64,000 bases of DNA from Gordius albopunctatus (taxonomy: Eukaryota): contig OZ193909.1 in NCBI GenBank assembly GCA_964276515.1, positions 7,378,001 through 7,442,000 on the forward strand, read 5' to 3'. Shown here piece by piece: positions 1 through 64,000 of the stretch (the first letter of the stretch is position 1; each line of letters begins with the position of its first letter). The notes beneath the pieces were generated by a model that was not told where the DNA came from, ran no database searches, and worked only from the letters and a program-made list of their open reading frames with translations. Made by a program: the position numbers and the translations under genes.

Positions 1-1446
1 ACAAAGTAGATCCATTTTTGAATTTTTCGTGCCTATATTTTATAACAATATTTGACATTTGGGTTATAATTTTACATTAACTCACAAATATATATCAAAT
101 AATATTCCAGGCGTTTAGCCAAGGGAGGGGAGGGGGCGGGCACTCTTCCCCTGGCAATAGAATCCTTTTTATTCCTTATATAAATATATTTTTATAAAAT
201 AAATTGAAAAGGCAGACACCTCGGTTAAATTCCAGATTTTTTTCAATTTGCCTAATATTTTCCTATTTAAATTCCATCTGTTAATATATAAAAATTTGAT
301 CGAGTCTTTACCTTGTACTTATGTATAATCTATAGTATTTCTGATACTTGGGGATGGCATTAAGCATGGAAAATTGAAAGGTGTAATGTAATAGTTATGC
401 AACTGTGTATGACACTGTTTGCAATCATATTCAGCTTCAAAACTTTTTATTTTAAAATCCAAACGCATAGAGCTTTGCCTGATTTTATTGGGCCGATCTC
501 AGCTCATCCTGTTATTTTTTTGCTCAACCTGACCCTGAATCAGGCTCGATATTTTTTTATAGCAAATTTAGGCAAGTTATACATTTGAAATTTGTTTTAA
601 CATGTAACTATATAATGAAGTTGATTAAGAAGTTTGTTTTTCTTGCCACAATTCATCTAATTTTATTCAACGGTAAAACATGCTCGATTATTCACTTTAT
701 GTTTGAAGTTCAGATAGCTACTTTTAAAAAATTTTAATTTATAAGCATTTATTTAAAAAAATGAGAAATAAACATTATTTCGAATCAGAATTTGATTTGT
801 GCTATATTTTAAAAGTGAAGAGCTCTGCGTCTGTCGTCTATAGAATGCCTCGGCCCCTATCTTTTCCATTCAGTTTCGAGCCATTGCCTATTTAACGACA
901 TAACTCATAGACGAACCCCCCTGAATGACGAAAAAAATTGTTTCAATGCAAAAACCCTTAAAAATTAAAAATTTTTATGTTTTTCCCCTCACTAATTGAA
1001 CTTTCAAACGATCTTCCCCCCCCCCCCTTAATCCAAAACCTGGCTACGCCCATGTTTCAATATATATTTTGAATTTACGATCTACAAAAAAATTCCTATT
1101 ATTAAGAGATAAATGATTTGTTAAAATTTTTAATTATCTTGTAACGACTAAGTCATCTATAAATATTTTTTAATTTTTATAAAAACTCTTTATTTTAAGG
1201 TTAATTGTTTTTAATATAATTTGGATAGTGTATAATTGTTTTTTAAAGGTTTGCTGGCTATCGGGTGGGGCTAGTATCAAGCCTGATTATTTAATTAGAC
1301 TTGGTCCAAGTCGATGCTGGAATCTCCTCATGCGTGCTTGGCACTCAAAAAATATATAAAATTCTTCAAGTTTTACGTTGAATATATACAATTGTTAATA
1401 ATTTATTAATATTGTTTTTCGGACAATCTGTCACCTTCAATATATG

Positions 1447-1603
1447 CATGGGCGTAGAAAGGTTTTTGATTGGAAGGGGGGGGGGGTGGCGAAATTGTTT
1501 TAAGTTCAATTGGGGGGGGGGGAACATAAAATTGTTAAGGGTTTTTGTATTGAATTGTTTTTTCATTTTGGGTGGTCCGCCCCCCCCTCTGGCTACGCCC
1601 ATC
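1447..1603. mobile_element. Short G/C-run MITE (CATGGGCGTAG family)
   Basis: CATGGGCGTAG..CTACGCCCATC with TSD AATATATG / AATATAAG. Related ends at ~108, ~1053, ~2143, ~21513 and ~57252. Confidence 0.75.
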
Positions 1604-1625
1604 AATATAAGGGTTTTATACATAA

Positions 1626-2927
1626 CTATATGAACCCGGCAAACGTTGTTTTGCCATTTACCCGGGTGTATTAAATTATGTTGGAATTTTAGGGCATACA
1701 TGATGATAAAGTGGTTATTGAAGTAAAAATAAGGTTTGATATTTTTCAAACAAATAGTTAAAGAGGGTCCAAGGCCCAGGCCCACCCAAGAGATAAAACC
1801 TGGCCCCATTCCCCCCCCCCCCCAGAGGGGAAAATCTTTCGCCCCCTGGCCCTTCAAGCAATTTTTTATATTTTTTTGTAATTAAGAAACAATATCATAA
1901 TTATTTGTTTCTGAATAAAACTTTTAATTCAGAACTTAATAATGTCCGAAGAACTGAGATATATCAACATTTATTGGCACTTTGTTAATTTTATTTTCAT
2001 TTTTCTCCTTATTTAACGCGCAAAAAATGACAAAATTAGATTATTTAATTTATTTAGCCACGCAGGAGAGGACACGACCATCCTATAATAATAATAATAA
2101 TAATAAATGACGTGAAAAATAAGCAAAAAAATGACTTTGATTCATGGGCGTACCCCTCCCCCCCCTAATTTAAAAAAAAAATTTTTCAATACAAAAACCC
2201 TTAAAAATTATGTTTTGCCCCCCCCCCCCTAATTAACCAGGGAAGGGCAGAAAGGGCGGCTGCCCCACCTAATTAGTCAGGAGAGGGCGGCTACCCCCTG
2301 CGGGTCTCAGGAAAAATTTAGGAATTTATTAGTCGAAGACCTTTTTTTTGCTCTCATAAAAATTTTTGGATAGTCGAGAAAATTTTTTTTGAATCTGCCC
2401 CCCCCATAAGATTCCATGATCGACCACGTGATAATAATTTAAATATTATTTATTTAATTTAAATAGTTTGTTAAACCCCAATAATTTTGACCGTATACTG
2501 TAACATTTTTATTATACTTTTAAATATCTAATGCGAGAAAACTTCAGCCTTGTATGTATGACGTCATTATTGTATATGATGCTATAAATGAAACTGGCCG
2601 GGAAATGTCCGATATTTTTAAAACGAAAAAGTATTTTAGGAGTCTGAAAAAGCTATTTTACCCCTGGCCTCCCTGGGCATCTACGGCTAAATTTTCGCGC
2701 GAATCGGGCCAGTAGTTTGAGAATTAAGCCATTTTTTAAAACTTAAAGACCCATATTTTTAAAACTAAAAGGAATTTTAGGATTCTGGAAAAGCTATTTT
2801 ACACCTGGCCGTCTTGGGCATCTACGGTTAAATTTTCGCGCGAATCGGGCCGGTAGTTTTTCTGAATTTAGCCTTTACATACATACACACATATATATAT
2901 ATATATACTCTACTTTATATATATAGA
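1626..2927 (-). mobile_element. Second Helitron-like copy, interrupted by G/C-run MITE pieces
   Basis: 2416-2927 is near-identical to 15394-16371 with fewer repeat units; degenerate 3' end ACCCGGCAAACGTTGTTTTGCC at ~1634. Confidence 0.7.
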
Positions 2928-4040
2928 TATATGGCTGGAAGTTAAATTTATCAGCTTTTCCTCGTTAATTTTAAAAAGATATAAAAAGTTAATCCATTAG
3001 AAATAAGATTGACAGTTACAAGGCTATTTTACATATTTAATTTTTTATTGTGTAACTTTTTGTTCAAAGTCCGGGAGGGGGATGTTTAACCCCAACCCTT
3101 GAGTAAGGTAATAATAGTAGTGCTGGGTTTAACATACCTCTCGATCCCTGAGAGTGAACTTGTTAATTGAATATCAAGAGGGTGGTGGAACGTTGGGTTT
3201 ATAATTATTTTGGATAGGGTTCGATAATATGTCATAATAATTTCGGGTTGGATTAAGTCCAAGAATTTAAATTTGCATTCTGAGTTATATGGTAAACCCG
3301 GGTATCAAAGGTCATGGAGCAATTTTTGACAGCTTTAATACAGGGAAAAACTTTAATGATTGAAGAAGCATACAGATTTAGGTGAAAATGTGAATATATA
3401 TTATATTTAATAAAATATAGTTTAGTAAATAACTTTCTATTAAGAAAATATGTAGTAATAACCTATAATGTGTAATAAATGAACTGTTATATTATTAACG
3501 ATTTTTTAAGCAATCCTACAAACTTGGGTATAGCCATCTTTTATCCATATTTGCATGAAAACGACAAAATTTAGTTTTAATCCACAACTAACACATTTAG
3601 AACAAGATACTAAATGCTTATTTTTTTAAAATGATTATTAATTCAAACCTTTAAATTAACCTCAAATATCTGCGCGAAAGTTAAATTTAAATAAGGGAGA
3701 TAATAAAACAAGTTTAAATGAACAACTATTTATAAAGGTTCCATAATAAATTGGTTTATAGTCGAGTCAAAACACTGTTATTATGCTTATTTTATTTTTA
3801 AAGTTAAAAAATATTTGAGCCTTTATTGTAGTAATTTTAGTATACATTACCATCCTAATTAAACTCAATCTCCTCTAATTTATAAAATCTACATCATTAG
3901 ATCAAGCTATAGGGTAATATAAAATAAACAAACAATATTCATTTATTTTTTAGATTCCATTTTGCAGGCTTATTAAGAATTAAAAGAATCTCAATCATTA
4001 ATAAAACAGTTTATTTTAAAATTTTCATTAAATTACATAG

Positions 4041-5963
4041 ATTATCCCGATTCTCCCTGCAACACCTTCATTGGACCACACAATTTCCTAAGCGCTTTTC
4101 GTGCCCTCGAAAACTCAGCTAGGAATTTCGAATCAACAACCACTGATGATATATTCTTGAAGAATGAACAAGACAAAAGATATGGCAATAATAAAAGGAG
4201 TAGAACAAACTTTACGAGTTGGCAAATTGAACAATTGGAAAAAACATTCATGAAAAGTCACTACCCCGATATGTTTGCCCGAGAAACTTTGGCTACACAA
4301 TTGGAATTACTTGAATCCAGGATTCAAGTATATAGGAAATTTACTTATATTAAAATAATCTTTAAATCAACTAATATCCGTGTAATAAACTTTAATTTTC
4401 ACCTCAAGGTATGGTTCCAAAATAGGAGAGCGAAATGGAGGAAAAAAGAGCACACTAAAAAGGGTCCTGGGCGACCTGCTCATAACGCAAATTTAACGTC
4501 TTGCAGGTATATAAATGAGATTCATATGTGTAATTAGGAGGAACTTAGTCTGCTATACATTAGTATTGTATCTATACACCCCCCCCCCCAACTTGGTGAT
4601 ATCGACCCTAATAAAACTCATCTATTGTTAAAATTAATTTAGCGGCGAACCAATAGACCCCGAAGAATTGAAAAGGAGGGAAGAGGATAGAAAGGAAAAA
4701 AAGAGGAAGATCAAAATGTCGGGCGAGGGTTCTATAGATTCGATTCAAAGATCTTCGTGCAATTCTCGTAATTTGGTAGCAAATTGTGCGGAACAAAAGC
4801 ATGATAAAAGATCGAATTTTTTCGATGACAAAGCAAATCTTGACAAAAATTTACCGGACAATATCATATTCAAAGAGGAGCAAGTTACAGTCAGTTGCGA
4901 AAATATAGATGAAACGCTTGGGAGTAAAAGTCAACAATCACAAGGAATACATTTTTACAGCGCTGAAAAATGCGGGAAGGATAAAATAGCAAAGTCGGAA
5001 GACATTTCGTGTTATGGCAATTTTGGTGGTGATAGCCTTTCGTCATTCGCTGCCTCACTCATTAAAGTCATATACCCGGATTTAGCCGTGAATAAAAAGA
5101 GGGAAAGCAATAAATTTGGTACCAAAAAAGAAACTTCACACAAAGATAACTATGGTCTTACACCGAAAAGCAAATTTGATATAGACAGCATTCTAGCTAT
5201 CCGTTCAAATAATCTATCAATTGCCCAAGATTTCGACTGCAAAATTCTAAAGCGTAAACGTAAGCCAGCAAATATCAACAAAGGGGCCAGCAACGGCTTA
5301 AATAAAAGTAGTAAAATAAGGTTAGGCGAACCTGTAAAAGACAATACAAAAATAATATCGACTGCTAAAATGTTCATGACTGATATGAGATCTCTTAAAG
5401 TCACTAATAACGGGGCACCGATAGATGAGAAACCGTTGATAGCTTCACCCTCTCTAAAATTAACTTCAAAATTTCAAAAAACTGACAGTCACGGACTGCT
5501 TAACAAACGTGATGCCAATGAATTAGACGAAAGGCCAAATAGCAATTGCGAGGCTTCGACGTCACCTAATTTCTTTTGCGAACCTCCGCATTACCTAAAC
5601 CCACTTTGGCCTCGTTTTGAAAACGAAGGGAAACGGCAATTTTTTGAGCTATCACCATTTTGCTATCAAAAGCACGCCTTAAATGATTCGCAACAGGGCA
5701 TTGATATGCGAGGAGCAGATTTCGGTAGTCATTATCCCGAATGGCTCTTTCAAATATACTCATACTTTCTCACTCAATATCGTATGTGGAATAAATCTCA
5801 TGTCACTCCTTGTTCTCATACAAATCCATTCATGTTCCCTGCAGAGCTAATGAACGTTCATCCTGCGTGGACTATGCCCCAACTCCAAACATGCAACTCG
5901 AAACTACTGGGTCTATGGCATAGTGAATCCTTTCAAAAAAAAGTTTATGGTGATACCATGTAA
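4041..5963 (+). CDS. unc-4: UNC-4/UNCX paired-class homeobox transcription factor, 5'-incomplete model; exons 4041-4327, 4409-4506, 4643-5963
   Basis: Homeodomain [42 protein letters not shown] with the PRD-class intron between Q46 and V47 (GT 4328..AG 4408). After the second intron (4507-4642) it reads [39 protein letters not shown], the UNC-4/UNCX signature. eh1 motif FDIDSIL at 5175-5195. The start exon was not identified. Confidence 0.92.
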
Positions 5964-7530
5964 TCGGGCGTCTTAGTGGATAGCATTAAAATTGGTTGAA
6001 AAGCTCTGTTTTAGAAATTTTTACATTAAAAGACCCGGTGTCTACTTTAACCAGCAATATATAATGTCGAAACAACCTTCGTTTTTTGAGTTATTATGTT
6101 AACCGCGCGCACACGACTGCTATTTAATTATTTTGAATGAACAATAATTGTGATTAAAAAGGATGAAATTTTCCGTGAGTTAATTGAGGCGAGGAGAAAA
6201 GTTATGAAAGAAGCTGAGATAAACATGAAAATTGTTCTCAAATTATTGTTAAAGCAGGCTTAATACCCCAGTATTAAACACATTTAAGCCACAAGTTATT
6301 AGTATATTATAGTAAATTTTGCAAAAACAATTTTAAAACCGCATCCCCAAATCTATACAATAACCTCAAATTTTGTTGAAAGTAACAGCTATCTCCCATA
6401 ATAGTAATACGAAAGGAGTGATTCTCTCTCAAGCTAACGTGCCCTATCAAAGGGTGCAACTCTAAGTTACACGAGCTTTAGTTTAAGACAAAACGATAGT
6501 TTATTAAACATGATAATGTAAAAACACTTACTAGCTCAGCCTATTAGCTGAGGCCTCTATAATGGGAACGCGACTTTGCCATTCAACGTAACTAGAAAAT
6601 GACTAAAGGGACAATTGTAGGAAAGGTAATTCTGTAGATTAAAACGTTCTTGGATTAAATTTTTTATACCACTTGCTATATTCACTAATATGATATATTT
6701 TAACAATTAGATATTTATAAATATGCTTATTTAAGCCCCTTTAAAATGAGCTTATTTCAGTTATGAGTTTAACGTTTAAATTAGCAATTGTACCAAAAAT
6801 TATCCCTTTAAAAAATGTTTGTGGAGTTATTCAAAATGTCAAGAAATATGTTGAATTAAATGAATTGCATTTTTAGACAATAATTATACTGAAAATGCTA
6901 ATTAAAAAACCTAATATATCGGATAACATGGGAGACGGAATAAGGCAAGTGTATAAATTATTAAATTTTGACAAAATAGTAGTAATTAATTTATAAATAA
7001 GGTAAATATAAAAATACCTTTAAAACTTATTTATATTTTAAAATATTAAAGCGCCAAGTAATTAGTTAGAGCTAACACTCAAAAAAACTTCTTAAATTTT
7101 GCTTTGGATGAAAGTATTTACCTGATAGCCCAAAAACTAATGTTTTCATATAGAGCGTCATTTAAGACCTGCGCTGTTAAAAGGAATAAACAGACTTAGT
7201 ATTATCACCATTAAAAGAGTTTGGCGTGAGATAAGTTTCCCTAGTGTAAGGTCGTGTTTTTACTAATTGCCTCCCACATGGTTCTAGATCTTCGATAAAA
7301 TTACTATAGGGGTAGCGTTGTTAATATTATAGCTACATTTGTGAAGCTTAGGTTAATATATGACTGCAAAGCCCAGCACACAGCATGTTGTTGATAATAA
7401 CAATTAGCTAATACCCTACGAGTCTCTGTGACAAAAAAATATACGTGGGGTCGGTTTGCATCACAACTACGTTGAAAGTATTCTAAAGAAAAGAAGACTC
7501 TAAATTAATGTAGCGTTTAATATGCGATAA

Positions 7531-8860
7531 AGCTATAGTACTTAGTCACTTGGAGGCGCTAAAGTTATAGCACATAGTCACTTGGAGGCGCTAAAGCTAT
7601 AGCACGTAGTCATTTGGAGGCGCTAAAGCTATAGCACACAGTCACACAAGGCGCTAGTGCTATAGAGTGGCGCTAACATTGTTATAAAATTCAGAGGTTA
7701 AATTGCATTATTATGCGCACATGTGGTTTTTTATAGGTTAAATTGCATTATAATGCGCACATGTGGTTTTAACCAAGTATCCAGGTTATTTAATTAATAA
7801 GCTCAGGGCTATAAATAAGTGACCAAAATTAAGTATGACAGACGCAGGCATATAAATAAATAGAATTATATATATTCAAAAAATCTTAAGTTATAAATCT
7901 ATTATTTCTCATTAGATAATTTTAATATTTTAGGCGTTTTAATTATTTTACCATCGATAGATTTTTTTGTTTTTCTCGCGGTTAAAGTAGACTTTTATAG
8001 CTTTGGAGGCAAAAAACAGTGGCAAATATGGCCCTTTGAGGTTTTTCCAAATATTACCTTAGTTTGTTATGTTATTAATATGATGACGATATCCTTAACA
8101 AATTGCATACATACGGCACCGGAAACACCTACAAACCCTTACCTAATATATTGCAATTTGTCAGGTAAGACATGCAATTAGCCCTTATGATAATTTTGTT
8201 TATGTAATAACCCTCCCCCCCACTATCTATAAATTTGTATGTGAAAAATGGAGTGGCTCGTCATGCAGATGGAGTCAGTAACGACTTTATTAATTGCACA
8301 ACATTATTTAATTTATTTAAAATTCTACCTTTAAAATTTAGTAAGCATTTAGTAAACATGAGGCGATATCAATAACAAATTGCACAAACACGGCATCGGA
8401 AAAACCTTAAGATAAATAAAGCATGCTGGAGAGCTAAAATTAATGCCTTATAAATCAAGTTTCACTTTTTATAATTTCGTTAATTTTAAGTGCAACTTTG
8501 CAAGAGAATCGGGGGGGGGGGAGGGAAGCGTGAATAAAAATTATAATTAGGACTGAATTTATCGATTAAGGGTATGGAAAATCAAAGTTAAAATAAATTA
8601 TTAAAAAAGTGAGTTGCAGTGTTATACGGAGGTGCAAAATTAAATTTTTTAAATATTTAACTTATTTATAGCCCTGAGCTTATTAATTAAATAACCTGGA
8701 TACTTAGTTCAAACCACATGTGCGCATAATAATCCAAATTAACCTATATAATTTTATAACAAAGTTATCGCCACGCTATAACCCCTTCAAGTGACTATGT
8801 GCTATAGCGCCTTATGTAACTGTGATATAGCTTTAGCGGCTCCAAGTGACTATTTTCTAT
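7531..8860. mobile_element. Foldback element with ~290-bp left arm containing 32-bp tandem repeats
   Basis: Three copies of TAGTCACTTGGAGGCGCTAAAGCTATAGCAC-like units; GCTCAGGGCTATAAATAAGT (7801) mirrors ACTTATTTATAGCCCTGAGC (8660). Confidence 0.72.
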
Positions 8861-8928
8861 TTTTGGATCGACATGGCCATATTTATGAAAATAAAAATAT
8901 TTTATATATTTAATTAATAGCGCAACAT

Positions 8929-11049
8929 TAGAGAACTGCAAAGTCACTTTTTTTCAACCCGACCCGAAATCATTTACAAATTTTCTACCCGGACCCGACC
9001 CTAAATTATTTTCAAATTTTCTACCCGAACCCGACCCGAAAGCATTAAAACAAATTACTTTCGAGCGCGAAAATTGCGGTGTGTAAAATTAAAACGACAA
9101 ATAAAAGTGCTATTTATGAAACAAATTGTAACCACAGATTTTGTCTAACTAATATTAAGTTAAATACTCATGTGTTATAGATTTTAGAGGCAAATATTTA
9201 ATATCAAATCATTGTTTTTAAAAACCTTTTTTATATAGCTAATTTTATTATATATTTATTATGATATTAATGTTTTTGTTGTTGTTTTAAATTAAATTTT
9301 TACATGTAATTATTTTTTAATATTATTTATGCTTTAGATATATTGTCTTAAAGTAAAATATCTAGATGTTGCACACGATTCAAAATATTTTATAAATAAA
9401 CAAGTTATCATACCATATTAATTTAATTTGCAAATTAAACATTTACTTTTAGTTGTCTTTTGAATATGTATTAAATGTAATTTAAATTAACGATGAGGAT
9501 TAGCTAAAACTTTACGGTTAAATTTAAAATATAACTTTATTGAAATAATTTACCTTTTAATAGTCAAATTAAAAACAGGAGTAATTTATGTAGTTTGAAT
9601 TAGTGATGAGAATTAGCTAGCACTTCAGAGTTCGGAGTTTTAAAATTTAAAAAAAGAGGAAGAGAATTAAATTAATGAATGATCCAAATTTGTTGTATTC
9701 GATATTTAAAAACACTATTTGCTTAATAATTAGCATTAATTAAAAAAATAGGTCTCGCGTGTTTTTTACAATGTATAAACCTTGGACCCGACTCTATAAA
9801 TTTGACCCGACCCGACCCTAAAGCATTTAAAAATTTTCAACCCGAACCCGACCCCAAAACATTTTCAAATTTTCTACCCGGACCCGACCCGAAATAATTT
9901 AAAAATTTTCTACACTCAGCAAAATGGCTAAAGACTATTTAGGGCAGTCCACCACTTCAGTTCCGAGTGAAGGAATGTTTTCCTTGGCAGGAAATATTGT
10001 TGCAGCTAGAAGAAATCATTTGTCCTCAAATACGATTACCCAAATTATGTGTGTAAAGTCTTGGGGAAATGTTAATTTAAAATAATATTAGTTGTAATTT
10101 ATGTGTATTTTTGGTGAAATTTAATAAAATAATAATGCTGATTTGGTGTCAATACTTTAATTTGAACTAGAAACAGATATAAGACATCTAAATCAAATAT
10201 ATGTAAATAAAATAAAAATACTTTTGCCATGTTTTAAACAATAAATTTAAAAATCTTTTGCCAAAAAAATAAATTCACACCTTAATAAAACTATTACATT
10301 CTAACCTGGCTTAAAAGAACATATTAAAAATGTCAAAAAATTTATTAGCATTTGGGTGAGACAGAAAATTAAAAAATTTATAATGCCAAAAATTTTCATG
10401 TATAAAAAATAAATTTTAATATCATTAAGCTATTTTAGCCATATATAAAGAATATTCTATAAAGCGAAATTTCCCACTTTTTATAAAACTTTGCATTGTG
10501 ACTTGGACTAAAAATATTATTAAATATAAATTTAGAAACATTAAGTCATATTTAGAATGTCAAAAAATATTTATTACCACCTGGGTGAGACAGAAAATTT
10601 AAAATTAAATATATTTTTTTTAATTTTTGGTGTGTATAAAAAATAAATTATAAGATCATTAACAAATAAATTTGATCTTAAAAATTTTTTACCCCCCCCC
10701 CCCTTTAGGAAATCCGACTTACGCCTATTCAAATAGCCACAATAATTATTGAACAACAGAATGTACTGTGTTAAAACTAAGGACGCTTTAATTAGAACAT
10801 TATGTTATGAGCAGTTTAGATAAACTGCTTGCTCATAGCATTTGCTCATATGAAATGGGTTAGTCAACTTATAATGCTGCTCAGGCAGACAGCTCTATAC
10901 ATGAGTTACTTTTTGCTACTACCCCTTCGCCTCTCGAGCATTGTCATCAAGTACATCAACAGCCTCATGAGTAGAGTAGGATACACAGTGCGTGTGAGGG
11001 GGCAGAGCTCGCAGTGAGCAATGCTCATTGGAGCAAATCACCATCACTA
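8929..11049 (+). mobile_element. Composite hAT relics: CCCGACCCGA-repeat element joined to an hATC fragment (~9913-10084) and a GAGCA-repeat terminus
   Basis: TAGAGAACTGCA start; LSKMAKDYLGQSTTSVPSEGMFSLAGNIV..RRNHLSSNTITQIMCVKSW; ends ..CCATCACTA. Confidence 0.7.
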
Positions 11050-11372
11050 GTTGTAGGGAGGCGCTAGGAATGATAGTGCTAAGCGTTTCACTATCACTAC
11101 TCTAAATGTGGGTGTGGCTATTTTAGGTACACTATAATATCACTCTGAGACCCTTCAGCGCGCCCATTACATAACTTAGCCGAATTGTTCTTGGATTTAT
11201 TAATCGAGAACATGTATCAACTTAGGTAATCCTGTTTTACTAAAATAACAAAATGTTAATAAATTACTGTTAACCTATATTATTTTGTAATTTATAAAAA
11301 AAACTAAACACGACAGTCTAATTTATTGAGCCTTTCGATTGATTGATAAATAAAGTATATTCCAGTCATCTA

Positions 11373-14300
11373 TTATGATCTAATTTCAATCCACTTGATC
11401 ACAATGTATCTCCGTTTTCCTATAATGTTTATTGTAAACAACTTAAAATACTATAAAGTTACCTATTTTGAGCAAGGATATATAACGCACCAATTCTCCT
11501 AAGTTAGCTGAAATCTCGGAAATTTTTAGTCTATCCATCGGATAAGTGTGCATATTCATTTCGAACGGCTGCGAAAAATCAACAATCCTTTGACCATTAA
11601 TGCGAACGGATTTGTCTTCTATGTACTCCTTCACTTCATCTTTATACAGATAGTACTCATCGATTAATTTTATTTATTCAAATTCCTGCTATATATACTG
11701 TTATCCCAAATTGACAAAACAAATTTATATTTGAATATTTTAAATCAGAATAGATTATAAACTCGTTCTTAATAAATCAAGCATTAAAAATCGTTAATTA
11801 TTACTTTCGCTTTTGATATTTGGACATAAGGTCATGAGCGTTCCAAGTGTCAGGGAGTTAAAATCTATTTTTAAGTCGGTAGGCGTGTTGGCAATTTTGA
11901 GTGCATTATTGGGAAGAAGTAATATAGACAAAGAGTCAACGTATTTTAAAATGAGACAGAGGGAAGGAATATCTGAATCCTTAAGTTGTTCGACGTTAAT
12001 TTCATCTCCATATATAAGTTGACTACACTTCGCACAATCTGCAGCCACGTCGGGTCCGTGTACTAATGTTGTCATAGCTTCGGCTAAAAGAGTTTGTCCA
12101 ATCCGTTTTTCTGGGCAACGCTAATATAATTAATAAAAGTGTTTAGTTTAGGGCAATAATAATCGTAGTGTTTAGTAGAAGACTGTTTCTGAGCTAATAA
12201 AATGTTTCGTAGAGATCCATAATATTCCAAATCACAAGCTTTATTCAACATGAACAAGTAATCAAAAACAAAAAAGTAATATGCCCATCGCCGATCATTA
12301 TTCAAATTAACCTGACGTTTTCGATCAGGTGATTATATCACAATAAGATGATGATAATCAAACAATTTTCCGACTATTCGTTACAAAATCGATATTAAAT
12401 TTTTTATATAATAAAAAATATTAATTATAATTATAATCCACGCATGGAAAGGTTACGGATCATCACAAAAAGTAATATTTAAATCAATCAATTTTTTTGT
12501 ATTGTTAAATGGCAAAAACAAATAACTTTTTAGTGATCTGGTAAGAAATTAACATTTATTAATTAACCAAGTGAAATAAAACGTTTTACACAATTTTGTA
12601 TCAAAATTTCATAATACGTGGTTTTAATAAATTCTTAGAGACTAAGCATTTATGAATTCTGTTCTATTGCTTCAAATAGAATTATCATTGTTTTGTCTTG
12701 CATAATTAAAATTTGGAAATAACTTACATTAGTTTCAGAACACACGGCATCAATCTTGTTCGCATCCCAAAAAGTGTAATAATTGAGATAATCGTTGAGT
12801 TTGTCATCAGGTAAACGTACAAAATGCTATAAATTAAAGATGTGGGCATATATTAATAAAAGCAACAATATTATCCAGCTATTTGCTATATAAAAAATGT
12901 AGCACTCTTTTTCAAAATACCCCATAGTCAATGGTTCACCATCCTCATACTATATTTGATAGGTGATTTTATATAAAAGCCAAATTAATTAACAATAATT
13001 TATAAAATCAACCTTAATATCTCGATAGTATGCTTACGGTTAATAACCACAAATTTCATAGCCAAATAGAGAAAATTTAATCAGTTAGCGCTGCTCGTTA
13101 TAAATCGACTTAAGAAATACAACACAAAAGGAACTAAACTAGTTAAAAAAACCTTTTAAAAGTGTAACTTCAAAAATATTTGCAAAATTTTAGCAGCGTT
13201 CAATGATGAAAAAAAGAAAGAATAATCCTTAAACTTGATAAAATGTGAATGGTGAAGTCATGGTGGAATCCAGCCATACAACATTTCCCACGGATTTCGA
13301 ATGCTTTTCTCCACTCCTCGACTTGATGAGGGGTGTCGTTATGCCTATAAAATTAACCCGAATTCAAACTTTACAATGAAATTAAATGTTTAATTTCGTG
13401 TTTTGCAAAAGGTAATACAAAGATACGTTTCAAAATTACAATGAGCTGTCTGGCCCGTTACTTTTTTGATCAATTCGTAGCCGGCTTCCATATTTCCCAT
13501 CTGATCAGAACCACCTATCTGCGTTCGTGTAACACCAATTTTAATCATCCATATGTATTTATTATATTGGCTAGCATTATAAAATATAGATAGACGCTTA
13601 ATTTACAAAATAAAAATAAACTACAGTAAATAATTGAAATTCCGTAGCCATACTTGAAATATGCAATTTTGGGTTCTGTAAAGGTGGAGCCAGTCGTAGG
13701 CCTGAAATACTTGATAAGTAAATTCGCGGAAACTTAACCCAGCGGATTCATCGTCCGATTTAATGCGCGATCTTATGCTAAAATGAATTATTTCGAGAAG
13801 ATTATTTTTTTTATACTATTCTTTCCTGAGCATGGTCCCCATACGAAAATGGCTGCCGATATCGGTTAGAAAAGTGATAGGATTCATAGCTTCATACCAT
13901 TCTAGATTACTCCATATTCTTATATATTAATAACAAAATTTGTTTGAAAAATCAAGATAGCAAACTATTAACAATCCATATGTGCAAAATAAAATGAGTG
14001 AGATGTGAGTTGGACTGGGAAGCCGAATCAAGCACATGACAAAAAATAGTCATTGATTTGATGCTACGTTTTTTGTGCATGCCAGTCTGTAAAATTCTTT
14101 TATTAATAAATAATTGAACTTAAACATCTGAAAATAAATAATGGTCAGGTTTGGCTAGCACAAAAGACATTACAATTGATTAAGATAAGGCGGCGTTCGT
14201 GATGACGCGCGAAGCGAAAAAAAGCGAAGTGAATTTTTGTGCTAATTTATCAAACATTTTATTATTATTTGTAATATCTTTATTTTAAGGCTTTTGTCTG

Positions 14301-17300
14301 TCATCTTAATAATATAGGAGCAATCATTTTAAAAAAGTTGAATTGTTTTTGTTAGTTTTGTTGCATTGAAAGCATAAATTTATTGGTAATAATTTAGTGA
14401 AGAAGAAAATCATGAAATTTGAAGCTTAATTTATATAAATATAGGGACATTTTATGTCAAATCGCCAGGTTTCAGCCGATCCCCTCAGATTTTTAGGAAT
14501 TTGGTAAAAATTTAGAAATTATTGATATTATGAAATGAAAATTTCGGCTCATTTGGTCACTATTTTTCGAATTGTAGGGGCTCAAAGGTCGAAAATTGGT
14601 CTTTTAAGGCACGGGTCATGAATTCACCCCCTAATTATAAAATCATGCTTTAGTGACAGGACAGGTGAGGCCTGTCCTAATAAAAAATTGAAAAATTTTT
14701 GTTGGTCGATTGGTCATCTAATAATAGCCGAAATGCCATTTCTACCGTAGACTAGTCCCAAATCTTTTACAATAAAAGACAAATCTTTTTTACCAGCTAT
14801 ATAAAATACCAAAATAAAAATGGCAGAAGCGACCATCCGGAAACGGTCAAAAAAGGCAAATAGAGACTTTTATCACTTTTGGCGCCGAAAAGGGCGCAAA
14901 AATTTTATCGTTGCTATTAAAGCAACTATATGTTTTTTTATAAAGCTAGTTTATCGATAAATACTGAACATAATATTAAATACTAGCTGTACCCGGCCAA
15001 GCGTTGCTTTGGCTCAGTCCTTAAGTGGTTAAATAAGTATAACCTATTAATAGGACTTATCTAAAATGGGGTCATATATGAAATAATAATTCAAATAAAT
15101 AAAATATCCATAATATTTATTTAGAGCACGAATTTTATCACGTCATGGATTTTATGAACCCACTATTTTTAGTATATATATAATAAGACTAACCAAATGC
15201 GAATTTAGTTTTAGTCATCAAATTCGACTAAAATTAAATGTTTTTGAAAAAATTGCTGATTAATGCTGTTACTTATTATACAATAAAACCATTATTTTAT
15301 TTTTCTAGTTAGCTGATTTATTTGAAATACAATTTTCTTTAATATAATAAAATAATTAATTGAAGGATGTATAATTATTAAAAATATGCTTCTATGATCG
15401 ACCACGTGATAATAATTTAAATATTATTTATTTAATTTAAATGGTTTGTTAAACCCCAATAATTTTGACCGTAGACTGTAACATGTTTATTATACTTTTA
15501 AATATCTAATTCGAAAAAACTTCAGCCTTGTATGTATGACGTCATTATTGTAAATGATGCTATAAATGAAAGTGGCCGGGAAATGTCCGATATTTTTAAA
15601 ACGAAAAGGTATTTTAGGAATCTGAAAAGGCTATTTTACCCCTGGCCGCCCTGGGAACCTACGGGTAAAGTTTCGAGCGAATTGGGCCGGTAGTTTTAGA
15701 ATTAAGCCCTTTTTTAAAACTAAAAGGAATTTTAGGATTCTGCAAAAGCTATTAATTTAAATTGTATTTATTTAATTTAAATAGTTGATTCAACCCCAAT
15801 AATTTTGACCGTATACTGTAACATTTTGATTATACTTTTAAATATCTAATTCAAGAAAACTTCAGCCTTGTATGTATGACGTCATTATTGTATATGCTGC
15901 TATAAATTAAACTGGCCGGGAAATGTGCGATATTTTTAAAACGAAGAAGTATTTTAGGAATCAGAAAAAGCTATTTTACCCCTGGCATCCCTGGGCATCT
16001 ACGGCTAAATTTTCGCGCAAATCGGGCCGGTAGTTTCAGAATTAAGCCATTTTTTAAAACTTAAATACCCATATTTTTAAAACTAAAAGGAATTTTAGGA
16101 TTCCGAAAAAGCTATTTTACCCCTGGCCGCCCTGGGAACCTACGGGTAAATTTTCGCGCGAATCGGACCAGTAGTTTCAGAATTAAGCCATTTTTTAAAA
16201 CTTAAAGACCCATATTTTTAAAACTAAAAGGAATTTTATGATTCTGAAAAAGCTATTTTACCCCTGGCCGCCCTGGGAACACTCGAGTAAATTTTCACGC
16301 GAATCGGGCAGGTAGTTTCAGAATTTAGCCCTTACATACATACACACATACATAGACTTTATATATATAGATTACAATTATATAATAATATTAAAAAACA
16401 TTATATATAAGTAATATGTCTTCATCTTCATTTTTTAGAGGAGGCCAATCCAAAAAGATTTGAAATTAAATTTTGCTATGTAAATTGCAGTTGATTGCTT
16501 CAATAAAAAAGCGGGGGAGGATTTAGAGGGAGGGGATCGCCTACCTATTTTTTTGAATAAAGCCAACGCCAGTTTTACAGAATCCTGAACAGGAGGAAAC
16601 TATTGTGATAAAATTCTAGCCTCCAAGAGGGCCTTGTATTTTTTGAGCTTCCGTTCTTCGGCGAGGGCTATGGGGTCATAATCAAGATTAGAGGGGAAAT
16701 AAGTCAATGCATTTAAAATCCGATTATAAAAGGAGGCCGTTTTCCAATACCACAATCCCTCCCTCCCATTTTCCAAAAAATTTTTAATCGAGATAAATCA
16801 AAATAGCGAATGACTTTTTTGGGCAATAACATTATTATTTTTAGAAAAATCATTGAGTTTAATATTATTTTTTATATATTTCTTATTGGAGACCTGCAAC
16901 GGGCCTGTTTAGGTCACTCGGTCCGCCTGTTATAAAAATTTACAAGCCCGGACCCGTCAAAATATTAAATTATAGCCACAGGCCTCGCCCACTTATTACA
17001 AAGACCGAGCCCGGGCCCGTATAAAACGTTTTTTTATTGTTTAATTTTACAAATTTGTTAAACAATTTACATGTGTTTAAAATGTTAATAATAATATTGT
17101 AAAAAAATTTATTAATAATTCCTGGTCAGACGAGTTCCTTTTTCTTTAACGAAGCGACCTACAAGAAAAAATTGCTTCTACAATTGGTACTTGAACTCGG
17201 GATTAGGGCCCTGAAAAAAGGAATTTTATCGGCCCGAGCCCGACACTTTTTATTATATATTGCCCAAGCCCGGCCCGACTTTTTTGAAATGTAAATTTAC

Positions 17301-20300
17301 AAAAAAATTTTGCCCACCCTTTTATTTAACATAAAATATTTTGTTTCCTTTAAATAGCCTAATCATCAAAGGAATTAGTAAAAAGTTTTGAAAAATCTTT
17401 TAGCTAGATCTTGTCTCGGATCGGGTTGATCCATCAGGCCAAACCCGAGCCCGATTATTTTTAATTTTTGGCCCAAGCACGGCCCGTCATCGGGCGGACT
17501 TTGGACGGCCCCTGTAGGGCTCTAGTCGGGATTTATAAAACCATTTATGCCAAATAAACTTTTAAAACCTTTATTCAAGTTTATAATGTTTTTAAAGTTA
17601 CTTGGCTTCTTTGCTTTTTGACAATTATAAATCTTTTAGGCTATTGATATCTTCTTCTTTATCGTGTTGAAAATCTCACAGACGTGGGGTACGTTTTCAG
17701 CAGCCTCTTCCATCTGAGTCGTGTGAATGCCATGCCAATTTCCATCTGTTTGACGTCCATATCCTTTTCGACCAGTCGTTTCCAGGTGGCACGTGGTCTG
17801 CCCCTTCCTCTTCTTCCAGGCACGTCCATCTCCAGCGTTCGGCGTGTGACATCGTCTTCGTCTCTTCGTACATGGCCGTACCACCGCAGTCGATTTTCTC
17901 TTAAGAAGTCCTTCGTCGCTTGTATACCCATCTTTGTCATCAAGGATTCGTTCGTCTTGCGATCCAGCTTGGTGTAGCCTAAGCTCCATCGCACCATTCT
18001 CATTTCCGTGACTTGCAAGAGTTTCTCCTCCGCAGTGGTTACAGCCCATGTTTCGCTCCCGTAAAGCAAGACCGGTCGCACGATGGTTTTGTACGCCTTG
18101 CTTTTCAACCAAATTGGTATCTTTTTGTCACACATGACACCGGAGATGCTGCGCCACTTGAGCCATGCTTTCTTGATCCGAGAATGGACTTCGGCGGTAC
18201 ATCCTCCCTCTTGATGTAATAGCGAGCCAAGATATGTGAACTTATCAACCTCCGTGTACCTTGGACCGTCAATTTTGTGCATTTGCGGACTACCGCCCAT
18301 CGTTTGCATGTAAACCGTTTTCTTCTCGCTGACCTTTAACCCGAATTCCGAGAAACGTTCTGACCATTTTTTCGCCTGATGAAAAACCCCTTCTCTTGTT
18401 TCATCGCATAGGACAATATCGTCGGCATATAGCATAGTCCAAGAGGCTGGCTTGTGCAAGTCCTTTGTTATTGTATCCATAATTAGATTAAACAAGAATG
18501 GGCTTAACGCTGATCCTTGATGTAGTCCGATCATTATTCGGAAGGGTTTCGTTACTCCTACGGTAGTCCTAACAGATGCAACCGCGCCATTATACATTTC
18601 CTTGATAAGTCGAACATATCCTTCGGGTATATTTCTGGCTCTAAGGGACCACCATATTAAGTCTCTCGGAATCGTATCGTAGGCCTTTTCTAAATCGATG
18701 AAGACCATGTGTAATTTATTTCTTATGTCGCCATATTTTTCCATCGTCTGCTTCAACGCAAAGATTGAGTCCATCGTTGATTTACCGGCCACAAATCCAA
18801 ACTGATTGGGCGAGAGACAAACTTCGTCATTGAGCCTTTTCACTAGCACCCTTTCTAGTAGTTTTAGTGAGTGGCAGGTCAACTTGATACCTCTAAAGTT
18901 GCCACATTCCTGCGCGTCTCCTTTACCTTTGTATATGGGTATGATCGTACTTTCCCTCCATTGGTCAGGGATACGACTCTCATACAGCATAGCGTTAAAT
19001 AGGCCTGTCATTATGTCGATTCCTTCTCCTTTGCACCCAAGCCAAGCTTCGATCGGTAGATCATCGGGACGTAGCGCTTTCCCTTTCCGCACCTTCGTTA
19101 GTTGTGCTCCTATTTCATAAGCCTGAAATGGTAAAACCAAGTTCGAGTTCGGTTCCACCCTCTCTAGCGGTCTTCTATCATTTGTTTTGTTCATCATATT
19201 TTGGAAATAATCTTTCCATCTTTTGATGACTTCCTTCGGTTTGCACAACGTTCGTCCCTCTTCGCTTTTAATGACTTTAAGTGTCCCGACATCTCGACTT
19301 TTTTACTCCCTGATCTTTGCGAGTTTATACATGACTATGTCGCCGCCCTTGGTATCGAGCTTGTTTGCCATCTCGGTGTAAGCGTTGTTCTTCGCTATCG
19401 CGACCGCTATCTTAGCTTTGCGTTTCGCTTCACGATATGCCTCGTAGTCTTCTCCTTTCTTCGTTTTGTACCATCGTAGGTACAACGTCTTCTTTTCTTC
19501 TATAACCTCTTTGACCGAGTCATTCCACCACCATAGTTCACGCTTGTGAGCTCTGCCGCCCTTAGTTCGTCCCAATATTTGTAAGGCCGTTTCCTTTAGA
19601 ACATTTGCAACGGTGCCCCACCTTTTGTTAATGTCGCCCTCCAAGCCTGCAACCTTCAAGAGCGGAGTTGCTCGAGTGTGAAACATTTCATTTGCATGAT
19701 CATCCTTAAGCTTTTCGTACTTTGTCCTTGGTGTGTAGACTTTTCTCCTTACGGGAAAAATCTTTCTTGCTATATCGAGGACAACTGGCCGATGTTGTTT
19801 GGCGATTTCTTCCCCCGGTATAACCTTGCAATCTTTAACTTGCCACAAATTTATGCGCTTCACTAATATGTAGTCGACCTGTGTAAGGTGATTTCCACTA
19901 CTGTACGTCGCTAAATGTTCGGTACGCTTCTGAAAGAAGGTATTCACAATGGCCATATCGTAAGCTTGCGCCATCTGTAGTAACTTCTCTCCCTCTTTAT
20001 TTTTCACTCCATAGCCATGCCCGCCGTGATTTCGTTCTTACACGCCCCTTTCTTTCCCAACGTGCCCATTAAAGTCTGCTCCGATGATGAGATTCTCGTC
20101 AGGCTTCACGTAGCGTATTTCTTCTTCGAGCTTCTCATAGAAATCGTCCTTCTCGTTTTCGGAACATCCAACCTGGGGCGAATACGCACAAATAACATTG
20201 ACAAGGCCGCCTTGATCCGCCAGCTTTATGCACATCAATCTATCCGAGCATCGTTTGACTTCGACTACCTTGTCCTTAAAGGAATCGCTAAGCACTATAC

Positions 20301-23194
20301 CGACCCCGTTCTTCCGTGATGGGGAACCCGAGTAGTACAGCTTGTAACCATCTCCTAGCTCCCTGGCTTTTGTTCCATGCCACCGTGTTTCTTGTAGACA
20401 CGCTATGTGTATCCTTCGTCTTTTTAGCATCTGCGCAACCTCGATGCTCTTCCCCGTCAGCGTGCCAACATTCCAGCTAGCCACTCTTGTCCGTTCGACA
20501 ACTAGGTTCCTTAACCGCCTTCGTTGTGAGTGAGGCGGTGACCCTTGTATACTTTTCACATTGCACGGGTGGATGATGCAATGCGCGTCGTTTGGGGAGG
20601 ACGCCCTAGCATTCTGGTATAAGTTCGTATTTGAAGCTGCCATGGTGTTTGGAGTTGCTTTTTACAGCCGGCTTCCGACCTGACGCCAACCCTCCACTTT
20701 TTTCACACGGACTTGGGACCGTCGTTAATTAAAAAATAAAGGAAACTTCAAGAAAATATAACAAAATTTGTTTTTTAATTTTTTAAGAGTTATGTATTAA
20801 TAATTGGATGTTATTTAAATGCTCAGTAATAAATTATGAAATGCCCAGTAAAATGTGCTCAGTATTTTATTAAAGTACCCAGTTAAAAATTCAAAATTGC
20901 TCAGTAAATTAACTTTAAAATGCTCAGCTTTAAATTAAAAAATGCTCAGTAATATAAATTAATAATTTGTGATATTAATTTATTTTACGGGGGTGATTTG
21001 CCCCCCCCCCTTTTACCCTCTTCTCAACCGGATTCTTTTTCTCACGTGAGGGTCAAATCACCCCCCTCCCCCTGGTGAGAAAGAGGACCAAAAAAGAAGG
21101 GGGAAAGCAAATCACCCCCCTCCTCTCCCCTGGTGAGGAAGAGGGCAAAAAAATAAGAGGGGGGGGGGGCAAATCACCCCCTCCCCCAGGTGAGAAAGAG
21201 GTAAAATTAAATTTCAGTTACTGAGCAAAAATTTACTGAGCAGCATAGAAATAATAACTGAGCAAATAATCTAAATTACTATTAGTGAGCATTTAATTAT
21301 TCCACTGAGCAAAAATTAAATTAAATACTGAGCACAATAATTTGTTGTTTTTATAATTTTAGGCAATATTAAATTAATTCACTCAATATTGCTAGATGTT
21401 ATAAATGGGGATGCAAAGATAGGCAGCTGCCCCACCCCCAAAATTTCTTGTTATAAAAACATTTTTTGACCTACCTAAACTGCCCCCTTCTAATTTGAAT
21501 TGGCTACGCACATGGGGTTATGTGTATAAATAATCTAACCCATTTATGGTGGGGGTTGAGATATTGATGAATGAATAAACTAAGATGGAAATAAAATTTA
21601 ACAATTCATAACTAATCATCAAAATATAACTAAAAACCCATTTTGTAGCTTATTTAGGTAAAAAAAATCACTCGTTTTCTTGATGTGTTTTGATTTGAAA
21701 TTGGTAGATGGGGGTAGGGATTGGGGTGTGGTATTAATCCATAGCAAAATTATTATTATTATTATGGATACTTATAGTATGAGACTGCTTAAAGAGCAAT
21801 CAAAGATTATTTTGTGGTAGTTTTAACAATAAAAGTGATATGGTACATATTTTTGCTTCTTTTTGACCATTGCTGGATGGTTGCCCAACTCCTCTTTTAT
21901 TTAAATTGTTATATAAGTGGTAAAAAACATTTTTTTAATTTTTAAAAGGTTTGGGACTAGTCAATGGTAGAAATGACATATTGCCTTTATGAGATGATCA
22001 ATAAACCTACAAATATTGAGATAGGTCTTATCTGTCACTACACAACATTTGATGATTGAATTTAGCATCATGATCTGATGCAATGAAGTAAAAGATTGGT
22101 GTTTGATCTTTGAGCCCCAAATAGGCTAAAAATTTCATAATTAAAAAATATGAATAGTTTTTAAGTTTTCACCAAATTTCATATAAATCTGAGGGGGTTG
22201 GCCAAAAACGCGTTATGATCTAATAGATAAGGAATACCCCTATGTTGGAATAATAGAATTTAGAACTGCAACCCTGGTTTCAGCTTGTAACATTCAAGAT
22301 TACAATCAATCTCTATGCTAATATTATGTCATTCTTTAAAAATAGTTTAATATTATCCTCAATGGTGCAAAAATAACTCTAATTATAACATTATCTTTAA
22401 TGAGTGACTAAGGACTTTAGTTTAAATACTTTTAAATGTGTATAATTTAATGCTTATCAATTGTCATTCTACAAAAATATTGTCACACCCCCCACAATCA
22501 CTTGCAAATCTATTTAGTTCCTCAAATGGATACAAAATAAAAGTCCTCAATTTTTTGGGTAATACTATTGAAATTCATTTATACAGATTTTGTTAATCAT
22601 ATGACATAAAAGAAAAAAATATCATAAAATTAAATAACAATCAGCCTACTTTGGTTTTATTAATTTGGAGGAGCATATGTTGTTGTCCCAAAAATAATTT
22701 TCATGGTTATTAAAAATTGATAGTATAGTTTTCTTTATACTTTCGAAATTATTTTTAATAACAACCTCTTTAATACTAATTCTATCAGTTTCTTTTCCAG
22801 ATGGATCCCCAATTTTGGTTGTGGCCTCACCTAACTATTAAATAAATTTTTAGAATTAAAAATAATTAAGCAATTCAATTAACATAGCAGAGGTATCTTA
22901 CAACAATATGTGATTGATGACCATGTCTTTGCCACCTTATAAGTGCAAGAATAATCAAGAGATTTCCTAGGTGAACATTTTTAGCTGTTAAATCAATTCC
23001 AGTATATATATTAATTGGAAATTTAGAGTCGATCGTGTTTTCTCTAGTATTGTATTTAAAAATTTATAAAAAAGTTACTTAATATTTGGCAAAATAGTTT
23101 TAATTAATTTCCTAGCCTTAAGTTCATAAATAATATTTTTAGTTAGTTGAGAGATTGCACGAGTGCAAATATGGCAAAATTTTGAATTTCGCAT
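11373..23194 (-). CDS. YARS2: Mitochondrial tyrosyl-tRNA synthetase, 11 exons: 23194-23079, 23043-22902, 22834-22650, 13918-13817, 13777-13654, 13518-13440, 13344-13235, 12826-12728, 12120-11805, 11639-11463, 11419-11373 (~498 aa)
   Basis: Manual GT-AG splicing gives one continuous frame. It contains a basic N-terminus (MRNSKFCHICTRAISQL), YTGIDLTAKNVHLGN (HIGH motif), LGEATTKIGDPSGK, GSHFRMGTML, FREFTYQVFQAYDW, Q|IGGSDQMGN, GEKHSKSVGNVVWLD..TSPFTFYQ, PEKRIGQTLLAEAMTTLVHG and ISLLKIGKRRYIVIKW*. All exon phases are compatible. Confidence 0.95.
14983..16371 (-). mobile_element. Non-autonomous Helitron-like element with internal tandem repeats
   Basis: On the minus strand it begins TC and ends CTAG, inserted between A and T. 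Subterminal hairpin GCCAA..TTGGC, (CATA)n near the 5' end, ~141-bp tandem units (15951, 16092, 16233) and a ~340-bp duplication. Confidence 0.8.
16887..17524. mobile_element. hAT-family MITE (CCCG repeats) in YARS2 intron 3
   Basis: TGGAGACCTGCA...TGTAGGGCTCTA termini and GGCCCGAGCCCG repeats like 54854-55930; no matching TSD seen. Confidence 0.65.
17651..20725 (-). mobile_element. RTE-clade LINE copy 1 (APE endonuclease + RT), near full length, inside YARS2 intron 3
   Basis: ORFs 20643-20038, 20007-19303 and 19248-17659 share one frame, interrupted only by TAA at 20038 and 19303. APE motifs SWNVGTL, CLQETRW, GADFNGHVG, TQVDY; RT motifs GLHQGSALSP, LYADD; C-terminal RGRGRPR; short (AAG)n tail. 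Confidence 0.95.
20686..20725 (-). ncRNA. 5'-truncated twister ribozyme at the 5' end of RTE copy 1
   Basis: ACGACGGUCCCAAGUCCGUGUGAAAAAAGUGGAGGGUUGG matches copy 2 but lacks the 5' AACACUACCU, which carries the cleavage-site A and the 5' strands of P2 and the AC pseudoknot. Confidence 0.85.
20818..21336. repeat. MITE-like block with opposed TGCTCAGT / ACTGAGCA arrays and central ~62-bp tandem units
   Basis: Several TGCTCAG copies on the left and ACTGAGCA copies on the right; CAAATCACCCCC..GGTGAG.AAGAGG three times. Confidence 0.65.
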
Positions 23195-24950
23195 ATGACT
23201 TTGGTGAAAGCCGCTAATGACGATAGTGTTGCCCTATCAACTCGCCGGAAATTATCTTGCCAAATTCATCCTGGGACATTAACGATTATTCCACTCAATT
23301 ATAAATTTGAAATTTAAAACCTAAATTTTAACTTTAATCTGAAATTTAATAATTAATAAGCTTTTTTGCTGGTTGAAATTTTCAAGAGGACATTTTTTAA
23401 CCCTGCGACATTCATTTCGGCAAGATTTCGGCAAGTTGATCCGCCAAAAATCTTAATATTCAAATTTATATGCAAATTTAATATAAAAAATACCACAAAA
23501 TTATTCGTTTTTAAAGAATGTATCAATTGACAATAAACATAAAATTTAGACATAAATTTGTAAGAATATTTAAAATAATTAAGGTTTAAAGTTGGGCAAA
23601 CATTTGAATCTGAAAACGCCAAATTATTAACAACATAAATTGTGTACTTATAATATCTTATTGAAGTATAATAATTAACCTTTAATATCATAATTTATTG
23701 AACTCAAAGAAGAATATGATGACGATAAATTGATTATTAAATATTAAGATGCAAAGGCGTATATCGCAAAAAACAATAAATTTTTAAAAAAATTTTTGTG
23801 TGCCAATTCTTCATATATTGCATGGTCGTAAAATTCGTGGAAGGAACCATGCCTTTTTTACGACGTGGGAAAAGGAGTCGAGTGGAACAAAAACAATTTG
23901 CCCATATACTAAAACTAAAATTAAGATAAAATTTCTAATGTTGAAATCATTATAATAATATTAAAGGACAATACAAAGCGTTTAATTTATTGAGTAATTT
24001 TATGTTTTTAATAATGCCATGCACAATGTTTATATGAGAAATTCAAACATTACACATATTCAAGATTGAGCTAATAAAAAATTTACGTTTATTTTAAAAG
24101 AAGTGCATAGGATTGATTAAAATATATAACTTAAATGTAAATAGTACATGATCGAATTCGGAGAGAGCACGACTTAGCAATAAATTGGTGATCACTACTA
24201 CTTTGCCAAACTGAAACAGCACATTAGGTTGTTAAAATAAAATCAATCATGGTAAAAAAATTAACAAATGCAGATATTAAACTCGAATCGCTTTCATAGA
24301 CAAATTTAAAATATTTAGTTACAGGTTGGTTGATATTTGGAAACCTTTTCTATAAATTGCTGATTTTATGTAGCAAATGGAAAACAATGCCTCATTTTAG
24401 ATGAATCAGTGGCAGGGATGGACAAGCAATTTTTGGGCGGTAATATCAAAATCCTGGACCGGTTTGGGTGCATAAAGGGACATTAATGTAGATTTTATAG
24501 AGGTTTATTACTAATTTAAGTAGCGAAGAGTTGGACTTTTTAATATAAAAGAGTGACGAAGTGCTCAAATCTCTAAAGATTACCAGGAAAGCCTTTAATC
24601 TTGAGGAGAAAATCAAAATAAAAAGCAAATTTGTATTTTTTAAACGCATGGACAAATTTTTAAAACGGGAACCGACAAATTAGGAAGGAAAAGCAGCGAA
24701 ATTAGTCAAAACGGATTAAAATTCGTCGAAATTCATTATGATTTAACATAAGTTTTTTATATTGTGAAATTAAATTTTTATCATTGTACATTTATATCTA
24801 ATTAGAAAATATTTACTAATTAATTATTTATTAACTTTTTCATTTAGATACGAATATTATTTAATATTGATTTTCAGTAATTTTGTATCAATCCTTTATA
24901 TCTTGAATATGGTAAAATTAAGTTGCTTATGTGAATTTACGTATTGTCAC

Positions 24951-25132
24951 TAGAGACCTGCAAAATCGATTTTTTAAGGGCCGGCCCGAGCCCGGAATCT
25001 AAAATGGAAAAAAATCAGGCCCAGCTCAGGCCCTAATTTTATTATCTATAAAAACAAGCCGCAAGCCCGGCCCGAAATTTCACAACCTCAAAATTACAGG
25101 CAGCTCCTTAGGCCGCCCCGTGCAGGTCTCTA
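24951..25132. mobile_element. Short hAT MITE
   Basis: TIRs TAGAGACCTGCA / TGCAGGTCTCTA with perfect TSD ATTGTCAC. Confidence 0.9.
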
Positions 25133-25714
25133 ATTGTCACAAAAAATTAATATAAGAAACAAGTACAGCTATTTAATTTTTAAAGGCATAGATAATTTTT
25201 TAAAGATGTAAGCTAAATTTATGTTAAATAGTTGCTTTTAGATAAATTATTAATAATGTTGATATAAAACTCCATTTAATATTGAAAGGAAGATAATTTT
25301 TTTAAGTTTAGATTTAAGCGAAGTACTAGGCAATTTATTGGCTCGCTTTTTGTTGTCCGTCCGTCCAACGTTCTTAAATGCTGGTTCGATACCCGGAGAG
25401 GGCAAATTTTTTTTAAAATTAAATTAATATATTGTTCTTGTTAATACTATTAATAATATGACTTTTGGACCGTGTCCTGGCTACTGACCAATGAAAAAAT
25501 GACCATTGGCCAAATTGTGATTCGAAATTTTTTTTTTGAATTGGTATATTAGGTTAACATTGATAATTACCCTATGCCCCCCCCCTACAAGGGCCTATGC
25601 CTCTACTGATATGGGCTATATAATACCTTGTTATAATATAGAATCAAATATATTAATAAGAAATAGGATGAAGGAATGAATATAATTAGAAGAACGATAA
25701 TTATAATGAAAAAT

Positions 25715-25910
25715 TTCCAATAGTTGTTTGTCACACTAAGGTGGTCAGGTTCTTTAGATACTTGGATATGGGGCGATGCTCGGCTATCCAGGGCTGATAG
25801 CTGTGGTGACGATGTGATTTTAATCTTTTTTAAATAAGTGCCAGAGGCGGGATCGAACCTGTGAGCTCTTGCTTCAAAGACTAAACCTCTACCGACTACG
25901 CCACCCCACC
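25715..25910 (-). mobile_element. tRNA-derived SINE or tRNA pseudogene head plus body
   Basis: A box TGGCGTAGTCGG and B box GGTTCGATCCC at tRNA spacing, anticodon-like loop CTTTGAA, but the acceptor and anticodon stems do not pair. Confidence 0.6.
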
Positions 25911-27153
25911 ACGCCCCGATAAGGATAATTATAATGAATCTATATTAAATAACACGGCCAGGGGTAAAGGCATAGTTAGACTAAAGAAAAGGCGGTTTTA
26001 TAAAATCATATGGTTTTTACCAACTCGCCTTTAGTCTACAATATTAATTTATATAATTATAGTAATAATGTAATCTGTAGAAAATGTTATACAAAGAAAA
26101 GTTATACTAAATTAAACTATTCTTCTTTCACGTATTCACATATACGACAATCCTATTTGTCTAAGAATTTTGGTAGAACCCATCACGGTTTGATAAGGAA
26201 ATTGCCCGTCAGGGCCAGCCCAAATTCTTTATTTGCCCAATTAACTAATGCTGTCCAAACTGCTGGGTCAAAAACGACGATTTCCAATTTCAGACATTCA
26301 TTTTGTCATATTTTCGAAAAATTTTGAATTAATCCTAGAATTTTTATGAATAGAAAAGCGAAAAAAATTAGTATACTATATAAAAACCTTATTACTATCG
26401 TGTCCGTCCGGCCTACTTGAAAATCTTAATTTTCGACTATTGTCTGCCCGTCCTTATGGCCGAGTGGGTTCAGTAGCGGGATTTTTGATTGTTTAATTTC
26501 TATTTTTGATTAAAAAAATGTAAAAATATTTTTGGAACCTCCCCCACTTGAGAAATCCTGACTACGCCCCCGATTGGATATGAACAATATTGCTAGTAAG
26601 TTAATAATTATATACATGTTATATAATATAATTATATTTCATTGTTTATATATTGTATTTAGAAACAATAATCACAGAAGCTACAGAAGAAGTGATATGA
26701 CTCATTGTGCGGTTATACATTGCACTAATTCCAAGGAAAAAAAGAAAAATAATTTATATTTTAGTGCGGGCATATAATATCTTTTGTCCAAACAATAATA
26801 GTTTGTTTCATTAATCTATATTTAAATATTTTTAATATTATACCATATGCTAATATAATATTTAATCCTTTATACAAAGCATTTTTTTAATCCTATGACA
26901 TAGGTTTTATCTTGAAATTAAATTATGATAAATATTTAAAAAAATAGAGAGTATAAATAGATTACCATTATAACGTTAAAAAAGGTGGTTTGTTATATTC
27001 TTTCAACATGGCGGGCAAAACTGGCATCACTTTTTTAAAGATAAAAAATCTATTTAGTATTGTTATAACATTCTATATGATTTATATAGATGGTGTATCC
27101 GTTCCTCTTATTTATCCTCAATTTGTCTTAGCCTTTGCTTTACCTTCCATCAT

Positions 27154-28606
27154 TAGTGTTTCGATCTCGTCTCGTCTCGTCTCGGCAGCGATTATGAAAA
27201 TCTCGTCTCGTGTCGGTCTAGAAAAATCTCGATCTCGTCTCGTCTCGACTTTTTAAAAAAACATATACGGAATAAAAATTTCTCCCGTTTTATTAAAAAT
27301 ATTAAATAAGTTTTAAAAAATTAAAATGGCAAATTTTTTTATTTTTTGATAAACTTTAATACACAAACCTTTTAAAGATTTAGCGGGACACGACATCTCA
27401 TCGTCAATATAAAGATATGAATTCATTCAAAAAAATAACATTTTCTATGGAAAGTGCAGACTAAAAACTATAAATAAATTTGAAGTATAAATAATTAAAT
27501 TTTATTGTTCTAGCAAATTATAGCGTTTGTATCAAATCACCGTGTATGTAAACTATATAAACTTAGAAAATAATAATTTCGGTTATAGTTGACTTTGTTG
27601 CACAATTTAGCAAATTGAGAGCCTTTATTAACCCTGGCTAAAGCTTCAAAGTAGACCTTAACATATTTAAGGCAAACATTTAAGTCCATTAGTACCATTA
27701 TTAATTATAGCCCATAGTGTTTATTGCATGTTTACTATAGCGTTAAAAACCACAATGTGCGAGTGACTTTTAATGGATAATATTATTATTTACAGAATTG
27801 ATAACTAGATGCACAAAACAACAATATAAGCAAAATTATTATAGGATTAGGAATATAAGGGGATAAACTCTAAATTGCACGTATTCAAATTTATGACAAA
27901 AATCATTAAAATCAAATTTATATTCTAAATAATTATCTTCCAATTCTAACTAACTTTGACATTAAATAGTTATTTAGCGAATATAGCTGAAGCATAAAAG
28001 TTCTAGAAAACTCATGCTTTAGATTTAATCTATTGCGGTGTCATTAAATAATCTATTGTAATTTTGAAATCGTTAAGCGGGTGCTAAAAAATCTCGAGCC
28101 ACCTTAGCTTAACTAGTTTAATTATTCAAACTGATTGACCACAAATTTATAATTAACGCATTATGCAGGATGAATAACTGCGAAATATAAATATGCTTTG
28201 TTTATATTTACTATTAAATCAGAACTCATTCTAAGCCTATAATTTTGTAATATTTAATAATGCTTTGGATTTAAATATGTGATAAAGATATTATAAAATT
28301 ATTCACATACCCTAAGGGTCAACCATACTTAGGTAAATCCTGCAAAAAATATAATATTTACAGGAATTTTTTTAATGTCAAATATATTCCATATCCATAC
28401 GTATTAATTTAAACTTAATACCTTAAATGTAAATCATGCAAATTCAAATACACAATAATTTACTAAAATATAACGATAAAAAAAGTCGAGATCTCGCCGA
28501 TATAATCTCATCTCGTCTCGACATCAAAATTCTCGTCTCGATCTCGACTCCATCTTTTAAATTCTCGTCTCAGACCGAGATTTTTCTCGGGTTTTCCGCA
28601 TCACTA
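27154..28606. mobile_element. Non-autonomous hAT element with TCTCG subterminal repeats
   Basis: Termini TAGTGTT..ATCACTA; TSD TCCATCAT / TCCATAAT; TCTCGTCTCG arrays at both ends. Confidence 0.8.
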
Positions 28607-29497
28607 TCCATAATTCCATATTTATTATCCAAATTATAATGCACTTAAGTTGCTAATGTTTATGTTGCTGAGCACTCCTATTTATTGCGCATGAATTAAA
28701 TTGTATTGATAACATTCTTGATAATATCACACATATGCACAAAGTATATAGAACTAAAAGATAACGTGTATAAACATTACAATAATAAAAATTGATGTAA
28801 TTCAGTCACTGGAAGTCAAAAATCACCTTCTTCACACATCTAATTGTCAGAAGCAATTAATAGTAATTATTTAAAGATATGATATTCAATTCAATAAATA
28901 TAACTTTCAAAAATCAAAAGGACGTCTATTAAATATATATATTAGATCATGAAATAAAGCCAGAATATGAACATTTGTTAATTGTTAAAGTTTAATAATA
29001 TCTAATATTAATAAAAGCCTTTTATTAATATAAATGGATACAATGAATATTAACTCCCAAATTTAATGTTGAAATTTTAATATTGTTAGGTAAATGAATC
29101 ATTATAAAATAAGACTATAAGCATTCCTTAAATACTTTGATATATGATTCACTATTACCAAGTCTCTAACTTTACTAAAAATTCCTAGAAAATAGTGATA
29201 TAATGCCTCTCATTCATGGGCGTCGGCAGGTGGGCGGAATGACGAAAAAAAAATATTTGCTTAAGAGCAATTCTATGGAGACCCCCTCAACTAAAAAAAC
29301 TAAAATGTCGAGGTTCCTGGATCCACAAAACTTTTTTGGAACTCCGCTCTCTTAACCACGAATGGAATACTATAATCCCCATAATGCAAAACAGATCCCC
29401 TTGGAAAGCCTTTTCTGCCTCCAATTTCCCTTCAAAATATCCCCTCCCAATCGCCTCAACTTCGAGCTGTCTCTGAAGCCTACAACATCCAAAATAA

Positions 29498-29752
29498 ATG
29501 ATCAGATCTATCCCTGAGACAGAGAAGATCAAAAATTCAAAACACATTTACACAAATCATAATCATGAATGTGATTATGATTTTTATGAATCATTAGTAA
29601 CAAAAAATGCCCTTAAGGATGCCAAAAAAGCTGATCCAGAAAAAGACAATAGAGCAATTTTTAATGAAGTTATGAGAAACAGGGGACAAATGATAGATGT
29701 TAAATTATTTCCATCAGCCACTCCAACATTTATCTCTATAAAAAAACTCTGA
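29498..29752 (+). pseudogene. Possible Mutator/FLYWCH-type transposase fragment
   Basis: HNHECD..LK....RAIFNEV pattern only. Confidence 0.35.
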
Positions 29753-30641
29753 CTAGGTGTGTATCAAAGCCTCAACCTAATCTTTTAAGTATTAGTAGGG
29801 ATTTGATTGTTCCTTCCCAATTATGATATATTGATGGACCATTATTTTATCAAAATAATGAGGAAAATGGAGATTATCTTGTTACTTTTTTATTAGATTG
29901 TATATCGTGAATGCCACCCCCAAGTTAAATCTTTGCCTGACACCATTTCTTAGCTACGTCTATGTAGCCATTCAGGCGCGTAGCCAGGATTATCACGAGG
30001 GGAGGAAATTTGGCAAAATTTTTTTCCATTTTATTTGTAATAAGAAGTAAAAATTAAACAACCAAAAAGTTGGACCCACTCGGCTAAGGGGTGGGGAGGC
30101 TACCGTTCTAAATTTAGATTTTTCAATAGGCCTGGGCGGGCACCATAATGAGATTTTTTGTCACATTTCTATTTATAAAAATTCTAGAATTAGATTAAAA
30201 TTTTTTGAAAATAGGACAAAATTAATTCATGAAATTTAAAATCGTCATTTTGGTTCGGGCTGTCGGACAGAATTAGTGCATTGGGCAATTAAAGAGTTTT
30301 GGCAGGCAATTTAGTTATCAAATAGTGACGGGTTCTAGCAAAAAGTATTAGACAAATATGATAAATGATATAGGTATTAATATTATATAAAATGAGGAAC
30401 ATTATAATAAACGCTTGGTGTTTTCACTCGAAATAAATGTTCAAACAATTTTTTTTCATAGCAATTATCACAATCATATTCGGAAATAAATAAAAAAAAA
30501 TATATGTATATATTATGTTTCTAGGTTTTTATAAGTGTCTTAAAGTCTTTGATGTAACTAAACTAGAGTCCTGCATGGGCCAGTAAACCCATCAACCCAC
30601 CCGTCGAGGAAAATAAATATTTTAATGGGCTGGGTTGGGCC

Positions 30642-31239
30642 TAGAGCCCTGCACGGGTCGCCCGATCGGGTTTCGGGCCGGGGTCGGGCAAAATTTTATA
30701 ATATAGTCGTGGCTCGGGTCGGGCCTGATGTGGCGGCCCGAATTGAACTAAAACAAATTAATCTCCTATAAAATAGGATTTAAATAAATTTCGATATTAA
30801 ATTATTTTTCGCACAGCGTACATTATATAGCTTCCAAACTTTAGCTTTTTCCCTTGTCTATTATAATATAACTGACCTGAATTGCAAATCTTATTCTAGT
30901 ATTTAAATAGATTTATAGTAGCTGTTACAACTTTAGAAATAAGATAAGTAAATATTTTAAAAGGTTTTTTTGTTTGAACTGTTAAAAATATATATTATAA
31001 AGTTATATTTTTAGCTTTAAAATTTTTTATTTCAAACTTATCCTAGTTGTAAATAATAACAATCTAATGCATTTTATATTAAGATGGTGAAATAATTTTC
31101 AAAAATATATTTCTCATAAATTTTATTTAAAAAATCGGGTCGGGCCAAAAATAAAAAAAATCCTTCGGGCTCGGGCAAAATAAAAATTGAGAAGTCGGGC
31201 CGGGTTCGGGCAGAAGAAATTTAATTTGGCAGGGCTCTA
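30642..31239. mobile_element. hAT MITE with TCGGG subterminal repeats
   Basis: TIRs TAGAGCCCTGC / GCAGGGCTCTA flanked by the direct repeat TTGGGCC. Confidence 0.85.
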
Positions 31240-31246
31240 TTGGGCC

Positions 31247-32061
31247 TAGAGCCCTGCACGGGTGACCCGACGCCCGGGTCGGGTTCGGGTTAAAAATTTT
31301 AAAATACCTTCTTGTCGGGTTGAAAATTTTATAATAGTTTCGGGTTCCGGTTGAAAAATTTAAAACGCTTTCGGGTCGGGTTAATGTTGCAGCCTGAAGA
31401 GCTTAATGAGCTCTATGACGAGATTAGGTCATTAATGAATGATAAAAGTTGCGAAAGTCTAAAGGAAAAGCCAGTTGTTTAAAGGGAGGTATCAAAGGAA
31501 AATAATCAGCTAGGTATTTAACATATAACTTCATGTTAAAATATATTTTAGAAGATAATGCTAACTTGTCTTTCATGGATTTTTCCGGTTGGGAGGAATG
31601 TGCAGATGAAAATGTTCAAGAAAAAGATGAACTTGATGAATATATTCATTATAAACTTACAAAAAAGGATGATGAAATATACGACACATTAGAATGGTGG
31701 AGAATATATTCTTATAAATATCCTGCTTTAGGGTTATTGGCTCGTAAATTTCTGGCCATACCTGCCTCCTCTGCGTCCAGTGAGAGATCTTTTTCTACGG
31801 CTGGACGAATTTTAGAAAATAGGAGGTCGAGTTTACGGCCTGAAATTGTAGACGCTATTATATTTATACCTAATTATAATAATTCTCTCAAATAAATTTA
31901 TTATTCAAATTCGTGGTGTCAAATTGTTTCTCCAATTTATTTTGGCAAATCAATTTAAAATATTTAAAACGCTTTCGTGTTTGGTCGTTTTTGGGTTGAA
32001 AAATTTTTAAACGCTTTCGGTTCGGGTTCGGGTTGAAAAAATGTGACTTTGCAGGGCTCTA
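31247..32061 (+). mobile_element. hAT deletion derivative carrying the hATC dimerisation domain (31533-31895)
   Basis: TIRs TAGAGCCCTGCA / TGCAGGGCTCTA; TSD ATTGGGCC / ATTAGGCC; LEWWR..YPALGLLARKFLAIPASSASSERSFSTAG. Confidence 0.9.
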
Positions 32062-34093
32062 ATTAGGCCTAAATCAATTTGATGGGCTGGGCTGAGAATT
32101 GTTGAATAATAAAAATTTAGTTTTAAAATTAAGATATTAATTCTAATTAAGTTTTGCAATTCTGAATTTTAATTAACATCCGTCGCTTCGCATTTTACTA
32201 ATTCATTTTATTCTATTAACATGTTAAAACCGCCAACTTTTAAATATATTGATAATGACAATGCTAAAAGCACCTCAAATATATGGAAAGTATTTATGTT
32301 GGAAGTAGGAGATAACAACAAACCAACAGGAAATGTTAAATGCAGGCTCTGTAATGCTATCTATAGTCATAACGTCATGATGAGAGAAACAATTCTGGGG
32401 AATAATGCTAAAAAGCTTTGTATGTCTAATGATGTACAATTGAATGATTTTTCTATGTTTGAAGAAGAAGAACCAGCATTTTCACAAGAACTTGATGAGG
32501 TTCAAAAATATATTGATTTGAAATATACATCATCATCTTCTACCTCAAATGAAGCGAATGATGATAATGATCTTACATGGTGGAAAAACCACACCTGTGC
32601 ATTTTTTTATCTTAGGAACTTTTTCAGCTGCCGGCCGAGTTTTAGAAGAAAGGATGTCACGGTTGAGCCCGGAAAATTTAGAATCCATACTATACATCTA
32701 TCATAATCTAAAACCTAGGGGTATTTAAAAATTTTATAAGCTATATACTTTTAATTATTTTAAAAGTGAAGCAATGGAAATTGAATTATTAAAAGATGGA
32801 ATTGACACAGATGATTAATTTATATCATTTTATTGTATTTTAATATATATCTAATATCAAAATAAATATATTTATACATTGTAAAGTGTGAATTAAATTT
32901 AGGAAGAAAAAATATTTAAGATGGGCTGGGTTTTGTTAGGCATCGACTGGGTTGTGCTGGGCTTAGAAGTTTGTGAGCATGGGCTGGGTCGACCTGAACA
33001 TGGGTTGGGCTGGGCCGGCGAAAATCGGCCCATGCAGGACTTTAAACTATAATATTTTAACTCATTTAATTTAGTTATTAATCAAAAATCAGGAGGGCGG
33101 AATTTCCCGCCCCCCCCCCTCATTTACGCCACTGTAGCCATTTCATTGTTCGCAATACGCATGTGTGTCGTCTAGACATAAAATAAAGGCGTCATGCCAT
33201 TTTCACACAACATATGCAGTGTTTTATTCTAATTCATTCAAATAAAATTTGGTTCAATTCGCCTTATTCATTCCGTAAACTACGCAATTACTTATTTCTA
33301 AAATAATAATTAATTTCCATATCATTTTGTTTTGTCCCAATTCACTCGCCTTTTATATTCCCTTATCTACGCTATTACTTATTTTTATAATACACTAGAT
33401 GTGAACTGCCAAGCGTTGCTTTCCTTGGCTTATCTCTATATCAGCTAAATAATTAGTATGTATTGATAGACCATATATGAAAGAATTAGGGTCTTCTTTA
33501 AGAGAGTTTATGATTTGAAACAATATAATACTTTATTAATAATAAATATCATTTAACTTAATAATAAATAGATTTATAACAATTTTAGATAGTAATTTTA
33601 TAGGCTAAAGTGGAATGTTTAACGATAATATGCGTAAATGGGTATCAAAGTTTTATAAGTTATAAACCACTGGTGTATAAAACTCAATCTTAATATCCGA
33701 CAATGTAGAGAAAATTTTTTAGGAAAACATGTATAATAGTATATTGTCATAGCCTAAAATCTATAGCATTCGACTAAAAGTATATTCAAAAACGCACCTA
33801 CAAATTTGATTTAATAAAGGCATTTGCAATATTTGGTTGAATTCAAAATTAATTAATAATAAAATTAACTTTCGCGACTATAATGAAAGCAAAACAGCAA
33901 GCAAAATTTAATCGTAAATGGCTTTTTGTTGAAGCGTTAGCTTGAAATATTAGATCGCGCATAAAACCAAAGATCACTTTGTGATGTTTTGTTCACGATG
34001 TAAGTCTACATCGAATTGAGCAGCAGCAGATCAATTTGGTGCAGTGGCGTAAATGAGGGGTTGGGACGGGAAATCCCCCCCCCCCCCGTTTTT

Positions 34094-37000
34094 TTTTATT
34101 CTTATTCTTGTTTATCAGTTATTTGGTCCCACATTGGTGGGGTTTGTTTTGATGAGTCTCTTCCATCTTGACCGGGTTAGTGCCATGTCTTGACTAATCT
34201 CTTTAGTTTCCATAACTTTATCGACTTGCCCTTTCCACGTGACACGGGGTCGTCCTCTTCCTCTCTTCCCCGGTATTTTCATGTCTAGCACTTTTCGATT
34301 TACGTCATCCGGGTCCCTTCTTAGTATAAGCCGATTTTCGTTAATCATGTCCGCCATAGGTTGAATACTCATTTTTGTCATGAGAAAGTCAATCGTCATA
34401 TGGTCGAGCTTAGTATACCCCAAGCTCCACCGTATCCTTCTCATCTCCGTGTCTTGTAATAGCTTTCCTTCCGTGGTGTTTAATGCCCATGTTTCACTTC
34501 CATAGAGTAACACCGGTCTTACGATGGATTTGTAAGCTTTGCTCTTCAAACATATTGGCATTTTCTTGTCGCACATTACACCGGATATACTTCGCCATTT
34601 AAGCCATCCTTTTTGAATCCGGGCATTGATTTCAGTTGCGCAACCTCCTTCTTGATGTAGCATAGAGCCGAGGTAATTAAACCTGTCTACTTTTGGGTAT
34701 TTTAGGTGATCATCCAGCGATGGGGTGCTTGTACCGTTCATTTCCATGTATACCGTTTTTGGATCGTTGACCTATAAACCATATCCAGCTAAGCGTTTTG
34801 ACCACTTTTCTGCTTTTTCGAATACCTTCTCCCTTGTTTCCTCGCATAGTACTATATTATCGGCATATAGCATACACCATGGCGATGGCTTTTGAAAGTC
34901 CCTCGTTATCGTGTCTATAATTATATTAAATAAAAAGGGACTTAAAGCAGAGCCTTGATGTAATCCAATATTAACCCGAAAAGGTTTAGAGTCTCCATCT
35001 GTCGTCCTAACGCAAGAGTTTGAGGCTTCATAGATATTTTTCATAAGCCGTATATATGCGTCAGGGATATTTTGTTTCCTCAGGCACCACCATATTAAAT
35101 CGCGGGGACCGTGTCATAAGCTTTCTCTAAGTCGATAAAAACCATATGTAGGTCTTTCCTCTTTTAACCATATTTATCCATCATTTGTCCTAGGGCGAAG
35201 ATTTTGTCGATTGTGGATTTGCCGGCCACGAATCCGAATTGATTAGCCGATATTTCCACCTCGTTTTTCAGCCTTGTTACTAAGATCCTTTCCAAAAGCT
35301 TCAAGGAGTGACAAGTTAGCTTGATACCTCTGTAATTGCCGCAGTCCTGAGGGTCTCCTTTTCCTTTGAATAAGGGTATAATCGTGCTTGCTCTCCATTG
35401 ATTAGGGATTCGCTCTTCTACCAATATCTTGTTAAGGAGGTTCGTCATGGTGGTGACTCCTTCTTCACGACATCCGAGCAATGCTTCCATAGGTATTCCA
35501 TCTGGGCCATTTGCTTTTCCTTTTTGCATCTTGTTCATTTGTGTCCTAACTTCATCCTTCTGAAAGAGTTCGACGATACTTATATTTGGCTCAATTTCGG
35601 GAAGGGAATCCTTGTCATTTGCAATATTCATAAGTTTCTTAAAATATCCTTTCCACCTTTCCATCACTTCCTTCGGCTTGAATAAGGTTTGACCCTTCTC
35701 GCTTTTGACTATTTTAAGAACTCCGACATCTCGACTTTTCTTCTCCCTTATCTTGGCCAATTTGTACATAAGCCTATCGCCCCCTTTATGATCCAGTTTG
35801 TTTGCCATCTCGGTGTACGCAGCATTCTTCGCTTTTGCAACGGCCTTTTTTGCGCCCCTCTTTGCGTCCCTGTACTCTTGATAATTCTCCGACTTTTTTG
35901 ATTTATGCCACCGTCTATATAGATTTTTCTTTATTTCGATGAAATCTTTAACCGATTGATCCCACCACCATAGTTCCCTATTCATAGCTTTGCCTCCTTT
36001 GGTCTGTCCTAGAACACAAATCGCTGTTTCCTTAATGTCCTTAGATAGCGTTTCCCAATCTTCGTCTACGTCCCTTTGCAACTTCCTTGCACCCAAGAGT
36101 GAGGAGGCTTTTTGATGGTATTCTTCGTTCGTCGACGTATCCTTTAGCCTTTCGTATCGAATTCGAGGTTCATATACCTTTCTTCTTTCGGGAAATACTC
36201 TTCTGTCAAGATCCATAAAAAGGGGACGATGTTGCCTGGCGATTTCTTCTCCCGGTATTACTTTGCAATCTTTGATACTCCATAAGTCCTTTCGCCGTAT
36301 AAGAAAATAGTCTATTTGACTAAAATGCTTCCCACTTCTATAGGTCACAATATGATCTTCGCGCTTTTGAAAATAGGTGTTAACGATCGCCATTTCATAT
36401 GCTTGGGATACTTGGAGCAGTTTTTCCCCTTCTTTGTTCTTCAGACCATGCCCATAGCCTCCATGATTGCGTTCATACCCGAGGCGATCTTTCCCTACGT
36501 GAGCGTTGAAATCGGCCCCAATAATTAGCTTTTCTTCCTGTCGGATTCCTTGTATTTCCTTTTATTCGAAGAATATGTCTTTCTCTGATTCCGAACACCC
36601 AATTTGGGGAGCATACGCGCACATAACGGTTAGGAGGCCCCCTTGATCCGCAATCTTCACCCACATTAGCCTGTCGGAACAACGTTTGACTTCCACCACC
36701 TTGTCCTTGAACGATTCGCTTAGAACGATACCGACCCCGTTTCTACGATTTGGTGACCCACTGCAGAAAAGCTTGTATCCTTCTCCTAATTCCCGAGCCT
36801 TCGTTCTGTTCCACCTCGTCTCTTGTAGGCAGGCGATGTGTACCTTTCTTCTTTTTAACATCTGTGCGACCTCGATGCTCTTCCCCGTCAACGTTCCCAC
36901 ATTCCAGCACGTAATTCGCATTCTTTCCACAACTAGTTTCCTTAACCGCCTTCGTTGTGAGTTGGGCAGTAACCCTAGTGTATTTTTTACATTGCACGGG

Positions 37001-37169
37001 CGGGGTATGCAGTGCGCGTCGTTTGTGGAGGACGCCCTAGCCTTTTCTTGTAAAATCTCGTTTGAAACTATCATAAATTTTGGAGTTGATTTTTATAGCC
37101 GGTTTCCGACCTGACGCCAACCCTCCACTTTTTGCACACGGACTTGGGACCGTCGTAGGTAGTGTTGTT
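34094..37169 (-). mobile_element. RTE-clade LINE copy 2, full length but frameshifted
   Basis: ORF pieces 37074-36562, 36393-35164, 35044-34772 and 34747-34115 are paralogous to copy 1 and share its 5'UTR. Tail AAGAATAAGAAT(A)n; probable 6-bp TSD GTTTTT (34088-34093 / 37170-37175). Inserted in a CAGTGGCGTA-terminated DNA element. Confidence 0.93.
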
Positions 37170-37170
37170 G
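37117..37170 (-). ncRNA. Twister ribozyme (type P1) at the 5' end of RTE copy 2
   Basis: Minus strand reads CAAC^AACACUACCUACGACGGUCCCAAGUCCGUGUGCAAAAAGUGGAGGGUUGG. P2 CACU/AGUG, P4 ACG/CGU, pseudoknots AC/GU and CCC/GGG, conserved GAGGG strand, possible 3-bp P1 CAA/UUG. Confidence 0.9.
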
Positions 37171-37277
37171 TTTTTGATTAATAACCTAATTAAAATTAAA
37201 ATGCTTTTATTCGCTAAAATTGGTACATGAAATATATAATAAACGAGCTTAAAATAATATTATAAATAAATAAAAAA

Positions 37278-38790
37278 TTATTCATCACAATCGTCAATAG
37301 CAAACACGGGCCATGTGTCAGAAAAAGATTTGTAATTATATTTAGCTATCAGAATGCCGCTTTTTTGGCGTAAAATAAACCTGGGTGAGTATTTAGCTTT
37401 GGGGGATCTGTTTCCTATCGATTTAAAAAAAGCTAATGCTTTTTTGCCAAAAGTGGCCGAACAGGAAGCTACTATTGGAATAAAGATCTTAGAATGAGCA
37501 ATGGCTCGGTATTTGAGTGTCTTGCGATCTTCGGCACAAGAAAGTGGGTTATAATTATTATTAGTTGGCGCAAAAATATCTATGCAGGTAAAGTCCCATG
37601 CTAGGAACTTACCATCCTCCCAGGGGATCATAGAAGCTCCGTCGGGACGCATTCTACCTTCTAAAGAAAAATCGGATGGTTCAAGGATGGAAGGAGTTCC
37701 GGCCTTTTCTAAAGCCGATTGGATTAAAAGGTTTATCTTTCGATGTCGGATAAAGCGATATTTGTTTAACTTGCAATGAAGTGGGTGATGAGCCCAGATA
37801 TCTATTTCCTTATTGCAATTTTTGCAGGGATATCCTATGGTAACTTTAATACCTAGGCGGAGAGCTATTGCATACGAAACTTCTGGATTTGAAAGCAAAA
37901 GTCCTGAGTGTTTACTTGGGATACATTCAAGCCATTCGTGACCAGAGTCGGCCGTAAGTGACCTGAGATTAAAATGCTGCACAGTATCACAACTCGAAAG
38001 TAGGTAAGCGACGGAGCGCGATACTATACTGGCATCCCAATCTCGTTGTTTTACCGACTCCGTAAGGCTGGTTCCTGGTATGACGTTCTCATGCCAAGAC
38101 AATATGGCCAATTCCGTTAAAAAATCATTTGATTGAGAGGTTAATTCAAAAACAAGATCCTTCACAGATTTAAAGGACGAGAGAAAAGCCACAAGGGAAA
38201 TAGTGAGTGGGGACCTAATTCCTAAGCCCCCAAATTTGGTTGGAAGCGTGGCCTGCAGCCAGCTGGTATTATCAAAAGGTAGATTCAAAATTTTTTAAAG
38301 GAGATCTTTAATTGTAGATTCATATACTCTTAAAATATCTGTATGTAAGAAAGCAGCAGCTGATCTAAAACAGTGCTGAATTTTGGAGATGTTTAAAAGG
38401 TTTTTTATCATAAAAAAAGCTTGATGTCTAGGTAGTAGTTTTAAAAGATTAAATTTTGAGGCCAAAAAGACTAAATTCTTGTTTAAAAAGCTTTGTAAAC
38501 AGGTAGATCCACCTATTGGCGAGCCGAGCATTGATAGATTTTCTTTATTCACAATGGAATATGTTTTAAATATGGAATTTTGATCAAAGTTAGGGGGTTG
38601 TGAAACTTCGCATTTAGAATCATTAAGTGTTAGATTTAGGGATGCACAAAAGTCTTTAATTATATTAATTGCTTTAGTTACTTCTGCATGGCTGCCTGCC
38701 AAAGTTGCATCATCAAGATACCATACATGTAATGAAAGGTTACACTGGTTATTTATTTGATTTATTAGTTTTTGTATGCCCAACAAAATA
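37278..38790 (-). mobile_element. 5'-truncated CRE-like non-LTR retrotransposon (RT end + CCHC + restriction-like endonuclease)
   Basis: WYLDDATL, LGSPIG, WLQATLPTKFGGLGIRS, LRLG, CKNC..HHPLHC, RH, ILEP, RPDG, WDFT. Frameshift near 38290. Confidence 0.8.
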
Positions 38791-39903
38791 ATGGGGGTCC
38801 TAAATACGTTATAGTTTAGTTTTAAAGACAATTATAAAAACATAGAAACATAATATATATCTCAAACTTTTTATTTAATTTTTGACAAAATGTGATGTAA
38901 AATTTCCCAATATGATTGAGAAAAATGAAAAAAAACTTTTTTAAATATTTATTTCCCGTAAAAACACCAGACCGTCCCAGGAAGTAGATAACTAAGCGAT
39001 TAATGTTCTTCATTCTATATAATATTAATACTTTTATCATTTATCATATTTGTCTAAAGTTTTCTGCTAGAACCCATCAGGTTTGATAACTAAATTGCCT
39101 GCCAAGGCCAGCCAAAACGCTTTAATTGCCCAATTGACTAATGCTGTCCGAACTGCCGGAATCAAAATGACGATTTTAAATTTAAAATTTGATCTGATTG
39201 TAGAAGTTTGTGACAAAAAAATAGTAAACAATATAAAAAATCTCATTATGGTGCCCGCCCAGGCCTACTTAAAAATCTCAATTTAGAACGGTAGCCTGCC
39301 CGAACCCTTAGCCGAGTGGGCCCAGCAGGGAGCACAACTTTTTGGTTGTTTAACCCATTAAAACCCAAGAACCCCTCGATGAAAAAACTTGAAAATCAAG
39401 ATTTTTTATTAGTTTTATACCAAAATAACATCTGCATTTTATTTCCCGAAAAAACAATTCTAACTATATTTTTTAAAGCGTCGTATATATCATACGCTGG
39501 GAGACTCATATTTACCCCGCTATGTAATAATTTTAAATTATACGTAGTTAGCAAATTTTTATCTGCTAATACCTTCTTATAATAATTTAAAATATTAAGA
39601 TGAATGAAATCTAAATCAAAATTTTTATTCTCTAAGGATCAATACCCTCCCCCCCCTCATCCCCATTAGTCGCTCTATATTCATAAGTTTGGAAACAAAA
39701 TCCTTTTATAATAATTTTCTTCCGAATATTAGTATTTTAAACATTTATATAAAGAATTCAGCAATTAAAAATGCAATAATAATTTTCATTGCTTATTCAT
39801 TAGATCAATAATTAATTTATTAAAAGCCCTTATAAACGCCTATTAAAAGCGGCGCAACTTCTCTGTGTTGGGTTTTGGTAGACCAATGCTCAATGTCCTC
39901 GTA

Positions 39904-40403
39904 TGTCACCTCGTCGTTAACGATGAACAGATAGCAGGATTTTTAGCCCTAACTTGTGGTATACTTATGTTGCGAATAAGGGGATTGTTAATCTTTGGGT
40001 AGAGTCTAATAAGAAAATTCTTTTCTCTTTCAGGATAAAGTAGCCATGAAATGAGTAAAGACATGTTCAAACAAAAACCTATTATCAACCAAATATTTGT
40101 GATGGCACATTTATTTGTTAGACTTCACCGAGTTGATCAAAAATATTAGCACTCTTTCCATTCCTTTGCCAAATCTTATAATAAAGGTAAAGAATTAATT
40201 TTGTTGTCAATTAACATTGGGCTATCGATAAAGCTTAAGCGATTCCTTTGAAAACTTGTTACCATTTTGAATACTGTATATTTCGTTATCATAAACACCT
40301 GGATATTTTCATTATAAAACGATATTTATTTAATATAAGTGACTTTGTGAGTTAGTCATTAGTCTTGTGTTTTACCCCTGCGAATACGTTACATTCTGGC
40401 GGC
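39904..40403 (+). mobile_element. Possible LTR plus PBS remnant
   Basis: TGTCAC...GTTACA followed by TTCTGGCGGC, with a TATA-like box upstream; no partner LTR. Confidence 0.3.
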
Positions 40404-41325
40404 TGTGGTCAAACCACTGAGTTGTCCGACTTATTGTTATAACTCAGGATGACCTAGAGCCCAATATCGATTCAAATTTATTTATTTTATTAGAGAGATT
40501 TTATTAGACAAGTGGTGGGGAAAACCTTAGGTTGGACTGACCTTAGGCTATTCTAAGGTCAGACTTGAGTTAAGGCTTTTTTAAAACCTCGGGTTTTTAA
40601 AATATCTGAACCTAAACCTTTTTAGGTTAGGCTTAGATTTCTCAACACCTAAGGTATGTATCAATTTTACCAAATAAAAGCATTTTAACATTAAAAAAAT
40701 TTTCGAGCTTCATATATTTTTTATACACTTCGAAACTGCAACAATAGTTGTTCGGCTTGTTCAGGCTCAAAGCGTATACCCAAATTTAATGGGCTTATCA
40801 TGTATATATCCAACTTATTTCAAGTTTCTCTACATATATGGCAAACTCCGGGTCCAATGAAGCTTAAAAAGATTTGCATGGCCTTAGAGATGATTCCATA
40901 GAAGGGAGAGGGCAAAATGTTTGATAGAGGAGTGGCAAAATAATAATATTTTGAAATTTTAACGTTATTTTGTTTTATATTTGCATTTTTTTAAAATTAG
41001 AGGTTAACTGCCCCCCACACTCTACCTCTCCTTGATACTCCCAGGCAAGGGGGTAAAATAACCGAAACCATTTCCTGAATATTTTGCTAAATATTTATTT
41101 ATTTGATTTTCAAAAAACGCCTATTTCTGCAGTGTTTTAAATGATCATCTGCCCACTGTATTACCCTTATATTCAAATTCCTTATTTTAATATTATGTGG
41201 TCACCTATTAATATCCTATATTTTACTAATTTGAATATTTGATATCGCTCTATTCACGCGCTCTATTCACGCTTCTCATTTGAATATGTTAAGGGCTGAT
41301 ATTTATTCACGTAAACTATTAGGAA

Positions 41326-43591
41326 TGTGATACAAAAACACGACGAAAAAGTGTCCTGGCGTATATATCCAACGCCTTTATAAGTTACAACCAATTAACA
41401 ATAATTTGATCGCCAACGCGCGTGTAAATAACATCAACACGCAGGCAACTATCGTATCCCTGTAGGCACTTTACCTCTCTACAGTTCCCCCCTTTTTACA
41501 GACAAAATCCTTAAGGAATGCTGGCGGTTTCCGGCTACGTTGTGGGTATCTCGGTTCTTCCCTAGGCGTTCCTGTCTGGTTTTGGCTTTGTTCCCTTGTC
41601 GCACTTGTTACCCTGTTTTGTATTTGTACCCTTGGCGCATTTGTTCCCTCTTCCCTTTCTGATGATATTCTTTGTGACCACCCGTTCTCTTGCCCCAGCG
41701 TGGTCCAATCCAGGATTCTCCGTTTCCTTACTTGATCCAGATGTCGGTGGTGCTTTCTTCCCTGTGCCCATACATCGTAGGAACGACTCCCGTGTTTGGC
41801 CTTTATCGTGCCTTCCACCCATTTGCTTGGACCCAGGAACATGCGTACCCACACCAAGTCTCCTACGTTAAACATTCGTGGGTTCCCGGTCTCTACCCAT
41901 TGTTGTGGTACGGTTTCCCTTAATACCTCCCATTCGGTTCGTATACGCATTTTTAACATCATCTCTGCCGGGCTTTTATTGGTCGCGGGGTGTTTTGTCG
42001 ATCTATAGTTTTCCAGAAATCTATTTATCCCTACTTCCGACTCGTTCCTCATGATGGCTTCTTTCATTAATCGTACGTATCTTTCTGCCAAACCGTTCGA
42101 CGCAGGATGGTAAGGAGCTGTCCATCGCTGATTAATCCCTCTCATCTTGCAAAAGTTTTGTAAATCCTGTCCTTTGAATTGTGGGCCATTATCCGATATT
42201 AGCCATGGTGGATTTCCAAATCTGGTAAACGTCTCGGCAAGTTTTTTTATAATGGTTGTCGATGTGGTGTCTTCTAACTTAAACACCTCTACCCATTTCG
42301 AACTATTGTCCACCATCACGAGGTATGATTTACCCTTGAGAGGCCCCATGATATCGATATGTACTTGGACCCATGGTTTTTGGCTAGGTTGACACTCTAT
42401 CAACGGTGCCTTCTTCGCCGCCGTGGCCGTGTAATTGCAATTCCGGCATCCTTTCGCTACGCTCAATAAGTCCTCGTCGAGAGTAGGCCACCATATATAC
42501 TGCCGCGCCACTTCTTGCATTCGCTTGATACCCACGTGGCCCCTATGTAGTCTTTGTAGTACCGCTCCTCGTAACTTAGCCGGAATTAATATTCGTCGCC
42601 TTTGTAAAATATTATGTTTTTGGCTTCATGTAACTTTGGCAGGTGTTTTTCGTAGGAGCGTTTTAGCCCACCCGTGACCATTGTGTTTTGTTTACCTTTA
42701 ATCCACTCTTTTACTTGACGTAGCCCCGGATCATCCAAGGTGCGTTGTCTTACTACCTCCAATGAAATAAACGGATTCGTCGAGTCTTCTAGAATTTCCT
42801 CGGTAACCTGATACGCGTGTTCGTTCGGTTTCCTGGACAAGAAATCTGCCGCGTTTTCGGCTTCCTTGTTGTACTCGAACTTGGTCGTGTAGCCTGATAC
42901 CATGAGCGCCCACCTAGTTAGCCGAGGTGACCATTGTTCCTTGCCCTTTTTTCTCTGATCAAATATATATACTAGCGGTCTATGATCCGTCATAATAGTA
43001 ACGCTTCGTCCCTGTATAAATTCATTGAACTTTTTTAGTCCATACACCACCGCCAGAGCCTCTCGTTCGATCGTCGCATACCGGCTTTCGCTATCGTTTA
43101 ACGCTCTTGACGCATAGGCCACCACCCTCCAATTCTCTCCTGGTGCTCGTTGCTGTAAGATGGCCCCTAACCCTGTACTAGAGGCGTCCACGACCAGCCC
43201 CGTCTCCCAATCTCCATTAAAGTACGCCAGTACGGGGGCTTTCGTAAGGGCGGATTTGATAGCTTCAAACGCGCCTTGTTGTTCTCCACCCCAGTGGTAC
43301 ACCACATTTTTTTCATTAGTTTCTGAATCGGGTGTATGATTTTGGCGTAGTCCTTAATGAACTTTGAAAAGTATGCTGTTAACCCAAGGAAAGATTTTAT
43401 TTCTTTTTTGTTTGTTAAATTTTTCCACTGCTTGACTATCTCGGCTTTATTGTCGTTGATTTGAATCCCCTTGTTACTTATTACGTATCCCAAAAAGGTT
43501 ACTTCCTTCGCCCACAAGTTGCTCTTCGCGTGTAAATAACATCAACACGCAGGTAACTATCGTATCCCTGGAGGCACTTTACCTCTCTACA
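41326..43591 (-). mobile_element. Internally deleted Ty3/Gypsy LTR retrotransposon (Mag/K02A2.6-like)
   Basis: RT tail (FLGY), RNase H (VDASSTGLGAIL, YASRAL, EREALA, TDHRPL) and integrase (HIDIMGP, SDNGPQF, YHPASNGLAER). PPT AAAAAGGGGGGAAC precedes a TG..CA 3' LTR at ~41326-41483. A 65-bp 5' LTR remnant at 43527-43591 has 2 mismatches to it. Confidence 0.9.
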
Positions 43592-43654
43592 GAATACATA
43601 ATATTTAAATTTTAAATATTTGAATACCTTATAATTTATTCATATTATTAATTA

Positions 43655-44467
43655 CACAGCTCTACAAATATTGACTTTGTGATTACATCCTGCAATTAGA
43701 CAAATAATTCTGACAGAGAATTTTGCGCTGAAAAATAATTTGTTTTTAGTTTTTTCCATAATTACCAGTTTTTTGGATATACGAGGTTGTAAAAATTCTC
43801 TTTTTAAGCCTTCTTGCGGCTATATTGACACGGTATTTTGAATATTTAGTGAAAAATAGTAATATATTTATGTAGATTTAAGTTTCATCTATAGGTCCAT
43901 TAATTTATTTTTTTTTGTTACACCTTTATATTAAAATTTATTCGCGTTTTTGTGAACCCATTCCCCTTATCACGCGCTGTTTACTAACACATCTCTCTCT
44001 CCCTTTCTCCATCTCTTCCACTCCCGGGACCACATCTATCCAAGTACACATGAAGGGGACGGGAGTAGAGGAGAAAGAGAGGAGGGTAGGATAAGGGAGA
44101 GAGAGATGTGTTAGTAAACAGTGAGTGTGTAGTATGAACTCTAATGTACTCTGCTTTCCAGACATAGTGGGGCGAATTTTTATAAGGAGAAAAGGTTTAC
44201 GCAAACGCGTATAAATTTAGGTATAAGACTGATATAAAAAAAAATGGACCTATTAATCTACATGAATATATTACTATTTTTCACTAAATATTAAATTACC
44301 GTGGGTATATAGCCTCAAAAAGGCTAAAAAAGAGCATCTTTGGCACGTTCAACCTCGTATATCTAAAAAACTGGTAATTGTGGAAATAAACCCAAAACAG
44401 ATTATTTTCCAGCGCAAATTCTAGAATTATGGGTCCGATTGCGAGATGTTTTTTCTGTAGAGCTGTG
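43655..44467. mobile_element. Foldback MITE, nearly palindromic throughout
   Basis: CACAGCTCTACA / TGTAGAGCTGTG termini; ~43717-43950 mirrors ~44205-44422; inner CTGTTTACTAACACATCTCTCTCTCCC mirrors GGGAGAGAGAGATGTGTTAGTAAACAG. Confidence 0.82.
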
Positions 44468-44469
44468 AT

Positions 44470-46295
44470 ATTTTATGTGTATATAAAGACAAACTATTAG
44501 ATATAATTCATTCCATTTTTTGACTAAATAAAATCTTTTTTTTCCTTTACTTAACCTCTTTCTTAATATTATATTAATATTTATAGGGACGAAGGCAGCT
44601 ACATAATGGTGACCTCAAGTCAGAAAATGGAAACTCAAATTGACGAAGATTCGCATGGGGAAAACGCGTTATACTATAAACTCCTCATCTTTAACATATT
44701 AAACCCAAGAATTTGGTTCATTCAAATCGAATCTCTTTTTAAAATACGTAAAATTAAAAATGAAGTATCTAAATTTGGTTATCTCACCGAAGCCTTTTCC
44801 CAAGACCCAAGAAGTGACGTCAGAAATTCAAGATCTATTAGAGAACATAACTACCGAAGCTCCGTTTTCAAAACTGAAGGACGATCTACTTACAAACGTA
44901 GAACTAGGAGACCGAACCCCATCAAAACTACTGCGTTATATGAGAACTTTGTTAGGAAACCATTCAATGGACGACATCACACTCAAACTTGGATGGACGA
45001 ATTACCAGCTTCAATGAGCAGAATACTAGCGATCTTCGCCGCAGATCAAAATATCGGCCACCTACCACGTAAGCCCTATAATTAATTCTGTAAATCCAAA
45101 CCTAAATAAAGAGATTGATGATCTAAAAGAGCTGGTAAAAAGCCTGTAGATACATTTAAAAAAACATACAAACAGTACGATAACGATCATTCTCCACACA
45201 TTGGTCCTATTCTTGAACCACACGTTTATCAAATAAAAACGATCCGAAATTTTATTGGAATCACAACAAATTTCAAGAAATAGCTACCAAATATGTTGAG
45301 CCTTGCACGTTCCTACGCCGAGAATCAAACTAACAGGCCGGCCAGAACGGCCTCCAAACAACTAGTCGCTTGTTCTATATTTATGACGAATCATACAATT
45401 TTAATTTCTAAATTGATACAGGCGCGGAAATTAGTGTGATACCTGCAATAAAGCAAGAACGACTAAAATTATCCAATATACAACTTCAGCGAATTCCAAT
45501 GCCATAAAAACCTATGGGCAAAAATTTCTAACTTTAGATTTAGGCCGCAAAAGACCATACCAATAGATTTTTACTATAACTGATGTAAAACTTCCAATAT
45601 TAAATGCAGATTTTTTAAGTTACTTTAACTTAATAGTGAATATTAAAAGGAAACAACTAATAGAAACACAAGATCCATCAAACTGCACTTAAAGAAGTAA
45701 ATTCACAATTAGCTTTAGTAAATCCTTCTGAATTTAATTGGTTATTAAAAAAATTCCCCGCCGTTTTCAAACCCACAAACTATACACCAACAACAAAACA
45801 CCAAAAGGGCCGCCAATATTTTCCAAACCTAGACGTTTGAATGCCAAAAAACTGAAGATTGCCAAAGATGAATTCATGCACATGATGGATATAGGCCATC
45901 AGAATGTCAAATACCATATGGGCTTTACCACTTCACATGGCACCCAAAAAATAAAGAGTGGAGACTATGCGGAGATTATCGGGCTCTCAATATCAAAACC
46001 GTTTCCGATTGCTACCCTTTACCTCATATACACAATTTTTCACTTTCCTTGGCAGGTAAAAATATATTCACTAAATTCGATTTAGTTCGCGCTTATCACC
46101 AAATTCCGATGGCACCAGTAGATATCTAAAGAACCGCAATCACAACCGAATTCGGTTTATTTTAATTCTTACTCATGCCTTTTGGTCTAAGAAATGCGGC
46201 ACAAACGTTTCAAAAATTTATTGACAATATTCTTAAAGGATTGGACCATACATTTGCCTATATTTAGATGACATATTAATCGCCAGTTCTTCACT
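44470..46295 (+). mobile_element. Degenerate Ty3/Gypsy element (LTR end, PBS, gag, protease, partial RT)
   Basis: ...CTACA followed by TGGTGACC PBS-like site at ~44607; gag-like WFIQIESLF; protease FLIDTGAEISVIP (~45405-45445); RT pieces [34 protein letters not shown]; many stops and frameshifts. Confidence 0.82.
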
Positions 46296-46299
46296 TGCA

Positions 46300-47481
46300 G
46301 TACACAAAGTGCACGTCGAACAAGAGTCCAGATTACAAACAGACTCGAAGGTACTTGGTGATCTTGCCCCCCTCTCAGTCAATGACCAGAATGACAAATT
46401 AGCAAAGTTTTTCACCCCATCCCAGAGTAACCAACTCCATGTCAACATTAAGTCCTGGTTCTCCATTGAAACCATTAATTTAATCGAGTCCCAGTATAAC
46501 GTCTTTAAGGATAAGACACTCAGAAACAAAAAAGCATGGGTCCAACAACTCACAAAAAAGATCAAAGCTACAATAAAAAAGGACAAGGCTAATTACTTAT
46601 AAAGCAAACTAAAAGAAGCAGAATCTGCTGCTCGCATAAACAGTACACACACCCTTTACAAATTCTCAGGAACATCACCGCAAAATTTGCAGATAAATAT
46701 AAGTACAACACAATACAAAACGAACATAGCTCCAACGATTCTTTGATCCAAATGGAGGCTTGGGAGAACCACTTTCGTCCCATTCTAGATCGCCCTTATT
46801 CAATCCCCTGTTCCGACATATTCCTTGAATTCATTAATAACTTTAAAATATCGACCACCCCTTGTATCAGAGTAGAACCACCCTCCATGAATGAAATAAA
46901 ATACGTTTTAAAATCCCTGAAACTTCACAAAGCTCGATGCGGACAAAATCATAGCTGAAGCGCTTAAGGCTGATTACACCCTATCTAGCGAACTCTTGCA
47001 TCAAATTTTCACAAAAATCTGGCAACAAGAGATCATCCCCCACGCTTGGTCTACCGGTCTTCTTAGTAAAATCTATAAAAAAGGAGACCCATCCCTTCCC
47101 GACAATTATAGAGGAATCACAATTATAAATAACATTTCCAAGGTATTTATAAAATAATATACATGGGGATATATACATTCATTGACGCCAATTTAAAAAA
47201 TAACTAAGCCCGCTTTCGTAAATCTAAAACCACAATTGAGCAAGTCCTAATCCTCAAAAATTTTATTGACATCTTCTCCAAATCTAAATCACCTTTAGTC
47301 CTAACATTTGTCGACATTCATAAAACTTTTGACTCCCTATCCCATCTTTACATATGGGAATCTTTATGCCTACTAGGAATCAGAGACCAAATTTGCCCAG
47401 CCCGCTGCCTGAACCTGCCGGCCCGGCAATGGTGTCAGATGGGACTCAATCTTAGCTTGCCAATTAAGTAAGTAAGTAAGT
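46300..47481 (+). mobile_element. Degenerate RTE-like LINE fragment with 3' (TAAG)n tail
   Basis: IYKKGD..DNYRGITI and FVDIHKTFDSLSH motifs in broken frames, then a jump to a 3'UTR-like stretch ending TAAGTAAGTAAGTAAG at ~47465-47480. Confidence 0.75.
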
Positions 47482-49115
47482 TTGCCGCGAAGACGCCCAA
47501 GAGCTTAGTTAGTGCAATCTAAGGTTGAGCCGCTTCTAACGCCAAATGGCGCATCAGGCCACGTTAGTGATAACGTGTGTAAATATGCTGTAAAAAAATG
47601 GTTACCATGCAGTGTAATTATGACATGTAAATATAATATACCTATTGACATGAAAGTAATGTAAAGCCTTTAATGATAAGGTCGTAAATGAATAGTGCGT
47701 GAGGAGATCCTTACTGGGGGAGCCGCAATAATTTATTCTTTGAGAAGTCTTTCCAATGGGCAGCAATGAATTCCAATCATGACCCATTGTTTGGACATCG
47801 CGGAACACCTTGTAAAGCCAGTTGGGTGGACACCAGAAAAGGGAAGATAGAAAGTAGTTGGTTCCCTTCCTTCGCACTTGATGTGCCAAAAAAACCCATT
47901 TTCTCGCGAGTAGAATATTTTTAATTGGAGCGATTTTGCAACGCACCCATAGATCCTCGTTGGTTATTCTCATCGGATAAAATATCCGGCAAACGATACG
48001 TAGCATTTTATTAAGACTGACTTGCAGCTTCTTTAAGCTAGGAGCCTTCAGCGACCGAGATTCGCAACCGTATAGGAGGATTGGTAGGATCGTGACTTTG
48101 AAAATCCTCAAACGCGTCTGGAGCGCCAGTTGACGTGAGCGCCATAACACCGAGCATGATTAGGATTTGACCATGGTCCGACGGAGCTTCGATTCGGCAT
48201 CCGCTTTGGCGTAGGTATCTGGAGTAAGGTCCACTCCCAAATAACGGACTTTTTGAGATGCATTTATTACGTTGTTGTTGATTACCAGAGTAGAGTTCGA
48301 AGGATCGTTTATGCAGATCATTGAGCATTTGTCGGGGTTTACAAACAGTCCTGCTTGCTTGGCTTGGATGTTGAACCTGTCTAACATTAGTTGTGCTTTG
48401 GAAATAGAAGAGGCCACTAGACATATGTCGTCTGCGAACAGCAGGGATGATAGAGTGGTGTCGTTTAGTTTGATACCATCGGTCGGAAGTGTGGATCTCT
48501 TCATTATTAGATCCATCGCAATTATAAAGAGGAGAGGAGACAGCGGGCAACCTTGCCTGACACCAGATGTTACTGGTAAGGGTTCCGATTTGTGGTGGAG
48601 GTGGGAGATAACTAGTTTCATGTTTTCGTAGAGTAGAAAGCTCATGAGAGTTATTTTCTTAGGCAAGCCTAATAGGTAGAGTTGTTAAATGGCTAACTTT
48701 CTTCAAACTCCAGACGCGACCACGCACACTGAGTTGCTTAATATGCGCGTTAGCACAATATGTGCTCTCTGTTTGGTGCACTAGGCAGAGCAGTAGCATG
48801 TAAAAATGCTCGAGGACCGAGCAGAAACTCGAGCAGATGGTAGCTGGAGTTTAAGAAAATTAGCAATTTAACAACACTACTAATAGGCATAGCGCTTTCT
48901 AAATGTATAGATGGCACAGCGAGTCAAAAGCTTTAGCGAAGTCTAAAAACACAAGAACCAGGGGGGAACCGCTTGTCCGTGAGATATCCATTATGTTCCT
49001 TAAAGTTATTATGTTCTCTGTCGTCGTACGGCACTTCCTAAACCCTGTTTGATTGTTTTTAATTATTTCATCCACCTCGCTGTAAATTCGATTTAAGCTA
49101 AGCTCTTGTTTGGGC
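47482..49115 (-). mobile_element. Degenerate RTE-like LINE fragment, tail-to-tail with the previous one and interrupted by a MITE
   Basis: QTGFRKCRTTTENI, FLDFAKAFDS, GVRQGCPLSPLLF, LFADD, YLGV, ILLYGCES. Confidence 0.85.
48677..48879. mobile_element. ~200-bp hAT-type MITE
   Basis: TIRs TAGAGTTGTTAAAT / ATTTAACAACACTA; perfect 8-bp TSD CTAATAGG; splits the LINE RT. Confidence 0.9.
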
Positions 49116-49309
49116 TTATTCATACATACATTCATACATACATACCCGCGGTTTTTGAACTAATTATTTAGCAATAAGATCTTCCCTTTCATTATTTTAC
49201 TTATAAAATCCATAGACTAGATAAAATCACATTTTGCACTTGCTTCATACTGAACCAAAATTTTATGCTTTCATTTTTCTTATAAAGATAAAAAACAAAA
49301 TTTTTAAAG

Positions 49310-52300
49310 ATGGCACAAAGTATATTTTAAAATAATTTCTAAATGTTTTTATAGAAGATTCTATTTTTGTCCAAGAAAGTCAAGATTATCAAACCTCCAA
49401 CAATGAAAAACAGTAATATCATTTTTTGTAATTTTAATATTTTTAGTATATATGAAGCCCTTACTTATAAAAACAGTAAGAAATTTTGAGTATGCTTAAG
49501 TTGTTTAAGTAGATCAAAATTATCATACAAATTCAAATGATGTCTCAATATTTGTTGCTGAAACAGAAAATTTTGACACTCAATTAGACAAGTTTAATGC
49601 TGATGATACTGTAAATTATTCGCCTCCACGCAAAAAAATTATTGTTGATTCTCAAAATGTTAACTCTTTATCCCCTCCTCTATTTGGTAATTTATATTCA
49701 TTTGCTGTCATTCTTTATAGATGATTCTACCCAAGAATATAAACATGAATACAACTCATCTCCTGATATTAAATTTACAAATAATTTGTGTCCTAAAAGT
49801 GCAGTAAATATCTAATTTGTTGATTAATATGGAATATGATCTATTAGAACACCAACAAAAATACAAAATCATCTGATTTTAATAACTTTCATGCACATGA
49901 AAAGGCAGTGTATTCAAGTAGTGAACCTAATAACATCTCTCGTCATCTAAAGCTTCAAATTATAGGTATAAAAATCTTCAATTTATTTAGATTTAATTTA
50001 TAGGAGCACAAATTAATGATTATGATTTATTGAACACAATTGATAACACACAATATGTGGATTATGAAACAAGGTTAAAAATGGATTCTTGCAAAAATAG
50101 TCAACTAATTCTTACTAATCCTCAAAATAGATTATCTAATATAATCAGTCATGGTAATTCTTACGCCATACTAATAACATACTTATCAAAGTTTTTATTA
50201 AAAAGTGATATTAATATTTACTTTTTTGGTGAAAAGGGGTGGGAGTGAATGGTAGACAGAAAAGAAGGGTGTAGTTTTAATTTTTAAAGTAAAAAGTTTA
50301 TTTAATTGTTAACAATTGCAATTTATTTTATGTAACAAACTAATATGATTAGTGTATATATAACACTTAAAACCATTTTTAGCACCTAAAATAAACTTAC
50401 ACATTATTGTTTCAGACATTAAAGAGTAATAATAGCAAGTAATTGTTTCTAAAAGTTAAAATTTTCATTCATAATAACACATAATATATTGCATTTTTAT
50501 GTATACTAATTTTAAATATCTCAAATTGGTTTGCAGAATTTGTGCCCTTTGTTGCTTATAATTAACACATAAAAGAATGTGAGCTTTTCTCAATAAAATA
50601 ATTGCACTAGGATATCGGTTTAATTTTTCACATTCCTAAATAATTCTTGACAATGAGCATCATCATGCTATCTTATTTGGTTCAGATAGATTTTTTTTAA
50701 TTTCCTTTCTTTTTCTCCTACAATTTGTGCCTAAGTACCTTGCTAAAATACATTCAATTAATGGCTAAAAAGAATGTTCCAATTTTTCAAATTGTACAAA
50801 AATTTTATGGCACTGGCAAAATAATGACACTTTTGATTTTAGAGAATTTGAATTTCGGCTTAATAAAAATATTAAACCTAAATAATAAAAATATTTATAA
50901 CTGAACAATAAAAAAAAATAAACATTTTTAGCTGCAATAAAAATTCACCTGTCCATACCTAGATCTTATGAAACATTTAAATACAAAAGTTAAAGCATTA
51001 ATATTCTAAGGGAAAAATGCGTTTTTTTAAATCCGCTATTTATTCAACATTATTAACACCTTTGTTTTAACATCTCAGATTCTGTAAACATTGTAATTAT
51101 TAATTGTATAGAAATTGCAAAAAGGTTGCCAATAAACGTAACATACCCACTTAGATGTTTTTTGATTATACTTTATGACCTCTTTAATTTTTTGTATACG
51201 GACATTCCATGTCAAATCGATCATAAAAAGGCGCTTTTCGGCCGACCCCCTCAGAATTTTATAAAATTTGGTGGAAATGTTAAAACTAGTAAAATTATTA
51301 TTTTGAGCTCATTTGGGTTACTACTTTTGGAGTTGTGGGCGCTCAAAAGTCGAAAATCGGGCTTTTAAAAAATCGGTCCGTGAGGCTATAATTAATAAAA
51401 TTTATAGGTTATTGGTCCCCAAATCTTAGAATCTTGTTGTAGAGATAGGTAAGACCTATCTATGGAAAAAAATCACAAAATTTTTTATTTATTGATTGAT
51501 CAACTTATAAGAGCCGATATGGCCTAAATAGCATAATTAATGTTGAACCCTCTCAAACCGTTTCAAATTTAAGACAAATATTTTATACTATCTATTAATC
51601 AAATTAAATAAAAGAAAAAGTTGGACGGCCATTTTGAAAGGGTCATAAATTGTTAAAAGGATCATTTTATGATTTTACGCCAAAATGAATCTCTAAAAAT
51701 GTTTTTTTGCTCATTTAGTATCCATATTATTTTAATATATCTATGATGCAAATACCCCCCCCCCCCCCCATATTCCCCCTATCAATTACAATCAAAATAG
51801 CGAGTGATTAATCTTCCCCGAAAGCTATAAATTTAATTTTTTTAATAGAAACAGCTGAAAAATGGCCTAAAATAATTTTAGTTTGCTATGCAATTTATTT
51901 AAATAATATTTTTATAGCTATTTTACGAGCCTGTTTTTAACATAAATATTTATTATTAGATGTCGAATAAAAATCAATAAATATATACTTGTACCTTCAA
52001 CTATATTGAAGTAATTTAGAACTATTACAAATTCTCTTTCATTATTTTTTTTAGAATTTTTCTTCTAGAACCTCTAAGTAAAAAATGACATTTAATAATG
52101 TGGCTACTATTTAAATTTTATTAAATCTTGACTATTTGTCATGGAGGTTTTATTAATAAGTATTTAATGATATGAGGCCCTTTAAATATTTATACTGAGG
52201 CCAGAGTTGTTAAAGTTTTCAATAGGGTAGCAACTTTAAATTCTTCTTTGCTACTTATAAATGATGACGATAAAAGTTAAAAATTAACTGAAATAATATG

Positions 52301-55300
52301 CTTCAATGATTGTATTTTACATTTTTAGAAAGCCAAACGGATCAACCTCAAATAGATGCACAAACAGCCATTTCCACTGCTTGTTCGTAAGTTATATAAT
52401 ACTTTTTAGATGGTTTTTCTTGACATTCAACCTGCCATGGGCAACCAACTAACCTTTTCCACTTTTTGATTTAGAATTTATAGCACACAATTACAATTAT
52501 TTAATACTTTTTTATATGAGGTACTCTCGTTTTTTCTTAATTGACATTCTTCTTAATTTCTTTAAATAACTCCCTTGTCTTGTCTACCACGAACGGCCTT
52601 TGGATCTTTAATGACTTTTAACTATTTTGCACTTAGTTTTATTGAATTTTTGACTTTACCGTTTGCCAATTTATCCCACAAATGTAAAGAAATTTCAAGA
52701 ATATTAATTTAAACAAAATTAATAATATAGACAAAAAATTTATTAAAGGTGAGTAGAGGAAAAATGTATATAAAAATTCTTGACAGCACTAAGAGCCAGA
52801 TAATTCAATGATTTTAATTGTCATAATAAAGCTTGGGTTTTTATTAAAAAAACGACATGCCTAATTTTTTGATTTTGATATTTTGTCAGAAATATCAACA
52901 GCTAAGTATAACAAACAATAAAATTAACAATTATTGCAAAGTCATAAAATCATAAAAAAGCAAAAAAAAATTGTGAAAATATGACTTAAATAATTTTGTA
53001 AATGGAAAGAATGGCAGGAAAACGTCTACTTATTTAATTCTAAATTAATAAATATAGCATATTTAACTAAAAAAGTGGTCATTTGACCGCCACGACACAA
53101 ATAGGTATATGTAAAAAGTTGGTCAATATAGTGTTAAAATTAGGCAGGTTTGTTACATAAATTTATTCATACATGATTTCAATGATGATCTTTGTTAAAT
53201 TTTATAGAAACGCTGTAGACGGATGTGCTTGCAACACCAGAAAACAAGTAAAATTTTTAAACTTAAACCTTAATTTTTCCATGTAGCTCAGGGCTAAAAA
53301 GAGAAAGGGGTTAGTGAAAAGTGGTCGCCTATCATTCAGGTACATACCCAATTATAATGAAAGAATCAACGTTGGTTTTCGCCTATTATATTTTAGTCAA
53401 AAAGTGACGAAAAAAGTTCTCAAAAAATATGCAACTCAGCAGCATTCGCAAACTACTGCGCCGGCCACATTAAGCTCAGCCGGAAATCCCCGGTTTTCTT
53501 CTGTTTTGGAGCGATTGTATAATGATCAGAATGGTCCTAGAACATCTTTCAGATTTCAGGAGTACCGAGATAGCAATGTTGCCACGCAAAACAAGGGGAA
53601 AGTTAAGAAAACATCTGATCGCAAATCGGTAGTGACTAAAAGGACTACTAGGTCTAATCGATCCATCAAGCAAAAGTCAGCATTGGTAAGTTTTGAAGTG
53701 TCCATTGAAATTTCATTTTTGCAAAACGTATTGTATGTTGTAGAAAACGCCAGAACCGGTTAGAAAAAATATGCTCACGCCTAAAACCCCGAATGATCTC
53801 GGAGTTGTCCCCTTGATTATAACATCTACAAATTCATCCGACGCATTTAGGCAGGCACCCACTTCCAAAAGTAATTCAAGCAAACTAATTGCAATCATAA
53901 CAATCTGTAGTTTTTGAAATTATATTAGAATGCAAGTTAAAGCTAAATTTTTATGGGGAACTCCGATTAAAGGTCCGTTCTACGCTTGTCTTACTTATTT
54001 TTTAATGCCTTTTTATCGTTTTGGAAAAATATAAAATTCTCCAGAAATCAAAAATGAAGCAAATTGGGCATTAGTTTTTGTTTTATTTGATTAAAATTAG
54101 ACGTTTAATTTATATTTTAGCGGAAACTTTGCCTGCTCTCAATGCTCAAACAAATAACAGCGGACGTGGAAAGATAAATATTAATTTGGCACCACAATCA
54201 AGTATCAATTGGTTGTTATATTTTATGAAGGTGTTATTGGATTTTCATTAAACTAAAACAGTTTTAAAGCTATTTTGTCTTTATAGAAAGAGAATTGTTT
54301 GTTAAGCTATTTAGTTCGAGCAATTTATTTTGTACATTAAAAAACTTTTAATTACGCCTCAAAATTATAATCTTAATTTATTTGCAACTTTTTAATACAT
54401 ATCTCACCAAATATTTATAACGTATAAAATATTTAAAAATATAATGCGGAATCAATTACAAATTTATAATAATCAAAATATGCCTTTAAAATTGTTTTTG
54501 AGGCTAAAAAAGAATGATTTCACTTTGATTATATTTAGTTTAGGTAGCTAGCAATCTTTTAGAATACTTGTTATTTTAAAATGAAATGAAGGTTTAGGTA
54601 AATTTGTGTTCTACAAGCTTGTGCATACCGTTTTTCCTAAAAAAAAGATCGGTTATTGACGTACAATCCCTCAGGTTTTCACCCAAGTACTAGCGCATCT
54701 CCCATTTCCATGCAAGGAGGGGGGGCCTGGGATCGAGAAGTCAAAGAGATTTACGCTTTCGTTACATACTACACCATAACTAAGAGGTGGCTAGGCAGCC
54801 AAGTGGTTGAAGAAATCAAAGAGAACGATGTAATTGTGGAGGCGATTTGCAGTTAGAGCCCTGCAAAATTGAATTTTATCGGCCCGAGCCCGAGACTTTT
54901 TTTTATTTTTTGCCCGAGCCCGATTAGTTTTTTTTCACTCAGACCCGACCCGAGCCCGGCCCGACTTTTGTAAAAATGTAAATTTGTACCAATTTTATTT
55001 CAAAAATTTATTTATAAATATATTACTTATCGCGAATATTATGTGATTTAAAATATGAATAATTATGGTAAATAAATAAAGTGGAGTCTAATTTCTCGGG
55101 TTTTAACGAAGTCCTTCTCTCTTCGTAAGCTCGCCCAGCTGTAGAAAAGGCTCGCTCACTGCTAGCTGATGTAGCAGGTATTGCCAAATACTTTCTAGCC
55201 AAATTGCTCAAACAAGGAAATTCACTCTGATGCATCTTCCACCATTCCAAAACTTCCATACCATCAATATAATTCGTATTTAAATATTTATGTAATTCAT

Positions 55301-58300
55301 CTTCCTCAGCTTCGTTATCTATTCTGGGCTCTTCCCAACTACTAAAATCTAAAAATTCTTCCTCCATTATATTATCTAGAAAAATAATAAGTGCTTAATG
55401 CAAATTAAAAAATTACCATGCTCGACGGCTATACTAGGCGTAACTGTATTAACCGGAGGATTAGCCTTAATCCTTTCCTCCATAATTATTAAATTTCGTA
55501 TATGATGATAAATGTCATCAAATTCATACCGAGGCAGCATTATTAAATTTCGATACTTTGGATTTAATAATGCGGATAATTTATGAATAATATCAAGTTC
55601 AAATTTTGAATTTAAAAACGAAAGGGCCTTTTTGGCCAAAGTGTTTATCTCTTCGCTAAAAAAGGGTTTTTTCAAACATCTTAAAATCAAACAAATTAAT
55701 ATATGGGGGGTAGTAAAATTCTAAATATTCATTTGTAGGGGGATTATTTTGTGTTGTAATTATATTTTGGATTAATATTTATTCAAATTTTTTTCAGGGC
55801 TCGGGCCACGAGTCGGGCTGACCCATCAGGCCCGATCCAAGCTCGAGGCCCGATCAATGTTTTAAAATTTGTCCGAACACGGCCCGAAAGCCCGTCGGGC
55901 CGGGCCTCGGACGGCCCGTGCAGAGCTCTATTTGCAGTGTGCTTTTCATTGCTCCTCCTTATTAATGTTTATTCTTCCTTTGGTTTGGATATTAATATAT
56001 TGCGTAAACATTAACATCGAGTCGTAAAGTAAATTCAAGCATTTGATACAGGCGGAGGATAATTGGGGTGAAAATAGTAGATTTAGTCAACCCTTCCCCC
56101 ATCCTCGGATGATGATACCCTTGCAAATATACATTATTCCTCCATCATTTTTATAACAATTTTATTGATTTTGTAATAAACTAACATATGAGCTAAATGA
56201 ATATCCGAATAGCCGTTTTATTAAATATTGAAAGATTGGTTTTGTTTGATAATTTTACACTAGTTTGGCAAAAATATTTTTGGCATTTTTTTTAATGTTA
56301 AGTCTAAGGTCTATGAAATTAGGAATCATGTTTAAACCTTTCTTAGGGCAGAGATTTTTAATTGCTATGCAATTTATGGGTTTGTTTTTTGTTGTCAGTT
56401 ACCCTCCAATTTATTTACACCAGCTTCCCGACCTAGAGGCTCGAGTTCAATCCCCGAAGAGGACAATTTTTTTTAATTTTTTAGATTAAATTTATAATTT
56501 GTTCTTGTTAATAACATGGATAATATGACTTTTTCACCTTCCGCTGGCTACTGACCAATGAAAAAAATGACCATTGGCCAAATAAATCGAAATTTTTTTT
56601 CCGGTTTTGAATTGGTTAACATTGATAATTACCCTATGCCCTCCACTAGAAGGGCCTATACCTCTACTGATATGGGTCCCTGTGCCCCTACAAAGGCGTA
56701 TGCCTCTATTAATGTGGGTTCGAATCCCGGCGAACGTTCTGAATTGCTGGTTCGATACCCGGAGAGAACAAAATTTTTATTTTTTTAAATTAAATTAATA
56801 TATTGTTCTTGTTAATACCATTGATAATATGACTTTTTGACCGTGCCCTGGCTACTGACCAATAGAAAAAATGACCATTGGCCAAAATGTGAATCGAAAT
56901 ATTTTTTTTCAAATTAATATATTGTTTTTGTTAATATAATAAATGTGTTAATGAATGAAAAATCTGGTATTTTAATTGAAATATATTATAATGAATTCTT
57001 TTTTCCTTATTACTATATGTTCGTAAATGTATACTTATTAAACACTTAAATTATCTCGTAACCATAATTAAAGTTTTGCAATTTTGTATTTTTATTTTAC
57101 TTACAGTATAGGCTCAATCAATCAACATTTCAAATTTTAACTTTAAAATAGTACAAAGTTTAGGGCTTAAATATAATAATAAAATTAATGATATTTTTCT
57201 ATGCTGATTTTATTTATACTATATACTAATCCAAATGCTGGCTACGCCCATGAAACCTTCTAAGGACCTATATAAATTACAATCAATTTCCCAAAATATT
57301 ATGTTTAATTCTGCTATTATTAATTGCTATGCAAATTATGGGCTCACTTTCTATTTTCCGATGTCTGTCGCGCACCGAATGTATTGTCACGTTTTTCGTC
57401 GTGTTTAGCACTGAAACCGCTTGGAAGTGGGTTCGATACCCGGGGATGCCAATTTTTTTAATTCAATGGAAAATTTGTATTAATAATTAACTAATTATTT
57501 TGCATTTACTACCCTCCTATAAGCAATCTCGCCCATAAATTGCATAGCAAATATGCTACATTTATACGGAGTATAGATGAGTCGTTCCCCCTTCCCTCCT
57601 GCCCCTCTCTCCCCACTTCCCTTCCCCTCCTCCCCTTCCCACGAGGGCCGAAGGCCCCAGTTTTATATATATAGGGACATTCCATGTCAAATCGCCACGT
57701 TTTCGGCCGACCCCCTCAAAATTTTATGAAATTTGGTGGAAATGGTTAAACTAGTTAAATTATTAATTTCCGAAAATTTTAGCTCATTTGGGTCACTGTT
57801 TTTTGAGTTGTGGGCGCTCAAAGGTCGAAAATCGGCCATTTAAAAAATCGGTTCGTGACGCTATATTCAATAAAATTTATAAGTTATTGGCCCCCAAATC
57901 ATAGAATCTTGTTGTAGTAATAGGTAAGACCTATCTCCATAGAAAAAAAAATCAAAAAAATTTTTTTTGTCGATTGGTCATCTCATAATGGCCGAAATGG
58001 CATAATTACTGTAGAACCCTCTCAAACCGTTTCAAATTTGAGACAAATATTTTATACTACATATTAATCAAATTAAATAAAAGAGAAAGTTCGGCGGCCA
58101 TCTTGAAGTGGTCATAAATTGCTAGAAACGATATTTTATTTATTTGGCGCCAAAATGACCCTCTAAAATTGGTTTCATTACTCATTTAGCCATCTTATAA
58201 TATTATTATATCTATTATACAAATATTTTTGCTATAAATTCACACCCCAACCCCCCCCCCCCATAACCGCTATAAATTACAATCAAAATAGTAGAGTTGT

Positions 58301-61300
58301 TAAATTGCTAACTTGCTTCAACTCCAGCCACCATCTGCTCGAGTTTCTGCTTGGTCCTCGAGCATTTTTATATGTTAATATTCTGCCTAGTGTACCAAAA
58401 GCGAGCACATATTGTGCTAACGCGCATATTAAGCAACCCAGTGTGCGTGCTCGCGTCTGGAGTTTGAAGAAAGTTAGCAATTTAACAACTCTACAAAATA
58501 GGGACTGATTTTTCTGCGAATAGGCTACAAATTTAATTACTTTTTGAAAAATCACCTTATATATTTTATTCCAAAGTATATATTCATTGCTTCTTATTCG
58601 ATATGTAATTTAATTATTTATAAAAAAGTATGACGGAGGGCATGTCTTCAAGCGCATATAAAAAATTAATTTAACATCATTTGAAGTATATTATGGCAAT
58701 ATGTTTTGATGTCGGATCAAGCATTTCGCTTTTAAATATAGTATAGGTTCTCCCGGTTGTGGCTAAAGGTGATACAATTTTTAATATATCCCATTTGTTT
58801 AGAGATAATTTGTGAAATTTATTTGGGAAAGCGAAAGAGTTGACGGGGCCCGCATGGGTTAAGCAAACTAACTATTATTTTTTCGTCGTCATAATTTTTA
58901 TTATAAATTATATTTTCAATTTGGAACGTGGAGGGGAAAATTAGCTGATAGTATAATTAAATGATAAAATAATTTTATTAAAATTCGCGCTAAAGGGCCA
59001 TACAAATTAATTCATACGCGCCAAAAAAGAAATAAATCGGTGTTGATAAGGCATTTTTAAAGCCTATATTCGATAATCCTGACGATTTTATTATCTATTT
59101 TACGAGCCTGTTTCCAAACTACAATAAAATAATTTGTGTAAAAAAATCACTCCCTATTTTGATTGTAATTTATAGGGGTTAAGGGGGGGGGGTTGCGGTG
59201 TTAATTTATAGCAAAAATATTTGTATAATAGATATTACTAATATTATGAGATAGCTAAATGAGTAATAAAATCAATTTTAGAGGGTCATTTTGGCGCCAA
59301 TTAAATAAAATACCGTTTCTAGCAATTTATGACCACTTCAAGATGTCCGCCGAACTTTCTCTTTTATTTAATTTGATTAATAGGTAGTATAAAACATTTG
59401 TCTCAAATTTGAAACGGTTTGAGAGGGTTAAACAGTAATTATGCCATTTCGGCCATTAGGAGATGACCAATCGACAAAAAAATTTTTTTGATTTTTTTTT
59501 CTATGGAGATAGGTCTTACCTATTACTACAACAAGATTCTATGATTTGGGGGCCAATAACTTATAAATTTTATTGAATATAGCGTCACGAACCGATTTTT
59601 TAAATGGCCGATTTTCGACCTTTGAGCGCCCACAACTCAAAAAACAGTGACCCAAATGAGCTAAAATTTTCGGAAATTAATAATTTAACTAGTTTAACCA
59701 TTTCCACCAAATTTTATAAAATTCTGAGAGGGTCGCCCGAAAAACGCCTTTTTATGATCGATTTGACATGGAATGTCCCTATATATATATTGACTTTTGG
59801 AGTGTTATACTTGTAACAATTTTGCTTTCAAACGCGATTAGACTGGTGTTATAATTAAAATAATACATTATAATCTTATATTGACAATGTATATACGGCT
59901 TATAGATTGTGCAAGAGCCATGCCTGATTGATAGTATCAAAGTTAAAGGCCTCAACTATACCCCAGCCAATGTTGTTGGAAGGGTTGTGGAACGTCCTTC
60001 TTCTGGAAGTCGCCTTGCGGATATTAGCTCATCCGTCAAAACTGGTAATCTTTAGTTCTAATCATTAGTATCTATCTAGGGAACAAACTATCTCAATGAT
60101 CTGTAAACAGCTTTTGATATATTATTTAAAATATTATTTTGGATAACAAAAGTATGCAGTTATGTTTCTCAAATTTATATGCTCAAAGAAGGGCGATAAA
60201 AATAAAAAATAGGGAAGTGAGGGTGAGGGTTATCTACATTTCCTCTACAAAAATAAATATTTATCGTATATATTCGATTATTTAGCCGACGATATTCAAG
60301 GGTACAAACCCGTCAGGGTAAATCCCTCACCCTCCCTATGCAATGATTCTGCTCTCGTGCAATTTAAAGGGGATGAGGATGCCAGCGTGAAAACTTTGAA
60401 ACAAACGCGCTTATTCAAAACACCATTCAGGTCTGGCCCCAAGCTATCCGTTGACGCTCAACGGGCGACGCTACATCAATGTTGTGCAGCGCTCAACGTT
60501 AAAGCATCCCCGGCGCAAATGCGCTCACTGCAGAAAATGATATACGGCGATGGTAACATCTAAAAGCTGGCGTGCTATTTAAATCTCCAACGTGATTTTA
60601 CAATGAGCCTATTAAGTCATTGTGGCTGGGCTTAAATATCACTCTACTTCTCGACCGCTGATAAACATTAAAACCTATAGTGCTTTTAAAACTTATTAAA
60701 ATTTGTCGAATCCGTTATAATCGTGGATGAACATTAATTAAATAGGTCATGTCCATAACAATATGCAGCTTTTATTAATTAATGCACTGAATATTATAAA
60801 GGGCGACTCCCTTGAACCCATGAGATAATTAATATTTGACTCTAATCATTAAAATAAAGATCCTTCAGCAAGTTTAAAAATTATTTACTAGCTTTTTTCG
60901 CTTATAACTGCATTTTATATATATTATTCTCCATATTTATTCGAGTTTATAATCATTGATAGAAACGGAACTGGCTTGTTCACCTCTCCCAATAAATTAT
61001 ATGCGCAAGGCTAGCATCATTATAGCGTCCGATTCAAATTCTACAGTCCCAGAAACAATGGACGAATGTATCCCCACGTCCATCCACGAAAATGACTTGA
61101 CACATACTGGTAAAACTAAGCCTAGAATCAGTAGTCCACGCCTGGTAATAAATAAGTTGCCTAATTGTAAATCGCCCGCTAAGATTAACAAGGAACTCCG
61201 AGTTGCTTCAAATGAAGGTATTTGCACTGTCATCCTTTTTGATATCCAAATAAACACGTTCAAATTAGACTTAAGGAGGTCTTTGTTGTTTTTAACTCAA

Positions 61301-63723
61301 ATTTCTACTAAATAATTGTCTATATTTGGTGTTTCATTTGCAATTATATTTCTGACCGACGAAATTTCCGTCACCAACATTTATTTGTTGTTATGATTGC
61401 ATTTTGTTCAGACTTAGATTTTATTATGCATATAGGAGAAGACACGGTGATAAATGATGACGATGTTACAAAAGCTGCCTCCTCTAACGTATCAAAGTTG
61501 AAAATATCGAGGCTGGAAAGTGTTATCGAAATCCTTGACAAATTAAAAATTAATATGGTGTGGGCCCGGTGGAGGAAAAATGCACACCTCTACCCCGGAA
61601 AAATTGTGGGCACAACTACCTCTCGAAAATTAGGGAAGAAAACGTGGCAAAAATTTAAAGTTAAATTTGTGGACGGGGATTTGGCTGTATGCGATGCCTG
61701 CGACATTTTACTCACGAAAAGACCATTTCATACAAAGTCGAGCGACGTTGCGTCGGTTGTCTATGACATACTTAACATCGAATTCCCGCACAACACACCG
61801 GTGCTAGCCAATTTATCTACGCCCTCAGACGCTTCGAAAAACAAGGTTTGGTATGAAGAGTGTTTGATCATCAATAATGGTTCCGACCAGAACAGTGATG
61901 GCCAATCGCCTATGTTGTGCGTCCGAAGGAAGGATGACAAAGGACTTGCCCTTGGCAAGGAGGAAGTGCATCGCATATCGTTTGAGCAAATCGTTCTTTC
62001 GGAAGGGGCCATGAAAGAAGCGGGCGTAGACATGTCTTTCTTGCCCAAGTTGTCTTGCCTGCTACAAGATTTATCGGTGAATAGCGATAACGCTACCACG
62101 TCGAATTCCTTATCAGAATCTCATAATTCAACGAATAAGGCTCGTAAGGACGACACGTCGAAAATTGACGAAAGCACGGCAGGAATTTATCGAACCCCTA
62201 CTAAATTGGAACCGGGTGCAAGCTCGTGTGCATCTCCCCCACTTCAAGGTAAGAACGAAACAACGAAAGCTGGAAAAGGGAGACGCGGCGTTGGTACGTC
62301 ACCATCCAAAGCTCTCGCCAAAGAAGCTACAAAAACGGACACTCCAAATCTCTCCATCCTAGGGCCCTTATTACCTGAAGGTTTTTAGTTTATAATTTTG
62401 ATGGTTTTTTAAAGGATAAACCATTTCTTCCCAGTAGAAATCGTTTTTTCACGGAAAACTTTGTAAGTAATGCCTCTAAAAATCTTACGTTAGTTTTTTT
62501 CCTTTAAATGATCAATTCATGCTCCTATAGCATATTAAATCGTATTTACTTACAATAAAACCAAGTGATAAGATTTTTAAATTAAAATTTTATTTCAACG
62601 AAAACCAAGTCACACATATAAACATTCTAAAATGGGCCAAGAGTCGGCAAATGCTTTAAAGTTGTATTGCACAGTAAGAATTCCCAAATTGTTGTCTAAG
62701 TAAAATGGAGGTGTAAAATCTAGATTTCGAGAACCTTTACGATTTCTTTGAAATCTATGGTTTGTTTACCGAAGGTATACCAGAAGAAAGCAACAACCGG
62801 GATAATAATACTAGATGCCAAAAGGGCAGAATATTTAGTATTTGTTTATTAAACTATTATGCTTTTTTAAGTCCCAATCAATATATTTAATAAAAAATAA
62901 TGGTAGTTTACATATAAAATATAGGAAATTTTTTTAATGTGTAAGATCTTGATATTTGGAACCATGTAAAATGGAGTGCCTTTAATTATAAAATTCACCC
63001 TCTCAACAAGGTTCTTTATTATAGCCTTTGCCAAATTGTGAAAAAATATAACATATTATTTACAATTTAATACTTAAGTTAGAAGTACACCGTTTTGAAT
63101 TAATTTCTATTTATTTTGACTAGTATTTTTGGCAGTTGTAGGAGGTATTAGTATTTAAATATAGTTTGCTCCTGTACTTGCAACTTTAATTAAGTGCGAT
63201 AACATCTAATAAAATTAAACAAATAGCCAGAAATAAACATGGTAAAATACGAGAATATCTTATCACTCGCCTTTAATGAATTCAAACTTAGAAAATAAAA
63301 CCCTTCATGCGAATTTGATACTGCAATAATTTAAATTCCCCGATTTGGCCTTGAAATTTTATGTACAGTTTTAGTTAGCCATGCAATAGAAATAGATGGA
63401 TGATACTACTGCCTAATCGTACCTTGTTATTGCCCTTTAGGATGTAAATTAATATAACATTTGATTGAGTTAAATTTACATACTTCAATTTATTAACAAT
63501 TAGGGAGTCAAATATTCAAAGAAATCTCCTTTTTGTTGACCCACAAACCCAGTGGCAGTGAAAAGGGTGAGAACAGTGCATCTATTTCAAAAAGTCCATC
63601 GATAAAGAGAGCGACCCGATCTAAAGTGAGGTTGCCGTTCTCCAACTCTAACGAAGCCCGCAACTCTACGTCGTCAAATTCATCATCCAGTTTGAACGAA
63701 TATCCCACCATAGAATTTAACAA
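49310..63723 (+). CDS. TP53BP1: 53BP1-like DNA-damage mediator, 3'-incomplete; predicted exons 49310-49319, 49355-49412, 49447-49475, 49513-49686, 49721-49803, 49848-49965, 50004-50153, 52329-52386, 53208-53247, 53287-53339, 53397-53685, 53744-53870, 54121-~54230 (end uncertain), 59906-60044, 60963-61217, 61436-62380, 63504-63723
   Basis: Tandem Tudor VWARWRKNAHLYPGKI...KFKVKFVDGDLAVCDACDILL...PHNTPVLA...QIVLS resembles human VVAKWSSNGYFYSGKI..KYKLLFDDG..KDILL..PLDTEVTA..AVILS. The spliced junction LGPLLPEG|SQIFKEISFLLT...IEFNK resembles human LGPLPLNKTLFLGYAFLLT...PPFNK at the start of BRCT1. The N-terminal exons are phase-compatible and rich in SQ/TQ. One phase link (exon 54121 to exon 59906) and the ATG are inferred. 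Confidence 0.85.
51200..51950 (+). mobile_element. Single arm of the long-TIR family
   Basis: GGACATTCCATGTCAAATCG start, colinear with 57674-58290. Confidence 0.75.
54854..55930 (-). mobile_element. hAT deletion derivative with transposase C-terminus, in a TP53BP1 intron
   Basis: TIRs TAGAGCCCTGCA / TGCAGAGCTCTA; perfect TSD TTTGCAGT; SALLNPKYR, VLEWWK..FPCLSNLARKYLAIPATSASSERAFSTAG. Confidence 0.92.
56361..56935 (+). repeat. Tandem B-box-containing repeat units; related copies at ~25365-25616 and in the TIR-bounded 57322-57552
   Basis: GGTTCGATACCCGG followed by a shared GGCTACTGACCAAT..TGACCATTGGCCAAA body; TTGCTATGCAA.TTATGGG terminus shared with 57322-57552. Confidence 0.65.
57674..59779. 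mobile_element. Long-TIR (~600 bp) non-autonomous DNA element, superfamily unassigned
   Basis: GGGACATTCCATGTCAAATCG..CGATTTGACATGGAATGTCCC flanked by (TA)n. 57674-~58290 is an almost perfect inverted copy of ~59150-59779. Confidence 0.88.
58292..58493. mobile_element. Second copy of the ~200-bp MITE, opposite orientation
   Basis: TIRs TAGAGTTGTTAAATTGCTAACTT / AAGTTAGCAATTTAACAACTCTA; perfect TSD CAAAATAG; internal sequence is close to the reverse complement of 48677-48879. Confidence 0.92.
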
Positions 63724-64000
63724 GTAGTTACTCCTTTTGAATTGAATTATTCAAAATTTTATGCTTGTTGGTCTACTTTTTGATCAAGATTGCTTAACCA
63801 TCCCCAAAAAGTGTATCGAATCAGTTTTAACATCAAAAAAAATTTTTTCTCGAAAATTAGAACAATTTTGTAAATTTTGATTAATTCATTTAAGGAAAAC
63901 ACGTTGTTCAATATAGGTGCTTTTAATTCAGTAAAAAATAGATTTTACAGCAATTTTCCAGAAATGATGATTATGCCCTTTTATTTAGAATGTTATATAT

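Follow-up and report, generated by a model that had tools for sequence, protein, structure and literature searches.

A LINE copy with a predicted disarmed twister ribozyme in sense orientation within intron 3 of a putative YARS2 gene

The window, by which we mean the whole 64-kb stretch of DNA that was analysed, contains coding frames for a tyrosyl-tRNA synthetase (TyrRS) on the minus strand from 23.2 to 11.8 kb. Five of the eight exon frames scanned matched Pfam tRNA-synt_1b, and the exon 5 frame matched structure chains of bacterial-type and mitochondrial TyrRS. The gene was modelled to 11800, and the model has nine exons, with GT-AG intron ends and in-frame joining. There are 16 possible combinations of exon boundaries, and the joined coding length was 431-436 codons in the six of them that were printed. 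Since this is a spliced nuclear gene with an open frame for a TyrRS of the bacterial type, it can be read from its sequence as YARS2, the gene for mitochondrial tyrosyl-tRNA synthetase. YARS2 is essential in other animals. The class I signature regions of the TyrRS (23010-22970 and 13310-13280, minus strand) read DLTA..HLGN and HSKS, which differ from the usual forms; the generally known canonical class I signatures were used for this comparison. The features around intron 3 are as follows.

22650-22834, minus strand: exon 3 of YARS2, with the acceptor at 22834 or 22825
13919-22649, minus strand: intron 3 of the YARS2-type gene, 8,731 nt, GT-AG
20802-21360, no strand assigned: MITE-like multi-copy element with inverted repeats, lying upstream of copy 1 and with approximate boundaries
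17650-20725, minus strand: RTE-like LINE copy 1, 3' end approximate
13817-13918, minus strand: exon 4 of YARS2, with the ribozyme remnant about 6.8 kb upstream

Copy 1 is 3.08 kb long, has a single ORF and lies within intron 3 in sense to YARS2. An earlier note on this DNA had placed it in this intron and on this strand, and the coordinates agree, as the intron runs from 22649 to 13919 and the copy from 20725 to about 17650, both on the minus strand. The distance from copy 1 is 1.9 kb to the splice donor and 6,806 nt to exon 4. The copy consists of a 5' UTR, one frame for an APE endonuclease and a reverse transcriptase (RT), and a short purine-rich repeat tail. The frame begins with an ATG at 20643 and ends with a stop at 17661; it has premature stops at 20040 and 19305 and no frameshift. 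Both PF03372 and PF00078 were found in this one frame by Pfam. Of the 120 relatives listed, the majority combine these two domains in one protein of 960-1,070 aa and have 40-46% identity, and the named ones among the matches listed come from plants, nematodes, insects and fish. Copy 1 thus shows the layout of a Perere-3-type LINE, in which one ORF of about 1,000 aa encodes both APE endonuclease and RT and a short repeat tail follows. We call it RTE-like from its architecture, no listed protein match being labelled RTE. Two contigs of sequencing run X3 differed from copy 1 at 19 positions in 2,638 nt (0.72%), and copy 1 is therefore probably young, as judged from sequence divergence.

Intron 3 contains further repeats besides the LINE, at 20802-21360, about 17200-17530 and 15410-16318, and the last of these is also present at 2432-2859. 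The presence of several repeats suggests that insertions are readily tolerated in this intron. AATAAA occurs twice in copy 1 and 20 times in the entire intron. Premature polyadenylation caused by copy 1 was considered as a confounder, and this count was uninformative.

The sole other family member within the 64-kb window is copy 2. The two copies and the parts of their ribozymes are listed below.

34100-37166, minus strand: RTE-like LINE copy 2 with a frameshift, which shares 69% identity with copy 1 and begins at the twister cleavage-site A; the 3' end is approximate
37117-37171, minus strand: complete twister-P1 fold of copy 2, whose P1 5' strand (37171-37168) is flanking DNA
20686-20725, minus strand: retained twister-P1 part of copy 1, 40 of 50 nt
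from 20721, minus strand: P4/L4 of copy 1
20698-20695, minus strand: P2 3' strand of copy 1
20694-20690, minus strand: catalytic G and T2 3' strand of copy 1
20689-20686, minus strand: P1 3' strand of copy 1
20726-20800, minus strand: T-rich 5' flank in place of the 9-10-nt head, with no in-register cleavage-site AA and no target-site duplication

Copy 2 had been described as complete and intergenic. All parts of its fold are in place, and the flank supplies the P1 5' strand with three of four pairs. The intergenic position is consistent with the data, but an antisense intron is also possible. Between 23.2 and 60 kb, Pfam detected only transposon domains (100 of the 197 selected frames scanned, of 289 in all), and copy 2 could be antisense-intronic, as a plus-strand gene near 53-62 kb has no located 5' end. 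Being older, of another subfamily and possibly not intergenic, copy 2 is a weak control for copy 1. Its only candidates for a target-site duplication are 6 nt long and A-rich. The stop codon of an RT-bearing element in the same orientation (37278-38831, minus strand) lies 111 nt ahead of copy 2, which further weakens copy 2 as a control, and read-through from this upstream element could transcribe copy 2. Elsewhere in the window, two genes were found on the plus strand, one for a homeodomain protein at 3977-5963 and one encoding a Crb2/53BP1-type Tudor domain at 53200-62400. Regions 31506-31895, 55023-55394, 41471-43541, 47602-49159 and 57700-59743 contain hAT transposase fragments, an integrase/RNase H retroelement, another LINE fragment and a 2-kb element, the terminal arms of which are 99% complementary.

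The ribozymes of the two copies were compared using the Rfam twister-P1 model (RF03160). Copy 1 scored 28.1 bits (E 0.071) and copy 2 (37171-37117), which is without P3, scored 38.3 bits (E 8.8e-5); neither reaches the gathering score (67.2 bits). Homology between the copies begins at 20725 in copy 1 and 37156 in copy 2, 10 nt past the cleavage-site A of copy 2 at 37166, and the retained 40 nt differ at one base. P4/L4, the T2 pseudoknot and the catalytic G, the role of which is taken from PMC8501958, are present in both copies. Copy 1 has lost the AA of L1 and the 5' strands of P2 and T1. In register with the N-A-A cleavage site of L1, copy 1 has UU, whereas copy 2 has AA at 37166-37165. The P2 stem and T1 pseudoknot are complete and Watson-Crick in copy 2, whereas both lack their 5' strands in copy 1. 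The sequence therefore confirms that the first 10 nt or so of the twister are gone from copy 1; the exact loss is 9-10 nt, and 40 of 50 nt are kept. Because the AA and the 5' halves of P2 and T1 are lost and the flank offers no substitute, the copy 1 twister is predicted to be disarmed and would not cleave. The word "disarmed" used in the earlier note is upheld, as no in-register AA comes from the flank and even the nearest surrogate strand, at a distance of 648 nt, would need wobble pairs.

The missing 10-nt piece was absent upstream within intron 3, and the idea that the head was pushed away by a later insertion was rejected. Matches of 8 nt to the head occur three times in the window, copy 2 included, which is about chance level by a hand estimate; one of them lies at 12172 (minus strand), in YARS2 intron 8. 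We also considered a hairpin formed by the flank as a second lock on the ribozyme. The flank of copy 1 is predicted to pair with the 3' part of the ribozyme with an extra -4.7 kcal/mol. Pairing was equally good in 231 of 1,500 AT-rich flanks from the window, 49 of 201 T-rich flanks and 205 of 1,000 shuffles, and the hairpin was rejected as being at chance level.

Twenty sequencing runs cover part of the region, and contigs of four of them, X1-X4, were compared with positions 17300-21500. Among the 24 rows listed of 1,835 rows of loose contig ends, 69, 55, 6 and 73 contigs in X1, X2, X3 and X4, respectively, have loose ends at 20725. In consensus, these ends read the missing 10 nt and then turn into mixed AT-rich letters; the agreement was 0.55-0.57 compared with 0.56 expected if nearly all carry the head. 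A variant break at 20726 (25 contigs in X1, among the rows listed) corresponds to a loss of 9 nt. In all four runs, the element begins at the cleavage site at the family level, with the P1 5' strand supplied by the flank. Members of the family usually start exactly at the twister cut site and have varied flanks. Since the flanks vary at this exact start, each insertion site supplies its own P1 5' strand. As the loose ends carry the 10 nt, the head belongs to copy 1's own family and not just to the 69%-identical copy 2.

The summed contig depth, which is no copy number, was more than 1 million over the element in X1 compared with 400-700 for long flank contigs. In the 3' third versus the 5' third of the element it was 1.22 versus 1.19 million in X1, 0.21 versus 0.25 million in X2 and 0.51 versus 0.46 million in X4, and over the head it was 1.8-4.8 times that of the element body. 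The family appears abundant, and exact heads look common in it. The depth of the 3' junction contig was 713.7 in X1 and 129.4 in X2, with no consistent sign of heterozygosity. In some contigs, the head is joined to far-off element positions (18008 to 20659, 20531 to 20673 and 20460 to 20659), suggesting internally deleted, non-autonomous derivatives headed by a twister. The family, with its head and exact start unchanged, was also observed in X4 (organism B) and X3, both of which come from other studies. Metagenome contigs were searched for related loci, and 0 of 185 and 0 of 64 pattern matches were confirmed.

Twister T-variant ribozymes have been reported at the 5' end of Perere-3, an element of the RTE clade in Schistosoma mansoni (Liu et al. 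2021, PMC8501958). By analogy with Perere-3, the element would be read within host transcripts, the twister would cut the element RNA free from the host transcript, and target-primed reverse transcription of the freed RNA would produce the new copy at another site. In R2, which has HDV-like ribozymes that cut at the exact element end, fewer than 40% of full-length Drosophila 5' junctions are canonical, and the variable junctions are ascribed to microhomology priming (Eickbush et al. 2013, PMC3774820). As in R2, a template without target-matching sequence may lead to second-strand priming on chance microhomology, with trimming of the junction. We consider it fairly probable that copy 1 lost its head in this way, by imprecise 5' joining to a T-rich target at insertion, with the dead ribozyme as a by-product. 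The inserted copy would then leave the YARS2 pre-mRNA uncut and would be spliced out with the intron.

The ends of copy 1 bear on this reading. No target-site duplication of at least 6 nt joins both ends, and the 1.9 kb upstream (20726-22648) showed no duplication of at least 8 nt anchored at the 3' end. A target-site duplication for copy 1 was thus sought both near and far, and none was found. The missing duplication indicates an imprecise junction or a later small deletion rather than a plain early stop of reverse transcription. "Ordinary 5' truncation", which the earlier note had offered as an equally simple explanation, is therefore better taken as loss at the junction than as an early stop. 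The divergence of about 0.7%, which probably marks a young copy, favours loss at insertion over later decay, and the 20726 variant permits a 1-nt microhomology at the junction. On the other hand, exact heads look common in the family, as the depth stays level over the length of the element and rises over the head, so that the loss of 10 nt seen in copy 1 is not typical of its junctions. The analogy with R2 may also be limited, because the available passages of PMC3774820 deal with lost target DNA and added nucleotides and not with lost first bases of the element. R2 is moreover specific to a site in rDNA, has another class of ribozyme and varies mainly in target DNA. The empty insertion site was not among the 15 of 210 contig joints listed.

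Imprecise joining can coexist with selection acting afterwards on the inserted copies. The earlier note had proposed that an active twister would cut YARS2 pre-mRNA and that only dead insertions may be tolerated in sense introns. The premise is plausible, given that fast intronic ribozymes lower splicing (PMC10919898). The tolerance claim goes beyond a single-copy test because one copy was chosen after the fact, and its absolute form is less likely than a graded form of survivor bias. In the graded form, ribozyme-complete copies in sense introns of dosage-sensitive genes would cut the nascent RNA and be purged, which we regard as possible but rather unlikely. Fast synthetic intronic ribozymes led to unspliced mRNA and slow ones had no effect (Fong 2009, cited in PMC10919898). 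At the 3.5-4.1 kb/min given for mammals (PMC10919898), transcription would take about 2 minutes to reach exon 4, 6,806 nt away. Schistosoma variants with at least two A's cleave in vitro, and one does so in yeast (PMC8501958). The common look of exact heads in copy 1's family is in keeping with such purging as well. However, the case is a single copy chosen post hoc, and P1 depends on the flank: 6.5% of the 4-mers of the window give four contiguous pairs and 51% fail at the inner pair. Cleavage without P1 is termed inefficient (PMC8501958), and slow cutting may therefore apply to many complete copies. An intronic location is given as the reason why RTE and baggins elements with HDV-like ribozymes are transcribed (PMC6765202), an active intronic ribozyme is kept in the mammalian Cpeb3 gene (PMC10919898), and intronic elements show orientation bias from other causes (PMC3088655).

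A later small deletion across the 5' junction of a full-length insertion may have removed both the duplication and the first 9-10 nt. This is improbable in our view, even though one event would account for the missing head and the missing duplication together and there was time enough for private substitutions in copy 1, two stops included. A divergence of about 0.7% leaves little time, the reading frame of copy 1 has no indel, and the missing piece was not displaced upstream by the neighbouring repeat. Such a deletion would be the direct route if selection had rescued an active insertion. A 5' transduction, in which the flank was carried along from a donor with an already dead ribozyme and the true insertion start lies further upstream, is very unlikely. 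Non-cleaving variants may carry upstream host RNA (PMC8501958), but no 3'-flank duplication of at least 8 nt starting from the element end was found in 20726-22648, and the two 7-mers and two off-position 9-mers detected are at chance level. It is hardly credible that the remnant still cleaves by serving as the enzyme strand for a surrogate substrate strand at another place in the pre-mRNA. The part that is kept is similar to the enzyme strand of split twisters (PMC8501958), and six upstream surrogates have all P2 and T1 pairs, one of them with a perfect P2 strand at 23230 in exon 1. However, the nearest surrogate lies at a distance of 648 nt and the best at 2.5 kb, they would be held by only 6-10 pairs, and pairing with the adjacent flank is predicted to sequester the P2 3' strand (pair probability 0.99).

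Imprecise joining is also in line with what is known of Perere-3, whose 0A/1A variants are inactive and lack duplications, which was ascribed to target deletion (PMC8501958). As in Perere-3, the present family has a single APE and RT ORF, a twister-P1 at the very 5' end, a start at the cleavage-site AA, a P1 5' strand from the flank, and a dead variant without duplication. The P1 3' strand is the one found in five of the seven rows of Table 1 of that paper. Unlike in Perere-3, the P3 stem is absent here, and the T1 pseudoknot pair has covaried. The distance from the ATG to the cut site is 92 nt here and about 112 or 147 nt in Perere-3, and copy 1 is without 9-10 nt, whereas the dead Perere-3 variants are without one or two A's. 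Thus, the twister-headed RTE-like design is already published for Schistosoma, and copy 1 is a clipped copy of a further such family.

The intronic ribozymes of Cpeb3 and Fong 2009 likewise lie kilobases ahead of the next exon, and a fast one can lower mRNA; those ribozymes are intact and tested, whereas copy 1 is a truncated transposon remnant (PMC10919898). The present family would resemble RTE and baggins elements with HDV-like ribozymes, which are promoterless and released from host co-transcripts, introns included (PMC6765202). The ribozymes of those elements belong to a different class, and the available passages of that paper hold no count of intact versus broken ribozymes by orientation. 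Copies are not sorted by gene context in the available text of PMC8501958, whose supplements list genomic positions and may bear on gene context. No tally of intact versus clipped retrotransposon ribozymes by gene context was found in the limited literature searched.

The finding at copy 1 is real and, as a single case, ordinary; its value is the test that it suggests. Copies with an intact head and a good flank-supplied P1 may cut host pre-mRNA and so be lost from the sense introns of essential genes, where clipped ones such as copy 1 persist. This would make the high-copy family a natural experiment across the genome, although we hold this only tentatively and would sooner expect otherwise. 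The family looks abundant enough for such a test of context bias. If the bias holds, retrotransposon ribozymes would harm host transcripts in vivo and shape the survival of insertions, and this harm would be separate from the splice and poly(A) effects already known. The places open to the element would then be decided by whether its ribozyme is intact, and twister activity in vivo would be measured by how far intact copies are depleted.

Follow-up and report, generated by a model that had tools for sequence, protein, structure and literature searches.

Can six introns of only 34–44 nt follow one another directly at the 5′ end of an animal gene and, if so, do they point to a specialised splicing mode or to an ordinary size class of the host genome? 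The question is raised by a locus in a stretch of 64,000 nt of DNA, which we analysed as a whole and call the window. A preliminary description of its letters had placed seven small exons and six very short introns in a row at the start of TP53BP1. We consider it likely that these are ordinary introns of the major (U2-type) spliceosome, gathered at the 5′ end of what is likely the 53BP1 gene of a probable horsehair worm. They would belong to a putative genome-wide class of minimal size of about 34–44 nt, although 28 introns from three genes are too few to define a genome-wide mode.

Coordinates and reading frame of the six-intron block

A direct check of the letters found the seven introns of the preliminary description, of 35, 34, 37, 34, 44, 38 and 39 nt, exactly where they had been placed, and all of them start with GT and end with AG. 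The first six, which form the block, and their exons are as follows.

49310–50153, + strand: seven small exons with 622 nt of predicted coding sequence, the S/TQ-bearing N-terminus of the likely 53BP1
49310–49319, + strand: coding part of exon 1, from the predicted start ATG; the DNA upstream is AT-rich and stop-rich
49320–49354, + strand: intron 1, 35 nt, GT–AG, phase 1, 89% AT; model weight 0.97
49413–49446, + strand: intron 2, 34 nt, GT–AG, phase 2; model weight 0.99
49476–49512, + strand: intron 3, 37 nt, GT–AG, phase 1; weight 0.75 with the codon term and 0.10 without it
49687–49720, + strand: intron 4, 34 nt, GT–AG, phase 1, rival acceptor at 49735; weight 0.94
49804–49847, + strand: intron 5, 44 nt, GT–AG, phase 0; weight 1.00
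49966–50003, + strand: intron 6, 38 nt, GT–AG, phase 1, rival donor at 49918; weight 0.89

The seven exons measure 10, 58, 29, 174, 83, 118 and 150 nt, and the next donor lies at 50154. The claim that they form a single open frame held: with the six introns removed, the frame is open from the ATG at 49310 to the donor at 50154, whereas the unspliced frames are rich in stops. None of the six introns is a multiple of three. Retention of any one of them leads to a premature stop (6/6), which lies inside the intron itself in five of the six cases. With a stop in each retained form, retention would be policed.

The DNA itself was compared with contigs from X1 and X2, two runs of one study, which lack GT–AG joints and are DNA-like. 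One contig of X1 covers 49151–51224 with two differing letters, both of them intronic, and hence the sequence in this interval is not an assembly slip. The depth of the DNA contigs over 49500–51000 was at the single-copy level. Within intron 6, an A/T difference occurs at 50000 in both runs.

Several controls addressed the role of chance. Donor and acceptor matrices were derived from 18 further introns in the window, taken from the TyrRS gene, the Unc-4 gene and the longer downstream introns of the 53BP1-like gene; together with 1308 codons, they make a small training set. In the real 1-kb region, the longest coding path through introns of 25–60 nt measured 726 nt. Paths of at least 622 nt were found in none of 2000 Markov shuffles (maximum 558 nt) and in none of 166 non-genic tiles (maximum 351 nt). 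When open paths were searched by splice score with no guidance, the best one consisted of just these six introns and a spurious seventh. The score of 13.7 with this seventh intron was matched by 0 of 300 shuffles, but without it the score fell to about 10.9, below the 11.3 reached by the best shuffle. Splice score alone is hence weak evidence, because its margin disappears with the spurious intron. Real AT-rich tiles also gave chance chains of three to five pseudo-introns in the splice search. Related tandem repeat units of about 120 nt at 15400–16330 and 2430–2880 yielded a chance chain of four pseudo-introns.

We also ranked all 27,972 open paths from the ATG to the donor at 50154 with introns of 20–150 nt, without a length prior. 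The path described earlier took 8th place when splice score was used by itself, rose to 2nd once a codon term entered at half weight, and came 1st at full weight, where it held a weight of 0.56. By splice score alone, intron 3 preferred a form of 112 nt and intron 6 was near even. The 3′ end of intron 3 is the least secure of the six, with rival acceptors at 49587 and 49566. Taken together, 49310–50153 is very probably coding and cut by short introns, and five of the six predicted boundaries are firm.

An alternative is that the region is coding but that some boundaries are wrong (intron 3 being 91 or 112 nt, intron 6 being 62 or 86 nt), or that the seven 5′ exons are a small gene of their own, unlinked to the Tudor exon described below. 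Six short introns in a row in 53BP1 would then be an overstatement. The rival junctions carry weights, with the codon term, of 0.16 and 0.08 at intron 3 and of 0.05 each at intron 6, and higher weights without it. Yet the long rival introns remove stretches that are stop-free and coding-like, and at introns 3 and 4 they remove S/TQ sites as well. Furthermore, exons 2–7 have an AT content of 69–76%, compared to 50–65% in the downstream exons of the 53BP1-like gene; however, AT-rich 5′ exons and GC-richer 3′ exons recur within one proven gene, TyrRS. All 19 exons of the gene model also join in phase over 1083 codons with no stop, and in 53BP1 a phosphorylation region at the N-terminus likewise precedes the parts for dimerisation, Tudor and BRCT. 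Overall, we regard wrong boundaries or a separate small gene as rather improbable.

The gene downstream of the block

The favoured model, in which the block is the 5′ end of a larger gene, is a phase-compatible, stop-free chain of 19 predicted exons at 49310–63723 on the + strand, with 1083 codons, which runs off the window. Its introns measure 35, 34, 37, 34, 44, 38, 2175, 821, 39, 57, 58, 250, 473, 5076, 241, 410, 218 and 1123 nt. Downstream of the block, the main features are these.

50154–52328, + strand: intron 7, 2175 nt; a high-copy repeat occupies about 51200–52000, where depth rises about 100-fold
53248–53286, + strand: intron 9, 39 nt, GT–AG, a multiple of three with an in-frame stop at its end
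54675–54829, + strand: predicted exon, with which the exons of the chain agree in phase
54830–59905, + strand: intron of 5076 nt, filled with repeats and including a hAT element
61436–62380, + strand: exon of 945 nt with similarity to Crb2-type Tudor domains; its match to PF18115 is below the cut-off
63504–63723, + strand: last exon in the window; the gene continues past the window end

The 57-nt intron at 53340–53396 is optional, since it is a multiple of three and free of stops. A form of exon 13 that reads through to 54230 was replaced by a donor at 54202 followed by the exon at 54675. This exon, which we take to resemble the oligomerisation region of 53BP1, gave no match in Pfam, PDB or the Atlas. 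Two further short candidates, of 35 nt at 60045–60079 and of 34 nt at 62381–62414, were rejected, as the frame stops right after each of them and longer introns fit.

The S/TQ region of 53BP1 is N-terminal. In the model, seven S/TQ pairs fall in the first 210 residues and six in the other 873. The frame of the block had been called SQ/TQ-rich, and its first 207 residues indeed hold six S/TQ pairs against 2.3 expected (P ≈ 0.03), but this enrichment is only modest. The Tudor exon matched Tudor_3 of Pfam (PF18115) at E 3.4e-5 with 24.1 bits, under the gathering cut-off of 25.8. In the Atlas, its first matches were unnamed viral clusters with low recognition, and Tudor-clan clusters (0.83–0.85) appeared as leads only. 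A homologue search with this exon gave 5922 candidates, none of which passed, and 0 matches in 1.84 billion representatives; the comparison with PDB gave no meaningful match. The single-sequence fold of the Tudor region had a pLDDT of 33. The start of the last exon resembles the first strand of a BRCT repeat, and the search of this exon against Pfam gave no match.

Dimerisation, Tudor and BRCT parts make up the layout of 53BP1 in the portion of PMC3648578 consulted. The predicted gene at 49310–63723 is likely 53BP1: the S/TQ-bearing start and the sub-threshold similarity to Crb2-type Tudor domains favour the name TP53BP1 given at first. The union of the 5′ exons with the Tudor exon, also part of the first account, is likewise suggested by the phase-compatible open chain of 19 exons, from which the link is deduced. 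Differences between the window and runs X1 and X2 are consistent with the model. Five of five indels checked in the 53BP1-like gene fall in modelled introns. Outside the high-copy repeats, at least four exonic differences are synonymous and at least six non-synonymous, which lends weak support to the downstream frame.

Short introns in other genes and the identity of the host

Two other host genes of the window, and two transposases, were examined for introns of the same size.

23044–23078, − strand: intron 1 of the mitochondrial TyrRS gene, 35 nt, homology-anchored
13778–13816, − strand: intron 4 of TyrRS, 39 nt, homology-anchored, directly after an intron of 8731 nt and an exon of 102 nt
55376–55416, − strand: 41-nt GT–AG intron of a hAT transposase that sits inside the 5076-nt intron of the 53BP1-like gene; the downstream exon matches Dimer_Tnp_hAT at E 3e-25
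31514–31551, + strand: 38-nt GT–AG intron in a second, decayed hAT transposase (Dimer_Tnp_hAT, E 7e-22)
4041–5963, + strand: Unc-4 homeobox gene, with introns of 81 and 136 nt

The TyrRS gene at 23194–11794 on the − strand has nine predicted exons, which encode a complete, stop-free protein of 427 residues, and introns of 35, 67, 8731, 39, 135, 95, 408 and 607 nt. Compared with three bacterial TyrRS, the spliced model gave E values of 9e-68 to 2e-54. The alignment was gapless at the 39-nt junction against all three bacterial enzymes and at the 35-nt junction against two of the three. These two are the best-anchored of the predicted short introns of the window. A single 41-residue TyrRS exon used as homologue query found nothing. 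The class I signature motifs of the protein look altered (HLGN and KHSKS, each within a single exon), and its C-terminal part is short compared with the three bacterial enzymes.

The two hAT transposases belong to diverged families, and their short introns (38 and 41 nt) share one codon position, which precedes the dimerisation domain. The hAT element at about 54880–55920 is present at very high copy in runs X1 and X2. A 40-nt GT–AG stretch at about 3914–3953, near the 5′ end of Unc-4, may be another short intron.

Nine of the 28 introns predicted in the three host genes measure 34–44 nt, and none measures 45–56 nt. The run of six among the 18 introns of the 53BP1-like gene had a probability of about 0.005, a generous value since the locus was picked for this run. 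If these selected six are set aside, three of the remaining 22 introns (14%) fall in the 34–44 nt class. The predicted class is not special to the 53BP1-like gene. The short introns had also been said to coexist with multi-kb introns filled with transposable elements (TEs), and this was borne out by introns of 2175, 5076 and 8731 nt, with LINE, hAT and other repeats.

The host was assessed from the core of Unc-4, a divergent gene whose last exon is 1.3 kb long. Among the best 120 of 855 proteins, its best true match was Gordionus sp. m P0004 (79% identity), with 81 identities against a median of 72 in the same best 120. At 25 residues the Unc-4 of the window departs from the majority; P0004 shares 11 of these 25, three of which the window has in common with P0004 alone. 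In a tree of 65 distinct rows (121 before duplicates were removed), the window grouped with P0004 at 100/94 and not with the Paragonimus row P0020. These data come from one gene with 98 columns and a long branch, and one flatworm was among the best 120 matches. The host is probably a horsehair worm (Nematomorpha) of a species other than Gordionus sp. m. Hence, on Unc-4 alone, the introns probably do not belong by descent to the micro-intron class of neodermatan flatworms.

Splice signals, origin and comparison with other short introns

The 11 predicted short introns, including those of the two transposases, have a median length of 38 nt and a mean AT content of 82%. The donor is GTA and the acceptor TAG in all 11. 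Minor-class (U12-type) introns have an extended donor consensus, and a U12-type donor was found in 0 of the 11. Branch-like motifs are loose; most of the 11 have one between about −11 and −18, intron 4 has none there, and such motifs are expected by chance in DNA of 82% AT. The specialised splicing mode suggested at first is not supported by these data. The splice signals are of a plain U2-type, and a 32–37 nt mode, 5′ clusters and a second, kilobase mode have been published together for flukes, tapeworms and monogeneans.

A modified spliceosome could nevertheless serve the short class, for example one that can do without a polypyrimidine tract or without U2AF, or one with altered parts of the U1 or U2 snRNP. 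A G stands at donor position +5 in one of the 11 short introns and in six of the 16 longer introns; apart from T-richness, the short introns have neither a clear branch motif nor a pyrimidine tract in common. Furthermore, a reduced GTA donor has been published for myxozoans and Dicyema (PMC13644364, in part). But the difference at +5 is not significant (Fisher P 0.18), no donor is U12-type, and according to the same part of that paper, myxozoans with introns of 22–27 nt retain U2 snRNA pairing and both U2AF subunits. We consider such a modification, judged from these signals, unlikely.

There is an even smaller chance, in our estimate a very slight one, that the run stems from a recent burst of intron gain, in which a small mobile element (introner-like) entered a fast-evolving N-terminus. 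Intron density is 9.6 per kb of coding sequence in the block versus 4.6 in the rest of the gene, and the borders of intron 6 carry a direct repeat of 7 nt. However, pairwise similarity among the 11 short introns does not exceed that of shuffles (55 pairs; best pair, P 0.79), none of their 20-mers has a second copy in the window, and contig depth over the block is single-copy. Border repeats are at most 1 nt in nine of the 11, and no terminal inverted repeats stand out. An introner origin was rejected, as the 11 short introns lack its marks, namely similar copies, border duplications and terminal repeats. Since each is single-copy and shows no relation to the others, the introns do not appear to be an introner burst.

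Ordinary U2-type introns of minimal size have been described in other animals; the comparison draws on parts of PMC6530080, PMC4040987 and the supplement of PMC6157073, on part of the main text of PMC13644364, and on its table S14. In Opisthorchis felineus, intron lengths peak at 37, 90 and 3000 nt, and the micro-introns adjoin one another and favour 5′ ends; intron definition has been proposed for them (PMC6530080). Modes of 32–33 nt beside one near 1 kb are given for Schistosoma, of 35 nt for Fasciola, of 34 and 73 nt for Echinococcus, and of 43–44 nt for Strongyloides and Meloidogyne, with 45.9 nt for C. elegans (supplement of PMC6157073). Gyrodactylus salaris has modes of 32 and 58 nt, of which the short one dominates positions 1–2 (PMC4040987). 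In table S14 of PMC13644364, the RefSeq introns of Gordionus sp. m RMFG-2023 have a minimum of 30 nt, a 10th percentile of 43, a 25th of 88, a median of 355 and a 90th of 4041 nt. The 10th percentile is at most 43 nt in 13 of the 51 species of that table, and 38–45 nt in nematodes. The statement that the introns are shorter than the usual nematode mode and of a size seen in few animal lineages therefore agrees with the published values, with the window class below the 45.9 nt of C. elegans and 13 of 51 species at or under 43 nt.

Trematodes have a short mode beside a kilobase mode in repeat-rich genomes; the window resembles them in its short introns next to kilobase, repeat-filled ones and in its clusters and 5′ bias, but its host is probably an ecdysozoan. 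The clustering concerns introns 1–6 of 18, and intron 1 of TyrRS is also 35 nt. Dominance of the shortest mode at the first intron positions is likewise known from monogeneans and cestodes (PMC4040987, PMC6157073). In Gyrodactylus, however, it is confined to positions 1–2, whereas here the short run spans positions 1–6 of one gene. The splice sites of Opisthorchis micro-introns are nearer to consensus, while the donor here seems reduced to GTA, a difference that is not significant. Flatworms have a second short peak at 58–90 nt; the window has introns of 57, 58 and 67 nt, its 28 introns being too few to judge. Every element of the preliminary description hence has a flatworm precedent, because the data for flukes, tapeworms and monogeneans match it.

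Gordionus, of the same phylum as the probable host, also has a short class beside long introns, with 10% at or under 43 nt, close to the 14% (3/22) in the short class here. It is known by quantiles only, and the part of the main text of PMC13644364 consulted makes no mention of horsehair worms, of their mode or of clustering. Nematodes, the sister phylum, have short modes as well, but the window class centres a few bases lower, near 37–38 nt, and unlike nematode minimal introns it sits among much longer TE-filled introns. Myxobolid myxozoans and Dicyema are parasites that share the reduced GTA donor and short introns flanked by short introns; their introns, however, measure 20–27 nt and are the majority class, whereas those of the window measure 34–44 nt and are a minority (PMC13644364). 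No paper on a short intron mode or on clustering in Nematomorpha was found in the open literature searched, and the word intron had no occurrences in the main text of two horsehair-worm genomics preprints. The pattern itself is known from parasitic flatworms, and it is not discussed for horsehair worms in the papers searched.

In the explanation that we favour, each short intron would be recognised across the intron (intron definition) by the major spliceosome, which would allow the tiny exons (10–58 nt) between short introns to be spliced. Introns may shrink by deletion to a lineage floor near 35 nt, and transposon insertion may lift an intron to hundreds or thousands of bases, as in those of 2–9 kb; together, both processes would produce a size distribution in two parts. 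The short class may be convergent with the micro-introns of parasitic flatworms. A bolder version, to which we give an even chance, holds that horsehair worms independently evolved a flatworm-like micro-intron mode near 36–38 nt, which clusters at 5′ ends and uses a signal trimmed to GTA...TAG. This mode would be the shortest among moulting animals in the published tables compared (which leave out the arthropod rows of the PMC6157073 supplement). Resident DNA transposons would keep introns at that size, and a further parasitic lineage would have converged on very small introns with no reduction of its genome.

Should the class be genome-wide, horsehair worms would be added to the parasites whose introns lie well below 45 nt (flatworms, orthonectids, myxozoans and dicyemids), and its presence in a repeat-rich, non-compact genome would separate minimum intron size from genome compaction. 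With a floor near 40 nt, annotation would disrupt the 5′ ends of such genes as the 53BP1-like one. The early warning that gene finders miss such introns is also given for Opisthorchis, whose micro-introns are under-annotated through default length floors (PMC6530080), though the RefSeq annotation of Gordionus reaches 30 nt. Three annotations in table S14 of PMC13644364 have minima of 40–41 nt. Claims of gene loss in horsehair worms that build on annotations with a floor of about 40 nt would deserve checking, and public genomes and transcriptomes exist for Nematomorpha.

Several repeats surround the genes. Open reading frames identify two LINE copies at 17659–20661 (−) and 34115–37092 (−), which we take to be RTE-like; of these, the former is almost complete and is located within the TyrRS intron of 8731 nt. 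LINE-like remnants occur at 37278–38831 (−) and 46600–49160, one of which ends about 150 nt upstream of the start of the 53BP1-like gene, and broken pol remnants of Gypsy-like retrotransposons at 41471–43541 (−) and 44567–46130 (+). Short open reading frames at 26706–26765 (+) and 29498–29752 (+) resemble pieces of a THAP-type gene or transposase; the latter had no match in Pfam. In base composition, 5′ exons are about 70% AT and 3′ exons about 50–65% AT, both in the 53BP1-like gene (49310–50153 versus 52329–63723) and in TyrRS (23194–22650 versus 13918–11794), and in both genes the shift falls at a long TE-filled intron.
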